In this document: positions 1-64,000 of the stretch, in pieces
Layout of the letters: every line of letters begins with the position of its first letter
Position numbering within the stretch: position 1 is the first letter of the stretch
Source: a virus
Length of the DNA: 64,000 nucleotides
Virus record (IMG/VR): IMGVR_UViG_3300025853_000048
Span: 25,450 to 89,449 of that record
Direction: 5' to 3' (one strand)
The notes under the pieces: generated by a model
What the model was told of the DNA's origin: nothing
What the model saw: only the letters and a program-made list of their open reading frames with translations
Databases searched by the model: none
Program-made: the position numbers and the translations under genes

Positions 1-3000
1 TCTGTTTTATTAGAATTTTGATCCTTCCTCTTCCGATCCTGCTCCCGCTGTTTATCCGGAGTCATTCCGGGTTTAAACACTTCGATCTCAGCGTTAGGAA
101 GCATTGGTACCCACTCGGTTGTGGGGTTATCTCCGATTGAGCCGATTAGCACGTTAACAAACTTGCTTCCCTTCCTCTCTCTTACCTCGTAAACTCGCTT
201 GCGACCATCTTTGAAATAATCGACTGCGGGAATGTCCCGCCCAACAGCATCCTTGACGGAAATATTCTCGGTAACGCTGGTATCCAAAACCTGCCATTCG
301 CCGTTCTCTTTGCGGACGTGGTAACCTTGGGATTTCATTCCCGCCTTATCAGTTCGCCACGCTTCCCAAAATGAATTATTCGGTTCGGCGATGCGGGCGT
401 TTTGGGGCATCCCCTTGATTTCGACCATCTCAGTTTTGCCCCACTTCAATCCGAAGCCTTCGCGACCTCGCTGGCGCTTCAAGTCAACCCACATCGTCTT
501 ACCTGCTGATTCAGGTAGGCCGACCTGACTTTGGATAGATTGCGTCGGATCAAAACCAATCTCTTCGAAGTATTCTCCTTTGTCGTAGGGTTCTGACACC
601 CTCTGAACTCCTGCCGTCCAATATTGCTTGTTGCGCGGAGTGTTCTTCAACCCGAGAACGAAAAGCGGGGTATCCCAACCTTTTTCGCCATAGGTTTCGA
701 CCACTGCCACGGCAAGATCAAGATCGATATCAGACTTCGCTATCAAGCCTGATTGCCGCTTGGTTTCGTTCTGAATGATATCAATTTCTTCCTGTCTCTG
801 CTCGTCGGTTGTCACCGCGTCCAGGAACTTCTGGCGACCACTGAGAAAAGCGGCATCGAGTGCCTTCTTGCGGTCTTCAAAGATTTGTTTCTTAGTCTTT
901 GGTTTTTCATCGAACAACTGTTCCTGCCCGACCTCTGCATCCTTCTCGGCATCGGTGCGGGTGTCGGGAGCCTCGAATTCCGTTTCTACGGTCTGCTCTC
1001 CCACCAGGGAGAAGTCCTCTTCCACGCCCGCGACCTGGAACATGTCGGCGTTGTCATTGATTTCGGTCTGGTTGGTTTTATCCTTCCTAGTTGCAGCAAC
1101 GATAGTCTTGACATTCTCCACGCTATCCAGGCTGGTCTTCATGCTCTTGAGCGCCTTGATGGTTTCGCTCATCGCTTCAAGTCCCCGCTTGAATTTGACC
1201 GGTTTGGCGATTAGATCGAGTTCAAAAGCACTCGCGATGCCCAGTAGAGCGCCGACTGGATCTCTCTGCTTAATGTCGATCCCTGTACCGATAGCGTCGG
1301 CAACCATGCCCACGGGTCCAGGAATCAACCCTACTGCGGAAGCGGTGAGCTCCGCGGCGTTAAGAAATAGTTCTTCCTCCAGTTTCGCGGCTTCCTCCGT
1401 GCCAAGGGTTTCCAGTTCCCGGATCGCATCAGGAACGGTCTTTGTAAGCATTTGCTTGCTCAAAGTTACCAGCTTCTTGCGGGCTTCCTTGCGTTGCTCG
1501 TTGGTGATCGCCTTGGACCGGGAAACCGCTATTTTGATTTCAGCCTCGATCGCATCAAAGTCATCGCTAAGTTTTTGGAAGGGTGACTGTTGACTTAATT
1601 CTCCTTCTTCGCCTTCCTTCGTGCTTTCTGCCAGAGTCTTTTCGGCGGCACCGGTTTCCGGGAAGCCTGCGATTCGGTTGATTTTGGCGAAGTAGGTTTC
1701 TGGGCTTTGGTCTTGTCGTTCATCGTTAAATATATCCTCGGTTTGGGATGCGTCATCACGGTTTTTCTGTTCGCGTTGTGCGAACGTTAAATATTCCCGA
1801 AGCGTCTCATCGAACGGGAATTCGTTAGAACTCCGGTCTTTCTTCAGCTTCGTTGAAGTCACCAGGTCATCCAGTAACAGTTGACCGATCTCAGAGAGTG
1901 GTTCGCTGACCAGTTCGGCTTTACGGTTGGTCAGCCAGTCGGACAGGTTGCGGAAGTTGCCCTGCTCGACTGCGTGCATTCCCGACCGCAGGGAAAGGAT
2001 CGCTTCGACCACATCGCCTGCCAGGGACAAATCATCGTCGAGTTTCGCCAGTTCCGGCGCTACCTTGGCAACTGCGGAGACGATGCGCTTGCCGCCGTCG
2101 CTCTCCAGTATAGCGGTAACATCAGCGGAGTCTTTCCCTGCCTTTTCCACTAGACGAGTCACAAATGCTGCCATGACTCGACGGGATGCTTCGGCCTGGT
2201 CAAATTCTCCCGATTGGGTCCGGGTGATTCCCCTGGCAGATTGTTCCAGTTTGGTGGCGACTGCCCGCAGAGAATCGGCGGTGAGTTGATTATTGACGTT
2301 GAACCGCAGCCCGGACAGGGTGCTGTAGCCGATGGCTTCGGCATCAAGTAACGCCTGCTCGGAAACGGATTCGCCGAGTCCGCCCTGTTTCGGGTTGCTT
2401 TCGACCACGAAAGATCGTTGATCGCCACTGGTGAACTCAATCACTTCGCGGATAAGGACCGGTTGTTTGACCCCGGCAAGATTAATGCCTTCTTCCTGCG
2501 CAAAATCGCGAACCGCAGTTTCGTAGGCCATGGCGTTGCCCCGTTCGTAGGCGAGGCGTATTCCGCTCGATCTTCCGTTTCCGGCGATAACGCTTCCGCC
2601 TGAAACAACCGGAGCGCCATCGTTGGCCTTGCGAGAATCTAGCAGGAAGTCGGGATCGATGGATGAAGCGATTCGCTCTATCTGCTCCATCGAAGAACGA
2701 TTCCCGCTTCTCTGTCGGGTCTGATCAGCATTGATCTCTGCCTCGATCATCCCGTCTAAATCTGTGGCATCAACCACCCTGTAACGGAAAGTCGCCTTGG
2801 CCCCGTTCGGGGTTCCGGTTGAAATAGTGCCGTCAATATCGGCCACATCCGGGCTTTTCGCGCCATCTGCGGGGCTTTTCTGTCCGGTATTAGGTTTCCT
2901 GACAGTTACTGCCGGTTTCTTGTAGTTGATTGGTGTATAAACTGTTCGACCGGATTTGGTGCCCTTCTGAGCGTTGGAAAGATCAACGTCGTAACCTCTC

Positions 3001-6000
3001 CTTGAGAGTGCTTCGTAAACCCTGTAGGCAGGCTCCGAAACATAGTTGTCTGACATAACATCTTTCCCATCCTCATGCGCCTTGTCAATAATCGCCTGGT
3101 AAGCCTTAATTCCCAACTTCTTGCCCTGATGTATTCCTTGCAGGGTGGATTTATGGATTCTTACTTTACCTTCATACTCACCGGCAGTCACGTACCCGAC
3201 TTCTACGTCTTTTTCATCCCGTATCGAAGCTCTAAAACCATCCTCAGAAAGTTTAATTGACCCTTCTTCCTCGAAAACGCTCTCGTCCAGGTCGAAGACT
3301 CCGGTGTTGCCGGGGTGCTTGCCTGCCTTCGCGGTCTTCTTCGATTTGGTTTGCGCGAATTCCTCCAACCGTTGCACTTGCTCTTCGGTGATCGGAGCCA
3401 GTTTATTTGGAGCATTAACGTCATCCCAATCAGCCTCCCGCTTCTGGCCTTTATCGACCATGAAGACCTTGGAAATGAAATCTTGCGCTTCCACCCCTTC
3501 TTTACCGATGCTCGCCTCGCTGTAGCCGAGCAACTCTTCAATCACTCTGTCTTTGTCATTGCGAACCGATACAACATCGCCAACTTGCGTCCTTCTCAGG
3601 GCGAACATGACTTCAGCAACCCGGGAAAAGAATGCGCCTTTTAGACCTTCATCCTTGCTCGCTTCTTGATGGGAGAGATCTGCGATTCGTCCCGCTTCCT
3701 TCTGCAACTTCAAGCTTCCGGCGTAGGTTTCGATGGCTTGCTCTGCCAATGCAATAGGATCGGTTTTCTTCGCTGCGGTCTTCTTCTTGGGGGTTTGCAC
3801 AGCAACCTCTGAGAGGTCCATTTCCACTATTTGCCCTATCAACTCCTTTGGCCCCGGCTCGACAATTGTTCCTGAGAAAATACCGTTACCCAAATCATTA
3901 GTGACCTCAACACTCCTGAAAATACTGCTACCGGTTGGGTCGTAATAAATAACCTCACCTACGTTGGGGTATTTTGTGACACCTGGATGAGGTCCGGGGT
4001 GTCTTTTTGAATCTTCTGAAAGGTCTACTCCTGTTATGTTTACCAGGCGGTCTTTATAGGATTCTATCGCTGCCTCAACCTCGTAGATTGACAACCATCC
4101 ACCCGTTTTTTTCAACAACTCAGATTTAGCCTTATCGGTCTTGAGTTCATTGTAGCGACTTGTAATACTGAAAAGATCACCAAGGCGTTTGCGGTGCGCA
4201 ACTTCTGAAGCTGATTTGGGAAGTGCTTTTCTGGGGTTATCACTCCACAATTCAAGTTTCTTGCCTGGGGCTGACTTTGCAAAAATAGCAGCGCCTTCCC
4301 CTAGACGTTTCTCTTCCGCATCTTCAAAGTCTTTGCCGGTTTCGCCTTTGATTTCATTGATCTTATCCTGATAGGATTTACCATCCCTCCGTTCTTTTTC
4401 TTCCCAGAACTGAACGGCGTCTTCAATTCGTTGAGACTCAACTGGAAGAGCGTTGTACCGTTCACTTTCGGCGCTTATATCAGCAAGAAGTTTAGACTCA
4501 ACATTATCAAGATAATCTTTCACCCCGACCCAGAAAAACAGATTCTTATTTGGGCGGACATTGGCACTTGATGAGAAATTACGAACTTTCTCTCTAACCA
4601 TGTTAAGCATGGAATTCACCTTATCCAGATCCCTATTTAATCCTTCAACATAATGAGATCCAACCCCCGTGGTTCTGGCAGTATTTTTCCATTCCGGTAA
4701 TTGTTTCTCTGCGTATTCAACCCCCCTCTTCCATTGTTCATCTGACTGGCTATGTTTATCCCATGCGATCAGTTTTGTGTTACCAGCTGAATCCGTGGTG
4801 CGTTTTGATTTGGTTAGCGTGTCAGGTTTCTCTTCAGCAACTTTCTTCTTAGCCTTCGGCTTCCGGGTTTCAGCTTTCGGGGGTTCCCCTTCCAGCGCCC
4901 TTTTCTGAGCTTCAAACTTCTTCCGGCCCTCCGCGGTCAACTCCTGAGTACCATCTTTCTCGAACTTCTTCTTATAGATGATGCCGTTATTGGCCAGCAC
5001 CTTGGCGCTGCCGGGGTGACCTTTCTTGCCTTCGCCGATGGCCATCATGGCGCGGACCTGGGCGGCATTTAAACCGTCTGGACGCTCGCTCTTGCCGGTC
5101 TTGGCGGCGTGGATGGAGTAGCCGGTTTTGAGAAGTTTCAGCTCATTACTCACCACTTCCATGGTTTCCTGGCTGCGGTCACCGAGGATGAATTTCTCCA
5201 GTGCCGGATTGATCATCAACCCGTCCGCTTCACCTTCCTTGGAACGTTGCAACTGGCTAGGCGTATCGGCGTCGCCCATATCAACCACCAGGATACGCAG
5301 ATCCAGAAGTTGGTCGTATTCCTCCGGTGACAAATCCTCGCCGTTGATCCATTTTTTCAGCTCTTCAGCGTGGCGGATATCGACTGTTTTCTCAGTGGTG
5401 TCCTGTGGATCCTGGGCGAGCGGTTTGCCCTGCCAGTCGAGCGGGAGTAAAGATCCCCGTTCTTCGTTCTTGGTTCCTGGTTCTTCGTTGGTTGCTGGCC
5501 CCATCGGGATGTTGCGACCGTCCACCTTGCGGTGGAATTCCTCGTACTGGCGCAACTCTTTGTCGCTTGGCTTTTTAGCTCTGCGACCAATGGCGAATAG
5601 GTGCATATCGTCTACTCCCAGCTTGAGAGCAAACTCCCGCTCACTATCCGAAATGTAGGATTGTTGATCGTGTAGAGTCAGGTTGCCTTCGCCTCTTTGG
5701 TAAATGCGATACAAACCGTCTTCGACTTCCCGTTTCGAGAATCCCTGATCCATCACGATGGGGACCAGTTCTCCCAAGGAAACCATGCTGCCGGGGTTGT
5801 CTGATAGCCGCGTTGCCACCTTGGCAATTTCAGCGTCCACGGCGGGGCGGTTCGGGTAATCGGCTATTCCGTTTTCAGTCGGGAAGGATTCTTGAGTTTC
5901 TCCGCCCTCATAAACCGCGAATCCCTCATCGATCAGGTATTGCTTGTCAGCTTCATCGAGCGATTCCTCGCCCTCATGGACTAGGCGTTGCAATACCTCG

Positions 6001-9000
6001 TCGTCCTTGCCCTTGAGTAGGCCGGTGTAGACGTTGATCGGTTTGAACTTCTGGCGCAATTCATCGAGATCTTTATCGACAACCGAGTAGGTGCCCTGCG
6101 ATGGGTCGTAGTTGTCATCGATATCGCTCTTGCTGAATCCGGCTTGCTCGGCCTGCTCGATCAGCTCCAGCTTCATTTCGCTGGTCTTGGCCTTGGCGTA
6201 TTTCCGGCGCAACCCGGCCAGTTTCTTGCGGCGCGGAGCCTCTTGCTTGTCCCGCTCGATGGCTTCGGCGTGTCTTTCTGCCCGTTGCTGGTCCTCGGAC
6301 TTGGCCTTCTTCTGTCGTTCGCGGGTGGTTGCTGCCCGGGCCTTGTCGCGCTCTGCTACGTATTCCTTGGAGTTGCCAGCTTTGATATCGTTCACGCTGC
6401 GGCGCTCCATGTGGTCGCCAGATCCAGCAATGATGATCTCATCGAAGATGTCCCGGATTTCGTTGGGCAACTCGCCCTTCAGGTGAGCATACAGGTTCCT
6501 GGCAATCTCTTTGACCACCCGGAACGCTTCCTTAATCTTGTCGCTGGCTCCCTGGGGGAATTTACCTCTGCGGAAATATTCCTCGGCGTGTTCCGCGAAT
6601 TTCTCTTCTGACTCCGGACTCCAATCGTCGGTTGCTTCACCGTAAAATTCATTGAGTCGATTACCGATTTCAGTTCCCTTAAGCAGTTCACGGTCGAGGT
6701 GAATGATTTCGTGAAGCAAGGTGATGGCGTCGGCCTTGCCCTCGATCAGGCCGATGAGGTTATCGGCGCGACGGTAGAAGCCCTTGATTGCGCGGCCCTT
6801 GCCGCCACGCTGAAGCAGGATCGCGTCTTCCGGTGCGATGTTTTCGCTCGAATACGGCGCGATGGCGGCGCGTTGCTCGGCGGTGAGGTTCGCCCGGGAC
6901 TGGACGTCGCGGGCCTCGATCTCGCCTGCGGTGCGACGGTAATCCCTGTCTGGTGCAAAAATTCTCTTCTCACGTTCTTTTTCGTATTTCTCTTTTTCGT
7001 GTTGATACCATTCCCGCGCCTCATCGATGTCTGACATCATTTCCGTCAGTTCCAATTCACGTGGATCTATCTCCCTGTCTGCTAACCGAGAATACTTCTT
7101 CGCCGCCAGTTGTGCATTTTCAGCATCCAGTTGTGCCGCCGATCTGCGCTTGTATTTCTCAGCTAGTTCTTCCGCGTGCTTGATCCGCAGTTCGTGCCGT
7201 TTACGAAGTTCTTCTACCGGTGTTGTTCCGTTCTCTTCGGCAGATTCAAAATATTTGGTCACCATGAACTTTCGACTGACTTCTTTGTTCAATCGGTCGA
7301 AATCTTCATCAGCCATTTGCATACCTTGGCGATGCTCTAGCGGAGAACTCCCTCTTGCGAATCCTTCTCTATGCTGAATAGCGTGTTGAATTTCGTGCAG
7401 GAGAGAACTCAACCCCCTTCCTTGTGCGCCTATCGAAATTCTCTCTTTTCCTCCAATGTTAATATAAACCGCATCTATTCCGTCTTTCAACGAAACTGGA
7501 ATCTTGCCAATCTCAGGATATGCCTCAAACAAAGCCGTATGATCCAGCAAATCGCGCAACTCAACTTCTTCAGTGTCGCCGTTTTTCAACAGATCTAGAA
7601 CCTCATCGTAAATCTTCGCACCCTCGTCAGGAATCTCCCAACGCATCTTGCCGTCGTACTTCCCAGGGAACCAACCCGTAGCGGCGCGGATCGTCTCGCT
7701 GTCCCTGCCTGCCGCCGCCATCGCCTTGGCTGTTTCCAGGCTGTCGGCCATGAACTGCGGCACCTCGGCGTTCTCGCCCGCGAACTGGTAGAGGATCGAG
7801 TCTTTGTCGGAGTCGAAGCGTTGGGAGAGCGGGATGACTTCGCCGTCTTTGTCGTAGGTGACAGGATCGGCTGATTTGATCTGGTTGGGGTTCGTTGTCA
7901 CATAAACAGTAGATGAACCAGCTTCCGCGTCATCCATCCAACTATCACCTATGTCTTCAAATATAATACCATCGTATTTTGTGTCATCAAAATTCCTTAC
8001 TACATCTTGAGTGCTGCTACCGTGCTCCGAACTCAACTCATCCCATTTTTCTCCTTTGGCATCTATAACCAAAGGTGTTTCCATTTTTAAATAGACATCG
8101 TATACTCTTTCCCCACTTGCATATCCATCGGCGTTCCACCAATCATCAGTGAAGTAGGAAAAATCGTTGAAAACCTCGATGTTTTCCGCATGGCTAGTTC
8201 CATGATAAGCAGGGCCAATATTATATCCTGCCTCTTTTGCTGCCTCATCAATCAACCTCTCCACAGTGTTTAGATCCCCAGCCTCAACAGCCGCCAGATA
8301 CTCCCTATCGCGCTCCTCATCCACCTGCTTGAGCGTATCCCGGCCCCGCGCCTTGCGAACCTTATCCGGCACCTGCGCCAACGCCTCAATCGAGAATTCA
8401 GCCTCGCTCAATCCGGCCTCTTTACGCAGCTTTTGCGCCCCGGCGATCAGTGCGCCGGCCAGGTCGGTCAGGGCGTTGATTTCGTCGTCGGTCTTGGCTA
8501 GTCCGAGCTTGCGGCTCAGTTCGGTCAGTCCGGCTGAGATTCTTTCGTATTCCTGCTGCTGCTTCGGCGTGAATTTCTTTTTGGAGAGGGTGTCGGTGAT
8601 GGTTCCGGCAGTTGATGATGCATCTTTCGCTTTCGCTTTCTTCCGCTTGGGCTTCGATAGCGTGTCCAGGTCCAGATCACCACTGGCGAAATCATCGGGA
8701 TTGGCATCGGTCTTGGGCTTCGGAGTGGGTGCAGCTTGCTTACCACCTGTCAAATACTCAGCCAATGCAGCGGGCGCTTTATTCAAGTTACGCTTGGCTT
8801 GCGCGATCTGCTTGCTTTCTCCAGGCAGAGCGAGACGAGTTTTACCTTTCTCATCAGTCGGGACGTACCCTTGATCAATCATATCCAGCAGGTAGGTCAA
8901 CTGACTGGCCTTTTCGCCGGGACGTTGTTTCTTAAGGGCATCCTCGATGGCACCCTTGTCCCTCGGTGTGGCATCCAGTGAACTCAGGTAATCAATCAGG

Positions 9001-12000
9001 ACTTCGGCTTCCCGAGCGGGCATTCCCTCAATATCAGGCTGGAAATCACGGCCCGCTGCCTTGCGCTGGTTCATCCAGTTTTCATCGTAGTAAGCATCAG
9101 TTCTGCTCACCGCATCGTAGAAGTAGGAACCGATGCTGTTGCTCTGAATGATTGCCACTTCCTCAATGATCAATTGCTGGCGCATATCCTCGGGCAGGAA
9201 ATCCAAAGCTTTGTGCAACCTGCCAACCAGGTCCGGTTTGGAAATCTGGTGGTGATATTCTTCTTCCAGTGCCTTGATGTTATTCTTGGCCTGACGTTTC
9301 AGTTCCTCGGGACTGGTCTTATTGCGTCGGAACAGGTTAGCCATCTTGTCCATGATTGAATCAAGCTTGGCTTTGGCTTCGGCGATGATCGGCAGATTCT
9401 TGACCGAATCCCAGATACTCTTCTCAACCCCTTTCAAGGTGTCTTCCGCTTTCGCCCGTGTGGTTGGGTCTAACTCGGCGAGAATCGCGTTGCGGCGTTC
9501 TATCGCTTCGTTTCGGTTCGCCTGCTTCTGACGCAAGTTCTGCATCAGTGTCGGCGGGATATTGACATAGGAATAGGTCTGATTGCGGTCGGATTCGTAA
9601 ACCACCCGCATAGCGCCTGTTACAGGATTCCAACCGATCTTGGTGATAGTCCGCGATCCGTGCTTGAGTCCCGACGTGGCAATCCACTCCATATCCGGGT
9701 CTTCCGGAAGTTGCGGCTCGAGCAGTTCAGCCCGCTCCCTGCCGGTCATCCCTGGTTGCACTTCAAGATCAGGCTTCGGTTCGGGTGCGGTGGCTTTTTC
9801 CTCACCCAAAAGCATGATTTCGTCCAGCACCTTGCGGACTTCGGCGGGAATATCGTTGTGGATCGGTGATCCGGCCAGTTGCGCGTAGATGCCGCGTATA
9901 ACTTCTGCTACCTTGGCCAGTGCTGCCTTCAACCTGTCCGGTAACCCATCAGGGAAGTCTCCGTCCCGCATATAGCGTTCGACGTGACGGGCAAAGACTT
10001 CTTCCTGGTCATCGGTCCATTCGTCGGTAGCGATGCCGTACGCGGCGTTCAGTTCGCTACCGAGATCAGTGCCCTTGAGCAGTTCCCGGGACATGTGCGC
10101 CACCTCATGCATGATGGTGGATTCGTTGGCCTTGCCCTGGATTAGCCCAATCAGGTTCTGTGATCGGTCGTAAAAGCCCTGAGGGTCGCCATGCTCATCC
10201 TTGGAGAAGAGGATGATTGCCTCTTCCTTGGCAATGTTCTCGATATCGTAAGGTTCGACCAATGCGCGGACCTTGGCGTCGTAGGTGAGTCTGCCCTGAG
10301 TGTCGCGGGCTTCGATCTCGCCCGCCGTGCGCTGGTAGTCGGCAAAACCTTTCTCAGCGGCGCCTATCCCGTCCGGTCCTTCAATTTCCTGAATACGAGC
10401 AACATACTCGCTTCGTTCGCCCATCAGGTAGTCATACCTCTCTTTATTGCCCTCTTTGGACGCAAGGGACATCTCTTCATTGAGATACATGACGTACCGG
10501 TTGAGGTCGTCCACGGTTTCCTTGTAGTTACGAATATTATTTTGGAAGTTGCCACCCTTGGCGAAGCCTTCCTCTTCCTGAATCCAGTGCTGAATTTCAT
10601 GAATCAGGGTAGATAGTGCGTCTTCCTTGTTCTTAGCCCTAACCGTGATTTGCGGCTGCAGGTCGAACAGTCCTTCCGATTCGCGGTTTTCGTAGGGTTG
10701 GAATTCTCCACCCTCATCCTTTACATCAGGGCCAATTGTGATAATCAGGTCCACGTTGCCTACATCGGGGTATGCTTCGTAAAGTTCTGGGTGATCAAGA
10801 ATATCGCTGACAAAAGTTGCCCTGGTGTAATCAGATTGAACTGGTCGCACGGTGTATCCGGAATCCAGCTTGTTGAGTTTTGTCACTTCAGCATCCGCTC
10901 CTGCCTGGTCGTCATACCCGGAAACCTCGTTGCCTCTGGAGTCCACAACGTTGTAAACGGTTGCGGAATCGCTCACGCCATCCTTGAAGGAAGCGCCTTT
11001 ATCCGGAATCTCCCACCGCATCTTGCCGTCATACCTGCCTGGGAACCAGCCGGTCACGGCCCGGATCTCCTTGGCCGACTTACCTGCCGCTGCCATGGCC
11101 TTGGCTGTCTCCAGTGTGTCCTGCATTACCTCTGGAATAGCGGCAGTTTCGCCAGCGTATTGGGTAAGCACGCCTTCCTTCTTGTCGGTCATCCGCTTCA
11201 ACCGCTGGAAGACCGCTTTTTGCCGGTTCGGCTTCAGGCTGGCGACATTGTTCAGGAAGTGAGCGGTAACCATTCCCAGGGCTGCGTCATTTTCACGATC
11301 GCCAGTTTCCAGGAAAGTAACCATCTCGCGTACCGCTGCATTGACCGATTTCGGGTCATTCAGGTCGGCGGTTTGTGGAGTCTTGCCCCCCGCTTGCTCT
11401 TGGAGCTTCTTGCGTGCGGTTTCCCGCTTGTCTTGATCACTGACTTCCTTCTTTCCAAGGTTGCGCGGTGGCGTGTAGCTCGATTCGGCTTGGCTGCTCG
11501 CCTTGGCTATGCCGGTAGTCGTGGGGGGAACCGTTTCCGCCACAACACCCTTTTTCCCGGCAGTTGTGGCGGCTTCGACCGGCTCGACAATCGCCTTCAT
11601 CGGCTGAAACTCGCCAACCCCATCGTGCATGTTCCAGCCGGGGCGGATCACTCGCACTTTTTCACCGCGGACCACGTTGCTTTCGCCCGCGTGTAATCCA
11701 GGATCGGCAGAAACAACCTCGCCTTCTGCCCCGATCTCGATGAATCCAGCATCGCGAAACATCTCGTTAATCAGCTCGCGGGTTTCATCGTTCTCTGCGT
11801 GCCTGTAGGCCGTCTGTAGCTGTATAAAAAACTTGCGTTGCACTTCTGCCGTGGAAGCATCGATGTGATTAATGCTCCTGCCGGTAATGCCTTTCGCCTC
11901 GTCCGCGAATACCGTTTTGATCAAACTGTTGAATGATGCACGCATGGACTTCATCACCGCTTTCGGAACGGTTTTACTCTTATCCATTTCGCGCATCTTC

Positions 12001-15000
12001 GCCTTGGCGTTGGCAACTGCTGTACGGAATTCTGCCGTCTTATCGTCCACCTGGGCTTCCTCCACCACCTCAGGGTTCCGCATCTCATCCAATCGGCGCT
12101 GAAAATCCTGGCGATTGCCAACTAAGTGCGTCGAGTAGTTGCGCTTGTAAGCATCAAACAGTTGATCGTCATCAGCCTTGCCGTCGAAACTCTCCTGCAG
12201 GAAGGTGATGTTCTTGGCGAAGGTTTCGGGGGTGATGGGAACTTGCTTGGATTTCGGCTTCTTGGTGCTGGGCGCTTTACTCCCGGATTCCTCGCCCTTC
12301 CACTCATCGACCACCTTCTGCCCAGCCTCGGTAATCTCATACTCTCCGGCCTCGTTAAGCCTCGCGTAAGCCTCCGGGCGCTCTTTGGTGGTGTTGGTGA
12401 GGAAAGATAGATATCGCTTGCCAGCGGGCCTGTCCGTGTCTCCTGCGAGGTTTAGCAGGGCATCAAACATGGATGCGCTGGAAATACCTTTCGGAAACTT
12501 CGGTTTTGCGCCTTTCGCGGCGTGAATTTCGATATTTTCAGCCAACGACGGCGTTTTGGCGTCCAGATCCGGACCTGCCGCCTGCCGCATCTGGTTGAGA
12601 CGTTTGACAATCCGTTTCCTCTGATCGATGGCCATTGCCTTGGTTTCCGGATCCTTGATCTCGGTAATCATCCGGGATAGGTTTTGCGCCACCTGCTTGA
12701 GCCACCTGATAATGACCGGCATCATGTATTCGATACCCTCAATCTCTGTAACCCGACCGGCAAACTCCTTGTCCTGGATGATCATCCGGTGGAATTCGTG
12801 AGCGCCTAGAAAGTCTCCTTTTTTCAGACTGGAGAAACGATCAACCGGTTCATGCCCCAGGTACTGTTTCAGATATGTGATAATTTCCGGCGTACCCTTT
12901 GCTACCTGATCGATAAATTCATCGCTAATATCCAACGACTCGCTCCGAGCAACTTCCTGATCGATTATTTCGACAGCTTCTAGGGCATCTTCCCGGTATT
13001 GTTTCGGGACGCCTTTTAGACGGGAAATAAAGTATGATCGCTCCACTTCTCGTTTGATATCTTCAGGCAAGGCTCGCCATAACTCTTTAGCCTCTCTTAT
13101 CGACAACTCCTCTAGTGCCGCCTGGTGAATCAACTCCTCACTGAGTAATACAGCAATCCTTTCCTGGGAGTAACCGCTCCTGGCCAGCCACCCCAGATCG
13201 ACCTTCAGGGCAACATCGCCATTGGGTAACTTGCGGACGCTCATCGCCGTGCCGGAAGCGACTTCCTCAAGGCCAACTTGTTGAATTTCTTCAATCGGTC
13301 CGTAAACAATACCCCCTGGAAACGCACGCTCGCCATACTTGGCAACTTCCAACTCGATCACCTCTGCAACTTTTTCAGCCTTTTTCTGGTAAGTGGGAGG
13401 GATTTCATCGATTGCCACGGCAAGATCATCGGTACCCTGGTCATTCGGCACGATGTAATCCCTTTTCTCCGGCAACGGATCAGGAACCTTGTTGCCTTTA
13501 GGTTTCGGGTAGGCCTGCTTCTGCTTCGGACGCTTGCGCTCGGTCGGCTCCTTGCGCTTCGGCTTGATCACCGATTCAATGCCGTCAGTCAGTTCTCTCA
13601 GTGCCGGGTTTTCATCCAGGTTGTTGTAAATCCAGTTCAGGAACTTCTTCAGGTAGCGGCGGAAATGAGGCGATGAGGTGCGCCCGTTAAACTTGCCCTC
13701 GATAATTGCACGGGTTGCTTCGGAAACCTTCTTTGCCGGGGTCAACCCATCGAATCCATTGTATTCCTTGAGCATCAGCCCGTGCAAAACTTTGTCGTAC
13801 TGCGGGGAACGCGGGTCGAACGCCTTGGATGCGGCATCGATCAGCTCCGGATTATCGGCGGCAAACACCCGTTGCGCGGCGTGAACTCCCTCGTGGAAGA
13901 TGGTTCGCTCGATCTGGGCAACGGAGCGACGCTTGTTCTGGTCTTCGAAGATCACAATCGCCGGATTGCCGTCGCTATCAGTGACGGTTACGCCAGTTCC
14001 CTTGCGGGATAGGCTCCTACCGAGCAATGCTTCGCCGTGCGCCTTGTTCTGCGCCACGATAACGCGTACCCCGCTGGCCTTCAGGGTGTCCAGCATCGCC
14101 GACTGGTTGCCGATCGCCCGGTTGATCTTTTTGATACTGGATAAGGTTTCATCCTTTTGTGGGGCAGGAGTCTTCGGCTTCTTGGCTTTCGGTTTCTTTT
14201 TTGCAGGTGCCGCTACCTGGTCAGCCCTGACCAAGGTGATATCGTAATCATAGGGATTGATCGTTTCATCCCCCGGAATCTGGGGGGCTACCTTGCGCAA
14301 CGCTTCTTTGGAAGAAGAGGCGATGGAGGTGGGCACAGTAAACGTTTGATCACCGGTGAGAGATGAGACACTCCAGTAATCACCACCCCCATCGCTGCTT
14401 AGAGATTCACCACCGGTCGAAACTTCTTCCGGTGATGCTATTGATGAGTTTGCGTCATCAGCATCTTGTTCCAAAGTAGAGTCCGCAACTGTTTTTTCTT
14501 CTTCCTCGGTCGATTTAGGGTCAGTTTCAGGTTCTGCTTCAACTTCTTGCTCTGCGGGAGCGGAAAACTTGGCCTTGGCCGTCTCGTAATCCATCGTGAG
14601 GAACGCTTCTGCCGCTTCAGGGAATATTGCCTTTGCCTGATCATGCGCTTCTTCGGTGATAACTGGGACCGGTCCTTCCGGGCTATCAACTATTTCATAA
14701 ACTGGTGAGTTCAGGTGTCCAACGGGAGACTTGAGTGCAGGATGGTCAAGGTTCACCGCTTTGTTGTCTGCCCCTATCCTGACCGCTGCCGCTGCCTGAA
14801 GGGTGGCTATGTAGTTAGCCATCGCCCTTTTGTAGGCTCCCGCATTACCCTCCGGGTCAGCTTCCTCTGCCTGCTTTGCCTCAGTTGCCGCGTCTTTGGC
14901 CGCGTTGATAGCGCCTTCAATCTCGGCGGAAAAGCCTGCCGCCATTTTGACGCTCTGGCGAATCTGGGTCAACCGGTCAGCTTCGATTTCCTCGATCCTC

Positions 15001-18000
15001 TCCACAACCGCCTTTTTGCCTTCGATGTCGTCCTCTGCCTTGCCCTGGTATTCCTGCAAGAGTTTATCGATCTCTGCTTCTGCGTCCCGGGAACCGTAAG
15101 AAGCAATATCGCCAACCAGTCTTTGCGCGGCTTCGATTTCCTCCTGCTGGATAAATTCATCGGGTTCCACATACTCATTGATCCGGTCAAACACATCTCC
15201 CGGGTCGCCCGACAATTCGCTTTTAAGCTGCTCTCCGGAAAGCATGGCCTGCTTGACCATTTCAGCAATGCTTCTTGCTCGCTCATTGATTTGTTGTTCA
15301 CGAATTTGCGGAGCATCCCCGATGATGCTGCTAATCCCGGACAATCCAGCAGCCCCGGAACCAATGGCACCACCAATCCCGGCACCCATCCATACCCCGT
15401 CGATGACTTGATCCCAATTAACTCTTCCGTCATCCATGAATCCCTGGATGGCCTCTTCTTTTCCTTCATCAAAGCCTTCCTCGATTATTTCAGGGAAACC
15501 ATGCTTGGCGAATCCTTCGGCTGCTGAATCCCAAAACTCCGGTGACCGAACATAGTTAAGAAATTTGGCATCCACATCCGGGTTGTTTTTCGCCCATTTG
15601 GCAAATGCTGGCATATCCAAGTCGCCAGCCTTGCGCTTGAATTTATTCAGGACGGCCAGTTCACCAGTCGCTCCAAATGCGCCAACAATGGCCGATGAAG
15701 TCAACCCTTGTACTACTCCAACCCCAACCGCATGATCCAGCGCATCCGCGTGGGACATCCCTTTTTCAATGCCCTGCTTGTAGCTTCGACTCACGGCAAT
15801 ACCGAAACTTGCCGATCCCGCTTCACCCATTGCTGTCGCAAAACCAGACCTGGCTGCCCATTTCGAAACTTGTTTCTCAATCTGTTCTTCGGCGGCATCT
15901 TTGCCTATCTTCTTGGTCAGTTCGCTGCCTATCTTTTTCTTGAGTACTTTTTTCCCAACGGAACTTACCGCTGTGGCTGCACCCAATGAAAAAATCATGG
16001 AGGGGAGTTCTGAAAACACTTCTGAGACAAATTCGTTGGCCACTTGTGATACACCACCTCCGATTGCCCCTGACTGGACAAGTGCAGAAAATTCTTCACT
16101 TGTTTCGTTTGCTCCCGTTAACCACTCCTCTTTGCCTGTGATACCCCCGGCAACCCCTCTCAGGATCATTTCGAATTCGCCCACAGCACTGCCAGCAGCA
16201 GCGAGAACCCATTGGATGGCTTTCTCTGAAAGGTTCTGCTGATCCAGGTAGGCTTCAATCAATTCTGCCTCGCTCTCGTGCGGGTTATTCTGCTCGAATT
16301 TAAGGAAACCTGTCAACCCTATGGGAACATCTGTGTTGACGCCCCGTACGGAGATTTTGCGTAAAGCTTCTGCCACCTTGGGTGCTGAAATGTTTCGAGC
16401 GTGTTCAAATTCTGCCTTTGCTTGCTCTATCTTCTCAGGGTCATCAGTAAGCTTGGATAACTCGGCATCTAGGGCAGGGGTATCGAAAAGGTTTAACGAT
16501 CCCACATTTAGTTGCAAATTTCCCGATTGCAGTTCCCGGACCTTCTGCCCCGGCAACCATCCGGAATGCCTTTCTTGCAAATCGCGAACGATGCGATCTT
16601 TCTGAGTTCTGGGGATGTTGTATTTCTCAGCTAGTTCTTCCGCGTGCTTGATCCGCAGTTCGTGCCGTTTACGGGCTTTTTCCTGCTCTTTCTCATCATC
16701 CCGGGGTTTAAAGTTATCAACCAGTGCTTTTGCCGTCCGCTTGACTTCCTCCTGCCAGTCTTTAGCTTCCTTTTGGTCGTAATTGCCTTCCGTTTCTCTA
16801 AATTTCTTGTAGAGATCCTTGGTGAAATCCTGCTGGTTGGAGATTGATTTTTGGAATCTTTCCCAATCTTTCTTGCTGGAAAGCTTACGCCGCTCATCCA
16901 GTTTTGATTGCTCGGCTTTGGTTTGCTTGTCAAACTTGGTTAGCTTTTCGTTTGCCTGCTTCTGTCTTGCCTTGAGCTCTTCCTGCTTCTGGAGTTGGAA
17001 ATCGCGAATCATCGCGTTCTTTTTATCCAGGTCTGCCTGATCTGTGGCTTTGCCTAAAGAATCGGCAAATTCGGAGACTTCCTTTTTTGCTTCGGCCCCG
17101 AAAGCTTCCAACTCCTCGTTGACTGTTTTCAGCATAGCTTCCCGCTTGCTGTTCCGACCAAGGGCGAATTCGTTAATATTCTTCAGGTTCTCATCCTGCT
17201 GAATATACATTTCCCGCAAATCGTCAGCCAGGTTGCTGGATAAAGGATCTTTTCTCAGATTGGCAATCGCCTTGTCTCGTTGCTCCTCAACCTGATCAAT
17301 TTTGAGTTGTTCTTTGGTCTTCGATCTACGCTCATTTTGCGCCTTGATCTCGCCTTTCTCCCGCTCGAGTCTCGCTTTGTTGCGCTCGATCTGGGCAGTT
17401 ACTTTCTGCCGCTTCGCCGCCAGTTGTGCATTTTCAGCATCCAGTTGTGCCGCCGATCTGCGCTTGACAGCAGTTTCACGCTCCTCTTTTTCCAGTGCCG
17501 CCAACTCAGCCTCCGCAGCTTCGTTTACTGCTGCCTCCCGCTCTCGCAAGTCGGCCATCCTGGCGGCAGTTTCAGCCCTTCCCGCTTTCTCTATTTCCTT
17601 GCGGTCGGTTTCGGTTGTGGCGCCATCCCGGCGAGTACGGAAAATATCGTCCTCAATCTCCCAGGCTTCTCCCTTTAGTTTCTGGTAACTGGGCTTTAAT
17701 TTACGATACGCTTCCAGCTTTTCCTTTAGTCGGATGACATCCGGGGTGTATTCCTCAGGAGTCCACTCGCCATAGCCTTCATCTTGCCATTCCGCTTCGG
17801 AGTTTTCGTGATCATCCTCATCGTAGACAACCCCAAACTCATTGTACCCGAGTCGTTCAAGTTTGGTCGCCACTTCATCCTTGCGTAGGCGCAACTCCTC
17901 CAACGACGCCTTGCTGGCTTCCTCGGCCTTTTTCCGCTGCTCTTCCTGGGCTTTTTCTGCCTCTAGTTTCTTCCATTCCTTGTCAGTATGTAACCACCTG

Positions 18001-18473
18001 GAGACTCCATCCACGTCCTTATAGGTTTCGCGCCCGATCTTCTTTGCCTTGCGCTCAAATTCAATGTTGTAGTGGTCTTTCTCGCGCTTCGCCTTTGCTT
18101 TGGCTTCATCTTCTGCAGCTTTGCGTTTGGCTTCCTCTGCCTTTGTTTTAGCCGCCTGTTTTGACGCCTGTTCGCGCTTCTTGTCTTCCTGCTGCTTGTA
18201 CCATAGCGAATCATCTGCTGCGTCCTGGCGCTGTTCTCGCGCTATCTCATCCTGGTAACCGCTCCTGACAAATGAGTTTTGCAGGTCGGAATAGCGAAAC
18301 GGCATCCCGGAGGCTGCTTTGCCGCTCGGTCTGGTCGTAGAGTTTCCGAACAGGGGTTTATGCCCCGTCGTGGATGCTGGTTGGATCGGCTCGGTATCAG
18401 GTTGAGATTGCTGATCAAATTTGTCGTCATTGATCAGTCGTTTCTTCGGCTTGTCGTCGTAGTCGTTGCCCAT
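1..18473 (-). CDS. Giant polyvalent protein (>6,157 aa, 3' end beyond window); probable virion-injected/ejection protein
   Basis: ATG at 18473 (MGNDYDDKPKKRLINDD...). The same frame is still open at position 3 (...PDKQREQDRKRKDQNSNKT). The track lists no long minus ORF here, consistent with no in-frame stop. Coiled-coil N-terminus followed by many polyvalent-protein domains. Confidence 0.93.
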   Translation of the reverse strand, partial: MGNDYDDKPKKRLINDDKFDQQSQPDTEPIQPASTTGHKPLFGNSTTRPSGKAASGMPFRYSDLQNSFVRSGYQDEIAREQRQDAADDSLWYKQQEDKKREQASKQAAKTKAEEAKRKAAEDEAKAKAKREKDHYNIEFERKAKKIGRETYKDVDGVSRWLHTDKEWKKLEAEKAQEEQRKKAEEASKASLEELRLRKDEVATKLERLGYNEFGVVYDEDDHENSEAEWQDEGYGEWTPEEYTPDVIRLKEKLEAYRKLKPSYQKLKGEAWEIEDDIFRTRRDGATTETDRKEIEKAGRAETAARMADLREREAAVNEAAEAELAALEKEERETAVKRRSAAQLDAENAQLAAKRQKVTAQIERNKARLEREKGEIKAQNERRSKTKEQLKIDQVEEQRDKAIANLRKDPLSSNLADDLREMYIQQDENLKNINEFALGRNSKREAMLKTVNEELEAFGAEAKKEVSEFADSLGKATDQADLDKKNAMIRDFQLQKQEELKARQKQANEKLTKFDKQTKAEQSKLDERRKLSSKKDWERFQKSISNQQDFTKDLYKKFRETEGNYDQKEAKDWQEEVKRTAKALVDNFKPRDDEKEQEKARKRHELRIKHAEELAEKYNIPRTQKDRIVRDLQERHSGWLPGQKVRELQSGNLQLNVGSLNLFDTPALDAELSKLTDDPEKIEQAKAEFEHARNISAPKVAEALRKISVRGVNTDVPIGLTGFLKFEQNNPHESEAELIEAYLDQQNLSEKAIQWVLAAAGSAVGEFEMILRGVAGGITGKEEWLTGANETSEEFSALVQSGAIGGGVSQVANEFVSEVFSELPSMIFSLGAATAVSSVGKKVLKKKIGSELTKKIGKDAAEEQIEKQVSKWAARSGFATAMGEAGSASFGIAVSRSYKQGIEKGMSHADALDHAVGVGVVQGLTSSAIVGAFGATGELAVLNKFKRKAGDLDMPAFAKWAKNNPDVDAKFLNYVRSPEFWDSAAEGFAKHGFPEIIEEGFDEGKEEAIQGFMDDGRVNWDQVIDGVWMGAGIGGAIGSGAAGLSGISSIIGDAPQIREQQINERARSIAEMVKQAMLSGEQLKSELSGDPGDVFDRINEYVEPDEFIQQEEIEAAQRLVGDIASYGSRDAEAEIDKLLQEYQGKAEDDIEGKKAVVERIEEIEADRLTQIRQSVKMAAGFSAEIEGAINAAKDAATEAKQAEEADPEGNAGAYKRAMANYIATLQAAAAVRIGADNKAVNLDHPALKSPVGHLNSPVYEIVDSPEGPVPVITEEAHDQAKAIFPEAAEAFLTMDYETAKAKFSAPAEQEVEAEPETDPKSTEEEEKTVADSTLEQDADDANSSIASPEEVSTGGESLSSDGGGDYWSVSSLTGDQTFTVPTSIASSSKEALRKVAPQIPGDETINPYDYDITLVRADQVAAPAKKKPKAKKPKTPAPQKDETLSSIKKINRAIGNQSAMLDTLKASGVRVIVAQNKAHGEALLGRSLSRKGTGVTVTDSDGNPAIVIFEDQNKRRSVAQIERTIFHEGVHAAQRVFAADNPELIDAASKAFDPRSPQYDKVLHGLMLKEYNGFDGLTPAKKVSEATRAIIEGKFNGRTSSPHFRRYLKKFLNWIYNNLDENPALRELTDGIESVIKPKRKEPTERKRPKQKQAYPKPKGNKVPDPLPEKRDYIVPNDQGTDDLAVAIDEIPPTYQKKAEKVAEVIELEVAKYGERAFPGGIVYGPIEEIQQVGLEEVASGTAMSVRKLPNGDVALKVDLGWLARSGYSQERIAVLLSEELIHQAALEELSIREAKELWRALPEDIKREVERSYFISRLKGVPKQYREDALEAVEIIDQEVARSESLDISDEFIDQVAKGTPEIITYLKQYLGHEPVDRFSSLKKGDFLGAHEFHRMIIQDKEFAGRVTEIEGIEYMMPVIIRWLKQVAQNLSRMITEIKDPETKAMAIDQRKRIVKRLNQMRQAAGPDLDAKTPSLAENIEIHAAKGAKPKFPKGISSASMFDALLNLAGDTDRPAGKRYLSFLTNTTKERPEAYARLNEAGEYEITEAGQKVVDEWKGEESGSKAPSTKKPKSKQVPITPETFAKNITFLQESFDGKADDDQLFDAYKRNYSTHLVGNRQDFQRRLDEMRNPEVVEEAQVDDKTAEFRTAVANAKAKMREMDKSKTVPKAVMKSMRASFNSLIKTVFADEAKGITGRSINHIDASTAEVQRKFFIQLQTAYRHAENDETRELINEMFRDAGFIEIGAEGEVVSADPGLHAGESNVVRGEKVRVIRPGWNMHDGVGEFQPMKAIVEPVEAATTAGKKGVVAETVPPTTTGIAKASSQAESSYTPPRNLGKKEVSDQDKRETARKKLQEQAGGKTPQTADLNDPKSVNAAVREMVTFLETGDRENDAALGMVTAHFLNNVASLKPNRQKAVFQRLKRMTDKKEGVLTQYAGETAAIPEVMQDTLETAKAMAAAGKSAKEIRAVTGWFPGRYDGKMRWEIPDKGASFKDGVSDSATVYNVVDSRGNEVSGYDDQAGADAEVTKLNKLDSGYTVRPVQSDYTRATFVSDILDHPELYEAYPDVGNVDLIITIGPDVKDEGGEFQPYENRESEGLFDLQPQITVRAKNKEDALSTLIHEIQHWIQEEEGFAKGGNFQNNIRNYKETVDDLNRYVMYLNEEMSLASKEGNKERYDYLMGERSEYVARIQEIEGPDGIGAAEKGFADYQRTAGEIEARDTQGRLTYDAKVRALVEPYDIENIAKEEAIILFSKDEHGDPQGFYDRSQNLIGLIQGKANESTIMHEVAHMSRELLKGTDLGSELNAAYGIATDEWTDDQEEVFARHVERYMRDGDFPDGLPDRLKAALAKVAEVIRGIYAQLAGSPIHNDIPAEVRKVLDEIMLLGEEKATAPEPKPDLEVQPGMTGRERAELLEPQLPEDPDMEWIATSGLKHGSRTITKIGWNPVTGAMRVVYESDRNQTYSYVNIPPTLMQNLRQKQANRNEAIERRNAILAELDPTTRAKAEDTLKGVEKSIWDSVKNLPIIAEAKAKLDSIMDKMANLFRRNKTSPEELKRQAKNNIKALEEEYHHQISKPDLVGRLHKALDFLPEDMRQQLIIEEVAIIQSNSIGSYFYDAVSRTDAYYDENWMNQRKAAGRDFQPDIEGMPAREAEVLIDYLSSLDATPRDKGAIEDALKKQRPGEKASQLTYLLDMIDQGYVPTDEKGKTRLALPGESKQIAQAKRNLNKAPAALAEYLTGGKQAAPTPKPKTDANPDDFASGDLDLDTLSKPKRKKAKAKDASSTAGTITDTLSKKKFTPKQQQEYERISAGLTELSRKLGLAKTDDEINALTDLAGALIAGAQKLRKEAGLSEAEFSIEALAQVPDKVRKARGRDTLKQVDEERDREYLAAVEAGDLNTVERLIDEAAKEAGYNIGPAYHGTSHAENIEVFNDFSYFTDDWWNADGYASGERVYDVYLKMETPLVIDAKGEKWDELSSEHGSSTQDVVRNFDDTKYDGIIFEDIGDSWMDDAEAGSSTVYVTTNPNQIKSADPVTYDKDGEVIPLSQRFDSDKDSILYQFAGENAEVPQFMADSLETAKAMAAAGRDSETIRAATGWFPGKYDGKMRWEIPDEGAKIYDEVLDLLKNGDTEEVELRDLLDHTALFEAYPEIGKIPVSLKDGIDAVYINIGGKERISIGAQGRGLSSLLHEIQHAIQHREGFARGSSPLEHRQGMQMADEDFDRLNKEVSRKFMVTKYFESAEENGTTPVEELRKRHELRIKHAEELAEKYKRRSAAQLDAENAQLAAKKYSRLADREIDPRELELTEMMSDIDEAREWYQHEKEKYEKEREKRIFAPDRDYRRTAGEIEARDVQSRANLTAEQRAAIAPYSSENIAPEDAILLQRGGKGRAIKGFYRRADNLIGLIEGKADAITLLHEIIHLDRELLKGTEIGNRLNEFYGEATDDWSPESEEKFAEHAEEYFRRGKFPQGASDKIKEAFRVVKEIARNLYAHLKGELPNEIRDIFDEIIIAGSGDHMERRSVNDIKAGNSKEYVAERDKARAATTRERQKKAKSEDQQRAERHAEAIERDKQEAPRRKKLAGLRRKYAKAKTSEMKLELIEQAEQAGFSKSDIDDNYDPSQGTYSVVDKDLDELRQKFKPINVYTGLLKGKDDEVLQRLVHEGEESLDEADKQYLIDEGFAVYEGGETQESFPTENGIADYPNRPAVDAEIAKVATRLSDNPGSMVSLGELVPIVMDQGFSKREVEDGLYRIYQRGEGNLTLHDQQSYISDSEREFALKLGVDDMHLFAIGRRAKKPSDKELRQYEEFHRKVDGRNIPMGPATNEEPGTKNEERGSLLPLDWQGKPLAQDPQDTTEKTVDIRHAEELKKWINGEDLSPEEYDQLLDLRILVVDMGDADTPSQLQRSKEGEADGLMINPALEKFILGDRSQETMEVVSNELKLLKTGYSIHAAKTGKSERPDGLNAAQVRAMMAIGEGKKGHPGSAKVLANNGIIYKKKFEKDGTQELTAEGRKKFEAQKRALEGEPPKAETRKPKAKKKVAEEKPDTLTKSKRTTDSAGNTKLIAWDKHSQSDEQWKRGVEYAEKQLPEWKNTARTTGVGSHYVEGLNRDLDKVNSMLNMVREKVRNFSSSANVRPNKNLFFWVGVKDYLDNVESKLLADISAESERYNALPVESQRIEDAVQFWEEKERRDGKSYQDKINEIKGETGKDFEDAEEKRLGEGAAIFAKSAPGKKLELWSDNPRKALPKSASEVAHRKRLGDLFSITSRYNELKTDKAKSELLKKTGGWLSIYEVEAAIESYKDRLVNITGVDLSEDSKRHPGPHPGVTKYPNVGEVIYYDPTGSSIFRSVEVTNDLGNGIFSGTIVEPGPKELIGQIVEMDLSEVAVQTPKKKTAAKKTDPIALAEQAIETYAGSLKLQKEAGRIADLSHQEASKDEGLKGAFFSRVAEVMFALRRTQVGDVVSVRNDKDRVIEELLGYSEASIGKEGVEAQDFISKVFMVDKGQKREADWDDVNAPNKLAPITEEQVQRLEEFAQTKSKKTAKAGKHPGNTGVFDLDESVFEEEGSIKLSEDGFRASIRDEKDVEVGYVTAGEYEGKVRIHKSTLQGIHQGKKLGIKAYQAIIDKAHEDGKDVMSDNYVSEPAYRVYEALSRRGYDVDLSNAQKGTKSGRTVYTPINYKKPAVTVRKPNTGQKSPADGAKSPDVADIDGTISTGTPNGAKATFRYRVVDATDLDGMIEAEINADQTRQRSGNRSSMEQIERIASSIDPDFLLDSRKANDGAPVVSGGSVIAGNGRSSGIRLAYERGNAMAYETAVRDFAQEEGINLAGVKQPVLIREVIEFTSGDQRSFVVESNPKQGGLGESVSEQALLDAEAIGYSTLSGLRFNVNNQLTADSLRAVATKLEQSARGITRTQSGEFDQAEASRRVMAAFVTRLVEKAGKDSADVTAILESDGGKRIVSAVAKVAPELAKLDDDLSLAGDVVEAILSLRSGMHAVEQGNFRNLSDWLTNRKAELVSEPLSEIGQLLLDDLVTSTKLKKDRSSNEFPFDETLREYLTFAQREQKNRDDASQTEDIFNDERQDQSPETYFAKINRIAGFPETGAAEKTLAESTKEGEEGELSQQSPFQKLSDDFDAIEAEIKIAVSRSKAITNEQRKEARKKLVTLSKQMLTKTVPDAIRELETLGTEEAAKLEEELFLNAAELTASAVGLIPGPVGMVADAIGTGIDIKQRDPVGALLGIASAFELDLIAKPVKFKRGLEAMSETIKALKSMKTSLDSVENVKTIVAATRKDKTNQTEINDNADMFQVAGVEEDFSLVGEQTVETEFEAPDTRTDAEKDAEVGQEQLFDEKPKTKKQIFEDRKKALDAAFLSGRQKFLDAVTTDEQRQEEIDIIQNETKRQSGLIAKSDIDLDLAVAVVETYGEKGWDTPLFVLGLKNTPRNKQYWTAGVQRVSEPYDKGEYFEEIGFDPTQSIQSQVGLPESAGKTMWVDLKRQRGREGFGLKWGKTEMVEIKGMPQNARIAEPNNSFWEAWRTDKAGMKSQGYHVRKENGEWQVLDTSVTENISVKDAVGRDIPAVDYFKDGRKRVYEVRERKGSKFVNVLIGSIGDNPTTEWVPMLPNAEIEVFKPGMTPDKQREQDRKRKDQNSNKT
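2080..2820 (-). other. ddrB-like ParB domain within giant protein
   Basis: ATFRYRVVDATDL...QTRQR...MEQIERIASSIDPDFLLDSRKANDGAPVV...VIAGNGR...PVLIREV matches the ddrB-ParB motif pattern. Confidence 0.8.
2990..3240 (-). other. GNAT-like acetyltransferase domain within giant protein
   Basis: VGYVTAGEYEGKVRIHKSTLQGIHQGKKLGIKAYQAIIDKAHEDG...SD..VSEPAYRVYEAL resembles the GNAT acetyl-CoA-binding loop and C-terminal helix. Confidence 0.6.
7098..7205. repeat. 108-bp fusion of two exact repeats (copies of 17412-17466 and 16618-16673)
   Basis: 7098-7152 is identical to 17412-17466 (55 bp) and 7150-7205 is identical to 16618-16673 (56 bp). The two overlap at TTG and are in the same reading frame. Confidence 0.9.
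7340..7780 (-). other. LPD23 + HEIQH metallopeptidase-like module (copy 2) within giant protein
   Basis: AATGWFPGKYDGKMRWEIPDEG ... LLHEIQHAIQHREGFARG. Confidence 0.8.
7790..8300 (-). other. ADP-ribosyltransferase (ART-PolyVal) domain within giant protein
   Basis: AYHGT...FSYFTDD...YA...VYDVYLKMETP...YDGIIF...NPNQIKSADPVTYDKDGEVIPLSQRF. Confidence 0.75.
10540..11160 (-). other. LPD23 + HEIQH metallopeptidase-like module (copy 1) within giant protein
   Basis: AVTGWFPGRYDGKMRWEIPDKG...LDHPELYEAYPD...TLIHEIQHWIQEEEGFAKG. Confidence 0.8.
11580..11800 (-). other. GrpE-like beta domain within giant protein
   Basis: GFIEIGAEGEVVSADPGLHAGESNVVRGEKVRVIRPGW...MKAIVE resembles the GrpE C-terminal GE.FDP..H...V...G pattern. 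Confidence 0.5.
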
Positions 18474-18596
18474 GGCTTGATTTCAGTGAATGGAAAATAG
18501 CGAAATACTCCGATCAAATTTTGACCGGAGTATTTCTGAGGGGAGTTATGTGGGGAAATTGGAAATGTTTAGTGCGGTGAAAGGTGGAGCTCCGTG

Positions 18597-18800
18597 TCAA
18601 ATTTCGTCGTCAGAGATTATCAGTTTGGGATCCCTGATCAAAGTTCGTCGGTTCTTGGCTTTCTTCTTGGCCATCGCTTTCTTTTTGCGCTTCTTCAGCG
18701 GCATTGGCAGCGGCAGGCCGAGGCGGGAAAAATGCTTCGGCATGAACTCCGGGTCGTTATCCCGGAGAGTGACAGCGTTGGTTCCTGTGTGGTTATCCAT
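18597..18800 (-). CDS. Small basic hypothetical protein
   Basis: 67-aa ORF starting 3 nt after the upstream stop; Lys-rich. Confidence 0.55.
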   Translation of the reverse strand: MDNHTGTNAVTLRDNDPEFMPKHFSRLGLPLPMPLKKRKKKAMAKKKAKNRRTLIRDPKLIISDDEI

Positions 18801-18803
18801 AAC

Positions 18804-19679
18804 TTACAGTTTTGCGAAAAGATCCCTCCGGGCGTTTACCTTCTTCTGTGATTTAGGCGCATCTTTCTGACGTGAATCCATGGTCGAATCCCACACGCTG
18901 GAGAAGCGGTTTTCTGCGGTCGCGTAGTCTTTCTTTTTCTGGGCTTTCGCCTTATCGCGTTCAGCGATCTTTTTATATTCAGCGTCAATCTTGGCTTGCG
19001 TGCCGGCACTTACTCCGGACCGCTTGGCTAATACCCCCTGGTTGCCTTTTTTACCTGTGTCGGCGTCTCCAGGAGTTTCCATGAAACCTTCCTTTTTACC
19101 TGGCGGCAGGTCTTCGGGCTTTTCTTTCCCGGGTTGCGGTTTAGCGGCCTGACCGGCTGCTGGTAAACCCAGCCTGCCATTGTTGTCCTGCATCTCGCGA
19201 TTGGATCGCACATCCAGCATGTTGGCTCGATTCTCGTATTTCTTGCGAACCGAGTCATGCAGGTTTGCGTACATGCTCCGGGCCTTCTCCTCTGCCTGTC
19301 CCTGGTTCAACCCTTTAAATGGGCCTTCCCGGTAGATGAATCCAGGCTTCTTACTGCCGCCTTTCATCCGCGGGGTTCCGCTCAACGCCAATCCACGGGA
19401 AAGGAACGCCTCAAACCCGCCCGCACGGCGGTTTTGGGATGGTGGAATCAGCGGTTTTGCTGCCGCTGGCTTATCTGCCGCTGGCTTATCTGCCGCTGGC
19501 TTATCTGCAACGGCGGCTTGCTGACCCTGGCCTGTCGGCGCGTTCTGGCTCATAGGCTTCGGGGCTTGCGGCGATCTGCCAGACGACATGATCGAAAAGC
19601 TGGTGCCGCCTTTGGGTTCTGAAATGCCCGATGCGGCCATTTCCTCAGGAGTCATTTTCTTTTTAGGGAGTTGATACAT
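18804..19679 (-). CDS. Hypothetical low-complexity protein (possible internal virion protein)
   Basis: 291-aa ORF, co-oriented upstream of the giant gene; contains (PAADK)3. Confidence 0.75.
   Translation of the reverse strand: MYQLPKKKMTPEEMAASGISEPKGGTSFSIMSSGRSPQAPKPMSQNAPTGQGQQAAVADKPAADKPAADKPAAAKPLIPPSQNRRAGGFEAFLSRGLALSGTPRMKGGSKKPGFIYREGPFKGLNQGQAEEKARSMYANLHDSVRKKYENRANMLDVRSNREMQDNNGRLGLPAAGQAAKPQPGKEKPEDLPPGKKEGFMETPGDADTGKKGNQGVLAKRSGVSAGTQAKIDAEYKKIAERDKAKAQKKKDYATAENRFSSVWDSTMDSRQKDAPKSQKKVNARRDLFAKL
19461..19508. repeat. 15-bp tandem repeat x3 (TGCCGCTGGCTTATC), encodes ADKPA
   Basis: Three exact in-frame units. Confidence 0.9.
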
Positions 19680-19697
19680 AGTGGATGGGAGTAAAAT

Positions 19698-20087
19698 CTA
19701 ACTTGCCGGGGCCAGTGATCCGCCGTTTTCCAGGGTTTCGCGGATATGAGCCATCAACGCGTCTGCCTGTCGGCGACCCATAGCACTCATCGATGCAATC
19801 TTCGCCCGGAGCTCCTGGATACGTGCTACACGGTTCTGCTGTTCGCTCCGATTGCGTTCCAGGGCTTCCTGATCCCGCATGATGGCGTGGACCTGCTCCT
19901 GATTCTCGAGACGGGCAATCCGCTCTTGGTTGATTCGGATTTCCCAGGCCATCTTCCGCTTATTGAACTTCGGCGGACCTTTGATAAACTTACTCCGAGT
20001 GGAGTAAGAATCAGTGTGGCGGATATGGAGCTTCTTCGCCTTTCGGCGGGCTTTATGACGGGCGCGGTATTGTTGGCTTTTCGACAT
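19698..20087 (-). CDS. Basic coiled-coil hypothetical protein
   Basis: 129-aa ORF in operon spacing. Confidence 0.7.
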   Translation of the reverse strand: MSKSQQYRARHKARRKAKKLHIRHTDSYSTRSKFIKGPPKFNKRKMAWEIRINQERIARLENQEQVHAIMRDQEALERNRSEQQNRVARIQELRAKIASMSAMGRRQADALMAHIRETLENGGSLAPAS

Positions 20088-20320
20088 ACAACCGCTTTTT
20101 AGAGCGAGTTAGCCGAATAATCAAAACCGTGGCAACAGGTGGTTCAATATGAGAGAGTTAAATATTGCCCCCTTTGATTTTTGAAAGCAATAATGGAGGA
20201 TTTGATATACCTACCTACCTATCATGATGGCTTGATCTATGCCTATGCCGCTAGTTTGAAAACAATTTCACTTCCTCGCCGTTGAAGATGTAAATTCCCT
20301 TCTCCGGCATCACTTTCTCA

Positions 20321-20887
20321 TTAATTCGCGAATCCTTCGGTTGCTCTATGCCCGCACCTTGCGTAACACTTTCGGACGTTCTCCCACGCTTCCCTGTCGC
20401 AATCCATACCCAGAGGGCGGAAACTGGAATCTCCTCTTTCTCTCTGATCGTCATCATGATTGAATGCTGCCTCCAATTCCTTTTCGATCAATGCTTGTGT
20501 GTTGGGGTTTATTTGATCCCAGTTTTCTGCCAGGGTTTCAGCGAACAGGATGGTCGAACCCGTCATGCGTCCAAGATAGTAGCGGAACGAACAAAAGATC
20601 AGGTCATTGATATCCCAGCACTTCTTCTGAGGATTATCGTGTGATCTCAGGATGGCTATTGCCTCATTCTCTGATAAACCATTCTGATCGAGGTAAACTC
20701 TTAGCAAATCAGCGAACTCGACTTGTTGGTACCGCTTGAGTCTGGCTCGGTCGGGTTGCGTGTCTAGCCAACTGGCTGAAACAGCGTAGCACCAGGCCAA
20801 CGTGGTTGTAAGTTCTGATTGATCGAGTGCTGATACCCTCTTTGATTCCTCGGTAAGAAGATCGATCGCTGACTTTGACTTGCTCAT
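20321..20887 (-). CDS. Hypothetical protein carrying shared DLL..YLD..GLSE.EAIAILR motif
   Basis: 188-aa ORF, TAATG-coupled to the upstream gene. Confidence 0.75.
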   Translation of the reverse strand: MSKSKSAIDLLTEESKRVSALDQSELTTTLAWCYAVSASWLDTQPDRARLKRYQQVEFADLLRVYLDQNGLSENEAIAILRSHDNPQKKCWDINDLIFCSFRYYLGRMTGSTILFAETLAENWDQINPNTQALIEKELEAAFNHDDDQRERGDSSFRPLGMDCDREAWENVRKCYARCGHRATEGFAN

Positions 20888-21996
20888 TATTCTTCAACCA
20901 TGCTCACCTGGACTTCAACAGTGGGATCTTCTCCGTTAGTAACGACGGTGAAACTGGAAAACCCTGTTGGTTGGTCTCCGTCCTGTGCGTCTCCCATCGC
21001 TCCTGTATTGGCATGAGTTACGGTAACGACGGATCCTGAAGCACTGGCTGAATAATCTGCATCCCCATTAATCGCTGCGGCAATGGTGGTTGCCAGGGTG
21101 TCATCATCCATTGTATCAGTCACTGTGGTTATCTCTACGCTTCTGGTTAATGCTGCAGACCCTGATGGTTCTGCGGTCCCCGTGTCGCCAACGTCAATCC
21201 AAAACCCCACTGTTCCTGCATCATCACTGAGTTGGATGTAGGTGCCATCCAGAACGCCCTGATCAGCCCCGTTTGTCGTGACGGTAAAGTCGGTAAATCC
21301 TGTTGTTTGAGCTCCGTCTTCCCCGTCCGCTACATCTCCCTCGGTGGCGTGGGTTACGGTAACGACTGATCCGGAAACCGTAGCAGAAAATTTACTATCA
21401 GCATTAATCGCTGTGGCCATCTTGGCTGCTACAACTAAAGCCGTGTCGTCAGTGGCAATTGTTGTTACCTCAACACTTCTGGTCAGTGCCGCAGATCCTG
21501 CCGGTTCACTGGTTCCCGAGTCATCGGTATCAATCCAGAACCCTACGGTACCGGACTCGTCACTGAGTTGGATATACTTACCATCCAGAGAATCTGAAAC
21601 ATCCGCAACAGCCGTGAACGTTTCGACCTGGGCGACCGCTCCGGTCCCCGTCACATCGAATGACTCGACCTGGGCAACGACATAACTTTTAAGATGTAAC
21701 GCGTTGCCGTTTAACCGCATGATAAATGACTCGCCAGGGTTGATCCGGAGCGGGTAGTTGGTTCCGTCATCGCCGGCCCTGACGTAATTGGTTGCATCCA
21801 GGTTTTTGATCCGGGCAACTCCAATAGTTGCAAGATCTCCCTTATCAACTGATATGCCAGAAGAGGTGGCGGATGCGATGGTTTCCAGGTACAGATCGCC
21901 AGAGACATCGATTTTTTGCTGCTCGGCAGTCCGTTTGAGACTGGCGCCGCCTTTATCAAATTCGAATGATGTGAGTAGGTTTATTTCGTCGGCCAT
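20887..21996 (-). CDS. Acidic T/G/A/D-rich virion structural/decoration protein with two nested copies of a beta-rich domain
   Basis: Internal duplication LDG.YIQLSD..GTVGFWID...SAALTRSVE.TT...GSVVTVTHA...GF..FTV.TNG. Confidence 0.7.
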   Translation of the reverse strand: MADEINLLTSFEFDKGGASLKRTAEQQKIDVSGDLYLETIASATSSGISVDKGDLATIGVARIKNLDATNYVRAGDDGTNYPLRINPGESFIMRLNGNALHLKSYVVAQVESFDVTGTGAVAQVETFTAVADVSDSLDGKYIQLSDESGTVGFWIDTDDSGTSEPAGSAALTRSVEVTTIATDDTALVVAAKMATAINADSKFSATVSGSVVTVTHATEGDVADGEDGAQTTGFTDFTVTTNGADQGVLDGTYIQLSDDAGTVGFWIDVGDTGTAEPSGSAALTRSVEITTVTDTMDDDTLATTIAAAINGDADYSASASGSVVTVTHANTGAMGDAQDGDQPTGFSSFTVVTNGEDPTVEVQVSMVEE

Positions 21997-22063
21997 GTTA
22001 TTTGGGGGTTGGTGGTTTTAATAGGGGGTATTTATAACACCTTTATTTACAAAACTTAAGTAA

Positions 22064-22411
22064 TTATTTCACCTGGTAAAAGAAAACTCCCTCCCGGGAA
22101 TCAAGATTGATTTCGCCGATGAACACCATGTTTTGAAGCAGGGTGATCCACCATTCCAGGGATCGTTTGCGGTTTCGATAGAACTTGTTGAACTCAGTGG
22201 CGGTTTTCTCTCTGTGGAAATATTGCTTTAATTCTGCTACCTCTTCCGAGAAGGCCTTGATTTCCTTGCGGATCTCCTTCTTGCGTCGGGATATGCTTAG
22301 CTCTGCTGTTGAGTTCTTCATGATTGTGGTGGTTTTTGTCTTGACTGGGTGGGTTGCGGTTCTGTTAAAATGATGTTGGAGCGCGAGGTCGCCGAGGGCT
22401 CCCCGGCTCAA
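22064..22411 (-). CDS. Hypothetical protein (likely start ATG at 22321)
   Basis: ORF from track; the N-terminal TTG extension lies in an att-like region. Confidence 0.6.
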   Translation of the reverse strand: MSRGALGDLALQHHFNRTATHPVKTKTTTIMKNSTAELSISRRKKEIRKEIKAFSEEVAELKQYFHREKTATEFNKFYRNRKRSLEWWITLLQNMVFIGEINLDSREGVFFYQVK

Positions 22412-22428
22412 CTAATTACTGTTCTCCT
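22404..22428 (+). mobile_element. Left boundary of first cassette (GTTCTCCT core; attI/attG-like site or decayed attC right arm)
   Basis: GTTCTCCT at 22421-22428 is the exact reverse complement of R'' AGGAGAAC (23228-23235). No matching left arm is visible. Confidence 0.65.
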
Positions 22429-23290
22429 GAGATAACTGCTCCTTAAGTTCCATCAGTTCATCAATGATTTCATCCTGGCGCCAAGGGTCAATTTTTTCCC
22501 ATTCCATTTTCGTGTCCAAGTCCTCTCTACCACAGGAATCCACGCGCATCATGCAGTTCAGAATCTCTGCCGCCACCTGCGGCACTATCGCGTTTCCGAG
22601 TCCTCTAAGTCGGTCCAATGCTCGGGGTACCCCATCAAAATCTCGACAGAAACAGGATCCCATTTCAATTTGGCGTATTCCGTTCCCCTCAATTTGTTTT
22701 GGCTCCCACCTGCTTCCTGGACTGTTCCGTTCCATTTTTCGCTTCCCGCGCACGGCGTGGGCAAGAATCCAGACTCTATCTCTCCGATGTTGCGCCCCGA
22801 TGGCACAAGCCGGAATAATGATTGCCTGCGCGGAGTAGCCAATCCCCTCCAAGTCAGAAAGCACTTCATCGAGGCCCATCGTGATGTGACCAGCAACATT
22901 TTCACACAATGCCCAACGGGGTCGGAGGTGTCCAAGAATTCGCAATAGTTCCGGCCAGAGGTGACGGTCATCTTCCGCGCCTCTTCGCTTCCCGGCGCTA
23001 CTGAAAGGTTGGCAAGGGTATCCTCCGGTAATAAGCTCAATTGTTCCATAGTTATCAGGGTCTAAAGTTTTTACGTTGTCGTGGATTGGTACGCCGGGGA
23101 AGTTCTTCGCCAGCACCTTTTGCGCCCATGGGTCTACCTCGCAGAACCCCACGGTTTCGATTCCTCCGACCATGCGAGCTGCCAGGGCGAAACCACCGAT
23201 ACCGGAGAACAGGTCGAGATGCCGCAAAGGAGAACAAGACGCAGCAGGTAATGCTTCATCCCGTTGGTCTGTTCGCATACCTGTGCTCAT
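22412..23290 (-). CDS. C5-cytosine DNA methyltransferase, alpha (large) subunit; cassette gene
   Basis: Motif I DLFSGIGG, motif IV GYPCQPFS, motif VI ENV, motif VIII RDRVW, motif X LGNAIVP. Motif IX is absent from this frame. Confidence 0.92.
   Translation of the reverse strand: MSTGMRTDQRDEALPAASCSPLRHLDLFSGIGGFALAARMVGGIETVGFCEVDPWAQKVLAKNFPGVPIHDNVKTLDPDNYGTIELITGGYPCQPFSSAGKRRGAEDDRHLWPELLRILGHLRPRWALCENVAGHITMGLDEVLSDLEGIGYSAQAIIIPACAIGAQHRRDRVWILAHAVRGKRKMERNSPGSRWEPKQIEGNGIRQIEMGSCFCRDFDGVPRALDRLRGLGNAIVPQVAAEILNCMMRVDSCGREDLDTKMEWEKIDPWRQDEIIDELMELKEQLSQENSN
22585..23049 (-). CDS. Overlapping alternative-frame beta subunit of the C5 MTase (M.EcoHK31I-type)
   Basis: Fully nested in the MTase gene. 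Carries LPTP and motif-IX-like WDPVSVEILMGYPEHWT. Confidence 0.75.
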   Translation of the reverse strand: MEQLSLLPEDTLANLSVAPGSEEARKMTVTSGRNYCEFLDTSDPVGHCVKMLLVTSRWASMKCFLTWRGLATPRRQSLFRLVPSGRNIGEIESGFLPTPCAGSEKWNGTVQEAGGSQNKLRGTEYAKLKWDPVSVEILMGYPEHWTDLEDSETR

Positions 23291-23300
23291 ACGTTCTGCT
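23228..23300 (+). mobile_element. attC site 1
   Basis: AGGAGAAC-AAGAC-GCA(G)CAGG...CCTGTGC-TCATAC-GTTCTGCT: R'', 5-nt spacer, L'' with extra base, L', 6-nt spacer, R'. Confidence 0.9.
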
Positions 23301-23496
23301 AGTAAATCCCCATCATCATCTCATCCTCTCCTCCAGCACTTTCCACGAAGGAAATAGGGGCATTAGGATTCCACTTTTCCGCTTTCTCTTGCTCTGATCC
23401 ATCCGTCTTCCCAGACGTTGGCGATGATATTTTCGGCGTCTCCTTCTCCGAGTCCGTATTCGAGGAGGATGTTTCTGATTCTGTGGTAGTATTCAT
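23299..23496 (-). CDS. Small acidic ORF overlapping 23363-23698, ending at attC1 R'
   Basis: 65-aa ORF; TAG abuts the cassette boundary. May be spurious. Confidence 0.3.
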   Translation of the reverse strand: MNTTTESETSSSNTDSEKETPKISSPTSGKTDGSEQEKAEKWNPNAPISFVESAGGEDEMMMGIY

Positions 23497-23698
23497 TGTC
23501 TGTAAATCCGAGCCAGTCGCGACCCCAAGGGGATCCTGTGCAATCTGTTCCCGAGAAGTCTATCTTGATATTGATGTCCACAACCCCGTCAGCAGAACAA
23601 GACGCATCAGCCAATGACTGTTCTTTAGGTTTTTTATCGTCTGATTCCGTTGGTTTATCGTTTTGATCACTCATCGTTTTTTGTGGTTGCGCCGTCAT
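23363..23698 (-). CDS. Hypothetical protein; cassette gene
   Basis: Start codon lies inside attC2 and the frame reads through R'' as ...ASCSA. Confidence 0.65.
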   Translation of the reverse strand: MTAQPQKTMSDQNDKPTESDDKKPKEQSLADASCSADGVVDINIKIDFSGTDCTGSPWGRDWLGFTDNEYYHRIRNILLEYGLGEGDAENIIANVWEDGWIRARESGKVES

Positions 23699-23720
23699 GG
23701 CTGTGCTTCAGCGTTCTCTC
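23591..23720 (+). mobile_element. attC site 2
   Basis: AGCAGAAC-AAGAC-GCA(T)CAGC-CAATGAC...GTCATG-GCTGTGC-TTCAGC-GTTCTCTC. Confidence 0.9.
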
Positions 23721-23721
23721 T

Positions 23722-24546
23722 TTAAAATAACTCCGGTTGAGGTGGGGCGTGGTGCTCGGCTTTCGGCTCCGAGAAGTCGAGGACTTCCTGAAGCATCCTT
23801 TGGGCTGCTATCTCGCAGTATTTCTCCTGCATCTCGACCCCCACGCATTTAACCCCGGCATCTTTACAGGCTCTTAACGTGGTCCCTGATCCCATCCACG
23901 GATCGAGAGCAGTTTTTACATCTCCCGCCTGTTGGAGTGCCCACACCATTACGTCCAGAGGTTTCTGGGTTGGATGGTCCCGCTTTTCCGATCCTTTTCG
24001 AGCCATTCCATTCCACAGATGTTTTTTTATTCGCATCGCTCCATTGAGATTGTTCCACGCCATCTCACCATCAGCGAAGTTTCCATTCATTTCCTTATCC
24101 CAGACTAGCGGCCCTTTGCACGGCGGCAGATCGTAGTAATTCCCCCCGAATATGATTTGTTTTTCGCAGATATTCCGCGCCAGTTCCATTACCCATCTTG
24201 GGACTGGTTCTTTATCCCAGTCGGTCAGTTCGTAGGTTCGCTTCGCAACTCTCCGATGTCCGCTCCCTACTATATTCCCGCTTGCTTTGTGCATCGCTTT
24301 ATCGGCTCCGATACCATAAGGTGGATCACACAGAAGCAGATCAAACCTCCCTAGATGCGGCATTATCTTCCCACAGTCGCCGTGATAGATCGTCACATAA
24401 TCGTCCTGGTAGTAGGGACTGTACAGTGTACAGTCATCCGCTGTACACTGTACAGTCGGCTCGTCTGGAGAGAACAAGACGGTGGAGCCAATGCTATCCT
24501 CTATGTCGTTTTTCGTGGTTTTCATCGTCGTTCGTTCGGATCGCAT
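23722..24546 (-). CDS. Amino (N6-adenine/N4-cytosine) DNA methyltransferase, beta class; cassette gene
   Basis: IYHGDC, DPPY, HPTQKP, LDPWMGSGTT motifs. Confidence 0.92.
   Translation of the reverse strand: MRSERTTMKTTKNDIEDSIGSTVLFSPDEPTVQCTADDCTLYSPYYQDDYVTIYHGDCGKIMPHLGRFDLLLCDPPYGIGADKAMHKASGNIVGSGHRRVAKRTYELTDWDKEPVPRWVMELARNICEKQIIFGGNYYDLPPCKGPLVWDKEMNGNFADGEMAWNNLNGAMRIKKHLWNGMARKGSEKRDHPTQKPLDVMVWALQQAGDVKTALDPWMGSGTTLRACKDAGVKCVGVEMQEKYCEIAAQRMLQEVLDFSEPKAEHHAPPQPELF
24417..24457. repeat. Perfect 17-bp inverted repeat containing four TGTACA sites
   Basis: GACTGTACAGTGTACAG-TCATCCG-CTGTACACTGTACAGTC. Confidence 0.9.
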
Positions 24547-24568
24547 GGCTCACCTTTAGCGTTCTAAT
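24468..24568 (+). mobile_element. attC site 3
   Basis: GAGAGAAC-AAGAC-GGT(G)GAGC-CAATGC...GCATG-GCTCACC-TTTAGC-GTTCTAAT. Confidence 0.9.
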
Positions 24569-25019
24569 TCAGTGCCTCTGGGTAACAAATATACTCGCCC
24601 AGCTTCTCCATACGATACTCCCAAATACCGCCTTCCACCCGCTTCTTATGGACATCGTAGCGACTGCCTAAGACCTTGTGGACCTTATCCTTGCGGAGAT
24701 CTCGCAACCTGGCTGATATACCAGCCGCGGACTCTGGCGGATAGCCTGCTTCCTGGGCGATGTCCCCTAAGGTGCGCCACTTGCCATCGGTCATCACCTC
24801 GTAAACGGCGGTCAGTTGTTTGCCTAGTCGTTTCGTGTCCTCCGCTTCGATATTCGGACCATCAAAATTGAACTCATCTTGCTCTATCATCTCTCTCTCT
24901 TGTCTTTTTAGGTTGTAGATACGGTTTTCCCACTTTTCGGCCCGCTTGGAATCGCCCTTCTCCAGGGCGTTTTCCATGTAGATACCGGCCTTGCAAATTC
25001 TCTCGTCGATATCGGTCAT
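24564..25019 (-). CDS. Winged-helix DNA-binding protein
   Basis: VYEVMTDGKWRTLGDIAQEAG...ISARLRDLRK...WEYR. Confidence 0.7.
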   Translation of the reverse strand: MTDIDERICKAGIYMENALEKGDSKRAEKWENRIYNLKRQEREMIEQDEFNFDGPNIEAEDTKRLGKQLTAVYEVMTDGKWRTLGDIAQEAGYPPESAAGISARLRDLRKDKVHKVLGSRYDVHKKRVEGGIWEYRMEKLGEYICYPEALN

Positions 25020-25372
25020 CTTTTAAAACTGGATAGTTTTTTGTCGCAGTATATCTCTTTGTCATATTCTACATCGGGATCAAACCTCCATCCAGATCCG
25101 TGTGGTCTTTCGACGCTCCCTCTAACTACCCTTCCTGTTGCAAATTCAACGCATTGATACCACTGCATTTCATCTGCTTGCTGCCAAGTAGCGACGATTT
25201 CTTCAACGGATTCGAACGAGCCTACATAATCAGACCATCCACCACCTGCATAGTAGCATTGTGGAGATCCAAACATTAGGTACGGTTTAGTTGTATTAGC
25301 TCTGAGAATGGCTACAGCTTGGCTTTCCGTTATGCCTATCTCGTCAATTGCTTGTGCTAGTATATCCATCAC
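25016..25372 (-). CDS. Hypothetical protein with N-terminal shared motif (DILAQAIDEIGITESQAVAILRAN)
   Basis: 118-aa ORF with 4-nt overlaps on both sides. Confidence 0.7.
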   Translation of the reverse strand: MMDILAQAIDEIGITESQAVAILRANTTKPYLMFGSPQCYYAGGGWSDYVGSFESVEEIVATWQQADEMQWYQCVEFATGRVVRGSVERPHGSGWRFDPDVEYDKEIYCDKKLSSFKR

Positions 25373-25587
25373 TTCACCCCAATCGCCTTTTTGATTTCTT
25401 CAGTCGATCCATCTCCTTCCAGCATCTCGATCACTTCGGAAAAAGGTTTGAAATGCGGGTTGCTCGATTTGCTCTCTTCCGCTCGCGACTGATTTGACAG
25501 TCCTTTATTCCGAAAAATCCGGTCGTAGTTGGCGCGAAACTGATCGCCGTTCACGGGTCGTGGTTTATCTCCTTTGCCTGCACTCAT
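25369..25587 (-). CDS. Small phage protein (GKGDKPRP...NYDRIF type)
   Basis: 72-aa ORF with a motif common in small phage proteins. Confidence 0.7.
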   Translation of the reverse strand: MSAGKGDKPRPVNGDQFRANYDRIFRNKGLSNQSRAEESKSSNPHFKPFSEVIEMLEGDGSTEEIKKAIGVK

Positions 25588-25607
25588 CTTAATCTCATCT
25601 CATCTTG

Positions 25608-25665
25608 CACGGAAGCCCGAGGCAGGATTAACCAAGGTAAAAAACACTCTGCCCCGGGTTTCGTG
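25608..25665. other. Intergenic stem-loop
   Basis: CACGGAAGCCCGAGGCAG...CTGCCCCGGGTTTCGTG imperfect inverted repeat. Confidence 0.5.
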
Positions 25666-25746
25666 ATCTTGGCGGCAGTCTTTTTGGAACGCCGCCCCAA
25701 CAGGGCATTGTATGGAAAAATTGATTGTTTTCAAATGTTAATTTGC

Positions 25747-26040
25747 TCATTTTCGGCCCTCTTCAGCAACCCGGACTGCGTTGCGGACCAGGCTGGTGAA
25801 TATTGACAACTGGGTCTTGGGGGGTGCGCTCCTGTGTCCCCGTTCCCGTGCCATGTGGAAATAGCCGCAGAATTCGCATTTGTAGACAATCAGCGGGGTT
25901 CCGGATTTCTTCTCTGATTGCGCTTTAGCGGTCAGTGCGAGTTTGCGCCTTTTGTAAGCGTGCTTGCCGCATTTTCGGGGTAGTTTGGCGACCTTTTCGT
26001 GTGCTCTGCGTTGCCTAGGTTTCTGTGTTCTTTTGCTCAT
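25747..26040 (-). CDS. Zn-finger protein (CGK...Y.C..C..FH)
   Basis: CGKHAY...VYKCEFCGYFHM. Confidence 0.7.
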   Translation of the reverse strand: MSKRTQKPRQRRAHEKVAKLPRKCGKHAYKRRKLALTAKAQSEKKSGTPLIVYKCEFCGYFHMARERGHRSAPPKTQLSIFTSLVRNAVRVAEEGRK

Positions 26041-27082
26041 CTTTTTCGCTCAATACGTTGGTTTCAAAAGCCCCGCTCATATTGGTGTGGTTGTAGGTCT
26101 GGTTCGTTATATCCAAACCGCTATGCCCTAGTTTGTAACTGATCTCCTCCAGCGTCATGCCTTTCTGATAGGCGTGCGTGGCGACCGAGTGACGCAACAT
26201 GTGCGGTGTGCATTTCGGCAACTGGTGTGCCTTGCAAAGTTTGTTCAGAAAATCATTTACCCAGTGCCGGGAGTAGCCCACCCATTGCCCATGTACCTTG
26301 TGCGAGAAGATCGGTTCAGTCTCATCGTCGCGGCCTTTGTCCTGGATGTGCTTTTCGATCCTGACAGCGATCCTGTACGGGATCTCCACTCTGCGTGTCT
26401 TCTTGCCCTTGGTGTTCTCTGATCGAAAAATGAAATAATGCTGCCCTGTGGCACCGTCTCTGCGGAAGTCCTGCGCCTGGAGTGATATGAATTCCGTTAC
26501 CCTGGCACCAACTGAGTAGAGCGTGTAGAACGCCAACCATCGGATCTGATCGGCTGTTCCTGCCGTGCCTTTGTCCTTGCGTTCTTCGAGCACGTCCAGC
26601 CATCGCTCCACCTCCGGTTCACTCAGAACCTTGTCTTCGATGATTCTATCGGGCCGCTGCAGTTCGATTTCAACTCCGACGTTATACTGTAGATAACCCA
26701 GTCTTTGCGCGTATGACATCAGGGATTTAATCGGATCAATGCGAGTGCGGATCGATGCGGGTTTGAGCGTCTGTCCGTTGGGTAACGTTTCCGCTTTGAC
26801 CTGATCGACGTATTCAGTCATGTCTGCCAGGGTGACGGTTCGTAATGGTTTTTCCCAGCCGATAAAATCTCGGAACTTGCGGATATTGAGCGCGTAAGTC
26901 TCCTGCGTGTTCTCCGATGGACGGGAGCGGATAAACATTTCGATTAGGTGATCGTCGTCCCGAGCTCCGGACATATCCGGTTTCGGCTGGTGCGGGTGGT
27001 CGATCGGGGTGCCGACTGCATACTGCTTCCGCTCTGCGATGTCGCCAGGTTCGGGGTCCAGGATTTCGAATTCTTCAGGCAT
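26015..27082 (-). CDS. Tyrosine recombinase (XerC/D-like, SAM-like N-domain); not an integron integrase
   Basis: GARVTE, TKGKK, HMLRHS, LGH, TNQTY catalytic set. Start trimmed to MPEEF. Confidence 0.9.
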   Translation of the reverse strand: MPEEFEILDPEPGDIAERKQYAVGTPIDHPHQPKPDMSGARDDDHLIEMFIRSRPSENTQETYALNIRKFRDFIGWEKPLRTVTLADMTEYVDQVKAETLPNGQTLKPASIRTRIDPIKSLMSYAQRLGYLQYNVGVEIELQRPDRIIEDKVLSEPEVERWLDVLEERKDKGTAGTADQIRWLAFYTLYSVGARVTEFISLQAQDFRRDGATGQHYFIFRSENTKGKKTRRVEIPYRIAVRIEKHIQDKGRDDETEPIFSHKVHGQWVGYSRHWVNDFLNKLCKAHQLPKCTPHMLRHSVATHAYQKGMTLEEISYKLGHSGLDITNQTYNHTNMSGAFETNVLSEKDEQKNTET

Positions 27083-27083
27083 T

Positions 27084-27476
27084 TTAAACTCTCTGCAATT
27101 CACCGGATAAAACATCGTGTTCAATACACGGATCAATAATTTCCCAGCCCAGTTCTCTTAAATCGTCCTGGACATCACACATTTCCGACCACGCTTCTTT
27201 TGGGTCTAGCTCGTAAGCATAGTCATATCGGAACCAGGGGCGACCACCTGATTCCCCGATCGTCACGTTGGAGCGAACGCTGATCAGTTCGGATAGGGAT
27301 TTCGGAGGGGGTTTCAGATCGCACATATTAAGAGCCTTGGAAATATTCTCGCCAATCTCTGCCAACTCCTTGGCGCGATCCTGATTGCCTTCTCTTGCCT
27401 CTTTATGACACCTGTGGACGATTTCGCGCAACAATTGCCCTACAGTTATCTCACTTAACAAATCTTCTTTATTCAT
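27084..27476 (-). CDS. Hypothetical protein
   Basis: 130-aa coupled ORF. Confidence 0.7.
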   Translation of the reverse strand: MNKEDLLSEITVGQLLREIVHRCHKEAREGNQDRAKELAEIGENISKALNMCDLKPPPKSLSELISVRSNVTIGESGGRPWFRYDYAYELDPKEAWSEMCDVQDDLRELGWEIIDPCIEHDVLSGELQRV

Positions 27477-27753
27477 CTTTTCCTCTCAGTTGCCCGATCA
27501 CTGCCGCTTCTTGACTGCGGATGTAGGCATTGAAAACCTCGCCTCGCGAAACCTTCTTTTCCTCCACGTATTGAGCAAGGATCGGGTTGAGCTCTAACAA
27601 CCGGTTAATGATAGTATACGCAGGGCAGTAGTGGCCGGAATTGGGGATTTCCTCACCACAATCATCGCAGTCGCAGCGTTGCGATAGCGAAATCATTGTG
27701 CCGTCGTCGTCCCAAAAAACCAATTGCGCTGACTCTTCCTTTTCTTCACTCAT
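27469..27753 (-). CDS. Hypothetical Cys-containing protein
   Basis: 94-aa coupled ORF. Confidence 0.65.
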   Translation of the reverse strand: MSEEKEESAQLVFWDDDGTMISLSQRCDCDDCGEEIPNSGHYCPAYTIINRLLELNPILAQYVEEKKVSRGEVFNAYIRSQEAAVIGQLRGKDE

Positions 27754-28606
27754 CTAACTTTGTTGCTCTCACATAGGTAGGAGCTACCCATTTGATGATT
27801 TTTTCTTTCCTTCCCTTCCCTGTTCTGAAGGTATGGAAATGGCCAATTCGGTAATGAGCCTTTCGGAAATCAACCGTTCCTCCACCTTCCCTTTCTCTGG
27901 TTTTGTAGTCCTTGGATGTGATCCTTGTGACCGAAAGCCCAGGGGATTCCCTTAGGCGCTTTCTTATAGGACTCATTTTTCTTGATCTTTCATGGATCTG
28001 CTTCTTTTCCATATCAAGATTCGATGTGAGTAGGCACATGATTGTAGCTTTAATTATTCGCAGTGGCTCGCAATTGTTGGTGAAATCAAAATTCTTACTA
28101 ACCTCGGCAGTATATACCCCCCTGTAGTCTTTCTTGGTCTTAACCCATGAGACTAATCTTATATATTCTTGATCATAAACAAAGCAAACCCCATGCAGGA
28201 ACACCTTATCATCTTTTTCAACAACTCCCTGCTGGACCCAGCACGGATCTTCCGACTCCATTTTGACATTTATTGCAATGGGGATGTTTATTTGGAGATC
28301 GTAGGTTTTAAGATCTTCACGTGAAAAATATGATGTTTGTTGATAGATGTCCTTGAACAATTCGCGGTCCACATCAACAACTTTCCTCGTCGCTAAATAA
28401 GCCCCAGCCATATAACATGCCCTCGCATCATCTTTGCTTTGTTTATACGCGCCTTCGTAAGTCTCGCTTGCTGTCGCTATTTCCTCCTCAGTCATGTCTG
28501 GAAGGACTGGGCTAAAACTACGAAACCCGAATTTAATCAGTTCGCTAGCCTCATTAGATCTGCTTGCTTGACTCGCGTACTCGTTTATCACTGAATCGAC
28601 CATCAT
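27746..28606 (-). CDS. Phage protein with C-terminal H.R.GH...W..P motif
   Basis: RKAHYRIGHFHTFRTGKG...KWVAPTYV. Confidence 0.75.
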   Translation of the reverse strand: MMVDSVINEYASQASRSNEASELIKFGFRSFSPVLPDMTEEEIATASETYEGAYKQSKDDARACYMAGAYLATRKVVDVDRELFKDIYQQTSYFSREDLKTYDLQINIPIAINVKMESEDPCWVQQGVVEKDDKVFLHGVCFVYDQEYIRLVSWVKTKKDYRGVYTAEVSKNFDFTNNCEPLRIIKATIMCLLTSNLDMEKKQIHERSRKMSPIRKRLRESPGLSVTRITSKDYKTREREGGGTVDFRKAHYRIGHFHTFRTGKGRKEKIIKWVAPTYVRATKLDE

Positions 28607-28715
28607 ATCTGCGAAGCCTTTCTATATCTTCTTTCTCATCTTTGTTAATGTTCTCTAATCTTATATACACCCATAATTACCAAACTCAACATAAGTCGGG
28701 TTTTGTTAAGTTTTT

Positions 28716-28904
28716 TCATGGTAATCCATCACTTCCTACCCAACCCATCGCTACCGGATCGGTTTCCTGCCAAAACTCCCCGATGTAATCAACCATTTCC
28801 AGTATGTCCTCTCTCGGTTTATCCTGACGGATCATTCGCAACAGTTCCATCGTGGCATCCTCGAAACTCGGTTGAGTCTCTTCCAGGTATTCAACTAAGC
28901 TCAT
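28716..28904 (-). CDS. Small hypothetical protein
   Basis: 62-aa ORF. Confidence 0.6.
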   Translation of the reverse strand: MSLVEYLEETQPSFEDATMELLRMIRQDKPREDILEMVDYIGEFWQETDPVAMGWVGSDGLP

Positions 28905-28908
28905 GTCT

Positions 28909-29100
28909 TCAAATCTCGTTATTGCGCGGTATCTCCAAGCCTTTTTTGCGAAAGAACGCTTCCACCTTTGCTTCGTTCGATGCGATCCGCAGATCCGTTT
29001 CTATATCTCCACCCTGCATAGCTTTCTCCTGATTCTCCCGGTTGATCTGCTTTGCTGCTTCCAGGATGGCTGAAATATTCTTTTTTTCTTCTTCGGTCAT
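28909..29100 (-). CDS. Small hypothetical protein
   Basis: 63-aa ORF. Confidence 0.6.
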   Translation of the reverse strand: MTEEEKKNISAILEAAKQINRENQEKAMQGGDIETDLRIASNEAKVEAFFRKKGLEIPRNNEI

Positions 29101-29110
29101 AATTCAACGT

Positions 29111-29911
29111 TTAATTTTCTAACGCTTTTCGGTCGAGCAGGTCGTGCATCTCTTGCTTCATTTCCACTTCGCTAACCATCGTCCAACCCTTCCAGCTACC
29201 TCTGGAGTCTTTTTGGTGCAGTGAACAAAGCCCGTTAGAAGCTCGGCACCGACCCGTTTTCTCGGGATGTGTCCAAACCATATCTTCGGGCTGGAAAAGG
29301 TGTTCGTGAGTCCTGACGAATTCGCTGATGTTTACAACTTTATAAACCACGTTTTCGGGCGACCTTAGATAGCACCGCTTCGACCTCTTGTTTTGTGGCC
29401 CCTTTGCTACTACGGGAGCCACCTGTGGTCTACCTCTCATTTTTTCCGCCCCTCGTTCGTATGATTCGTCATCGCGGAACTTGTTTCCCTTCATGAACTG
29501 CGAATGAGCTTCGTTCTGCTCTTTTGAGTGCTTCCGCCCCCTATGTGCTTCGCTGATCTTTTTAGCTTTTATAGCCGCTCCTTCGGGAGTTATTTTCCAC
29601 CGTCCTTCCGCATGTGCTAGTTTGACAGACTTGCTCATCTTGTCGCGCATCTCCTGGGGTTTTTCCTTCCCTTTCCACGGCTGATAATGACCTTTGCAAT
29701 ATCTCGCTGTCTTAGCGATCGATTTTATGCGCTCGCCACAACCACAAGCGCATAAAGGTTTTTCTTTTTTTCGCGCCCTTTGCCGATAGGCAGCAGCGTT
29801 GCATTTTGTTGAGCAGTATTTCTGCGCTTTGTATGGAACGAAAGGAGTTCCGCAAATTAAACATTCTTTTTTGCTTTCCATATTCTCTTTAACTTTTCTA
29901 TAGTTCAACAC
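29111..29911 (-). CDS. NUMOD3-like/Zn-finger DNA-binding protein (homing-endonuclease-associated modules)
   Basis: CxxC...YCSxxC, CACGCG, KISEAHRGRKHSKE (NUMOD3-like), C-terminal KGWT. Confidence 0.65.
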   Translation of the reverse strand: MLNYRKVKENMESKKECLICGTPFVPYKAQKYCSTKCNAAAYRQRARKKEKPLCACGCGERIKSIAKTARYCKGHYQPWKGKEKPQEMRDKMSKSVKLAHAEGRWKITPEGAAIKAKKISEAHRGRKHSKEQNEAHSQFMKGNKFRDDESYERGAEKMRGRPQVAPVVAKGPQNKRSKRCYLRSPENVVYKVVNISEFVRTHEHLFQPEDMVWTHPEKTGRCRASNGLCSLHQKDSRGSWKGWTMVSEVEMKQEMHDLLDRKALEN

Positions 29912-29929
29912 AAGTCTGCTTTTGTTAAG

Positions 29930-30709
29930 TTATTCGCCTGGTTTCCCGTGCGAGTCTGCCTCTGCCATACAGAACAGTCCGCATTGAATATTCGGGTCAG
30001 ACCCTTTAGGTTCTCCCTCTTCTATTTCGTCCAGGAAGATTGATGCTCGATCTCCATTCTTGGTGACTCGGTTAATTGTTATATTGAGCTCCCTTTCCAG
30101 TTTGGCCGTTCGCTCGAATTGCTCCGGAAAGTGTTTACGAACTCGCTTCCAGTAATCTATAGAATCGCGGGCCTTAACGCACCCGATGCAGTTATTATTG
30201 CGGAACCCCAGTTTATACATCTCTGGCAGTTCGATCCCCACCCGATCCAGCATCCCGAAGCAATCTTCTTTGGTTAGGCACCGATCAATCAAAGGGCACT
30301 CGATAATCCTTTCGTTGTTGTCTCGTTGCCATCTTTTCAGTCGCCGGGATTCATCGGCTGTATAGCCAAAGATTTCCGTGTCCCCTAACTGCCAGACCTT
30401 ATCACCTGGTTTTTTCTTCAGTTCCCCGGTGCATGGTGCGCCGTGATGGGATACCAGAAATTTGCGTGCTTCAAATACTTCATAAATATTGTCGAACTTT
30501 TCGCTTTTCAGGATTCTGACCGGCTGGCCAAACCACTTCTCACAATCAACAATAAACCGCTTGTTGTCTGGATGTTCGCTGCCAGTGTCGCAATACACCA
30601 CCTCCACCTTGCTATACTTCTCAATAGCGATTTTCGTGGCTACAGCAGAAGCTGCTCCGCAACTAAAATGGGAGACTACACGTCCTGATGGTTTTACTTG
30701 TTGGTTCAT
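29930..30709 (-). CDS. PAPS-reductase-family (PP-loop, Cys cluster) protein
   Basis: FSCGAASA, DTGSEH, PCTGELKK, GYTADE..R, NNCIGC. Confidence 0.8.
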   Translation of the reverse strand: MNQQVKPSGRVVSHFSCGAASAVATKIAIEKYSKVEVVYCDTGSEHPDNKRFIVDCEKWFGQPVRILKSEKFDNIYEVFEARKFLVSHHGAPCTGELKKKPGDKVWQLGDTEIFGYTADESRRLKRWQRDNNERIIECPLIDRCLTKEDCFGMLDRVGIELPEMYKLGFRNNNCIGCVKARDSIDYWKRVRKHFPEQFERTAKLERELNITINRVTKNGDRASIFLDEIEEGEPKGSDPNIQCGLFCMAEADSHGKPGE

Positions 30710-30898
30710 TTAGATAGCTTTTAGAATCGCTTTCCCTCCAATCACCCCTAGAGCTATTGCAGCAATATGACTTAGTGGCTCAGATAACGGCAATGCCCAG
30801 ATTATTAGTGCGCCGATCACGATATTAATTAGGGCATTGGATAATTTGTTGCTCATAAAAAATTTAACAAAATTACTTGTGTTGAGTATCGCTATCAC
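30710..30898 (-). CDS. Small two-TM membrane protein
   Basis: Two hydrophobic segments. Confidence 0.55.
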   Translation of the reverse strand: MIAILNTSNFVKFFMSNKLSNALINIVIGALIIWALPLSEPLSHIAAIALGVIGGKAILKAI

Positions 30899-31064
30899 TC
30901 AACGCTTCTAAAGCATCGTTAAGAACTTCAGTTAGATTGACGTTGTTTAGCCTCGCCCATTTCTTGAGATGGGGGTCAATCTTCACCTGAGTCCTCTTCC
31001 AGCCTTCTCGGCCTTTGGATGCGTTCGCTCGCCCTGTCATTCCGTGAGGTTTTCTTTTTGGCAT
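30873..31064 (-). CDS. Small ribbon-helix-helix/CcdA-like regulator
   Basis: C-terminal part of the track ORF from ATG 31064: RTQVKIDPHLKKWARLNNVNLTEVLNDALE. Confidence 0.6.
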   Translation of the reverse strand: MPKRKPHGMTGRANASKGREGWKRTQVKIDPHLKKWARLNNVNLTEVLNDALEALSDSDTQHK

Positions 31065-31105
31065 ACCTATAAATACTGCATTTCTATCATACATACAAAT
31101 GAATT

Positions 31106-31134
31106 GTTGACTTTTGTTCTTTTGGGTGTATAAT
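31106..31134 (+). promoter_or_regulatory. Sigma70-like promoter
   Basis: TTGACT-N16-TATAAT just upstream of ATG 31143. Confidence 0.55.
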
Positions 31135-31142
31135 TGGATTGT

Positions 31143-31550
31143 ATGAATAACTCTAGTTCGTCTAAAGTTAGGCTTGTGCTTCGGGTTGATGAGGGAACTC
31201 AACAGACCGAACGGAAGCAGAGTGGTTGGAAGTGGGGAGATCCTGCTCCTGCCTTTCCTGGCGTTGTGACTGATCGTATGAAAGAAATCTACCCTCATGC
31301 GGTAGCTGGACTTGAATGCGATTGCCTTAGCAACAGTTGGGATTGTGCCTTGATTGTCACCCTCGCCGAGGGTGACAATGGGCGTTGGTTTATTGGTGGT
31401 GATGCCGTTGATTTGAAAGACGGAATTGCTTACGATGCGTGGTATGATTTCGACGAGTTTCTCACGGAAGAGGAACTTGACGAAGGATTCCCCTCGAAAG
31501 AGGCAGCGATAGCCAAAGCAAAGGATGCATGGGATTCCTCTTTTGACTAA
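31143..31550 (+). CDS. Acidic hypothetical protein (counter-oriented moron)
   Basis: TTGACT...TATAAT promoter upstream and a terminator downstream. Confidence 0.7.
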   Translation: MNNSSSSKVRLVLRVDEGTQQTERKQSGWKWGDPAPAFPGVVTDRMKEIYPHAVAGLECDCLSNSWDCALIVTLAEGDNGRWFIGGDAVDLKDGIAYDAWYDFDEFLTEEELDEGFPSKEAAIAKAKDAWDSSFD

Positions 31551-31565
31551 AATCATATCAACCCA

Positions 31566-31592
31566 AGCCCGGGCGGAAGCGTCCGGGTTTTT
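31566..31592 (+). terminator. Rho-independent terminator
   Basis: GCCCGGGCG-GAAG-CGTCCGGGT followed by a T-run. Confidence 0.6.
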
Positions 31593-31605
31593 GGGGTACC
31601 TAGTT

Positions 31606-31788
31606 ATGGATAAAAACGAATACGATAAAATTGTCATGATCACTTACAACAACCTTGCAATGGGCAACCTCATTCCGACGTTATCATTTTGCGAGAAATG
31701 GGTGGCTCGGCAGTTCAATCTTAAAGTCGGCGGAAAGGCTATGGAAGTAGCTTATGATGCACTCACTAAATTCGGAGTTACTCCTTAA
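31606..31788 (+). CDS. Small hypothetical protein
   Basis: ATG 31606, 60 aa, followed by a terminator. Confidence 0.5.
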   Translation: MDKNEYDKIVMITYNNLAMGNLIPTLSFCEKWVARQFNLKVGGKAMEVAYDALTKFGVTP

Positions 31789-31801
31789 CCTTAACCAACT
31801 C

Positions 31802-31835
31802 AAAAGCCCCGGTGTTCGCGCACTGGGGCTTTTTT
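31802..31835. terminator. Bidirectional terminator
   Basis: AAAAGCCCCGGTG...CACTGGGGCTTTTTT between convergent units. Confidence 0.7.
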
Positions 31836-31927
31836 GTGCTTGAGTTGATGCCATGCATTCCACGCATAACTCGCCTGACTCCGCTGTGTAAATCAGTCTA
31901 CGACTGCACTCAAGACAGTATCTTTCT

Positions 31928-32860
31928 TTACTCATAATCTCCGTACACTTCGCAGGATTCCGAACACGATCCATCAGGAACATCAAGCACATCATCAAAG
32001 TCTATTTCTTTATCAGAGTATGGTTCAAATTCTGTGCTTTTAGCTTCCTGGATCAGTTCATTGGTAGTTATATCTCCGCGGAAAAATCGCCGTACTCCTG
32101 TCTTGCCCGCGGCAGCCTTCACTTGCGAATATTTTTCGTCCATCTTTTTTGGGAAAGTGAAAATTGATTCGTCCTCAAGTACTAACGTCATCAACTTGCG
32201 CTTACTCTTCTTCCAGCACCACTGGCAGTTTCCCCAGTGATCGCCAGGGAGTTGTAAATCAAACGGCCAGGATAGGCATTCCTTTTTTACCATCTCCATA
32301 GTTACTCGCATGTAAGCAAGGGGATAAACAAACCTGTTCTTTTCTGCGTTGATGCTTAGTCGGTCCCATTCGTCGGAGCGGATGCCGATCGCTGTATCAT
32401 AGTTGAGTTTTGCGCCCCTCACCCAGTCGTGAATCTTCAAGTAACTCTCCATCACTTCCGTTTTGAGCCTAGACGTACATTGCGGCAGTTCCCTATTCGG
32501 AATTCCATACTTTCGGATATAGTCCTCAAACGGTCGGCCATCTCTGGAAGCGGTTTCGTAATCTACGATCCTGTGCCTAATACCCACTCCCTCCGCTCCT
32601 ACCTCGGCCTCCAACCACACTGTCTCGAAATCAAAGTGGTCATCGCACTGCTTGATGAAGTCCAACGTCCTCGGGTCTTCGCAACCTGTATTAGCAAAGG
32701 TGACAATAATATTCTGGTAGCGGTCGCGGAGGTGCTCGAAGATAAACTTGGTCATCACCGCAGACGTGCGGCCCCCGGAAAATGATATAGACAAATTGTC
32801 CGAATACTGAGGAACATCCCCCAAAGTGGGGGCCATAAAATTGAACTCGCGTTGGGTCAT
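31928..32860 (-). CDS. PAPS-reductase-family protein (second paralog)
   Basis: SFSGGRTS, FANTGCE, CTSRLK, IGIRSDE..R, GNCQWCWKK, CSESCE. Confidence 0.85.
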   Translation of the reverse strand: MTQREFNFMAPTLGDVPQYSDNLSISFSGGRTSAVMTKFIFEHLRDRYQNIIVTFANTGCEDPRTLDFIKQCDDHFDFETVWLEAEVGAEGVGIRHRIVDYETASRDGRPFEDYIRKYGIPNRELPQCTSRLKTEVMESYLKIHDWVRGAKLNYDTAIGIRSDEWDRLSINAEKNRFVYPLAYMRVTMEMVKKECLSWPFDLQLPGDHWGNCQWCWKKSKRKLMTLVLEDESIFTFPKKMDEKYSQVKAAAGKTGVRRFFRGDITTNELIQEAKSTEFEPYSDKEIDFDDVLDVPDGSCSESCEVYGDYE

Positions 32861-32883
32861 TTTATAAGTCTACAAAATTGGAC

Positions 32884-33321
32884 TTATGTTGAGTTTTTTG
32901 GAGGATGTATTTTGCTTCCTCCGAAAGTGGTGGGGTTTGTCCATTCTAAATGATCGTCAACTTCCGGGGTGAACGCCAGGTAAGTCGCCACACCTCCTTC
33001 CGTTGCCCGGTCAGTTTTGATTTGCACTTTCCATAGTTGCTTCTCGATCTCCACAAACCTTAATCGATTGACAGAATCCATCTCTCGCACGGTTGGTTTT
33101 TCTAAAACATGAATAAAGCGCTTCCCTGATGATAATGAAATAACATGGAAGCCGGTTTTCTCGCTCCTGGTGAACGCAGCCGTCAGGATCAACTCGTCAT
33201 CGCGCCTGGTTTGATCTTCGGTCATCCTCGGTGTTACTTTTGCTTTTAAACTCTCCACACCACCAACCTTTTTGTACTTCGGGAAAATCGTCATCTCGAT
33301 GCCCTTCGACAATGCCTCCAC
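32884..33321 (-). CDS. Hypothetical protein
   Basis: 145-aa ORF. Confidence 0.55.
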   Translation of the reverse strand: MEALSKGIEMTIFPKYKKVGGVESLKAKVTPRMTEDQTRRDDELILTAAFTRSEKTGFHVISLSSGKRFIHVLEKPTVREMDSVNRLRFVEIEKQLWKVQIKTDRATEGGVATYLAFTPEVDDHLEWTNPTTFGGSKIHPPKNST

Positions 33322-33448
33322 TCTCCCCTATTGGAGAAACAGAAATGCTTGGCGGGAATCGGCGGCACTCGAAAGCAAGGTAGCCACCTGCATCCCAGTT
33401 AAAGCTGAATTCACAATTCTCGCAGGACTTTAATCTCGTTTCACTCAT
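33197..33448 (-). CDS. Small Cys-rich phage protein (C..C...CRRFPP...FP....WCGEF)
   Basis: Motif typical of a widespread small phage family. Confidence 0.7.
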   Translation of the reverse strand: MSETRLKSCENCEFSFNWDAGGYLAFECRRFPPSISVSPIGESGGIVEGHRDDDFPEVQKGWWCGEFKSKSNTEDDRRSNQAR

Positions 33449-33488
33449 CTTTCTTGAATGTCAGAGATATTGAGAGACTGTCAAGTTA

Positions 33489-33842
33489 ATGAACCTTGAC
33501 CTCCTATCCACCTACCTGGAAGAACAGCAGATTTCCGAATCCGAAGCGATTGGAATCTTGCGGGCCAACCTGGATTCATTTCGGGAGGCGACCGGCAGGA
33601 ATATGAAGCGACTAGGTTGGTTCAGAATACCATTCATGGATGAGGCTGACTTTTTCCCTGCCGTTATTGCTCATTTGAGCATCCATAACAGGAAATTGAC
33701 TGAAGGAGGGCATATGGTTGAATACCTGGCTGAACACCCGTCATTTGATCCAGTTGCAAAAGACGCGACTGTCCCACAATACAGGTTGCAGATCGACCGT
33801 GTGCCAAACGGCGAGACTGACTGCCTCTTCGTGCGGATCTAA
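33489..33842 (+). CDS. Hypothetical protein with N-terminal shared motif (DLLSTYLEEQQISESEAIGILRAN)
   Basis: 117-aa counter-oriented ORF filling the gap between minus genes. Confidence 0.65.
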   Translation: MNLDLLSTYLEEQQISESEAIGILRANLDSFREATGRNMKRLGWFRIPFMDEADFFPAVIAHLSIHNRKLTEGGHMVEYLAEHPSFDPVAKDATVPQYRLQIDRVPNGETDCLFVRI

Positions 33843-33850
33843 AGTCGCCT

Positions 33851-34369
33851 TCACAGCGCGTTGCGCGGCGAATAAGAAGGTGGTCGATACTCGCTGGACC
33901 GATTTTCTTTCAACCATTTAAGCAACCCCTTCCGTGATTTTGGCTCAACCGCTGGTTCAGGCCTGGGTGTCGCCCGGGTTGTCGGTCTTGGACTCGCCTT
34001 GGGCTTTGGTTTCCTGGCGATCGGTTTCTCGATGGCTGGTTTGAATTCCTCAATCTCTTCCTCTGCTGGCAAGAGTTTGTGCATCTCCCAATCCCTGCTA
34101 TCAACCGGCACAATGATCGGTGGTATTGTTATGGCTTCGGGAACCGGCTTTTCGATTGGCGGGAGCTCCGGGGTAAACCCTGCAGCGGTGACGATCCTGA
34201 GTTGTCGATCTTCCTCGCTTGCATCTGCGGGCGTTTCGACTGGATCAGGGTCAGTCCAGATGCGACTCCAGTTTTCATAAGTGTAAATGAGTAAAATCAG
34301 GGTCAAAAAAGTAATGATCGTGACGAAGTGTTTTTTCATGATAGGGGGATGGGGTAAGATTAATTCCAT
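33851..34369 (-). CDS. Single-TM Pro-rich protein
   Basis: N-terminal hydrophobic helix; directly downstream of terminase. Confidence 0.7.
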   Translation of the reverse strand: MELILPHPPIMKKHFVTIITFLTLILLIYTYENWSRIWTDPDPVETPADASEEDRQLRIVTAAGFTPELPPIEKPVPEAITIPPIIVPVDSRDWEMHKLLPAEEEIEEFKPAIEKPIARKPKPKASPRPTTRATPRPEPAVEPKSRKGLLKWLKENRSSEYRPPSYSPRNAL

Positions 34370-36174
34370 TGTCCGCCTCGCTTGTCCTGCTGGTTCAGAT
34401 CCTGCTCCAGTAACTGCAAGTCGCGGGGCAGTTCTTTCTTGATTACCTGGGCTACATACGGTGTTGCAAGACCGATAAAAGTGATCCCGATGGCTAACGC
34501 CATTACGTCGTCATCGTGTTTCCCGGGAGCGGCTTCGGCTTTGCCGGATGGATGCACTATAAAATCTTCCAATTCCTGCACCAGTGGCCGGTCCAGGATT
34601 TCGAGTCCATCCATCGGGGTGTTGTATTCGCGGATCGCAGTCGCCAGCATTTCGATCATGCGGTTGCGGCTTCCGGTGCCAGCCTGCCCCCCGGTGGTCT
34701 GGATGCCATACATTCCGGTGGACTTCTCTTTTCTTGCGTTGCCTTTGCGATCGGTGGTCATCTGCTCGTAAACGTCTGCCCCTTTTTTGAGCAGTCCCGC
34801 GATCAGTCCCCGCTCCTGGTTGGCTTCCGGAATGATCTTGCAGTTGCCGTAAAACTGGCTCATGCGCCAGATATCTTCGGTCAACAAATCGATGTCCAGC
34901 CTGCACTTGTAAGCGAGTCGGCACACCACCTTGGGCGGTTTCCACGCATGGGTAAATTCATCCATGTAACCCGAGCGGATCACCAGGGCTGAATGACAAT
35001 CCATGTCATCCGGGTTGGTGTAGCGGGCAGTCATCGTATCAACTGCGATCAGATATCGGAGCGGCGCCACTGGTTGCTCATAGAGAACAAACTTGGCATA
35101 TGACTCCTCGGTAGGAATGAATGCATAGCGGTTGTTTTGCCCTTCCAGGAGTCCAAATTCAGGATGCGCCAAAACGGATTGCTGGCGAAAGTGAGCCAGA
35201 CCAACCGAGTTAAACCGCTGGTTGGATGTGCTGTGGAACGCCTCTTCCTCGGTTGCAGGAAACTCCCGCTTCATGGTGGCGGGTTCCTTCTTTGCGATTT
35301 GATGAAACGCACTGCGATACCAACGGATCTGGCTGGATTCGAGGTTGAACCGCTGCACCATGTCGCGCTCATCCGCGGTATAGGTTGTTTCAATGTGACG
35401 TTCCTGCTCGGGGATCGGGTGCAACTCCCTGTGCTGGTCGTGGACATACCAGGGAGAAAAGATCTTGATAAACCCACTGTCTGCCCACTCGCCCGCCTTG
35501 GCTTCCTCCAAACTGACGGCTGATTGGTAGTATTCGTAAAACGGACCAGTCGGGCCTCGAGCCGTTGACTCGAGCACAACGCAAGTTTCGGGCAGCATCG
35601 GGACGCATGACAGAATCCCGGCCAGCACCTGGTCAGCATCGCATACCCCACCCTCTCTCCAGCGTGCAGCTTCCGTGCAAAGCACGAAATGGAAGGCGTT
35701 GCCTCGTCCCGCTTCCGGATCGCCAGCCGTTTCATGCAAGCACCTGGAACCGTTAGAGAATACCGCTTTCTCGGCCTGAACATCCTTGCTGATTCCCCAG
35801 TTCATTAGGTCGGTGGATGCGTACCGTTTAAAATATTCCCAGAGTGACTTTACCTGGTCATCCTGCCCGCCAATCACGCAACCCTCAATTGAGCGAGTCA
35901 GCATAAACCAGTACAGAGCGGCAACAATAATGGTGGATAACCCGACCTGCCGGGGTTTCAAGATAACCAGTCGTATTGGCCGATTGTTAGTCAAACACCA
36001 ACCGATCGCATCGCAGATTTCCTGCTGCATCGGGTTGAGGATCGGCTGGACAATCTTACCCCGCTTGTCTTTAATCCGGGCATACGCCGAAAACCAGTTA
36101 GCGAAGCCATCACGCGGATCCGACACCATTACGCGTTCTACCGCTGCCGGATCAAGGATTGCTTTCTGGGTCAT
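34360..36174 (-). CDS. terL: Terminase large subunit
   Basis: ILKPRQVGLST (Walker A), VLCTEAA (Walker B), LESTARG, nuclease IAVD...HDDDVMA. Confidence 0.92.
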   Translation of the reverse strand: MTQKAILDPAAVERVMVSDPRDGFANWFSAYARIKDKRGKIVQPILNPMQQEICDAIGWCLTNNRPIRLVILKPRQVGLSTIIVAALYWFMLTRSIEGCVIGGQDDQVKSLWEYFKRYASTDLMNWGISKDVQAEKAVFSNGSRCLHETAGDPEAGRGNAFHFVLCTEAARWREGGVCDADQVLAGILSCVPMLPETCVVLESTARGPTGPFYEYYQSAVSLEEAKAGEWADSGFIKIFSPWYVHDQHRELHPIPEQERHIETTYTADERDMVQRFNLESSQIRWYRSAFHQIAKKEPATMKREFPATEEEAFHSTSNQRFNSVGLAHFRQQSVLAHPEFGLLEGQNNRYAFIPTEESYAKFVLYEQPVAPLRYLIAVDTMTARYTNPDDMDCHSALVIRSGYMDEFTHAWKPPKVVCRLAYKCRLDIDLLTEDIWRMSQFYGNCKIIPEANQERGLIAGLLKKGADVYEQMTTDRKGNARKEKSTGMYGIQTTGGQAGTGSRNRMIEMLATAIREYNTPMDGLEILDRPLVQELEDFIVHPSGKAEAAPGKHDDDVMALAIGITFIGLATPYVAQVIKKELPRDLQLLEQDLNQQDKRGGQWN

Positions 36175-36176
36175 TT

Positions 36177-36198
36177 AAAGGACTGTCAAATCAGTTGA
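36177..36198. repeat. 22-bp motif AAAGGACTGTCAAATCAGTTGA (also 39700-39721; 19-bp inverted copy at 25488-25506)
   Basis: Exact matches read from the sequence. Confidence 0.85.
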
Positions 36199-36664
36199 GT
36201 TTCAGGGCGGCGAAGCTGGTATCCTGGCCTTCGTATCCCTCAAACCATTCGGCCAGGTCGCCTTCCATGGACGGGCTGGGTAACGTGTAATTCTGGAGTT
36301 TGAAAAGATGTTTGAAAGGTTTCCCCGGCATTGGTTCGCGGTGATGAAATTCAACGATCTGCCCGTCTTCTTCCTCATCGAAAAACCGGCGAATAATATC
36401 CCGAATCTCCAGGGGTGTCGGTTCCCGCTCCTCAATCGTCGTAGTGCCATGCTTACGAACCTTTTCCATGGCCATGACTGCCAAATGATCCCAACCCATA
36501 TGGAGTTCGCTGGCCCAAACACAAAGCCAAACTTTGGAGTCAAACGGGATATAGTATCGTCCCTCAACCGAGTTTAAATCCAGGTCATCGGTGTTATCTT
36601 CATCGGCCTTCAGGTCGTTGCTATGCTTGAATTGGGTGATTACGTCGGATAGATCGTCTCTCAT
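36191..36664 (-). CDS. Hypothetical protein
   Basis: 157-aa ORF upstream of terL. Confidence 0.7.
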   Translation of the reverse strand: MRDDLSDVITQFKHSNDLKADEDNTDDLDLNSVEGRYYIPFDSKVWLCVWASELHMGWDHLAVMAMEKVRKHGTTTIEEREPTPLEIRDIIRRFFDEEEDGQIVEFHHREPMPGKPFKHLFKLQNYTLPSPSMEGDLAEWFEGYEGQDTSFAALKLN

Positions 36665-36665
36665 G

Positions 36666-37055
36666 CTAATATTGAATGTAGGATTTTCTCTGTTGCAGTA
36701 CGTCCACGTAGGAACGCATAATTTGCAGTTGTTTGCTCAAAAGCGACTTCACTTCATCCGCTTTCGGATGTCGTTTGTGTGGCTTTTCCTGCTTGATAAC
36801 TCGTTCCAGATCAAAGATTTCCTCTTTCATCCGGTTCTGTTCCGCGAAGATCTTTTTATCCGAGTTCTGGACGCGGCCTTTAGTGAACTCAACGCACGCT
36901 TTGCGCGAGTAATAGCGTATCCCGGGAGCGGGCGACGTGCCCTCCGGTATCAGTCCTTTTTTAACGTATCTCCTTAGCGATGAATAGCTTCTGTTTAGAA
37001 TAATCAGGGCTTCATCCTTGGTGATTTGATCAGTATCCCTCTCGTAATCAATCAT
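36666..37055 (-). CDS. HTH_17/MerR-like (excisionase-like) DNA-binding protein
   Basis: ITKDEALIILNRSYSSLRRYVKKGLIP...RYY. Confidence 0.7.
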   Translation of the reverse strand: MIDYERDTDQITKDEALIILNRSYSSLRRYVKKGLIPEGTSPAPGIRYYSRKACVEFTKGRVQNSDKKIFAEQNRMKEEIFDLERVIKQEKPHKRHPKADEVKSLLSKQLQIMRSYVDVLQQRKSYIQY

Positions 37056-37176
37056 AATTAACCATGTCCAGTGAAAAAACTAGAATGGTTGATAATGGGA
37101 GAGGGGATGATTGTCAAGTAATACTTATTATTTTTATAGCTAATCTATTAATTTAGCACGCGTTTTTCATCGTCTC

Positions 37177-37208
37177 TCGTTCGGATCGCATGGCTCACCT
37201 TTAGCGTT
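37177..37208 (+). mobile_element. Orphan attC right arm (L'-spacer-R'), identical to attC3
   Basis: 32-bp TCGTTCGGATCGCATGGCTCACCTTTAGCGTT identical to 24532-24563; no left arm. Confidence 0.8.
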
Positions 37209-38037
37209 ACGAATTCACTTTAACTTCTGCCCCCCATGATGCCACCAAATCTCGCCCTTTCTCAGTCAAGTCCGCGTAGATTTTGCGACGATCTAGGGTG
37301 TTGCCGAACCGATCCTTGGTGCCAATAACCCCCGCTGAAACCTTAATGATATAGCCATTTTCCAACAAGGTGTCCGTGATGCCCGTTGTCGCAGCAGTTG
37401 AGACATCCAGGAAAATTGTCAGGTCAGTCATCGATGCCAGACGATCGTAATTGCTGGCAATGAAATCGCAGTAAATGAGACTTTTGACCGTGTTGACCGA
37501 GCGCATCGCATTGGCGTCAACCAGGGTGATATCCAGGTGGATCGAAACATCAACAATCGTCCCGAGTCGCCTCGCGTTGTCTTTGCGGATCGTGTGGGGC
37601 GCGAACAGTTTACGCATCTTCTGAGCGTATTCTGACGTTCGCCAACCCGTCACCTCCATAATGTAATCATCCCCTCTGTCCCAATTTAAAGACGAAAAAT
37701 CAATCTGGTTTCCAAATATCCGGCGTTGTTCCCGAACATAGTTAACGGCTCGATTGTTCTCTTCGGCCAATACATCGTCGCCTTTTGACCAGTCAAGTTT
37801 CGTCCAATCCAGACCCGAGCTGACAGTTTCCGGTGCGTCCTCGTTACGCCAACGCGTGACGGTTGAAATAACAACGCCGGTTCGTCTGATAATGTCTTGG
37901 TTGGACTCCCGCTCCCAGTTGATCCCGGCTCGGGTTTTAGCGTAAAATTCTTTTGGTGGTCGGGGGTTACTAATACTCATCTCTTTCTTTATACCTTCTA
38001 TTTTTTTACTAACAAACTCAGTCAAGACCTCACCCAT
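37207..38037 (-). CDS. Multi-HTH protein with C-terminal MarR-like winged helix
   Basis: Three W....D..I/LA repeats, then MTDL...LDVSTAATTGITDTLLENGYI...DRRKIYADLTEKG. Confidence 0.7.
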   Translation of the reverse strand: MGEVLTEFVSKKIEGIKKEMSISNPRPPKEFYAKTRAGINWERESNQDIIRRTGVVISTVTRWRNEDAPETVSSGLDWTKLDWSKGDDVLAEENNRAVNYVREQRRIFGNQIDFSSLNWDRGDDYIMEVTGWRTSEYAQKMRKLFAPHTIRKDNARRLGTIVDVSIHLDITLVDANAMRSVNTVKSLIYCDFIASNYDRLASMTDLTIFLDVSTAATTGITDTLLENGYIIKVSAGVIGTKDRFGNTLDRRKIYADLTEKGRDLVASWGAEVKVNS

Positions 38038-38199
38038 GCACTCCTAAATTACTCTCTACCTCCTTTCTACACACATTCGAACAAACAACAACTCAAAACA
38101 AAGTGTGCCCGGATGGGGTCTTGACTGAAGCGGGATTGATTCACCCCGCCTGTCAGTGGCGGTTTGTTCTGGGAGGGGGACGGGCTTTGGCCATGGTTA

Positions 38200-39618
38200 C
38201 TAAGCAGCTTCCTTTACGTTGTCTACGATCTTGCTGGATTGCGGCTGGTATAGTTTCATTATCTTTGCTTTTCTTTGTTCCTGAGCCTTCCACTTCGCGA
38301 TGACTCTTTTGTCATTCTTGATCGTCGATAGGCTCACTTCAAAAATCTCTGCCAAATCGGGTGTTCGGCTAATGTTTTCCTCTTCCATCAGGAGTTGAAC
38401 TTTCTGGCGCCGCTCCAGGGCTTCCAGCGAACTCCATGCCATGGGGATCATGCGTTGCTTGTAATTCCCTACTTCGCATGTGTCGGCAATCATAACGCTA
38501 CGTTCATCCTTATCGGGGATAGCGGTGCCGCCAAACAGTGGTATGACATTCCCTGTCGTAGCATCCTTGGTTTCTTCGCCGGGGCCTTCCGGATTGAACC
38601 CGTCGCCACGTTGATCCCAGTTTTCCACTTGTTGCTTTTTGGCAAACTCCAACCTGGGAAACTCAATAAACGAGCATAGCAGGGCCAGGGATGAGTGTAA
38701 CAGCGTTCCCATGGCGAAACCGAACAGCATAACGTAACCAGCTCCGCGCAACTTGTGACCTCCTGCCAAGGCGAGGAAGATTGCATTGAGCTCGTTTTGG
38801 TTGCCTGCAGCAACATGCGCCTCACGGTTATCGGCACTAGCTAGCGATTGCAGTGATGCAAGGTGGGTTGTTGCCTCCGTCAGTCGTTGGTCTTGTCGCT
38901 CCACAAGGGCTTTGCTGGAATTGACTTCCGCCAATGAAATACCGCCGTTTGCCAGCAATTCGGCCCGCTCCCGCTTTGCTGCCGCTAACTTGGTGTTCAG
39001 TGTTGCAATTACGGCCTTGATAGAATTACTGCGCGGACCTTCACCAGGCTTGCCGTTTACTCCGGATATCTCTTCCTGGAATTTCTGTTCCGCTAACTCG
39101 ATCTGCTTTTCTAAACTGCGGATCGGTGCAACTCCCGCTTGCTCGTTATCATAACGAGTCTTCAGGCGGGTGTACTCAACGACTAACTGATCGCTCTTTG
39201 CGGTCATTGCGCTAACCTCGGCTTTTGCACGCTCTACGTCAGCGATTGATGCCGATGCTTTGGAATCAGCCATTTTGGATTCAACCAACTTGCCGCCGTC
39301 AACTTTCTGGGCTTCGCGCCATGCAATGCTAAACTGGAAACCGGAATACAAGATTAGAGCGACTACCATCACCCAGGTAAAGCTGGTTTTTCTGAAGCCA
39401 ATCTTCTTGCAACGATGCGCGAACACCCCCAGTGCAATTGCGATTGCGAGCGGGATTAGTTTTGCCCAATCATCCCCGGGGAAAAGTTTTTCGTAACCCT
39501 TCATTTCGAATCCCACAATGACCACCCCAAAGAATACCGCTGCAGCAAGGACGATTAGAAATTTAAATATTCGGTAAGTATTTTCCATAAGCAGAACGGC
39601 GCCTTCCCGTTTTTTCAA
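38200..39618 (-). CDS. Membrane-anchored coiled-coil protein with C-terminal HTH
   Basis: Three N-terminal TMs, long coiled coil, another TM, then TPDLAEIFEVSLSTIKND. Confidence 0.75.
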   Translation of the reverse strand: MKKREGAVLLMENTYRIFKFLIVLAAAVFFGVVIVGFEMKGYEKLFPGDDWAKLIPLAIAIALGVFAHRCKKIGFRKTSFTWVMVVALILYSGFQFSIAWREAQKVDGGKLVESKMADSKASASIADVERAKAEVSAMTAKSDQLVVEYTRLKTRYDNEQAGVAPIRSLEKQIELAEQKFQEEISGVNGKPGEGPRSNSIKAVIATLNTKLAAAKRERAELLANGGISLAEVNSSKALVERQDQRLTEATTHLASLQSLASADNREAHVAAGNQNELNAIFLALAGGHKLRGAGYVMLFGFAMGTLLHSSLALLCSFIEFPRLEFAKKQQVENWDQRGDGFNPEGPGEETKDATTGNVIPLFGGTAIPDKDERSVMIADTCEVGNYKQRMIPMAWSSLEALERRQKVQLLMEEENISRTPDLAEIFEVSLSTIKNDKRVIAKWKAQEQRKAKIMKLYQPQSSKIVDNVKEAA

Positions 39619-39842
39619 TTATAATTTAAGATTACTTAAATATTCAGGATTGTCAAAACAATTCGCAAATGCTTCCATATACGCTCGCGAAATCGCCCGA
39701 AAGGACTGTCAAATCAGTTGATTTTTACCCGCTTGTTAACTTCTGATTGCTAAAAGGTTAACATTGGTTAAATTCCGCCCAATCCCCCCACATAAATCTA
39801 AATTGGCGGGTAAATAATAGAAAAAAGTAAGCATACATATAT

Positions 39843-41066
39843 ATGAAAACTGAACTATCCAATAATGAAACCGCTAGCAGCCAATCGGGAACCACGTATC
39901 TCCGGTCCACTGTTAACAACAATATCCTCGCCGAATACGACGACGGAACAAAGTATGCCATCGCTGGCAAAACGATGCCCCTCGGCAAATTCAGCTTCAC
40001 CGTTGATGTCCAGGGCGACACCGGCACTGCCTCGGAAATCAGCATCAAGTCAACTGACTTGGAAGGCAATAAACTCGCTATCGCGGGTAATTTGCTACGT
40101 GTCCGGGTCTGTAACGACGGAACTCTGGCTGATTCAACTAACGCCACTATCGCCGCTGCCAATGGATCGGCTGTAGCCGATACCATTACGGCAACCAAAG
40201 ACCTGGTGCTTTCATCTGTGGCTGCTACGGCAGCAACCGGAACGCTCACCATATCCGGTGTGGTCATCGATGGCGAAACCGTTGTCATCAACGGTCGGAC
40301 TTATGAGTTCCGAACCGGTAAAACCACGCTCTCCGGAGATGTCTCGGTTGACATTTCGGCTGATGGCACCAAGTCCGCTGGAACCCTGACAATGGACACC
40401 CAGCCAACCGCTGGCGACACTGTGACCATTGGTGCTACAAACTACACCTGGCGCACAGACGGCACCGCTGATGAAGCGGGTGAAATCAATCTGGGCGCGG
40501 ACCTGGCCGAGGCAAAAACCAACTTTGTTGCGGCTGTTAACGGCACTGACGCAAATAACGCCGCAAACGCACAAGTGACTGCTGCGGCCTTCTCCGGTGA
40601 TGATAGCGTGATTACTGCCAAGTACACTGGCACTCAGGGTGATGCAATCGCAACGACCGAAACGTTCACGGCAGGAACCAACGTGTTTGACGCAGCAACG
40701 CTCGGCACGACCACTCCCGGAGTAGACGTTTCCGCAACCGACGCTGGTGATGCTCTGGTCACCGCTCTTGCCGGCGATGCCAGTGCGCTTGTAAGCGGAT
40801 CCAACTCCACCGGAACCGTAACCCTGACATCTGCGGTCACTCATGCTGACGCCAATGCTTATACCACGACCGAAACCATGGCTAACGGCGCTTTTGGTGC
40901 CGGTACAATGAGTGGCGGGATCACCGTCCGCAACAACACCTGGAAGCTCGCTTTGACCGACGCAACTGAAGAAACCGTTCGTCTGGTTATCGGACCACCT
41001 CCAGTTGGGCAAGGGATTGTTGGTGACTACTCCGCGGAAATCGATGTCTTGCATGAGACTGCCTAA
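39843..41066 (+). CDS. T/A/G-rich virion decoration/sheath-domain-like protein with nested domain insertion (counter-oriented moron)
   Basis: ATGTLTISG..DGETVVINGRTYEF and AGTLTMDTQP.AGDTVTIGATNYTW repeats; has its own terminator. Confidence 0.7.
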   Translation: MKTELSNNETASSQSGTTYLRSTVNNNILAEYDDGTKYAIAGKTMPLGKFSFTVDVQGDTGTASEISIKSTDLEGNKLAIAGNLLRVRVCNDGTLADSTNATIAAANGSAVADTITATKDLVLSSVAATAATGTLTISGVVIDGETVVINGRTYEFRTGKTTLSGDVSVDISADGTKSAGTLTMDTQPTAGDTVTIGATNYTWRTDGTADEAGEINLGADLAEAKTNFVAAVNGTDANNAANAQVTAAAFSGDDSVITAKYTGTQGDAIATTETFTAGTNVFDAATLGTTTPGVDVSATDAGDALVTALAGDASALVSGSNSTGTVTLTSAVTHADANAYTTTETMANGAFGAGTMSGGITVRNNTWKLALTDATEETVRLVIGPPPVGQGIVGDYSAEIDVLHETA

Positions 41067-41100
41067 TTGGCAGTGTTCTAAACCATCTTTGTAAACAACC

Positions 41101-41143
41101 AAACCGCCCCGGGAACGAAACAACCCGGGGCGGTTTTTATTTT
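41101..41143. terminator. Rho-independent terminator
   Basis: AAACCGCCCCGGG...CCCGGGGCGGTTTTTATTTT. Confidence 0.8.
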
Positions 41144-41180
41144 GCGGAATGGAGCGGGTTTTCGCTGGCTGGTTTTGATC

Positions 41181-41465
41181 CTACTTCTTTTCCCACATCT
41201 GCCAACGCATCTTGGGACTCCCTTCGTCGTCCTGGCGTAAGCGGCGAGTTTCGCCAACAACACAGGGGAACTTCATCTGCAGTCGGAGCATGTTTTGCGC
41301 CAGTGCTCCGTGAGTCATTTCGCCTTCCTGGAAATCCTCCAGGATGTCCTCAACCTTCAACCATTCCTGTCCGGTTCGGCGGTGAGTGTTTTCAACCGCT
41401 GCCGCGACTCGGCGCTGATGTGGAGTTAAGAAAAAATCTGCCGCTACTTTTGTGCCGTTACTCAT
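41181..41465 (-). CDS. Hypothetical protein (wHTH-like)
   Basis: 94-aa coupled ORF. Confidence 0.6.
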   Translation of the reverse strand: MSNGTKVAADFFLTPHQRRVAAAVENTHRRTGQEWLKVEDILEDFQEGEMTHGALAQNMLRLQMKFPCVVGETRRLRQDDEGSPKMRWQMWEKK

Positions 41466-41751
41466 CCTCTATTAAATGCGCCACTCGTTGGCGTTCTTTT
41501 TGAAATTCTGCGTGCAGGAAATGAAACTTCTGCCTCGCTTCGTCGGTCGCTGCTTTGTTTCCTCGAGCAGCACTTAGTAGCAGATCCTGGTAGGCAATCT
41601 CCATCTGGTCGGTAATCACATCCATCCGTCGCAAAGCCTGGTTGTGAACGCGATGACGGTGGATGTCGATAGTTGCCGCTAATGCAAAACCAAACGCCAT
41701 CAGGACGGCCACACACGCGATCGCAATGACCTGGATGTTGAGTGCTTTCAT
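41458..41751 (-). CDS. Single-TM hypothetical protein
   Basis: N-terminal hydrophobic helix. Confidence 0.65.
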   Translation of the reverse strand: MKALNIQVIAIACVAVLMAFGFALAATIDIHRHRVHNQALRRMDVITDQMEIAYQDLLLSAARGNKAATDEARQKFHFLHAEFQKERQRVAHLIEDE

Positions 41752-42380
41752 GATTTATTCTTTAAAATATCTGATAGTCGGTGAATAGAATCTGCCGATC
41801 CTGGGGTGCGGCGAAACATCTCGATCATTTCTTCATAAGACATGGGTTTACCTGTGTCACTTTGCTCTTTGGCTTGTCGCGGTTTGCCGTACCTCCACTC
41901 TATCATCTTGATACTTAATTCTGACTGTAGCTTTTCATTTGGCACCATCTCTCCCGTTGGAGATACTTGTTTGGCTTCTTTGGACAAGCGTTCTAGCCGA
42001 ATTAAATGCCCATCATAATCAACGATTTTATCCATCTTGTCGTGCAACGTTTCCGATCCATAACGATGAGGGCTAGAGAGTATTTCCGTTTCCGACGCAT
42101 CAATGATATCCAGGGCTTGAGCGACTGGCACAGTTGCCACCTCCCACCGGTCACGACCCGCGATTACTTCGATTTGCGCCTCACTGCCCTCTCGCTTGTT
42201 CTTAAAAAAAGCCCGCCTTGACGTTCCGATATGCTCCAGCACCCACGGGGTTCGCAGACGGTCTGGCACCTCATTCGGGATCAACCTGCCGCCATGAAAC
42301 AAGACAACAGGACCGCTGCCATCTTTCATTTCGCGGATAATCGTGCCTTTGTCGCCTTTAACGAGTTCCAGTGTGTCCAT
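41748..42380 (-). CDS. Hypothetical protein, possibly terminase small subunit-like
   Basis: C-terminal helical region with WRYGKPRQ motif; the assignment is weak. Confidence 0.5.
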   Translation of the reverse strand: MDTLELVKGDKGTIIREMKDGSGPVVLFHGGRLIPNEVPDRLRTPWVLEHIGTSRRAFFKNKREGSEAQIEVIAGRDRWEVATVPVAQALDIIDASETEILSSPHRYGSETLHDKMDKIVDYDGHLIRLERLSKEAKQVSPTGEMVPNEKLQSELSIKMIEWRYGKPRQAKEQSDTGKPMSYEEMIEMFRRTPGSADSIHRLSDILKNKS

Positions 42381-42383
42381 AAA

Positions 42384-42761
42384 CTATTTTGCCATCCCCT
42401 CCACCCATTCGCCAAACGCAGCGATAAACGGTTTGCAATTCGTCTCATCGGCCCAGCCGCAAAATCCAACGAATCCATCCCGGTTAAAGCTGATTGCTTC
42501 CCGGTTATCAAAATAGTGAGATCGGCAGCGGATTTCCATCCATAGAACTTCACCCGTTGCATCGACTCGCTCGCCCTGGCCGCTGAATACACGCACTGAA
42601 CTCATCAGTATTTCCGATTCCTCCAGTTTTCTCTGCAAAATATCCCCCAGTTTACGCAGTGCCGCTGTAGACAAATCTGCGTATGTTAATCCCGAACGTT
42701 GCCACGCCTCCCGGGCGCTGTTTCTATCTTTTAGTTTTGTAGCTATACTCATCTTTCTCAA
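42384..42761 (-). CDS. Conserved phage protein (HYF..REAISFN.DGFVGFCGWAD..N)
   Basis: Recognisable conserved phage motif. Confidence 0.7.
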   Translation of the reverse strand: MRKMSIATKLKDRNSAREAWQRSGLTYADLSTAALRKLGDILQRKLEESEILMSSVRVFSGQGERVDATGEVLWMEIRCRSHYFDNREAISFNRDGFVGFCGWADETNCKPFIAAFGEWVEGMAK

Positions 42762-42787
42762 TAACTGTAAACCCCCACCTCATCACA

Positions 42788-42961
42788 TTACATCCCCTCG
42801 GGTCCATGGCGGAAAACGGTCCACGCCCAGGTTAGTTTTGACCAGACCGGAGGAGAGCATAGCCAGATTGCTAACGCCGCTCCTATCGCGATCCCTAGCA
42901 GGGATCCCAGTATCCCCCGGGCAGTTCCGCGCCAATACTTTTTATCTCCGAAGTAGGACAT
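42788..42961 (-). CDS. Small TM protein (57 aa, below track cutoff)
   Basis: TGATG coupling to the exonuclease; MSYFGDKKYWRGTARGILGSLLGIAIGAALAIWL... Confidence 0.55.
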   Translation of the reverse strand: MSYFGDKKYWRGTARGILGSLLGIAIGAALAIWLCSPPVWSKLTWAWTVFRHGPEGM

Positions 42962-43794
42962 CACCCCATGATTTCTATCTGCTCCTGCAGGAACATACTG
43001 GGCGGCAATTCCTGCTCCTGCTCCTCCGGAAATTGTGGTTTAAGCTTAGGTAAATGTTCCTCTCTGAACGCCGAGTATTCAGCATCGAATTTGACCATCG
43101 CTTGCTCCATCTTTCGCGTGAGCCCGTCCGCTTGGACCGGCACAATCAAACTCTCCATGTCGGGCGAGTATGCGTAGAACCACGCTTGCTCACACCCAGT
43201 TAATACCATTTGGAAATGCACCTGCAATCGGTGTTCTGGCGGCAATATCCCGTTGATCACGGTTTCTGCGTGCGCCTCCGGTTTGCATTTCACCTCCAGT
43301 GGACCCAGGACGCTTTTCTTGTCGGCGGAATAAACCATGCGATCGGGGCTTGCTCCGAAATAGTTAAACCCATCGAGGGTTACAAACCCGATCTTCTCAG
43401 TCGCAAAGCCTGTCTCGATTTCAAACTTGGAACAAGCTTCATCTTCAAACGCGTTGCCGAAGTCAGTGGCATTGTTACCCATCCATTCGTTCGCGTGACT
43501 TGAGAACTCCTGCCCGATCATCCTGCACATTGTTTTTCGTCGGGCCGCTAAATCCTTGGCAAGATATCCCTGGTTGTCAGCCACGATGTTGGCCGGCAGT
43601 AATTTGGCCAGTTCTCCGACTAAGGATGACTTTTTGTGCGGGATTTCTAGTTCATCCAGAATGCTTTTGATCTCAGTGCCTTTCAGCGTGAGTTTTGGAT
43701 CAGCTACCAACCATTCGCCTACCTGCGAAGCGGTCAGTTTGCCTCGCCTCAGGTTTTCCCACGCTTCGCTGTTTTGGTCTACGTTGTGGATCAT
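42961..43794 (-). CDS. YqaJ/lambda-type exonuclease
   Basis: QNSEAW..LRRGKLTAS, GASPD, LEVKC, QVHFQM. Confidence 0.88.
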   Translation of the reverse strand: MIHNVDQNSEAWENLRRGKLTASQVGEWLVADPKLTLKGTEIKSILDELEIPHKKSSLVGELAKLLPANIVADNQGYLAKDLAARRKTMCRMIGQEFSSHANEWMGNNATDFGNAFEDEACSKFEIETGFATEKIGFVTLDGFNYFGASPDRMVYSADKKSVLGPLEVKCKPEAHAETVINGILPPEHRLQVHFQMVLTGCEQAWFYAYSPDMESLIVPVQADGLTRKMEQAMVKFDAEYSAFREEHLPKLKPQFPEEQEQELPPSMFLQEQIEIMG

Positions 43795-44552
43795 TGCGCT
43801 TGCTGGGCTGCATTGTACTTGATACGCTTGTTTAATGCAGATTTGACATCGGCATACAGCACTGAGGCGATCGATTCAAACGACTCTGCTTTATAGTGCA
43901 ATAGCAGTTTACCTTCCTCTACTCCCGCTTGAGTAGCGAGCGTTTTGAGCTCCTTCGCCTGATCAGCAGATACCAGTTGCAGGGGTTGGTCCAATGCCTT
44001 GGCGTCATCGTCCTGGTCGCCGACAACAATATTGAGAGCATTGGTCAAACAGTAACGTTTGGCGTAACTGTTTGCACTCCCTTGCGCTTGCGCCAGGTTG
44101 GTGACGTTGCGCCCGTCTTTGGTCCGGATTGGACCATCCTTGGGCAGCGTGAACGGAGTCTCTTCCGAGTGTCCCTCACTATGCATGATGCGGCAAGTGA
44201 TGGTCATGGTGTCCGCGGTTTCGGTCTGCGAAAAGCTGACCGCCAACTTGTGGGCATCCAGGATCGGGCGCACTACCCGCATGATGTCGTCAAAACTGGC
44301 GTACTGGCTATTTTGCCCTTGTCTGCCCTTGAATACTGTGGGCATTTCCGCCTGTGCTGCCACCAGGGCTGCATTGTAGGCTTTACGAGCATTGTTCGCC
44401 TCGTATCGCTCCTGGAGTTCCATCAGCTTCTCAAGTGCAGCAGGGTCCGCTCCGGACGCTACCGCGGCTTCTATGATTGCTAACGGGTTGGTTTGCGGGA
44501 CTGTCAACTCAGTTGGATTCCCGTCCTGTTTTTTAACTTTTGTTTCACTCAT
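43791..44552 (-). CDS. ERF-family single-strand annealing protein
   Basis: YASFDDI...HSEGH...QAQGSANSYAKRY.L...DDDA. Confidence 0.88.
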   Translation of the reverse strand: MSETKVKKQDGNPTELTVPQTNPLAIIEAAVASGADPAALEKLMELQERYEANNARKAYNAALVAAQAEMPTVFKGRQGQNSQYASFDDIMRVVRPILDAHKLAVSFSQTETADTMTITCRIMHSEGHSEETPFTLPKDGPIRTKDGRNVTNLAQAQGSANSYAKRYCLTNALNIVVGDQDDDAKALDQPLQLVSADQAKELKTLATQAGVEEGKLLLHYKAESFESIASVLYADVKSALNKRIKYNAAQQAQ

Positions 44553-44594
44553 CTTTTATTTCTCTAAGCTCTTACTATTAAACTTTGATTGGTT

Positions 44595-44831
44595 TTAATT
44601 CAAACGTTGATTCAGGATTTTTTGCAAGGCGGTGTCCGGTGGGACAACCGGTTCAATTGCGTTGATCGAAACCTGATATTTGCGACCTTGGTAGTCCACT
44701 TCGATGGATGATGTCGGTTTTCCCTCCATGTCCATCTCAATCGCAGTTTCGCAACCCGGAATCTTGTCGATCCGAGCGGCGAAAACAAACGCATCCAGGG
44801 CGTGGTCCATTGACTTAAAATGTTCGTTCAT
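44595..44831 (-). CDS. Hypothetical protein
   Basis: 78-aa coupled ORF. Confidence 0.6.
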   Translation of the reverse strand: MNEHFKSMDHALDAFVFAARIDKIPGCETAIEMDMEGKPTSSIEVDYQGRKYQVSINAIEPVVPPDTALQKILNQRLN

Positions 44832-45139
44832 CGTGGCAACTCCCCTACCCTAGCGTTGATCCAGGTTTCGTTGATTGCGTCTGCCAGAAGCGGAACTTCG
44901 TCTGCTGGAAAACCAGGTGCGAGAACCTTCTTCACATGGACGTACGAAATGATTTCATCGAACACCTCGCCGTGTTCGTCAGCACTGATGATTTCCTGAG
45001 TTTCGTACTCAATTTCCACTTCGTATTCCCGTCCCTTCCACTCCTGGTGCTGCACGGTGGTTGGTGATTCGTTTATTTTTGGTGGTTGGTGTGTAGTTGT
45101 CATTTTATTGATTGGGTTTGGCTTCGGTGAGCCGTTCAA
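44828..45139 (-). CDS. Hypothetical protein
   Basis: Coupled ORF; true start probably MTTTHQ. Confidence 0.6.
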   Translation of the reverse strand: MNGSPKPNPINKMTTTHQPPKINESPTTVQHQEWKGREYEVEIEYETQEIISADEHGEVFDEIISYVHVKKVLAPGFPADEVPLLADAINETWINARVGELPR

Positions 45140-45320
45140 GTTCTGCCTCTACCGTGGTCGCTAACGACCGGATGGCTCGCCAACGTTTGTCCAGTCCATC
45201 GATGTTGAATACAGCGTTGGCGGCATCACTGAGTAGGTCGCCAGCCGATTCCAGGTCATCAACAGCCTGGGTGTAGAGATCTTCGGTTTGTTCGGTCATG
45301 GTTGGTTTAAAGTTCGGCAT
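45105..45320 (-). CDS. Hypothetical helical protein
   Basis: 71-aa ORF. Confidence 0.55.
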   Translation of the reverse strand: MPNFKPTMTEQTEDLYTQAVDDLESAGDLLSDAANAVFNIDGLDKRWRAIRSLATTVEAELERLTEAKPNQ

Positions 45321-45780
45321 TCTTGACCGCTGCCTCGCAAATCTCTTTTAGTTGTCGCTCTGCGCGGCAGCGGATCCGCACCCGCGAAAAGCCCCATAAA
45401 ATCGTTTCGATATCTTGTTCGTGCGCGATTTCAAACTCCCTGCACATTCCATGAATGTCTCGCTCTAATTGTTCGAGGTCAACATCACGCTTTTTGCGGA
45501 GGGTTTGAGGATCGATAATCCCCCGCTCGGCCTTGCTAGCCATGTCGGGATCAAACCCATTTACTTTCGCCCAGTCAGGCAACGTTAAACCCTTATCAAG
45601 GCGAGCTTGTTTTAGTTTCCTGCCCGCGTCCTGCCATTGCCTCATTTCTGCGGGGCATTCCCCGGTGCCGTCACAGCGGTCGCAGAAAATGCCCGATCCC
45701 GAGGCAGTCACTGCCCCTAGCCCACTACCGCAACAGGTCCAGCAGGTTATTTTTTTGCTGCTTTTTTCTTGCTCGCTCAT
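45307..45780 (-). CDS. DnaJ-type Zn finger + XRE HTH protein
   Basis: CWTCCGSG...CDRCDGTG then LKQARLDKGLTL...ASKAERG. Confidence 0.7.
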   Translation of the reverse strand: MSEQEKSSKKITCWTCCGSGLGAVTASGSGIFCDRCDGTGECPAEMRQWQDAGRKLKQARLDKGLTLPDWAKVNGFDPDMASKAERGIIDPQTLRKKRDVDLEQLERDIHGMCREFEIAHEQDIETILWGFSRVRIRCRAERQLKEICEAAVKNAEL

Positions 45781-46061
45781 CAGTCTTTCGGGTTCAGGTA
45801 ATCCTCCAGTTTGATAATATCCGCATCAGTCAAAACCGTCGCGTTCCATCCGCTCCGGTTATACGGGTTTGTCGTGTAGATAACGATGATATCGCCATCA
45901 ACGCTTGCGAACTGGAACATTCGCGATTCCTCCCGGTCACTCAGCCAGATGATATGACCCAGTTTCGCGAAGGAACTGCTTACAGCGGCCAGGAATGATT
46001 CTTTGGAATAAAACCATTTCTCGCCAGTTTTTTTCGGTTTTTCAATTGTGCTATTACTCAT
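45780..46061 (-). CDS. Hypothetical protein
   Basis: 93-aa coupled ORF. Confidence 0.6.
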   Translation of the reverse strand: MSNSTIEKPKKTGEKWFYSKESFLAAVSSSFAKLGHIIWLSDREESRMFQFASVDGDIIVIYTTNPYNRSGWNATVLTDADIIKLEDYLNPKD

Positions 46062-46080
46062 TTTTCTAATCTCTATTTTT

Positions 46081-46719
46081 CTATTTTACTACTGAAACAC
46101 CTACTAAATGTTCGCATTGGCGTATAAGTTCCCAATATTCCGGAAAAATTTCATATTGCTTGACCTGGTAATATTTCGCGGTGTGATTTGCTTTTGGTTT
46201 GCGATCTACGTTTATGTCATGAACCTTTTGCGCCACCCCTGCTTTTTCCAGGGCTGATAATATGCGTGCTGCCGAGTGAGCATCCATGTCCATGTGGATC
46301 AGGAGGTTTTTCAGCAACGCCGAATTCAGTTTGTCCTGTGGCAATTCGGCCAACGGAATAAGAACGCTCAACGGGGTAGCCAGCGGAAAGGCACACATCA
46401 GGTTGGATACCCGTTCGTCGTCCTGTTGCCAACGCCCCAGTATGGTTGTTAGCGCCAACCTGCCGTTGTGGGTCAGATGATAGTTGTATCGACCCTTGTT
46501 GCCTTTCCTGCTACACCGCAAAAACTTCTCATTCAGCAGGAATATTGACCGGTTGATGGCCGTATTATTAGTAGTGCGAAGGTCGCCCGAGGTATAACCC
46601 TCCGGTCTATCAGCCAGGAGCAGAATAGCAATGTCGCCAGTTAATAACTGGTCGCTTAATTCGTTAATAATCATGCTGCCCGTTGTTAAATTTTCTTTCC
46701 CATTTCTCCCGAATTTCAT
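46081..46719 (-). CDS. Tandem winged-helix protein
   Basis: YHLTHNGR wing motif and a second wHTH-like region. Confidence 0.6.
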   Translation of the reverse strand: MKFGRNGKENLTTGSMIINELSDQLLTGDIAILLLADRPEGYTSGDLRTTNNTAINRSIFLLNEKFLRCSRKGNKGRYNYHLTHNGRLALTTILGRWQQDDERVSNLMCAFPLATPLSVLIPLAELPQDKLNSALLKNLLIHMDMDAHSAARILSALEKAGVAQKVHDINVDRKPKANHTAKYYQVKQYEIFPEYWELIRQCEHLVGVSVVK

Positions 46720-47053
46720 CGAAACTCGGAAACTCTATGCACTCCCAGACCGGGAACACCAGATGACACATGTTCTCATGCATTGCTAGGGCTTGCTCCA
46801 GGTTGCCGCCGCATTTCTGCTCAACTCCGTTACTCATTCCCCCACTGACCGTGGTGCGCCAGTGCAATTCTTCCGATCCGCGAACCTCGCTCAATACGTG
46901 GAAGCGAGTTACGACCGACACCCCGTTGCGAGACATCTCTGCAACGCGCCTCTCATCCTCGGTAAGTTCAGCCTTGGTTTGCCAACCGATCTCGGGGCGC
47001 ACGCGCTTTGGTGTTCCGAGTTGGGTCAGTTTGTAATAGTTTTCAGTTGTCAT
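46664..47053 (-). CDS. Hypothetical protein
   Basis: 129-aa ORF. Confidence 0.65.
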   Translation of the reverse strand: MTTENYYKLTQLGTPKRVRPEIGWQTKAELTEDERRVAEMSRNGVSVVTRFHVLSEVRGSEELHWRTTVSGGMSNGVEQKCGGNLEQALAMHENMCHLVFPVWECIEFPSFDEIREKWERKFNNGQHDY

Positions 47054-47085
47054 GGTTTAGTGGATTTTTTTGTTTGTGGTTTAGG

Positions 47086-47328
47086 TTAGAGTGTTTTTAT
47101 GATGTGGGAAATATGAGCTCGCTTGGCGAGTATCTTCGCCATGATCGGCTTGTCCTGCCGGTCTACAGCGTCAACAAACAGTTCGTGCAGAAAATCATCA
47201 ACTTCCTCCACCAGTGCGCTGATTAGTGACAGGTCGGTGACCATGCGGCTGGTATCTCTGTGCATCGCCTCGAATTTGCTGATTAGTTCCTCTACTTGTT
47301 CTTCTTTTGTTTTGTCGGGTTGACTCAT
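47086..47328 (-). CDS. Hypothetical protein
   Basis: 80-aa ORF. Confidence 0.6.
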   Translation of the reverse strand: MSQPDKTKEEQVEELISKFEAMHRDTSRMVTDLSLISALVEEVDDFLHELFVDAVDRQDKPIMAKILAKRAHISHIIKTL

Positions 47329-47366
47329 CTTTTTTGTTATCTTTCTATTTTTTCTTTTTCTATATA

Positions 47367-48716
47367 CTAAAACGTCTTCTGTTGAAACGCAGTAATATTT
47401 TGTTTAAATACTAATCTTGTCTCTCCTACCCCGCAATTTCGACCCTTCGCAACAATGAAATCCACTTCCTTTGAATCTGGATCATATTCATCATCATCTT
47501 CGTCATCATCTTCGTCATTTTCAACTTTATGTAGGAAAGCAATTACATCTGCATCTTGCTCAATGCTGCCGCTTGACCGCAAATCACTAGGTCTGGGTCT
47601 ACGCTTTTGCGTCTCCGGTCCCCGGTTGAGTTGAGCTAGGCAAATAAGCGGGATGCCATAGCGGGATACTATGTTTTTGAAAAATATTGATTTGAGCGTT
47701 GTTTCGCGAGTTTCGTTCTCGCACGGGAAGTCCGATTCAGCTAACTGCAGGTAGTCAACAAACAAACATTTAATGTCATGCTCCTGCACCCACTGCCGAA
47801 CCTGAACATCAATTTCCGAAAGTTTCAGTCCCGGCATGTCGTTGACCCAGATCGGCCACTCTGCCATTTTCCCTGCTGCTACCATGAATTTGTTAAAACT
47901 GGCCTCACCCCCCGCATTAAACTTGCCATACTCCAATACATCAGCAGGTATCTTTGCTGTATGGCTGATGGCGCGTTGAACCAGTCTTTCAGCCGTCGTT
48001 TCCAGGGATATGATGCCTACCGGGATTTTGTTAGTAGCCAGGTGTTCCGCCCATTGGGCCGCTAAAGACGTTTTGCCGGTCGATGGTCTGGCTGCTAAAA
48101 TGATATACTCGGGCTGCAACCCATTGAGTAGTGAATCAATGTCAGACATCCCGGTTGATAATCCTGGCAATTGTCCACCTGCCTCATGTCGTTTCTCGAT
48201 CGTTTTAACAAGCTCCAGCGTGGCTTCACGCCAACTTTTCGACTGGGATGGTTTACCTACATCGAGAATCTGAGTCAAACTGGTATCTATGCTTTTAGCC
48301 ACTTCGACTGGATCAGACTTTAGTGACTCAGCTTTGGAGCGATTGCATAGATCCCAGATAGACCGGCTTTGCCAGTTCCTGATAACGGTGTCAAGATCTG
48401 TTCGGAACGCCGCTTCCGATGACTTCGGAACTGACAGGATGATTTCAGGAATGCTCTTGTTACCGTTGACCTTTTCATAGTGCCCATCGCTCCGCAAGTG
48501 GGCGGCTAAAACCATCGGGTCAATGTCCGACTCCCCTGCCCTGTCCAACTCCACCAATGTTTGGAAAATCAGCCGGTAAGCAGGACTGTAAAAAGCCTGA
48601 GGTTTTACCTCTGCCGCAGCTACAGGGATCAGGGATGGATCTTTCACCAAACACCCGAGAACCGCTACCTCCGCGTTGACGTTGGAGGGAAGATTTTCTA
48701 ACACATTGTCTCCCAT
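47367..48716 (-). CDS. dnaB: Replicative DNA helicase (DnaB family)
   Basis: AEVAVLG N-domain, AARPSTGKTS, FVDYLQL, LAQLNR, DLRSSGSIEQDAD. Confidence 0.95.
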   Translation of the reverse strand: MGDNVLENLPSNVNAEVAVLGCLVKDPSLIPVAAAEVKPQAFYSPAYRLIFQTLVELDRAGESDIDPMVLAAHLRSDGHYEKVNGNKSIPEIILSVPKSSEAAFRTDLDTVIRNWQSRSIWDLCNRSKAESLKSDPVEVAKSIDTSLTQILDVGKPSQSKSWREATLELVKTIEKRHEAGGQLPGLSTGMSDIDSLLNGLQPEYIILAARPSTGKTSLAAQWAEHLATNKIPVGIISLETTAERLVQRAISHTAKIPADVLEYGKFNAGGEASFNKFMVAAGKMAEWPIWVNDMPGLKLSEIDVQVRQWVQEHDIKCLFVDYLQLAESDFPCENETRETTLKSIFFKNIVSRYGIPLICLAQLNRGPETQKRRPRPSDLRSSGSIEQDADVIAFLHKVENDEDDDEDDDEYDPDSKEVDFIVAKGRNCGVGETRLVFKQNITAFQQKTF

Positions 48717-48719
48717 GAT

Positions 48720-49733
48720 TTATCCTTTGATGATTTCCAGTTTCCACTCCTGGTTCTTGCTTGGTTTCGGCCTGTTGTTTTTTCGTTGCTTGTCGGCCTG
48801 TCTTCGCCATTTCTCTGCCCGGGACCGTTCGCTCTGCCCTCCGGATTCAAAAAAGTTGTATCGCCGATGCGGTGGTTTGTCAGGGTCCGAAGCTAACCAC
48901 TCCCGAACCAACTGCCACGGGTATTCCGCGAACGATTCAATGTTTTGAGCAATTGCCGACATCTCCGCTGCGGTAACTGCAGGCTTCCAGGAACCATCCG
49001 GTTTGAGATTTTGCGTTTGCCTGACCACCTCATCCGCATCAGGGGCCCCTGGAGGTTGGTGATGCTTTTGCCGTTTCTTCTTTTCAGGCGGCTTCTCTTC
49101 ATTTCTGTTCTCGCTGTTCTCGCTGATCGGCGAGTTGATGATCGCGGCTGCTTTTTCGTGGATAGACTTTTTCATCTCCTCAACGCAATCCCCCTGGGGG
49201 GTTTGGGGGGTACTCTTCTTATCTACTCTATTCTTATCTATTCTAGCGTTACTTTCCGTAACGCCCGTTACGTTACTCTGTGACGCTTTCTTTTTCTCCC
49301 TGTACTTCTTCTGTCTTTCGGCATTTGTCATCGCCGGTCCACGCGCCTTTTGAGTCACGTTAAACTCCGTGAAGTTAGGAAACATAAGGGATGAGCCGTC
49401 TAAGCCAACAACCCAGCCAACCTTTTCCATGGCTTTGCCGAGCAATGGCATTTGGGCGATATGATCGATGTAACTGAGGTCCATCAAGTCGGAAACTCCC
49501 TCGTCATCGAGCATCTCGTTGAGGGTTGACCAAACGTCGAGTAACGCACCGCATAACGCTCCTGTTACGCTGTGTAACGACGGCGTAACGGTTTTCGTTA
49601 CGCCGTTACTGGGTGTGTATCCTGCTTGTTCCAGGTTCCAGATTTTGAAATCATCCTGGGAAATCAGGTATTTTGCCATGGCAACAACCTTCGGATCCCT
49701 CCGCAACTGAGCTCGCATTTTAATCCAACTCAT
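48720..49733 (-). CDS. Phage replication initiator protein
   Basis: MSWIKMR..L.RDPKV N-terminus, NAERQKKYRE, TPQTPQG; upstream of dnaB. Confidence 0.8.
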   Translation of the reverse strand: MSWIKMRAQLRRDPKVVAMAKYLISQDDFKIWNLEQAGYTPSNGVTKTVTPSLHSVTGALCGALLDVWSTLNEMLDDEGVSDLMDLSYIDHIAQMPLLGKAMEKVGWVVGLDGSSLMFPNFTEFNVTQKARGPAMTNAERQKKYREKKKASQSNVTGVTESNARIDKNRVDKKSTPQTPQGDCVEEMKKSIHEKAAAIINSPISENSENRNEEKPPEKKKRQKHHQPPGAPDADEVVRQTQNLKPDGSWKPAVTAAEMSAIAQNIESFAEYPWQLVREWLASDPDKPPHRRYNFFESGGQSERSRAEKWRRQADKQRKNNRPKPSKNQEWKLEIIKG

Positions 49734-50056
49734 TACGCTGCCCTCCTTGCCATGCCCTGATGATGATGCTTGATTAAAAACTCCGTCTGCTCATCCGGAT
49801 CAATCAGCATGCCCTGCAGTTCGCCGTTACCGTTGTATTTGCGATCCGGCAAGTTTTCGTCTTTGAATTCCGCGATGCATTCCACGGGGGTTACCCATGT
49901 GTCCCAGGCGGCTTGCAGTTCCCCGTCTACTTCGTGGAGTCCCACCCACGCTCCGGGGTTCTTGTAGATAGCAACTGTGTTTAGTATGCGCGTTGCGCCC
50001 TCGATTTGGTAAAGGAAGTTGTTCTTCAATTCAATCATAATAAGGTCGGTTTGCAC
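49733..50056 (-). CDS. Hypothetical protein
   Basis: TAATG-coupled to the initiator. Confidence 0.6.
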   Translation of the reverse strand: MQTDLIMIELKNNFLYQIEGATRILNTVAIYKNPGAWVGLHEVDGELQAAWDTWVTPVECIAEFKDENLPDRKYNGNGELQGMLIDPDEQTEFLIKHHHQGMARRAA

Positions 50057-50326
50057 CGATGGTGGTGCTGTTAAACTTTGACTTGGATACGATTAGCCCC
50101 GATTCAGCCAGTCTCCTATTTGGAGACGCGGTTTGAACGAGTTTGAGAGCATCCCTGCCCTATTTTTCGCTTGCGTCTTTGAACGATGACGCGTTTATTG
50201 CCCGAAGGAGTTCCTATGTTCATCTGTGGTGGATAGCTGTTGGAATTCTATAAGGGCCGTGGATGAGAGAGGGGATTTCTCTTGTTCGCAGGCCCTTTTT
50301 CTTTTCTATTTTAGTTTGATCAGTAT

Positions 50327-50788
50327 TTAACCGATCTTGATAGTTTTGGGTGCTTGTGTTTTCCCTTTTAACACCCGCCATTGCTCGGCAGGGAGTAACT
50401 CCCGAAAGTGGGAGGATAAAAATGTCATCAACTTCGTCTTGCGCTTGGTGCTCCAACGCGCCTCGCGAATAAAATGACTGGCACACTGCTCGATTGAGTA
50501 ACCCTGGTCAAGAACCAGGGGTTCGGCATCCACGGCAATACGTGAGAGTTTTTGATTCTCAAAAAACCGTTGCAGGTAGAGTTGCAACGCGGCCCGCTTC
50601 GCTTCCGGCCATTTGCCTAAATCAATAAAGAAATCGACGCACGATTTAATCGATCCATAACCCTTCTCGCTGATCAGAAGTTCAGCCGCCTCGCCAAAAC
50701 CAGCGTATTTCTTGTTGCTGGTGCGGCGTTGCTTGCGTGGTGGAGGCGCATCTTGCGCGAGTTTGATCAGTTCATCTGCTTGGCTCAT
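50327..50788 (-). CDS. Hypothetical protein with internal repeat (GYS/G..SC..FFI...W)
   Basis: 153-aa ORF, second gene of the leftward early operon. Confidence 0.7.
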   Translation of the reverse strand: MSQADELIKLAQDAPPPRKQRRTSNKKYAGFGEAAELLISEKGYGSIKSCVDFFIDLGKWPEAKRAALQLYLQRFFENQKLSRIAVDAEPLVLDQGYSIEQCASHFIREARWSTKRKTKLMTFLSSHFRELLPAEQWRVLKGKTQAPKTIKIG

Positions 50789-50823
50789 ACCCTAATGAAG
50801 ATAAGTTGATCCCGCAGGTTGAC

Positions 50824-51021
50824 TTATGCCGTCTTCCTTTTCCGGTTCGGTCCGTATAAATGTATATTCACCTTCCCGGATTGAAATTTTGGTAGACTGA
50901 ACTTAACCGCACGCCGGATGATCTCGGCCTTTGGCATCCCAGTTGCAGTGTGAATCTTTTCAATGAGCTCTGCTTCGGGTTCATCGTAGCGTGTGGGTAT
51001 TGGATTGGTTTTCATTGCCAT
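50824..51021 (-). CDS. Ribbon-helix-helix regulator (Cro-position)
   Basis: NPIPTRYDE...KAEIIRRAVKF. Confidence 0.8.
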   Translation of the reverse strand: MAMKTNPIPTRYDEPEAELIEKIHTATGMPKAEIIRRAVKFSLPKFQSGKVNIHLYGPNRKRKTA

Positions 51022-51145
51022 GAGAATATGTATAATTAATTATCTGTTAGATGCAAATAGAAAAATGACGTTTTTATCTCTCGTATACACAATTCTTTTC
51101 TTTCAGGTTAATTAGAACTGCGTATAATCATCGCACGATGATGAA

Positions 51146-51385
51146 ATGAGTGCTAAAAAAGCCAACCCGATACCCACCCGATACGATGACGAAACCACCG
51201 AGAAGTTGGAGCGGATCAACAAAGCCACGGGGATACCCACGGCTGAAATCATCCGACGTGCGGTTAAGTTCGCCCTGGATAATGCCAGGGATGCCCGCAG
51301 TTTGGAGTTCCTGCTGGGCGACCGGGATATGATCGAAGAAATTTTCGGTCCCCTTGAGGAAGATGGAAAATCGAAGGATGGTTAG
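51146..51385 (+). CDS. Ribbon-helix-helix regulator (CI-position), paralog of 50824-51021
   Basis: NPIPTRYDD...TAEIIRRAVKF. Confidence 0.8.
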   Translation: MSAKKANPIPTRYDDETTEKLERINKATGIPTAEIIRRAVKFALDNARDARSLEFLLGDRDMIEEIFGPLEEDGKSKDG

Positions 51386-51613
51386 TTGTTTCGTGTAGCA
51401 TATATTTTTCTCATTATAAGTTATTCGAGTGGATGGAGCAAATGTGGTTTTGCGAATGGCCGGCACGGCCCGGGTCAACGGCAACATCCTGGAACCTGGT
51501 GGAGCGGCTGTAGTGGAGGGAACTGTTACTATGCAATACTCACCAGCGGAAAAGGAAGCGATGCGTAAAGAGTTGGAGATCATCAACGCTCAACTGGCAA
51601 ATTATTAAAGATA

Positions 51614-51648
51614 CAAAAAAGCCCGACTGACAACGCCAGTCGGGCTTT
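51614..51648. terminator. Bidirectional terminator
   Basis: AAAAAAGCCCGACTG...CAGTCGGGCTTT. Confidence 0.7.
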
Positions 51649-51654
51649 CAATGG

Positions 51655-51939
51655 TCACGCACTCAACCACTCGTAATAGTGCCGATATGGATCGGTGTTT
51701 TCCGAGTGTTTCTCCAAAGTTTCCAGGGACTTTCGAATCACCTCTTTATCCCTGTCATCCAGGTCAAGCGGTGAATCGATCGTCCAATAAAACTCCAGTT
51801 CAGCATGTGCATCGCACACTTCTTGTTGAGCTTTAGGTTTTAGTGTAATCACAACGGATTCCACGAAGCTATTTGCCTGCTCCTCTCGGTCACAGGGCTT
51901 TGCATCAAGTGCCATCACCCAAAAAGCCCCGGCACTCAA
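51655..51939 (-). CDS. Hypothetical protein
   Basis: 94-aa ORF ending at the terminator. Confidence 0.5.
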   Translation of the reverse strand: MSAGAFWVMALDAKPCDREEQANSFVESVVITLKPKAQQEVCDAHAELEFYWTIDSPLDLDDRDKEVIRKSLETLEKHSENTDPYRHYYEWLSA

Positions 51940-51968
51940 AGAGCGCCGGGGCGACGGGAAGGAAGAAG

Positions 51969-52532
51969 CTACATGGCATCTACTTCCTTCTTAGACACGA
52001 AACGGTTACCTTGCGGCAGTCTCGCGTTGTAGCAGTGAGCGAAGGGTTGGATGCGCCCAACCTGAAAAGGTTGACACCCCGTCGCATCAGCAACTTTCAA
52101 GCGCAGGGCCAAACAACGCTGCTGGTAATCCAACAGGGGATTAATAAAAGCGTCCCACCCAATGGTGGGTTCGGGTTGGATATCGACAATGCGAATCGTC
52201 TCCCTGCTTGTGCTCCCGTCACTCAACTGAAATTCGAACACGTCGGTTAACTCCTTGTCGCTTGTGAACGAAAAATCGTCATAAGCGAGCTCATAGGAGT
52301 AATCCCCGTCGTATTGAACTTCCAGATTCCCCCACATGCCTGTCGCTACTGCCGATCCTTCAAAAGGAACCGCAATAGCCGACGAGTCTAGTGAACCCTG
52401 GGCTGATATTACTACTACAGAATCGTTACTGGCCGACTCCTGGCCCTCTCCCTTGACTTCGGTTTGCGTCCGCTCGCCAGCCTGTGCTGTATCTTGATTA
52501 CTCACGATGTAAGTATACTGCTCATTGAGCAT
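51969..52532 (-). CDS. Protein with VCBS-like repeat domain
   Basis: GMWGNLEV..DGDYSYEL...LTDVFEFQLSDG. Confidence 0.55.
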   Translation of the reverse strand: MLNEQYTYIVSNQDTAQAGERTQTEVKGEGQESASNDSVVVISAQGSLDSSAIAVPFEGSAVATGMWGNLEVQYDGDYSYELAYDDFSFTSDKELTDVFEFQLSDGSTSRETIRIVDIQPEPTIGWDAFINPLLDYQQRCLALRLKVADATGCQPFQVGRIQPFAHCYNARLPQGNRFVSKKEVDAM

Positions 52533-52595
52533 TTGTCAATCATTTACTTCACTTTAGGCTTGATTTGTTGCTTTTTTCTGACAGAATTAGCTATT

Positions 52596-53225
52596 ATGGA
52601 TACAAAATGGACTAAATTCATCGCTCAATACTCCTCGAAAGAGGCATTCAACAAGGCAATAGGGATCGATTTTCCTTATCGAACCTGGAAACAGTGGGTC
52701 AACGGGGAGCGTTCACCAGCTCAATATGTGCAGGATCTAATGATGCGGGTCGCCAACCCACCGGAGGATGACGACGTGGAAAAAATAAACCTGAGCGTCG
52801 GTGCCAGGGAAACCCTCAAGCACACAGTCGATCAAAACGACCCGTGGTCGTTGGAGACAGAAATCAGCCGCATCATCGAATCATATGCCAATATCTTCGC
52901 CAACACGCCTGTTCGATTCACCATTGGGGAATGGTCCGCTATTCTGGATGCCAACAATGGAACCCTTATGGATGCACAAACCGCATTTGGCATTGCTGCC
53001 AACGTGTTTGACTCGTCCGACTTTAGCGAAAAATGGGGCGTCAATAATGATGAACTGGGCGCGAAAATGATGAAAATGAGTTACGCAGCTTTATTCAGGG
53101 TTGCTGAGATGGTGCATCGTTATTGGACCTATCCGACCTATCAGGAGAAACAGCCGGAAGAATTTCTGCCTTCCTCCATGGTTTGCCCCGAACCGCTTGC
53201 CGATCCAGAAGCTAAATCAAAGTAA
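52596..53225 (+). CDS. HTH-domain regulator
   Basis: YRTWKQWVNGERSPAQYV HTH motif; start trimmed to ATG 52596. Confidence 0.65.
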   Translation: MDTKWTKFIAQYSSKEAFNKAIGIDFPYRTWKQWVNGERSPAQYVQDLMMRVANPPEDDDVEKINLSVGARETLKHTVDQNDPWSLETEISRIIESYANIFANTPVRFTIGEWSAILDANNGTLMDAQTAFGIAANVFDSSDFSEKWGVNNDELGAKMMKMSYAALFRVAEMVHRYWTYPTYQEKQPEEFLPSSMVCPEPLADPEAKSK

Positions 53226-53378
53226 ACCCTATCTGGTTTACATTGAGATTTATATCCAGTTATACCTGTTTGGGGGTATAACCTTGCGTATCGTCCGCAA
53301 TACACAAACCTCGTAGTGTTGAGCTTCCCCTAAAACGGTGGACAGGCATCGATTAAACATTCTTAATAATCAATAATC

Positions 53379-53711
53379 ATGTCTAAAACAGGAAGAACTT
53401 ACACAGAAGAATTTCGTCGCGATGCGGTCGATCTCTTACTTTCGAGCGGAAAACCCGCAGCACAGGTTGCCCGGGAACTGGATGTAAACGTCAACAGCCT
53501 GCGAACCTGGCGGGACCGGATCCTCAACCAGAGCGGAGGTGGAAGCCGCGACGCCGCAGGCGGAGAGGCTGGAGCCGGAGCGTCGGTTGAGGAGTTAGCC
53601 GACGAAATCAAACGACTCAGAAAAGAAAACGAGTACCTTCGCCGGCAGCGTGAGATCTTAAAAAAGGCAGCCAGCATACTGGGCGAAGACCCGCAGATCG
53701 GTATGCGTTGA
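53379..53711 (+). CDS. IS3 transposase OrfA
   Basis: YTEEFRRDAV HTH, LRKENEYLRRQREILKKAA; A6G slippery site at 53660-53666. Confidence 0.92.
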   Translation: MSKTGRTYTEEFRRDAVDLLLSSGKPAAQVARELDVNVNSLRTWRDRILNQSGGGSRDAAGGEAGAGASVEELADEIKRLRKENEYLRRQREILKKAASILGEDPQIGMR

Positions 53712-54592
53712 TCGAGTCGTTGCGGGAGGATTTTGCGATTACCGAACTGTGCGAGATTTTCGAAGTATCCAAAAGCGGCTACTACAAGCATTTTTCGAGG
53801 CAACCTTCGCAAAGAGAAAAGGAAAACGAAGCCATTCTGGAAAAGATTCAAATGATCAGAGCCGAACCGTTTAAAAACAACTACGGCAGTCCCCGAATGA
53901 CCGAAGAGTTGCGTAAGCATGGATTTGATTGTTCAGAAAATCGAGTCGCCAGGATCATGGCGGAAGCCGGTATAGATGCTTCAGCAAAGGCGGCCTTTCG
54001 TCCCAAAACAACGATTCCTGATTCCAACGCCTCACCGTCCCCCAATCTCATCAAAGACCTGGTCCCGCGCGGTCCCGGTGAAATCGTGGTCAGCGATATT
54101 ACCTATATTGCCACCAAAGAAGGCTGGCTATATCTGGCTGTTATCATCGATTTATTCACCCGGGAAGTAACCGGCTGGAGCCTCGCAGATCACATGAAAA
54201 CCGAGCTGCTGATTGACGCTGCGGAAAAGGCAGCAACGCAAACTCCAATCACCCGGCAGACTGTTTTTCACAGCGACAGAGGATCTCAATACAGCAGCAA
54301 CAAAATGCGCAAATGGTTAAATGCCCGCAATGCCAGGCAGAGCATGAGTGCTTCGGGATATTGTTATGACAATGCTGCCTGCGAATCATTTTTCTCGATA
54401 CTGAAACGCGAATCATTCCCGGATGGTTGTGTATTCGAAACCAAAACCGATGCAAGACGACAGGTTTTCAAGTATATAGAAACCTTTTACAACAAAGAAC
54501 GAATCCACACTGCTTTGGGGAATATTTCCCCAATCCAATTTGCTCAAAAACACTTGAACAAGCGAAATGCCGACCTAAAATCGGCAGCATAG
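53708..54592 (+). CDS. IS3 transposase OrfB (DDE/rve)
   Basis: SDITY, HSDRGSQY, ACESFF; -1 frame relative to OrfA. Confidence 0.93.
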   Translation: MIESLREDFAITELCEIFEVSKSGYYKHFSRQPSQREKENEAILEKIQMIRAEPFKNNYGSPRMTEELRKHGFDCSENRVARIMAEAGIDASAKAAFRPKTTIPDSNASPSPNLIKDLVPRGPGEIVVSDITYIATKEGWLYLAVIIDLFTREVTGWSLADHMKTELLIDAAEKAATQTPITRQTVFHSDRGSQYSSNKMRKWLNARNARQSMSASGYCYDNAACESFFSILKRESFPDGCVFETKTDARRQVFKYIETFYNKERIHTALGNISPIQFAQKHLNKRNADLKSAA

Positions 54593-54647
54593 TCTGTCCA
54601 CTATTTCAGGGGAGGGCCATGTATCAGATTGCGCGGTGAGCGAGACA

Positions 54648-54680
54648 CAAAAACCGGCCCGATCATTCGGGCCGGTCTTG
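54648..54680 (-). terminator. Rho-independent terminator
   Basis: AAAAACCGGCCCGA-TCAT-TCGGGCCGGT. Confidence 0.65.
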
Positions 54681-54710
54681 GATATCCGCGGATTTGCTTT
54701 GTTTACCTCA

Positions 54711-55421
54711 CTAACTGGCCAACGCCAACTTATCCCCCAGCCCGAGTTCCTTCCAATACCGGTCAACCGTGCGCCGATCGACTCCCAGCAGGGTCGCTAA
54801 CGCGGATTTATCCTGCACCCCTTCGTGAAGCACCGTCTCGCGCATCAGATTGAGTTTCTCGGACTTTGTCATCCTCCGGTTGCGCTCGATGCGCTTAGCT
54901 TGCTGCAACGCCTCACGCTCCCGCTTACGCGCATCCTGGTAATCCCGGATACCGATCACGTTGACCAATACGCTCTCGCATATTTTCGATATCATCTCCG
55001 TGTTCACGGCTACCAGGATCGGCGGCAACGTCCAGACCATGAGGGGCACCACCCAAGCCGGAATCTTCGCCAGTGTCGGCGCGAGTTCGCTGGAGTGCAT
55101 AGCATTGAAGAAAACCGTGAGCAGGCCAAAGCCCAGCACCAAGCAGAGTGCTTGCTTTTTAAACGGCTCATCAAAGATCTTGCCGAGAAAAAACGCGATC
55201 GAAAACACAACCAGCGATCCGTCCACCAGCCCGGGCCAGATCCAGGCCAGATTTTCGCGGATGCCTGCCTTGATCGCCAAATCCAGTAACGCGTCATAAC
55301 TCAGCCGGAACGCCCCTATCAGGACCGCTCCCACAAGCGTAACGCTCGCGATAACCAGTGAGTACTTGAGATTCCGCGCAAACCTTTCGCTTGCGCCCAA
55401 CTTGTTTTGGTTTACTCTCAT
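54711..55421 (-). CDS. DUF2637-like membrane protein with C-terminal HTH
   Basis: AFRLSYDALLDLA...AWIWPGLVDG, four TMs, LATLLGVDRRTVDRY. Confidence 0.75.
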   Translation of the reverse strand: MRVNQNKLGASERFARNLKYSLVIASVTLVGAVLIGAFRLSYDALLDLAIKAGIRENLAWIWPGLVDGSLVVFSIAFFLGKIFDEPFKKQALCLVLGFGLLTVFFNAMHSSELAPTLAKIPAWVVPLMVWTLPPILVAVNTEMISKICESVLVNVIGIRDYQDARKREREALQQAKRIERNRRMTKSEKLNLMRETVLHEGVQDKSALATLLGVDRRTVDRYWKELGLGDKLALAS

Positions 55422-55565
55422 TGAGACTTAATCTTTCTATTTTTAAGTTTGAGAACGCGACTTACAGGACTCCATCCAAAGTCGCGTTTTCTTTTGTTTA
55501 GGGAACTCGGTTGAATTTCCATAATGATAATAATATTCATCCCTTAACAATCAAGCATTATTTTA

Positions 55566-55598
55566 CACATTGTAGAGTTTTTTCTTGCACATTGTAGA
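55566..55598. promoter_or_regulatory. Candidate operator: CACATTGTAGA direct repeat x2
   Basis: Copies at 55566-55576 and 55588-55598, just upstream of HTH gene 55619. Confidence 0.5.
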
Positions 55599-55618
55599 AG
55601 GAGCTTTATCAGTTCTAC

Positions 55619-55837
55619 ATGAACGTGGAAATGACCTGGAAGAAGTACACGGCCCAATGGGATGCGAAAGATTTGGTAGCGATGTTGCCGGGAGTGAGTC
55701 AGAGCATTGTCTACGCATGGCAGTCGGGTGACAGAGAGCCGCCCGTTTATGTGAAGAACCTAATTAAATTCTGGATTTCTCAAAAGTGGGCGAAGAAACC
55801 ACAGGATGAGGAATATACCCGGATCGAAATCGAATAA
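55619..55837 (+). CDS. Small XRE-like HTH protein
   Basis: GVSQSIVYAWQSGDREPPVYV. Confidence 0.7.
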   Translation: MNVEMTWKKYTAQWDAKDLVAMLPGVSQSIVYAWQSGDREPPVYVKNLIKFWISQKWAKKPQDEEYTRIEIE

Positions 55838-55840
55838 ATT

Positions 55841-56158
55841 ATGAGAAAAAATACTGAACCTATGCACGCCCCGCTACCAAGCAAAGTTGAAGCAGTCCAG
55901 GCAATTGACGATATCGTCGGGGATCGCATCAAGCAAAAACGGATACTGGTGGACGGGTATCTCACCAATCTCAAAACAGTGGATGCTCAATTCATATCCA
56001 ACCTGGTAAACGGCTACCGCCTCAGCCTAGTTAAATGGGAAGATGAGTTCGAGTGTTCCATCTGCGAAGGGCTCCATGAAATCAAAAACCTATCCCAACA
56101 GGATCTAATCTATGAAGGTCCTCCCGTCTGCCGGTTCTGCGCTGAAGATCACAACTAA
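55841..56158 (+). CDS. Hypothetical Zn-finger protein
   Basis: CSIC...CRFC. Confidence 0.6.
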   Translation: MRKNTEPMHAPLPSKVEAVQAIDDIVGDRIKQKRILVDGYLTNLKTVDAQFISNLVNGYRLSLVKWEDEFECSICEGLHEIKNLSQQDLIYEGPPVCRFCAEDHN

Positions 56159-56162
56159 CTGT

Positions 56163-57338
56163 TTACCCTGGGAGTGAAAGGTTCACACCGCCCACCCACT
56201 TGGCGATTGTTTCAACATCCGAGTGCGAATATCCCGCATGGACCTCCTCTGAATCGTGATCCAGCATCATCATCCGCCATTCAGCCGGCACCCCTGCATT
56301 TTTCAGCGTTGAAGTCATTGTATGTCGAAACGAATGGAAACCTTTGTTGCGAAAGGTTCTACTCCGCTCCCCTTCCCCACTCATCGATTCGATCTCAATT
56401 CCTGCCTCGGTCATGATCCGGTCAAAATGATAGCAAAGTTGGCGGGTGTTCATCCCGCATAACTCGGGACACCATGGGCCTTTTTCCCCGTAGTGAGGTA
56501 AACCCAGAAGATGGGAGCGCAACGGATTTAGAACAGGTAACGTAACCTCCCTGCCATACCGTAACTTTTTCGCGGGTAGAAAAGTCACGGTCAGGAGCTC
56601 GCCTGCCATTTCGGTCTGATCGAAACTCAGCCTGGAACAATCCCCCTCCCTCTGGCCGGTACACCAACCGGTTAAAATCATCGTATGCCAATCCCTGGCC
56701 ATCGACTTACCGTCCCCGTAGTAGGAGCGGGAATACACAGCGTCAATCAAACTCTGCACTTCTTCAGCAGTAAACGGCACCTTGCGATCCGAAAGCCCTC
56801 CGGTTTTCTCCACCCCTTCGCAAGGATTAGTGTAGATCACGCCCTTGGACATTTGCCTTTTAAAAACTGCTGATATCGTCGAAATGCATTGTCGGGATGG
56901 TCCCGGCTTCATGCCATCCCCTCTAAGCGCATCATAGAGTCCCTGAACAGTGTCTAGCGTGATCTCAATAATGTACGGGTCGCGACCAAGAAAACGCGTC
57001 AGATCGTTGATATGTCCCCGATAATTGTCTTTGGTCTTCTTACCTACACGCTTGCCGCGTATTTCCAGCCATTCGGAAGCTGCCTCACTCCACCGGGGAT
57101 AGATTGAGCGTCCAGCCGCCTCGGTGATCTTGCGTACTGATTGCGCTGCGAATTCGTGGGTCAGTTGCCCACCCCCTGCCAGGTCTGCCACCCGTTGCAG
57201 TTCGTCTGCGATCTCCCTCGCTGCTTCCTCATCCTTTGTCCGAGTGGTGCGCGAAACCCTCACCCGCTTGTCATTTTTCCAAACCCAAATATAGGCTTGC
57301 CAGTACGGGGAATTGCCAGTCTGATAAATCGTTGCCAT
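56163..57338 (-). CDS. int: Phage integrase (tyrosine recombinase with arm-binding N-domain)
   Basis: N-terminal beta arm domain, TGQREGD, HSFRH, LDH, HAGY; adjacent to attP. Confidence 0.92.
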   Translation of the reverse strand: MATIYQTGNSPYWQAYIWVWKNDKRVRVSRTTRTKDEEAAREIADELQRVADLAGGGQLTHEFAAQSVRKITEAAGRSIYPRWSEAASEWLEIRGKRVGKKTKDNYRGHINDLTRFLGRDPYIIEITLDTVQGLYDALRGDGMKPGPSRQCISTISAVFKRQMSKGVIYTNPCEGVEKTGGLSDRKVPFTAEEVQSLIDAVYSRSYYGDGKSMARDWHTMILTGWCTGQREGDCSRLSFDQTEMAGELLTVTFLPAKKLRYGREVTLPVLNPLRSHLLGLPHYGEKGPWCPELCGMNTRQLCYHFDRIMTEAGIEIESMSGEGERSRTFRNKGFHSFRHTMTSTLKNAGVPAEWRMMMLDHDSEEVHAGYSHSDVETIAKWVGGVNLSLPG

Positions 57339-57343
57339 CTCAC

Positions 57344-57591
57344 TTCAACACTTTTTTCAACACGAAATCACTTCAACACTTCTTCAACACGAACATAGGG
57401 AATATTGCGAATATTAAGAATAATCAACCCCGGTTAATCCCTTATTTCACCGTGGTTTAAGCAGAAGTGACCAAAACGGGAGTGCGGGTTCGATTCCCGC
57501 CGCTGGTATTCTCTACAAGCCTTTAACCAAGCGGGTTAGAGGCTTTTTTACTGGTTTCGAGGAGAGTCGATTTCAACAGTTATTTCAACAC
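57344..57591. other. attP: tRNA 3'-half core (about 57481-57508) flanked by TTCAACAC arm-type repeats
   Basis: AGTGCGGGTTCGATTCCCGCCGCTGGTA (T-arm plus acceptor strand). TTCAACAC at 57344, 57356, 57372, 57383 and 57584; TTCAACAG at 57572. Confidence 0.85.
57517..57549 (+). terminator. Terminator after tRNA fragment
   Basis: AAGCCTTTAACC...GGTTAGAGGCTTTTTT. Confidence 0.65.
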
Positions 57592-57646
57592 CAAACTGCT
57601 AAACCATGACTTGATATACTTAATATTCTAAATATTCTTATTAATC

Positions 57647-57850
57647 ATGCCTTACAGTGATCCAAATTCAAAAACAGAGCATAATCGAACTTACTATGAG
57701 CAGAACCTTGAAGCAATTCGGGAGCGCAAACGTCGCTGGTATCAGCAGAATAAGCAGAGGTTGCTCGAGAAACAAAGACTCAGCCGCTTTGAGGAGAAGG
57801 AAGGAGAGAACCTCCGTGAGATAACCTCCGGTATTGAACTTGCGAAATAA
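57647..57850 (+). CDS. Small basic protein
   Basis: YYEQNLEAIRERKRRWYQQNK repeat-type motif. Confidence 0.6.
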   Translation: MPYSDPNSKTEHNRTYYEQNLEAIRERKRRWYQQNKQRLLEKQRLSRFEEKEGENLREITSGIELAK

Positions 57851-57855
57851 CAGTT

Positions 57856-58554
57856 ATGGCTAAAAAGAACCAATCCCCTGCCCCTCCCCGTACAAGCGTC
57901 ATTGATGCTGAATTGGCGATTATTCCGGATGAGCAACTGATGGTGTTTCCGGAAACCGAACGGGAAACCGTCAAATCGGTATTGGTCAACCTGCAACGTC
58001 TTTTCGACTCGGCCCTTAAAGCTGCCAACCAATGGATGACGCTTTCTCCGGAATCCCGGTTGAAGATTCGGCAGATGTCACCGCAACTGGAAGACACCTG
58101 GGATAGGTTGGACGCAGTAGGCCGCGGTGATCTGCACCCCCGACTGGTTGCCGCTCCAGGAAAAACTGCTGCCCTGATGCGGAAAATGCCGATCGATATG
58201 CAGACTCATTACCTGGTTAACAAGTTCGAGGTAGCGTTAGAGGGCGGTGACTCAATGATGGTGGATTTAAAAAACATGACGTTGGATTACAAGCGGCAGG
58301 TTTTAGATTTTGACCGTAATGCAGGAACCGTTCGGGTCCGATCCCTGGCAGAACAACGAGCATGGTTGGCGCAACAGGAACGGGATCGTAAAGCCAAGGA
58401 AGCGCGACAAAACCAGATGAAGAAAGAGGAACGGCCCGGGCTTTATCGAATTGAGAAGAAACGCGGGTTTATCGACCCTGAAAAAGCTGCCGATGGCTTG
58501 ACCTTTGCCGAGGCGAAAGATTTTTATGAGGCGTTCAAACGTTGCATGAAATAA
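57856..58554 (+). CDS. Hypothetical protein
   Basis: 232-aa ORF. Confidence 0.7.
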   Translation: MAKKNQSPAPPRTSVIDAELAIIPDEQLMVFPETERETVKSVLVNLQRLFDSALKAANQWMTLSPESRLKIRQMSPQLEDTWDRLDAVGRGDLHPRLVAAPGKTAALMRKMPIDMQTHYLVNKFEVALEGGDSMMVDLKNMTLDYKRQVLDFDRNAGTVRVRSLAEQRAWLAQQERDRKAKEARQNQMKKEERPGLYRIEKKRGFIDPEKAADGLTFAEAKDFYEAFKRCMK

Positions 58555-58681
58555 AAACCCGGAGCGCAAAGCGGGAAGTCCCCCAACTTCCGTTATGGAT
58601 ATGCTTTGCGCCCCGGTTAAGGCATAATCTGAATTATATATTAATGAGGCAATCTGAAATGTCAAGACTTGTTGAACGGAA

Positions 58682-59443
58682 TCACGTTTTGTCACATTGG
58701 GTGCAGATAATGTTTGTGTTTCTTTTTAGGAATGCTTTGCCCTCGATTGAGTCAGGGATGCTAAAAACATGACCGCAATCCAGATGTAGATGGATCTTTG
58801 AATTCAGCTTTTTAGTCACCAGGATGTTACGGCGAGGATGCACCAGGTTGACTTCAGAAACACTTTTGAAAACCCCTAAATATCCGTGCGTATGACCTTG
58901 AAATATCAATGGTATAGCGTAAGTGGTCATCCTGTAGTATTTCCCTGTCTTTGAATTGTTTACGGTGTAACTGCATTCATAAGGGATGGATTTTCTGATC
59001 GCTGACTCCCACTTGTCATAAATTATTTCTCGCTCCTCAGGGATAATCCCGCGTAGCCACCCTTGCCCTAGCATCGCATCCGGGGATAAGCCGAAGATTT
59101 TGCACAACTCTTTATTCGCAAAGCGGCAATCCCCCTCCGGAGAAAACTCATAAATAGGGGTATCCCAGAGGTTAAGGACGGCTAGGATCAACGCGGAATT
59201 GCCATGCGCGTGATACTCTATCTCATCGATCCAGTAAAATAATGATCCAGGCCCCGACAACTGCGGCCATTTTTCCAATAGCACGGCCAGCAGTGGCAAC
59301 CCGTCTACAATCTTTCCGAAATGTTTCCTTAAAGACTTGATGACCGTCGCCAAGGGACTCAAAACATATCTCTGCAAAATAATGCCTGCCCCGGCGACAC
59401 CGGTTATCCAGCCCGCTATTCTCAGTATTGTGTCGAAGTCCAT
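58682..59443 (-). CDS. N-terminal TM + PAS-domain protein in lysis cassette
   Basis: PIYEFSPEGDCRFANKELCKIFGLS..MLGQGW..IIPEERE..W PAS fold; C-terminal C.H...C..C. Confidence 0.8.
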   Translation of the reverse strand: MDFDTILRIAGWITGVAGAGIILQRYVLSPLATVIKSLRKHFGKIVDGLPLLAVLLEKWPQLSGPGSLFYWIDEIEYHAHGNSALILAVLNLWDTPIYEFSPEGDCRFANKELCKIFGLSPDAMLGQGWLRGIIPEEREIIYDKWESAIRKSIPYECSYTVNNSKTGKYYRMTTYAIPLIFQGHTHGYLGVFKSVSEVNLVHPRRNILVTKKLNSKIHLHLDCGHVFSIPDSIEGKAFLKRNTNIICTQCDKT

Positions 59444-59454
59444 TCATCTTGGCA

Positions 59455-60183
59455 TTATGCTAAAATTGCCATTGCCTCTCTCACCGCTCCGTCGTAAATC
59501 TGAGCCATCGCTTTAGTCCCACCCATCTGAACCACTCTCTGGACATGCTCAGGGTTGCCGCCAAAAAATGGCTCAGTCAGGATCGAAGGAAAACTTTGCG
59601 TGTACAGGCCGCGACCACCGTTTTCATTTTTGGTCAATTGTCGGACACCTCCGTCATCGAATTGGAGCGCGTTGATAAAGTGTCTCTGCATAATCCCGGC
59701 AACCTGCTGACTTGTGTAAGCTCCATAAGCCGTGTACATGGCCGTGTAACGTCCAGGGGTGCGTCCTGAGCGGTTGAAATGCAATTCAAGGCTCAGATTA
59801 GGTTGCCACTGTGCAGCCTCTCTATAAGCCGTTTCAATCTCGTTGCGGTAGCTTCCTGTGTAGCGGCGATTAAATCGCTTGTAGACAATCTGCGTGTCGG
59901 ACAATGCCGCCAGGTTGTCAGCCACGATGTTATTGAAGTCGTATTCCTGCATCCCGATCGGATCAGCCGCCCACGCGCCTTTGCCGTAAGCGTTATGTCC
60001 GACAATCACCGCCACCTTCAGACGGTCGGCTTTCGGCCTGGTCCGGTGTGGTTCGACAATATTGTTGGATGTCTGGACACCCAGGGCGCGAAGGACGGTA
60101 TCCAACGCCAGACTGTCGTCATCGTTATCGATCGCCCATTTGATTGTCCAAAGGTCGTCTTTTGCTACAGTTACGTTGTCCAT
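59455..60183 (-). CDS. N-acetylmuramoyl-L-alanine amidase (Amidase_3) endolysin
   Basis: VIVGH...E..., LELHFN, ILTEPFF zinc-amidase motifs. Confidence 0.88.
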   Translation of the reverse strand: MDNVTVAKDDLWTIKWAIDNDDDSLALDTVLRALGVQTSNNIVEPHRTRPKADRLKVAVIVGHNAYGKGAWAADPIGMQEYDFNNIVADNLAALSDTQIVYKRFNRRYTGSYRNEIETAYREAAQWQPNLSLELHFNRSGRTPGRYTAMYTAYGAYTSQQVAGIMQRHFINALQFDDGGVRQLTKNENGGRGLYTQSFPSILTEPFFGGNPEHVQRVVQMGGTKAMAQIYDGAVREAMAILA

Positions 60184-60207
60184 GCCGTGTCTCTCCCCTC
60201 TGTTGAG

Positions 60208-60690
60208 TTAAATTTCTTTTGATCCCTGTCGCCCGGAATTGGCGATCCCTCGCCCGATCATGCCGAGGAAGGCAACCACGGCGAGTCCCGACACGAACCA
60301 GACATCCGTTTTCAGGAAAGCTCCAAGAAACATGGCAGCGACTGCAACGGCAAAGATAATGAAGTTTTTGCGTTTCAGCTTTTCCAGGATGTTTTGGCGA
60401 CTGTCGCCCTGCTCACCCGCGTCCGCGATGCCTTCGGCAATGGCCAGTCCTCCGCTCACCAATCCGATCAGCAGGAACAGGTAACCCGGGAACGCGAATA
60501 TCAGTCCGACAAAACAGGCGGCGCCGCCCGCAATTGTCGCGATGTCCTTTATTGAGATGTTAGTAGGTAGTTTTACTTTCATAGTTTTAGTATTCGATGG
60601 AAATAGGGTAATGAAACGCGCCGACTCCTTCACTCGTTGTCCATACGGGTGGCTGGATCTGTCTGGCTTCCACGGGGTGATTTTATGCAA
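60208..60690 (-). CDS. Four-TM membrane protein (holin-like)
   Basis: Hydrophobic segments; adjacent to the endolysin. Likely start MKVKLP. Confidence 0.6.
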   Translation of the reverse strand: MHKITPWKPDRSSHPYGQRVKESARFITLFPSNTKTMKVKLPTNISIKDIATIAGGAACFVGLIFAFPGYLFLLIGLVSGGLAIAEGIADAGEQGDSRQNILEKLKRKNFIIFAVAVAAMFLGAFLKTDVWFVSGLAVVAFLGMIGRGIANSGRQGSKEI

Positions 60691-60802
60691 ACTTTCTGTT
60701 GACTTAACTCAGATCTGTGGTATATTGAAGTATGGGGGAAAACTGTAGAATGACAACCCGTCAGACAAGCGAAGGACAGGATAGACAAAGCAAGGACAGG
60801 TT

Positions 60803-61423
60803 TCATTTCGAAAGGGACTGGTAAAAATTCTTAAAGTTGGCAATCTTCTCTTCTGTCCGACCACCGAAGTAAAATTTTGAGACAGCCCCGGTCAGTGTCG
60901 CGACACTACCGACCAGGAATGAGGCAAAAGTGAGTGATGTCCCGGTTAGTCCATCTTTCTGGACAGACATGAACAACATGATGGTCAGCGCAATCATGAT
61001 GCCGATGTAAGCAAGTGCGATGGCCGCTCCCATGCCAGGGCGGAAGTTGCGGGCAAAAGTGCTGTCGCCACTCATGTCTGCAGCATGTCGAGCAGTGACC
61101 TGGGTTTCGTGGTGGGCTATTGATTCAAAGAAATTGTCCACCATCCCGGTTTCGAGCTCGCGAATCTTGAACATAACCTCTGGATCCTGCTGGGCGATCA
61201 CCGCCTCGATCCGGTCCATGTCGGACACTTCGTAATCCTCGGCGTCATCCCCGAGCACCTTGACCACTTTGCCTACCTGCTTGAGAATTTGGGCAGCGGC
61301 TGGATTGCCTGCAGAAATCGCACCTCCCACGGCAGGCAGTCCGACATTGATTAAAGCCTGACCAATGGATTTAAACTTAGTCCGGATTTTTTCACGGCGT
61401 TCGGCTTTTTCCTGGTCAGTCAT
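60803..61423 (-). CDS. Holin (GTA 3TM-like)
   Basis: ARHAADMSGDSTFARNFRP, two TMs, FYFGGRT.EK. Confidence 0.7.
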   Translation of the reverse strand: MTDQEKAERREKIRTKFKSIGQALINVGLPAVGGAISAGNPAAAQILKQVGKVVKVLGDDAEDYEVSDMDRIEAVIAQQDPEVMFKIRELETGMVDNFFESIAHHETQVTARHAADMSGDSTFARNFRPGMGAAIALAYIGIMIALTIMLFMSVQKDGLTGTSLTFASFLVGSVATLTGAVSKFYFGGRTEEKIANFKNFYQSLSK

Positions 61424-61966
61424 CGGGCAGGGGGTTCGGGTAGCGGAAGACTGGCGGCAACTACGGACATTGCCACCAGCCTACCTCTGCTACCTTACTT
61501 ATGGGGGAGTTGAGGGTCTTTAGTTGGGGGGTTGGGGGGAAAGTGTTTAGCCGAACAAAAACGGACACCATTTGAGAGGGAATAATAAAGGGGTGATCGG
61601 CTATATGTGGGCCGATGTTTTTTTGTGAGTTTTCCAAATCTTTAGCCGGTGTTTGTTGGCTTTGTATAGTCATATCAGCGGTTAACAGAAATGCTAATGA
61701 CAGGACGGGGGTGGAAGCGTTTGCGAGGTGGATCAAGAATAAACTAAATCGGTGAGTCGCAATCCCAGGGTTCACTCTGGGTTAGACTTATCCCCGGAGC
61801 CTTGGTTCTCAAAGTATGCTTTGATGCTTAAATTAGTGTCACTTTTTCTTCGGCGACAATCGGTGGCGTCTCAGCTACTGTACACTTCAATCAAGGCCCG
61901 GAGAACGGGGTTGGGGTAGCTATTTATGGTGCGGCGTTAGCTACAGGAACTACAGCCGATATTGTC

Positions 61967-62112
61967 TCAAGCTTTTCCGGGGAGGCCAATCACATGGCTA
62001 TCAGCCGTGCCAATATCCGTAGATGAGGCAGTCCATGTCGTCTGAGCCTCTGCTGTAACGACTGTTCTGTACTCCGCTGATGGCAGTAGAGAAAATCTAT
62101 GTGGATCAACAT
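61967..62112 (-). pseudogene. Frameshifted remnant of a (N/D)PHRF-type tail gene
   Basis: TAATG-coupled ATG TTG is out of frame with DPHRFSLLPSAEYRTVVT; compare NPHRFS in 62693-63400. Confidence 0.45.
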
Positions 62113-62612
62113 TACAAAGTCTCTGCTAAAACAAACAATGCATCTACCTCTTCAGGTGTTTTGTTAATATTGGGATGTTGCCGCAGAGACTCAAGGGTTG
62201 CGTTTGTTCGCTCAAAAAATGTAGCGTCATACCAATCTACCTGCACCGATGTTGGTTGCGCGTCTACAATTGATTTAACCGTATCGTAAATTCCGTCTTG
62301 TATCATCGCAAGTTTGAGTTGTCGCGGCGTTACTTGAGAAGGGACAACAATGGGTTTGTCTTCCTCCACCCACGTTTCGGTGTAGGTTTCCGCTTGCAAG
62401 TCCACTGCCCAATTTCCGCGCTTCACCTGCTTGTCATCGGCTGAGGGATCAGGTTTAGCAGTGTTCGCCACGGTCAGGAAAACAAGGTCGGGATCTCCCC
62501 CAACAATCTGTTCCCCGTCTGCCCGTGGGTAATTTATTCTCTCGCGAACAACCTCTGAAGTTGCCGTATTGTATATTGTATATTTTTTAGATGTATCTAC
62601 TGGGTAGTTCAT
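62112..62612 (-). CDS. Tail fibre assembly/accessory protein
   Basis: C-terminal VTPRQLKLA...W..AT.FER...VDALF motif typical of tail-fibre accessory proteins. Confidence 0.7.
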   Translation of the reverse strand: MNYPVDTSKKYTIYNTATSEVVRERINYPRADGEQIVGGDPDLVFLTVANTAKPDPSADDKQVKRGNWAVDLQAETYTETWVEEDKPIVVPSQVTPRQLKLAMIQDGIYDTVKSIVDAQPTSVQVDWYDATFFERTNATLESLRQHPNINKTPEEVDALFVLAETL

Positions 62613-62633
62613 TTGTTTTTATTACACGTAAAA

Positions 62634-62684
62634 TTAATTGAGGTGGATAACTTCGGAAGTTGCCGTGTTTACTGGATAATTCAT
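62634..62684 (-). pseudogene. Internally deleted duplicate of 62112-62612 N-terminus (MNYPVNTATSEVIHLN*)
   Basis: Shares MNYPV and NTATSEV with the neighbouring gene. Confidence 0.6.
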
Positions 62685-62692
62685 TTGTTAAA

Positions 62693-63400
62693 TTAGTCTA
62701 AAGGGCCGTCAGTTGAGTATGTGGAGCCGTTGTTAGTGGCGTCGTAGCCGTTCCCGGAATAATCATTAGTATCGTCGGAATCGAGTAACCACCAGCCCAC
62801 CAAACCGTCAGAAACATGAGTTCCTGAGTAGATGGATGACACCTCTGCCGATGTTAACTCCTTGTCGTAAAACCGCAAATCAGCTAAGTTACCGTTGAGA
62901 AAGTTACCTCCCCATTCCCCGATTATAAGATCATTTTCGTCGGCATAGGTATCCGATGCGTCAGCTATTGGCGAAACAGTCTCCGCAGATCCATCGTTAT
63001 AAAAACTAAACCCCGACCAACTAGCAGAACCATCGTAAGTCATCACCAGATGCAACCAAGTTCCATTTTCGGGAATTGTTGTGGACCCTCTAGCCAATCG
63101 CCCTCCAGACCCAGTACGGTTTACAAACCCACCCTGCACGACACCGAGACTCGACCTCCTGCCCATAGTCCAACCCTTTGATGCTCCGGAATCCCAAGTA
63201 CCGAGAACTGATGTAAGAATGTCTGAGCCTTTGACCCAGAAAGCCACTGAAAAAGCTTCATCAGATTCTTTCTTAAAAACATCATTAGCTGAATTGATAT
63301 AATCATTTGTGCCATCAAAATTGCGACTAGCCCCACCAAACGCGGGAGTGTCGCCGCCGCCCGATACCGAAAATCTATGCGGATTCAGAATAACGCTCAT
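62693..63400 (-). CDS. LamG/concanavalin-A-like lectin domain virion protein
   Basis: FDGTNDYI, FSVAFWVK, WLHLVMTYDG, GNLADLRFYDKELT; start at TAATG overlap. Confidence 0.85.
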   Translation of the reverse strand: MSVILNPHRFSVSGGGDTPAFGGASRNFDGTNDYINSANDVFKKESDEAFSVAFWVKGSDILTSVLGTWDSGASKGWTMGRRSSLGVVQGGFVNRTGSGGRLARGSTTIPENGTWLHLVMTYDGSASWSGFSFYNDGSAETVSPIADASDTYADENDLIIGEWGGNFLNGNLADLRFYDKELTSAEVSSIYSGTHVSDGLVGWWLLDSDDTNDYSGNGYDATNNGSTYSTDGPLD

Positions 63401-64000
63401 TATGCTCTCGTTCCTATTAGCCATATTTTCAGGCCTGCTCCAGCTACAGTTGATCCGACTTGGTCAATGTCTATAGTTACCTCAACGTCACTGTTCATTT
63501 GAGTAGTAGAAATAACTGCGGCTGTAGCGGCAGTCTCAGAAGTTTTTTCTGAAGCATCAATGGAAAGAACAGTACTTAATACAGAAACTCCCGACTCGTT
63601 TATGTCAACCTGCAAGGCCGCACCCGTCGGGGCGGTGTTCACTGATGCTCGCACATCTGCGAGTGTCATGGCGTAAGGCATTCGGAAAGTAGTCTTCGCT
63701 GTCCCAGTTGTTAAATCCGTAGTTTCATCACTTACCGCAATTCCTAATTCAACCGGGAGCGCATCTACATACGCTTTAATGCTCTGTTGAGTAGCAAGAG
63801 CGGTTGCTGAATCAGAAGACATTGTATCCTCATCCAAAATTGTAGTAACTCGAGCATTGGCCGCGCCCATCCGCACTCCCGAATCAGTAATGTCTACTCG
63901 ATCTGTATTTGCAGTTCGTAGCGATACAGTCCCGTTTACAACTTTTACTTCATCTGTCCCATCTGGGCTGTCCAGAATCACCTCGCTAGACGTGAGTGTC
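63400..64000 (-). CDS. Tail fibre protein, C-terminal part (5' end beyond window)
   Basis: DEDTMSSDSATALATQQSIKAYVD and SDETTDLTTGTAK.TFRMP...IDIDQVGST.AGAGLK; frame open to the window edge. Confidence 0.8.
   Translation of the reverse strand, partial: TLTSSEVILDSPDGTDEVKVVNGTVSLRTANTDRVDITDSGVRMGAANARVTTILDEDTMSSDSATALATQQSIKAYVDALPVELGIAVSDETTDLTTGTAKTTFRMPYAMTLADVRASVNTAPTGAALQVDINESGVSVLSTVLSIDASEKTSETAATAAVISTTQMNSDVEVTIDIDQVGSTVAGAGLKIWLIGTRA

Follow-up and report, generated by a model that had tools for sequence, protein, structure and literature searches.

Bacteria use integrons to stockpile and exchange genes, above all those for antibiotic resistance. The presence of a row of attC-like sites in a freshwater phage raises the question of whether these sites delimit gene cassettes that can still be moved and, if so, how such cassettes might be recombined and read. 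The array under study (array 1) comprises three cassettes and three attC sites within a 64,000-nt stretch of DNA, which was analyzed as a whole (the window); the virus record from which this stretch is taken, IMGVR_UViG_3300025853_000048, measures 89 kb and contains a second array beyond the window. Both are CALINs by definition: each has two or more consecutive attC sites, and the record encodes no integron integrase. Judging from the sequences compared here, array 1 is probably one of two integrase-less integron platforms of this phage, carrying movable and reversed cassettes. Sequence comparison shows each platform to consist of a conserved anchor ending in G/TT, followed by gene cassettes that each end in an attC hairpin. 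Site-specific recombination inside the GTT of R' excises and inserts the cassettes, with new ones presumably entering at the anchor, and the cassette genes would be read only by transcription that comes in at the end distal to the anchor and proceeds toward it, that is, by phage read-through. The methyltransferases encoded in the cassettes may protect phage DNA from restriction. Evidence counted against this explanation includes the lack of an integrase, the absence of the anchor from species genomes, nonconsensus R boxes and an antisense promoter-like element.

All attC sites of array 1 were located on the plus strand and all cassette genes on the minus strand. Cassette 1 (22422-23293, 872 nt) encodes a C5 cytosine DNA methyltransferase (ORF 22412-23290; PF00145, 4.9e-40; phrog_363, 6.1e-75; TIGR00675) with its start codon within attC1 (23228-23300). 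Cassette 2 (23294-23713, 420 nt) encodes a 111-aa protein (ORF 23363-23698) that starts within attC2 (23591-23720); no Pfam, PHROG or NCBIfam family and no usable Atlas match were obtained for this protein, and its Atlas model was of low confidence, while in two metagenome contigs (L034 and L036) the anchor is followed immediately by a cassette for an 87%-identical protein. Cassette 3 (23714-24561, 848 nt) encodes an N6/N4 DNA methyltransferase bearing the motif DPPY (ORF 23722-24546; PF01555, 1.2e-14; phrog_67, 1.7e-37), starting within attC3 (24468-24568). This three-cassette layout had been proposed in an earlier note on the same DNA and was retained, but the C5 methyltransferase frame overruns the left cassette edge by 10 nt and stops in the anchor. 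The three attC-architecture sites described in that note were recovered with all their elements in place, as were the orientation of the genes antisense to attC and the DNA methyltransferase cargo, C5 and N6/N4; the placement of the array in a phage early operon is conjectural, as is the proposal that phage promoters drive the genes, and the second array abuts the portal gene. The conserved anchor, the second array, the inward promoter-like element and a nearby Xer-like recombinase were absent from that finding.

The grammar of the array 1 sites was read directly, each site consisting of xxxAGAAC, AAGAC, an 8-nt L'', a loop, a 7-nt L', 6 nt and GTTCTxxx, where L'' minus one base is the exact complement of L'. 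The 11-mer AGAACAAGACG occurs three times in the window, solely at the three attC sites. When the 89-kb genome was scanned mechanically for the grammar alone, eight matches were returned, six of which correspond to the two arrays; 20 shuffles gave 1.65 on average and 4 at most. The same grammar was found in all 21 aligned sites (73 to 130 nt, with a terminal structure of variable length), AAC and GTT being invariant and the spacers measuring 5 and 6 nt. The L stem was 96.8% paired over its 12 pairs, with compensatory, both-side changes in 10 of them; these values were reached by none of 500 shuffles, and slid controls were 30-41% paired. Two columns of alignment A3, 17 and 24, are unpaired; with numbering based on a 7-nt R'' they are positions 16 and 23, column 24 being an invariant A (bottom-strand T) and position 16 carrying C or A, not G, on the bottom strand. 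Extrahelical bases at positions 16 and 23 are described for attCaadA7 in passages of PMC5027507. In bottom-strand folding, a check put forward in the earlier note, the z-scores ranged from -0.35 to -4.0, single-site energies being weak and mostly within the shuffle range, and one of six sites fell beyond all shuffles. The structural support for the attC sites is comparative rather than thermodynamic.

A covariance model (R1) trained on phage sites alone scored attC1 (a training member) at 68.3 bits, attC2 at 79.0 and attC3 at 82.4. In a search of 50 kb with filters off, R1 returned the canonical aadA1 attC of plasmid R100 at 35.5 bits (E 3e-8) as the only match with E < 0.1; at default filters this match was lost. 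No further sites were found in the window with R1 at E values up to 1, filters off. The R boxes of array 1 (GGAGAAC, GCAGAAC and AGAGAAC with GTTCTGC, GTTCTCT and GTTCTAA, or RRRGAAC and GTTCTSY) do not match the consensus RYYYAAC / GTTRRRY, and the only relatives to fit it were L035 (GTTAGGC) and L034 (GTTAGAA).

Evidence of movement came from the way in which the ends of neighboring cassettes fit together. As the earlier note had claimed, the R'' octamers of attC1 (AGGAGAAC), attC2 (AGCAGAAC) and attC3 (GAGAGAAC) are exact complements of the GTT octamers at 22421 (GTTCTCCT), 23293 (GTTCTGCT) and 23713 (GTTCTCTC), respectively, and not of their own R'. In a comparison set of 20 cassettes in 8 arrays, R'' agreed with the GTT box one cassette leftward at 99 of 100 variable positions and with its own R' at 59 of 100; perfect octamers were observed in 19 of 20 and 2 of 20 cases, respectively. 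Position 4 of R' (A or C) tracks the next cassette, which places the crossover within GTT, the exact bond being beyond sequence resolution. The attC moves with the gene to its left, and the same gene-attC units were found in differing contexts, as in the case of a 273-aa N6/N4 methyltransferase cassette that is first in array 2 and fifth in L036 (96% amino-acid identity). A common right flank is shared by L035 and L036, which contain one and six cassettes, respectively. Seven assembled arrays differed in their contents, with seven different first cassettes behind an identical anchor, and an eighth first cassette was seen at a short-sided contig joint. Contig joints were seen in array 1 itself: in two other runs 22420 is joined to 23293, skipping exactly the 872 nt of cassette 1, and a contig from run X13 joins 22420 to 23713, skipping exactly 1292 nt, with 790 nt of cassette 3 identical; the sides of the contig joints measure 22-25 nt, below a 30-nt caution, all runs are represented by assembled contigs, and parts of the stretch with no contig cover were left out of this evidence. 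The metagenome contigs may stem from one sampling campaign. The comparison of related phages that the earlier note had called for showed cassette content changing exactly at the GTT cores, with breakpoints at GTT in every comparison. Offset complementarity, moved gene-attC units and contig joints all support its view of integron-type cassettes with breakage and joining inside the R' GTT, and the same cassettes appear in other orders, platforms and phages because they are excised and inserted there by site-specific recombination. One array, in L032, was rearranged and had a truncated attC.

Array 1 is headed by an anchor of 81 nt (22341-22421, plus strand), a putative attI-like docking element defined by homology to the head of array 2 and by identity across contigs. 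Its elements are, in order, TTGACT (22341-22346), 19 nt, TAAAAT (22366-22371), the hairpin GTTG[G]AGC...GCTCAAC (22375-22412) and 8 nt of spacer, after which it ends with the first base of GTT, the G at 22421. Over the final 65 nt the sequence is 100% identical in phage contigs that are otherwise unrelated (L008 and L013 from IMG/VR, and metagenome contigs L031-L038), which have other cassettes downstream, the anchors heading from one to six different cassettes. An anchor ending in G/TT and bearing inverted core-like boxes (GCTCAAC, 7-8 nt, GTT) heads all eight arrays. In the second array, which adjoins the portal gene, three sites were found at L001 13192-14374 and an anchor homologue at L001 12372-12457. 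The anchor gave no alignment with attI1 of R100 and is not adjacent to an integrase. No true match to its pattern was found in 185,579 bacterial and archaeal species (one genome each), and thus no host integron bearing a matching attI came to light. Matches attributed to chance were 19 of 21 viral ones to a first anchor pattern (dissimilar flanks), one in an Acidimicrobiales MAG (no flanking similarity) and those in L024-L026 (no flanking similarity, no R1 match).

The direction of the cassette genes bears on how they may be expressed. In all 20 cassettes the gene is antisense to its own attC, and in 19 the longest antisense ORF begins inside attC, so that the ribosome-binding site, the start codon and the first 20-45 codons are encoded inside the hairpin; the gene ends at the far cassette edge or a few bases from it. 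Those 19 reversed cassettes have no evident promoter of their own, and most integron cassettes are likewise promoterless, with few exceptions, according to passages of PMC5027507. An element formed by TTGAC, 18-19 nt and TAAAAT or TATAAT points into the array, the genes being antisense to it. This element may act as a promoter, judging from its motifs; a consensus promoter scan with 16-18 nt spacing did not list it, and no Pc promoter reading the cassette genes in sense was found at the array head. It is unlikely that transcription of the cassette genes ends at the anchor by intrinsic termination, since the array 2 copy has no T run and a scan lists none. Regarding cargo, DNA methyltransferases (PF00145, PF01555 or PF05063) were encoded in 10 of the 20 cassettes, and ten small cassette proteins had no assigned function.

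The enzyme that would recombine these sites was sought within the phage and beyond. In agreement with the earlier note, no match to an integron integrase at the TIGR02249 cut-off was found anywhere in the 89-kb record, nor in five other phage records that contain similar sites and include one rated 100% complete. In L034 and L036, a frame of 324 aa to the left of the anchor suggested a divergent integrase by its size and position but was rejected, having no Pfam family and being the antisense shadow of an amidase gene. An Xer-like tyrosine recombinase of 373 aa (26015-27136, minus strand; PF00589, 2.9e-20) is encoded 1.45 kb to the right of array 1. Its best NCBIfam matches were XerA, XerD and XerC (92-97 bits), and it scored 46 bits against TIGR02249, whose cut-off is 265; IntI was not among its PDB matches. 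It is a candidate recombinase only. An integron-type integrase acting in trans, from the host, as the earlier note proposed, or from a co-resident element, is another candidate source of the activity and may be given about an even chance. As for the host, no cultured phage has a terminase more than 29% identical to this one, so that no host could be named, and the DnaB helicase used as an Atlas query gave no hint; megablast and blastn searches of 50,697 phage records for cultured relatives found no match to anchor or attC, the methyltransferase core alone being matched.

A phage that recombines its folded sites and anchor autonomously, with its own Xer-like enzyme (26015-27136) instead of IntI, is an unlikely alternative. 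The gene lies close to array 1 on the same strand as the cassette genes, no cut-off-level integrase was found in this record or in the five others, and integron integrases are related to Xer, as reflected in NF040815, the best match of the 373-aa protein, whose name covers integron integrases and Xer recombinases. Elements of the CTX phage type show that an Xer-family tyrosine recombinase can act on a folded single-strand hairpin, and the present phage resembles Xer/dif integrating elements in having an Xer-like gene and dif-like sites. Its array sites, unlike those elements, follow the attC grammar and not the 11-6-11 grammar of dif, and the four dif-like sites in the phage suit an Xer enzyme better. 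Moreover, the recombinase lacks a stretch of about 45 residues present in IntI1 (alignment A4) and has two homologues in 5.8 billion proteins, in contrast to a cassette family spread across several phage backbones. No related loci were found when it was used as query in viral contigs, and in the examined parts of other anchor contigs the only recombinase seen was an Xer-like one, 21% identical and 4 kb from an anchor in L032.

It is considerably less probable that the arrays are fossils, captured once from a bacterial integron and now inert, with their differences due to ordinary homologous recombination. Homologous exchange between co-infecting phages is common, and the lack of an integrase in cis and the rearranged L032 array with its truncated attC would fit such decay, but R-box octamers remain perfect in 19 of 20 cases, the anchor is 100% identical over unrelated backbones and absent from the scanned bacterial genomes, an identical cassette 3 lies directly at the anchor in another sample, and every breakpoint falls at GTT. 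Already disfavoured, and the least probable of all, is the idea that the hairpins serve not for recombination but to control translation, or that they encode conserved leaders at the protein N termini (for example, a packaging signal), as features common to accessory genes. Every site does span the start codon and first codons of a gene, and the leaders of several proteins are similar; nevertheless, the conserved motif is translated in two different frames, which indicates conservation as DNA and not as protein, a model built from phage sites finds a canonical attC, and neither the offset complementarity nor the permutation of cassettes would be explained. Integrase-less platforms with movable reversed cassettes remain the preferred explanation.

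Several features of these platforms have counterparts in known systems. The sites share with bacterial integron attC (aadA1, In2, R100) the succession of R'', 5 nt, an 8-nt L'' with an extra base, a loop, a 7-nt L', 6 nt and R', together with unpaired bases at positions 16 and 23, and the crossover lies, as in integrons, in the GTT of R', each cassette beginning with the bases that complete the preceding R'. In contrast to bacterial integrons, the gene in the phage cassettes runs on the opposite strand with its start inside attC, the R boxes are mostly GTTCT or GTTAT instead of GTTRRRY, no IntI stands beside the array and the promoter-like element at its head points straight against the genes. 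Clusters of attC sites that carry methyltransferase genes have been described in phages before: the parts consulted of Qi, Rajabal, Ghaly, Tetu and Gillings (2023, PMC9892861) report integrase-less clusters (CALINs) in phages with five methyltransferase cassettes, the recombination of phage attCs by IntI1 in an assay, a typical same-direction layout and the counter-restriction idea for such cassettes. Those parts make no mention of ORFs that run antisense to attC, of start codons located within it or of a conserved element heading the array, and, compared with the CALINs reported there, the wild relatives analyzed here show exchange at the GTT cores. The design departs from the bacterial one in two respects for which no description was found in the literature searched: the reversal of the cassettes and the conserved, integrase-less dock heading each array. 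Beyond site prediction, these natural variants show phages shuffling DNA-modification genes between genomes with the recombination grammar of integrons, with a bearing on the possible passage of cassettes between phage and bacterial gene pools. The system offers defined attC sites, a defined anchor and named candidate recombinases, and the ten small cassette proteins are good candidates for counter-defence genes.

A broader reading, held tentatively and with the balance tilted slightly against it, is that of a 'reverse integron': an integrase-less portable dock with promoterless, back-to-front cassettes, a methyltransferase and counter-defence pool shared across unrelated phages, antisense control by the inward promoter and a non-canonical recombinase. 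If so, a bacterial Pc could not drive the cassettes, which would be expressed in phage-style read-through units alone, a separate cassette pool would circulate among unrelated phages of one habitat, the small cassette proteins would possibly serve in counter-defence, and the inward promoter of the anchor might add antisense control of the newest cassette. In sedentary chromosomal integrons a minority of cassettes is reversed, mostly toxin-antitoxin cassettes with their own promoters. The phage cassettes resemble these in having the gene antisense to attC and differ from them in that all 20 are reversed and 19 of 20 start in attC with no evident promoter. The sixth cassette of L036 resembles such a two-gene unit.

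Direct reading of the sequence bore out the layout that the earlier note had described for the three window sites (23228-23300, 23591-23720 and 24468-24568): all three read xxxAGAAC, AAGAC, an 8-nt L'', a loop, a 7-nt L', a 6-nt spacer and GTTCTxxx, and in each of them L'' becomes a perfect complement of L' once one base is taken out. Exactly three copies of the 11-mer AGAACAAGACG occur in the 64 kb, solely at these attC sites. A mechanical scan of the whole genome for the bare grammar returned eight places (mean of 20 shuffles 1.65, largest 4), six of which formed two tight arrays, namely the window array and a second one outside the window, with sites at 13192-13310, 13999-14119 and 14295-14374 of L001 (the handle giving coordinates in the same virus record). 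This second platform (L001 12372-14374) consists of an anchor, the docking element that heads each array, and three cassettes (two N6/N4 methyltransferases and an 84-aa unknown), and is directly adjoined by an SU10-type portal gene (L001 10082-12289). No further sites were detected in the window by the family covariance model with all filters off.

Structural conservation was evaluated in an alignment of 21 sites (the six of this genome plus 15 of related contigs), in which AAC, GTT and both spacer lengths were invariant. The L''/L' stem plus its extension comprised 12 pairs. Both partners had changed in ten of them, and 96.8% of cells were paired; the observed pairing values were reached by none of 500 shuffles, and pairing fell to 30-41% when the partner was slid by 1-3 columns. 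Judged by this covariation, the hairpins are under selection as structure. The two L''-arm columns that were never partnered are positions 16 and 23, counting from the 7-nt R'', where Nivina et al. (2016, PMC5027507) place the extrahelical bases of attCaadA7. Read on the bottom strand, the base was an invariant T at position 23 and C or A, not G, at position 16. Fold energies of single sites were weak evidence (bottom-strand z-scores -0.35 to -4.0, with one of six sites beating every shuffle). The R boxes of the window differ from the attC consensus in a defining feature, being GTTCTSY with RRRGAAC rather than GTTRRRY with RYYYAAC, although two relatives do have the R boxes GTTAGGC and GTTAGAA.

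In the reverse of a test with the IntegronFinder model, a covariance model trained on the 21 phage sites only (R1) was run without filters on a 50-kb part of plasmid R100 including In2 (intI1, aadA1, qacEdelta1). The aadA1 attC was its only match at E < 0.1 (35.5 bits, E 3e-8, full length, canonical orientation), the next one having an E of 0.13; with default filters the aadA1 match was lost. Direct reading showed that the aadA1 attC shares the grammar of the phage sites, and by likeness to this canonical site the latter are assigned to attC.

The offset complementarity reported in the earlier note, in which R'' pairs with the GTT octamer at the left end of its cassette, held across eight arrays and 20 cassettes. 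When each R'' was compared, at its five variable bases, with the GTT box one cassette leftward, 99 of 100 positions matched and 19 of 20 octamers were perfect, against 59 of 100 positions and two of 20 octamers for the comparison with its own R'. At its fourth position R' has A or C according to the next cassette, which places the exchange within GTT. The offset rule by itself is also compatible with a cut at R''. A cassette encoding a 273-aa N6/N4 methyltransferase, first in the second array and fifth in the metagenome contig L036 (96% amino-acid identity), keeps its own attC at both places while the gene to its right differs; the attC thus moves together with its left-hand gene, and a cut at R'' was dismissed in favour of GTT. 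The 111-aa protein encoded by the second cassette of the window has an 87%-identical counterpart, which occupies the first cassette of L036 and of another metagenome contig, L034. The right flank of L036 (six cassettes) is shared with L035, a contig with one cassette.

The stretch was present in "freshwater metagenome" runs of 2017-2018, from studies that may stem from one campaign, and contigs of four runs were mapped onto it. One joint, 22420 to 23293, omitted exactly cassette 1 (two runs, on a cassette 2 variant), and another, 22420 to 23713, omitted cassettes 1 and 2 (one run, X13) and continued with 790 nt identical to cassette 3; the anchor side of these joints is only 22-25 nt, under the tool's caution of 30 nt. 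Both in the joints and in the array comparisons, differences between related phages fell at the GTT cores, as had been anticipated. Taken together, these patterns indicate that cassettes move, with a cut within GTT. A rearranged platform was observed in contig L032 (7560-8935), where an inverted cassette adjoins an anchor copy without the promoter part, and the attC of a methyltransferase cassette is cut in its loop, the missing L'-R' half being inverted across the anchor; the arrangement resembles the outcome of an inversion that had one endpoint in the attC loop.

Both arrays of this genome start at a homologous element of ~80 nt (22341-22421 in the window), ordered as TTGACT, 19 nt, TAAAAT or TATAAT, a hairpin, 7-8 nt and GTT, the hairpin stem (GTTG[G]AGC/GCTCAAC) having one extra base and resembling an L box. 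The last 65 nt of this anchor were 100% identical in two IMG/VR contigs, L008 and L013, whose DNA likeness to this phage beyond the anchor was confined to part of the tail-fibre gene, and also in eight metagenome contigs. Seven assembled arrays with different contents carried seven different first cassettes behind the same anchor, and the short-sided X13 joint would add cassette 3 as an eighth. Within the anchor, conservation of the -35-like hexamer across three contexts with differing spacers favours a putative promoter, although this element was absent from the listing of a consensus scan at 16-18-nt spacing. If real, this promoter would fire into the array, antisense to all cassette genes. 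The anchor did not align with attI1, had no integrase adjoining it in any backbone examined (its neighbours being a 369-aa unknown, the SU10-type portal gene, an amidase and a 445-aa unknown), and had no true match among 185,579 bacterial and archaeal species, with one genome each.

The antisense orientation of genes relative to attC extended to all cassettes, a long ORF lying opposite the attC top strand in 20 of 20, with its start codon within attC in 19. The exception was the sixth cassette of L036 (7164-7702), whose ORFs of 47 and 91 aa start outside attC and matched no Pfam family, a layout that recalls the toxin-antitoxin cassettes of chromosomal integrons. ORFs ended 0-69 nt inside the left edge of the cassette or up to 10 nt past it, and in five cassettes the stop was the TAA provided by the R-box TTA. 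Cassettes 1 and 2 share a reading frame through the conserved stretch CGTCTTGTTCT, whereas cassette 3 uses a different one; its conservation is therefore at the DNA and not at the protein level.

The methyltransferase cargo noted earlier was likewise found beyond the window, with C5, N6/N4 or MT-A70 domains in half of the cassettes (10/20). No Pfam family was found in six scanned proteins of the ten remaining cassettes; the scan left out the 106-aa protein of L008, both L034 proteins and the first L036 protein, two of which share ~87% identity with the 111-aa protein that had been scanned. At the DNA level, a 303-nt core of the C5 methyltransferase gene (22747-23049) has 77% identity with methyltransferase genes from phages of Paenibacillus larvae. 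Just left of the attC3 R'', an inverted 15-mer pair (CTGTACAGTGTACAG, 7 nt, CTGTACACTGTACAG; 24419-24455) lies inside the N-terminal coding part of the cassette 3 methyltransferase, with none expected by chance. The same 15-mer occurs in cassettes of L035, L036 and two further metagenome contigs (L032, L033), at the opposite cassette end in L036, and might serve as an operator or as clustered methylation targets.

A pattern scan combined with R1 retrieved five further IMG/VR phage records with like sites (L057, L062, L094, L096 and L118), with one to three sites each (23-41 bits, site GC 0.49-0.69). In L057 and L118, N6/N4 methyltransferase genes are antisense to the site, the ORF starting inside the site in the former and 5 nt past the end of the model match in the latter. 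Passages of Qi et al. (2023, PMC9892861) describe 17 CALINs in phages with five methyltransferase cassettes, propose that such cassettes counter restriction, and report recombination of phage attCs by IntI1 (section 3.4); antisense ORFs, starts inside attC and a conserved heading element are not mentioned in these passages. A literature search of titles and abstracts gave no other paper on such phage cassettes. Clusters of attC sites with methyltransferase cargo were already known from phages; the system here is described as one of integrase-less, anchor-headed, reversed cassettes shared by freshwater phages.

Two tyrosine recombinases are encoded in the record, and neither reached the integron-integrase model, in agreement with the absence of an integron integrase stated previously. 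The first (26015-27136) is Xer-like: the whole protein scored 46 bits against a cut-off of 265, compared with 92-97 bits for the XerA, XerD and XerC models, its best solved relatives, none of them an IntI, were XerC-like and XerD, and it lacks a stretch of ~45 residues present in the IntI1 of R100 in a recombinase alignment. Only two homologues were found in 5.8 billion proteins. The second (391 aa; 56163-57338, minus strand; PF00589, 2.8e-07), possibly the lysogeny integrase of the phage, had no match to the model at E up to 0.01 or 1. None of the five further records, one of them rated 100% complete, had an integron integrase over the cut-off. The virus record, of which the window covers bases 25450-89449, is linear, 89,449 bases long, with an estimated CheckV completeness of 86%, and comparison with L013 and the metagenome contig L038 placed both of its ends within a single tail-fibre-like gene; the record therefore probably represents an almost closed circle, and an integrase is unlikely to lie in the part that is missing. 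Since no integron integrase over the cut-off was found in the phage records, action of such an enzyme in trans is plausible. The observations of the earlier note stood, and its interpretation was supported in part: cassette exchange at the GTT cores was borne out, and a host integrase acting in trans to swap anti-restriction modules is a candidate explanation.

The record also carries genes for a large terminase, a DnaB helicase, a replication initiator, an exonuclease and an amidase, nearly all genes being on the minus strand. On this strand, a single open reading frame exceeding 6,157 codons (3-18473) extends past the left edge of the window. Four dif-like sites (ACTTAACAAAA, 5-6 nt, CTTRTGTTGAGT) were located at gene junctions, two on the minus strand (28684-28711 and 29903-29930) and two on the plus strand (30862-30887 and 32867-32894), and may be targets of the phage Xer-like recombinase or of host XerCD.

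Follow-up and report, generated by a model that had tools for sequence, protein, structure and literature searches.

Integron-type attC hairpins in a phage gene array that very probably encode the starts of the genes they precede

Results

Three minus-strand hairpins (E1–E3), found within 1.3 kb of the window (the whole 64,000-nt stretch of viral DNA analysed here), are integron-type attC sites, and, as judged from ATG positions and open frames, sites of this kind at gene fronts very probably also encode the start codon and first 10–30 amino acids of the gene that follows. The original prediction had proposed that these sites serve as recombination sites, translation starts and N-terminal coding sequence, with each cassette docking just after a stop codon; its observation is partly confirmed and its interpretation partly supported. 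The array and associated features are listed in the direction of transcription of the array genes, followed by one distant element.

26015..27136, minus strand: Xer-like tyrosine recombinase, 1.4 kb upstream of the array; candidate recombinase
24564..25019, minus strand: upstream 151-aa gene, with its stop codon TAG inside R′ of E3
24469..24567, minus strand: attC E3, 99 nt, 82.9 bits (model); in order R′ TTAGAAC, spacer, stem, loop, stem with 2 extra bases, spacer GTCTT, R″ GTTCTCT
23722..24546, minus strand: b1, N6/N4 DNA methyltransferase, 274 aa from the first ATG
23592..23719, minus strand: attC E2, 128 nt, R′ AGAGAAC, R″ GTTCTGC, 79.4 bits (model)
23363..23698, minus strand: b2, 111-aa protein of no known family, leader within E2
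23229..23299, minus strand: attC E1, 71 nt, R′ GCAGAAC, R″ GTTCTCC, 66.6 bits (model)
22412..23290, minus strand: b3, C5 cytosine DNA methyltransferase, 292 aa from the first ATG
22421..22427, minus strand: closing 7-mer GGAGAAC of b3, exact complement of E1 R″ and end point of an 872-nt deletion
22330..22420, minus strand: anchor after the last cassette, GTTGAGC...GCTCCAAC hairpin
37162..37212, minus strand: half attC, with the 5′ arm and first part of the loop, E3-like, no 3′ arm; TAA 37207-09 in R′

Structure of the attC hairpins

The phage has six such sites of its own, three in the window and three in a second array outside it, and their lengths (71, 78, 99, 117, 119 and 128 nt) all fall inside the attC range of 57–141 bp quoted in PMC5027507. 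When eight sites are aligned, AAC and GTT are invariant in 8/8, pairing is seen in 96.3% of 136 cells (8 sites, 17 stem pairs), and 11 of the 17 stem pairs show compensatory two-sided changes. None of 500 shuffles matched the observed pairing and covariation, and slid controls paired at 32–52%. As in bacterial integron attC sites, the hairpins are imperfect, with AAC/GTT cores, an unpaired spacer of 5–6 nt, two extra stem bases confined to one arm, and a variable terminal loop. Of the two unpaired bases, both on the 3′ arm, the core-distal one is T in E1–E3. Covariation, together with the complementary 7-mers that flank the genes, bears out the earlier identification of these repeats as attC sites.

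The cores differ from those of bacterial attC, being of the form xxAGAAC/GTTCTxx and not RYYYAAC/GTTRRRY. None of the phage's own 7-mers (GCAGAAC, AGAGAAC, TTAGAAC, GGAGAAC and AGATAAC; GTTCTCC, GTTCTGC, GTTCTCT, GTTATCT and GTTATGC) matches the bacterial consensus; some related sites do match RYYYAAC, e.g. GCCTAAC at two loci (L128 and L226). The 11-mer CGTCTTGTTCT has exactly three copies in the window, and at ≤1 mismatch there are 4 matches against 1.45 expected, a count reached by 6 of 100 shuffles. Scanning viral contigs for exact patterns of this conserved arm returned chance matches only (at least 119 single matches), and a second such scan gave 3 matches, all without a hairpin.

A stop codon at 37.2 kb had been listed together with those of the array. 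The site there is near-identical to E3 for about 45 nt from the AAC and unrelated thereafter, scores 15.4 bits with the model (E 0.46), and is followed 19 nt beyond by the next gene. With half a hairpin and no 3′ arm, it was rejected as a full attC.

Comparison with TIGR02249 and PF00589 found no IntI near the array in the window. The Xer-like recombinase reaches 46.3 bits with TIGR02249, for which the cut-off is 265, and its best relatives of solved structure are XerC-like and XerD; by score it is not an integron integrase, and we regard it as a candidate for the acting enzyme. A second PF00589 match lies at 56214-56771, so that the phage, in contrast to bacterial integrons, has two Xer-like recombinases and no integron integrase. 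Clusters of two or more neighbouring attC sites without intI nearby are termed CALINs, and the present array has three attC sites in 1.3 kb and no IntI. Locus searches based on a single protein, either b1 or the recombinase, yielded no close relatives.

Cassette boundaries and polarity

In 6/6 of the phage's own cassettes, the 7-mers on the two sides of the gene are exactly complementary (7/7 bases). Across own and related arrays, the 4 variable core bases are fully matched (4/4) in 13 of 21 consecutive pairs and within a single hairpin in only 1 of 30. Complementary flanking cores, and unrelated, promoterless genes in a row, are likewise features of bacterial cassettes; promoter-like sites were absent from the hairpins, with 4 in 5.4 kb against 4.5 expected.

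The orientation is different. According to PMC5027507 (Nivina 2016), the extrahelical bases of the recombined bottom strand of attC occupy the arm that faces AAC. Here the extra bases opposite AAC sit on the coding strand, so by this rule the ORFs are on the bottom strand and not, as in the usual cassette definition, on the top strand. The coding strand would then be the recombining strand, each hairpin would go with the gene that follows it, and the cassette would carry its own start region, whereas bacterial cassettes have the hairpin 3′ of the gene. The ends of the array point the same way: it opens with a full hairpin and closes with xxxxAAC and a non-attC anchor, just as a canonical array does when its bottom strand is read. 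The anchor is homologous (77% over the alignment) to the sequence closing the second array, and supplies the last two codons and stop of b3.

Natural variants bear on these boundaries. One metagenome contig (X9) joins 22420 to 23293 and lacks the intervening 872 nt, E1 and b3, with GTTCT common to both ends; it keeps the anchor. This joint is seen in one contig, has 25 nt on its short side and was aligned at 85% likeness. In an X5 contig, E1 and b3 are retained behind different upstream sequence, with divergence at 23297, and X5 contigs also stop at 24561, in R′ of E3. A single X7 contig follows the window without a difference across b2 and E1 and departs from it at 23230, where R″ ends; this break would fit either a cassette boundary on the opposite side or an exchange by homology within the conserved arm. 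The joints seen in b3 (22783-23157) coincide with conserved methyltransferase motifs, have high depth, and were taken as sequence of other organisms. Thus the extrahelical-base rule and one natural deletion variant support the part of the prediction in which the start region travels with its gene; that the start lies within the site is less firm for b2 and b3.

Upstream stop codons were predicted to sit on or beside the cores. This is the case for TAG 24564-66, within TTAGAAC; TAA 23722-24, 1 nt before AGAGAAC; TAG 22412-14, 6 nt after GGAGAAC; and TAA 37207-09, within TCGTAAC. The remaining codon, TAG 23299-301, terminates an overlapping 65-aa frame (23299..23496) and does not belong to b2, whose stop (TAA 23363-65) lies 57 nt before GCAGAAC. 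Docking just after a stop codon therefore holds at two of three junctions and fails at b2/E1. Distances from stop to ATG are 17, 23 and 73 nt.

Start codons and reading frames across the sites

Positions within sites are counted on the minus strand from the first base of the 7-mer ending in AAC. The ATGs previously assigned to the three genes, which are the starts of the longest ORFs, do lie inside attC: 23290 is E1 position 10, in the unpaired spacer, and 23698 and 24546 are position 22, in the stem, of E2 and E3, respectively. Second in-frame ATGs occur at 23278 (E1 position 22), 23674 (E2 position 46) and 24525 (E3 position 43). The expectation that these backup ATGs occupy loops holds for E2 and E3; that of E1 is in the stem. 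Database copies of b1, b2 and b3 all begin at the second ATG. In predicted mRNA hairpins (-19 to -40 kcal/mol) stem ATGs are base-paired and loop ATGs are free. A clear Shine-Dalgarno match precedes 2 of the 6 own ATGs, and such motifs were rejected as a start discriminator because the phage has one ahead of only 15 of its 82 long ORFs. A search for RNA runs containing the stretch listed none.

The frames read through CGTCTTGTTCT as ...AASCSP, ...DASCSA and ...TVLFSP, as had been described. In these frames the GTT core gives CS (TGT TCT, from cGT CTT gtt) or LF; relatives add LL, LV and RLV. Within the six own sites the gene frame contains 2 stop codons, and the two alternative frames contain 11 and 10. 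An in-site, in-frame ATG with a frame open to the end of the site was found in 23/28 sites compared with 9/56 control frames (Fisher p 5e-9). For this count the gene frame was that of the longest downstream ORF, overridden at two sites (L213 430-551, methyltransferase frame; L120 3297-3374, frame of an 84-aa ORF), and related sites were the 28 model matches at E < 0.01 minus 5 without a 60-codon downstream ORF and 1 at a contig end. Five of the 22 related sites have a late gene-frame stop and a start beyond the site, and the in-site start is thus a common layout, not an obligatory one.

The case is strongest for b1. Residues 1–26 from the first ATG are encoded by E3, pLDDT is below 50 across residues 1–36 of the predicted structure, and the conserved core, which in this family opens at PxPYY, begins at SPYY (residue 44). 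No ATG, GTG or TTG lies between the site and PYY in b1 or in its paralogue outside the window; on these grounds it appears that the b1 start cannot lie outside E3 unless a rare start codon is used. The GTG of VTIYHGDC was rejected as a start because the PYY upstream of it is nearly invariant. The first in-frame ATG is ≤5 codons from the core (as MKPYY) in 67 of 144 related loci. At six related loci PYY follows attC by 1–14 nt and the ATG is in attC (five in the loop and one, L208, in the stem); two more loci with PYY soon after attC were found by eye. At L128 the ATG is at the last base of the site, directly before PFAPYY. Compared with its paralogue, b1 has an in-frame 27-nt indel corresponding to one 3′ arm.

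For b2, coding capacity is indicated by a variant contig in which 9 of 9 differences from the window between 23438 and 23576 fall at third positions of the 111-aa frame. In a b2 variant, P0242, the body is identical and the leader is unrelated, yet of the same length, with the ATG at the same distance. This length-keeping leader and the in-frame b1 indel together point to a frame constraint on the sites. Translation of b2 from a GTG 11 nt past E2 is nonetheless possible.

The Pfam match of b3 begins at residue 23, and an in-frame TTG at codon 22, 2 nt past E1, gives the canonical N-terminus MRHLDLFSG; this TTG could be the start instead. Among the 120 matches listed, 117 homologues bear the motif, of which 76 have leaders of at least 20 residues ending in the arm-encoded motifs RLV or SCS, and 27 begin within 8 residues of the core. 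By blastn, the only matches in the phage collection were to the conserved cores of C5 methyltransferases carried by Paenibacillus phages and others.

Discussion

We consider it probable, from the combination of hairpin structure, cassette boundaries and open frames, that this is an attC array of reversed polarity whose genes are translated from ATGs inside their own hairpins. In such a phage array, with polarity the reverse of that of bacterial cassettes, the folded and cut strand would be the coding strand, its 5′ arm bearing AAC and its 3′ arm the extra bases, and a cassette would comprise a hairpin, its gene and a last six bases xxxxAA. The whole array is probably transcribed from an upstream promoter. 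Translation of each gene would begin at a stem or loop ATG in its own hairpin and pass through the 3′ arm, spacer and GTT core, the last read in whichever frame the gene needs, giving a leader of 10–30 residues, predicted to be disordered, ahead of the enzyme core. Because the upstream gene usually ends in or beside the AAC core, a terminating ribosome could open the next hairpin. Leader translation, the choice of ATG, gene coupling and the acting recombinase are what we infer in this scheme.

The attC sites might be real and the leaders untranslated, with starts at TTG or GTG codons just past the GTT core or, in b1, at a rare CTG. The TTG after E1 and the GTG after E2 are suitably placed, L128 has its ATG at the site boundary, 5/22 related sites clearly start beyond the site, and purine-rich, T-poor loops would by themselves lower the number of stops. 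What makes this unlikely is that control frames nevertheless have 5 times more stops and seldom an open ATG frame, that b1 and its paralogue lack any common start codon in the interval from site to PYY, and that leader lengths appear constrained in frame. It is more improbable still that polarity is classical, each hairpin belonging to the upstream gene and crossover at G|TT falling beside the downstream gene, in which case start and leader would be supplied by the neighbour and change at each cassette reshuffle. Complementary 7-mers are compatible with either boundary, the X7 contig diverges at a core end beside b3, and in a phage lacking an integron integrase the IntI strand rule need not apply. 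Yet the coding strand carries the extra bases opposite AAC, the X9 contig loses E1 with b3 while keeping the anchor, an X5 contig keeps E1 with b3 behind a different upstream region, X5 contigs end in R′ of E3, and the full hairpin is at the start of the array with xxxxAAC and a non-attC anchor at its end.

That the hairpins are not recombination sites at all, acting instead as RNA-level or protein-binding regulatory elements such as translational operators of methyltransferases, seems to us very improbable. Covariation reveals a hairpin and cannot separate DNA from RNA, and the mRNA folds well while DNA folding energies are no better than those of shuffles (z -0.4 to -1.9). Such elements would not, however, account for exact complementary 7-mers that flank each gene and not each hairpin, for a presence/absence variant that ends in shared GTTCT, for unrelated genes between the sites, or for the same architecture in arrays of other viral and metagenome contigs. 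An Rfam search gave no family match, its sole hit being a chance miRNA-like match on the 24419-24455 palindrome.

Within the reversed-polarity reading, we tentatively raise the possibility, itself somewhat doubtful, of a phage-specific cassette type in which the hairpin is at once DNA recombination site, mRNA gate and protein leader, three overlapping codes. If so, the stem would hide the start until an upstream ribosome opens it, cassette order would set expression, and the leader would be a disposable N-terminus with a sequence dictated by recombinase needs. Since the recombining strand would be the non-template strand, transcription could expose the site and thereby link cassette shuffling to expression.

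Known systems offer partial parallels. In class 1 integrons, attI1 contains a short ORF by which cassette translation is boosted, and attC hairpins hinder ribosomes. There too, site sequence is translated or scanned by ribosomes and affects expression of the next cassette; however, the class 1 site lies between genes and acts on reinitiation, while the phage site would lie inside its own gene's frame. In RNA phages and in operons, a start buried in a stem is freed when a ribosome ends an upstream gene a few bases away. Starts buried in stems are predicted for the phage array too, and coupling of this type may occur there. The phage sites also differ from bacterial attC in containing a start codon and 10–30 codons. 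Upstream stops often in the core are a shared feature, the neighbour's stop codon often being in the core in classical cassettes as described in PMC4909258.

Should these leaders prove to be translated, one sequence would be structure-specific recombination site, protein-coding sequence and translation start together, a clear natural case of overlapping codes that would constrain the evolution of both site and protein, with the GTT core becoming CS, LF, LL or LV by frame. Gene callers disagree on the starts of genes that begin inside attC sites, and tools expecting attC 3′ of genes may misplace phage cassette boundaries.

Phage attC clusters with methyltransferases are already known. CALINs without intI have been reported in bacteriophage genomes (Qi, Rajabal, Ghaly, Tetu and Gillings 2023, PMC9892861), with five DNA methyltransferases among their cargo and inverted-GTT hairpins at array boundaries, and in all three respects, attC without intI, methyltransferase cargo and boundary hairpins, they resemble the present array. 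The main text of that paper does not appear to describe the start-in-attC layout, and its supplementary tables may list cassette orientations. Arrays of this kind would allow phages to trade anti-restriction methyltransferases as compact, nearly all-coding units. The source phage of the array is an uncultured freshwater phage.

Cassette array and attC identity

The window is part of a virus record of 89,449 bases, and all genes of its array lie on the minus strand, as listed below.

Features of the array (window coordinates)
24564-25019, minus: 151-aa gene, upstream of E3
24567 to 24469, minus: hairpin E3, preceding b1
23722-24546, minus: b1, N6/N4 DNA methyltransferase
23719 to 23592, minus: hairpin E2, preceding b2
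23363-23698, minus: b2, 111-aa protein of no known family
23299 to 23229, minus: hairpin E1, preceding b3
22412-23290, minus: b3, C5 cytosine methyltransferase

E1-E3 share a common plan: on the coding strand, a 7-mer ending in AAC is followed by G and five unpaired bases, a 12-bp stem with a loop of about 20-80 nt, a return arm with two extra bases, GTCTT, and a 7-mer starting with GTT. The window contains exactly three copies of the return-arm 11-mer. Outside the window, the same record holds three further such elements, each with a cassette: one 84-aa ORF and two N6/N4 methyltransferase genes.

The decisive feature for attC identity is the cassette logic, with complementary 7-mers around genes; complementarity of the cores is the standard criterion by which cassettes are recognised (PMC4909258). 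In 6/6 cassettes of this record, the 7-mers ahead of and behind the gene are exact reverse complements of each other (window, GTTCTCT/AGAGAAC, GTTCTGC/GCAGAAC and GTTCTCC/GGAGAAC; outside, GTTCTGC/GCAGAAC, GTTATCT/AGATAAC and GTTATGC/GCATAAC), and the two 7-mers of a single hairpin show no such complementarity. When related arrays are included, the four variable bases match at 4/4 positions in 13 of 21 consecutive pairs, at 3/4 in 4/21 and at no more than 1/4 in 4/21; within one hairpin, a 4/4 match occurs in only 1/30. In an alignment of the six sites of this record and two from other contigs, 96.3% of the 136 cells for the 17 proposed pairs are paired, with changes on both sides in 11/17. 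None of 500 shuffles reached the observed pairing and covariation values, and controls with slid partners pair at 32-52%. Folding energy as DNA is unexceptional (z -0.4 to -1.9), and support for the hairpins therefore comes from covariation, not thermodynamics.

A covariance model built from the eight aligned sites found in the window only E1, E2 and E3, plus a weak match at 37.2 kb. It recovered arrays in three contigs (L126, L128 and L187) among 80 viral loci selected for a related methyltransferase, and 11 sites in six contigs among 80 metagenome loci, every one on the methyltransferase strand. The sites matched no family in an Rfam search, and the cores in this record depart from the consensus RYYYAAC/GTTRRRY. 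No integron integrase is present in the record: the recombinase at 26015-27136 is Xer-like and, at 46 bits, falls short of the 265-bit cut-off of the integron-integrase model. A second tyrosine recombinase is encoded at 56163-57338 (minus strand; PF00589, 29.7 bits).

Polarity of the cassettes

In attC sites, AAC and the extrahelical bases lie on opposite arms of the recombined bottom strand; the furthest extrahelical base is a conserved T, and cleavage falls between A and C (Nivina et al. 2016, PMC5027507). Here the coding strand has this layout, with AAC on its 5′ arm and the two extra bases on its 3′ arm; in E1-E3 the furthest of these is T. By that rule a cassette would consist of C, hairpin, gene and xxxxAA, and each hairpin would belong to the gene behind it, whereas cassettes of bacterial integrons have the reverse arrangement.

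Population data, Logan contigs of four freshwater metagenomes (X5, X6, X7 and X9) placed at 85% likeness, support this polarity in part. One X9 contig, a single instance with 25 nt on its short side, joins 22420 to 23293; the 872 nt skipped are exactly E1 (minus its first 7-mer) plus b3, GTTCT is common to both ends, and a b2-like gene directly adjoins the anchor, the element that follows the last cassette. An X5 contig that retains b3 and E1 departs from the window at 23297, and the AAC core of E3 (24561) is another point where X5 contigs stop. One X7 contig speaks against this polarity: it matches the window without a difference across b2 and E1 and departs at 23230, the GTT core beside b3. 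That break could mark the other cassette boundary or result from exchange within the conserved arm. Window 24582-24850 has zero cover in X5, X6 and X7, though b1-b3 are covered there, and low cover in X9. Variants of this phage may carry different genes upstream of E3.

Probable start codons within the hairpins

The original prediction placed the starts of all three genes inside the attC sites. From position 14 (counted from the AAC 7-mer) to the end of the six sites in this record, stops number 2 in the gene frame, each ahead of the ATG, versus 11 and 10 in the other frames. An in-site ATG at least 30 nt before the site end, with an open frame to the end, is found in the gene frame at 23/28 sites versus 9/56 control frames (Fisher p = 5e-9), a count that leaves out six related matches without a clear downstream ORF and in which frame choice was overridden for two sites. 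This comprises 6/6 sites of this record and 17/22 related ones; in 5/22 related sites the gene frame is closed by a late stop and the start comes just past the site, so the in-site start is frequent, not obligatory.

In b1, every in-frame ATG, GTG or TTG that precedes SPYY (E3 positions 22, 43 and 91) lies within the site. Its conserved core begins (L)PxPYY, P44 and Y46 being nearly invariant in an alignment of 41 relatives. Of 144 related loci that could be evaluated, 67 have their first in-frame ATG no more than 5 codons from the core, typically as MKPYY, and 36 others lack any in-frame ATG upstream. PYY immediately follows the GTT 7-mer in the b1 paralogue outside the window, and lies 1-14 nt past an attC in six related loci. 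The attC loop of five of these has an in-frame ATG preceded by a stretch that is A-rich or GGAGG-like; the ATG of L208 is in the stem. Two further leader-bearing relatives have such hairpins, seen by eye and missed by the covariance model.

b1 and its paralogue differ by an in-frame indel of 27 nt that corresponds to one 3′ arm; the 12 codons before it contain 4 synonymous and 4 non-synonymous codon differences. In the predicted structure of b1, pLDDT is <50 for residues 1-36 and the fold starts near residue 40; by this model the leader looks like a disordered tail. Downstream of E3, the leader contains a perfect TGTACA-rich 15-nt inverted repeat (24419-24455; 15 + 7 + 15 nt), and many metagenome contigs stop on its flanks, at 24417 and 24457. 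Because this repeat and the loop stem of the attC preceding the paralogue are homologous, it seems to be a remnant of an older site within b1.

For b2 and b3, starts after the site are possible: b2 has a GTG 11 nt past E2, and b3 an in-frame TTG 2 nt past E1 that would give MRHLDLFSG, the family's commonest N-terminus. The only b2 relative, P0242, is identical from LADASCS on except for one residue; its 20-residue leader is unrelated to that of b2, of equal length, and has its ATG at the same place. The DLFSG motif was located in 117 of the 120 b3 homologues listed. Of these, 27 start within 8 residues of it, and 76 have leaders of at least 20 residues ending in motifs that a 3′ arm would encode (RLV, SCS, CSAL). 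These starts were chosen by gene callers, and the leaders are evidence of open frames. The closest leader-bearing homologue among those listed has ...LPAASCSPLRHLDLF in common with b3, preceded by a different loop part.

Predicted mRNA folds of the sites have energies of -19 to -40 kcal/mol; in E2 and E3 the ATG at position 22 is base-paired, and the ATG in the loop (23674 and 24525, respectively) is unpaired. For b1, b2 and b3 alike, database copies of the protein begin at the second ATG. In this phage, Shine-Dalgarno motifs precede few of the long ORFs (15/82) and are uninformative for choosing starts.

Stop codons and the anchor

Upstream stops do lie at the core, as proposed, in two cases: that of the 151-aa gene is within the AAC 7-mer of E3, 17 nt ahead of ATG 24546, and that of b1 is 1 nt ahead of the E2 7-mer and 23 nt ahead of ATG 23698. 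The TAG at 23299-301, taken for the b2 stop, instead ends an overlapping 65-aa frame; b2 ends at TAA 23363-65, 73 nt ahead of ATG 23290. All nine differences of an X9/X6 variant within 23438-23576 are third positions of the 111-aa frame. A 57-nt stretch separates the b2 stop from the E1 7-mer (23299-23362), and 6/9 differences of a variant contig there are third positions of the 65-aa frame; a mini-ORF or an alternative frame may be in use in this stretch. A TGA or TAA is present in the spacer after AAC in 6/6 sites of this record; one in the second array terminates the 84-aa ORF. No promoter-like sites were found within the hairpins, which fits read-through transcription, and translational coupling through hairpin opening is a reasonable inference.

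Homologous anchors (77% identity) close both arrays, at window 22330-22420 and at 1340-1460 of L120, the second-array stretch (record 12339-12459). The anchor is an attC-like hairpin, GTTGAGC...GCTCCAAC, with TTTAAC/TATAAC as far core in place of GTT, and matches the attI of a bacterial integron by position. The b3 stop lies in it, 6 nt past the closing 7-mer; thus the anchor provides two codons and the stop of b3.

Related observations

Integrase-less attC clusters with methyltransferase cargo are known in phages (Qi et al. 2023, PMC9892861); the main text of that article says nothing of start codons or of a reversed polarity of the genes. A full-text literature search found no description of starts inside attC sites of phage cassettes.

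At 37.2 kb, where a further site beside a stop had been predicted, only half an attC is present (37162-37212, minus strand). About 45 nt from AAC are near-identical to the 5′ half of E3, and the element continues as unrelated AT-rich sequence without a return arm. It follows directly on the stop of gene 37207-38037, a MerR-like/crAss001_48-like gene (36666-37055) begins 19 nt beyond it, and it may be a relic or a product of aberrant recombination. Elsewhere in the window, a single open frame of >6,150 codons occupies 3-18473 (minus strand) and runs off the window edge.
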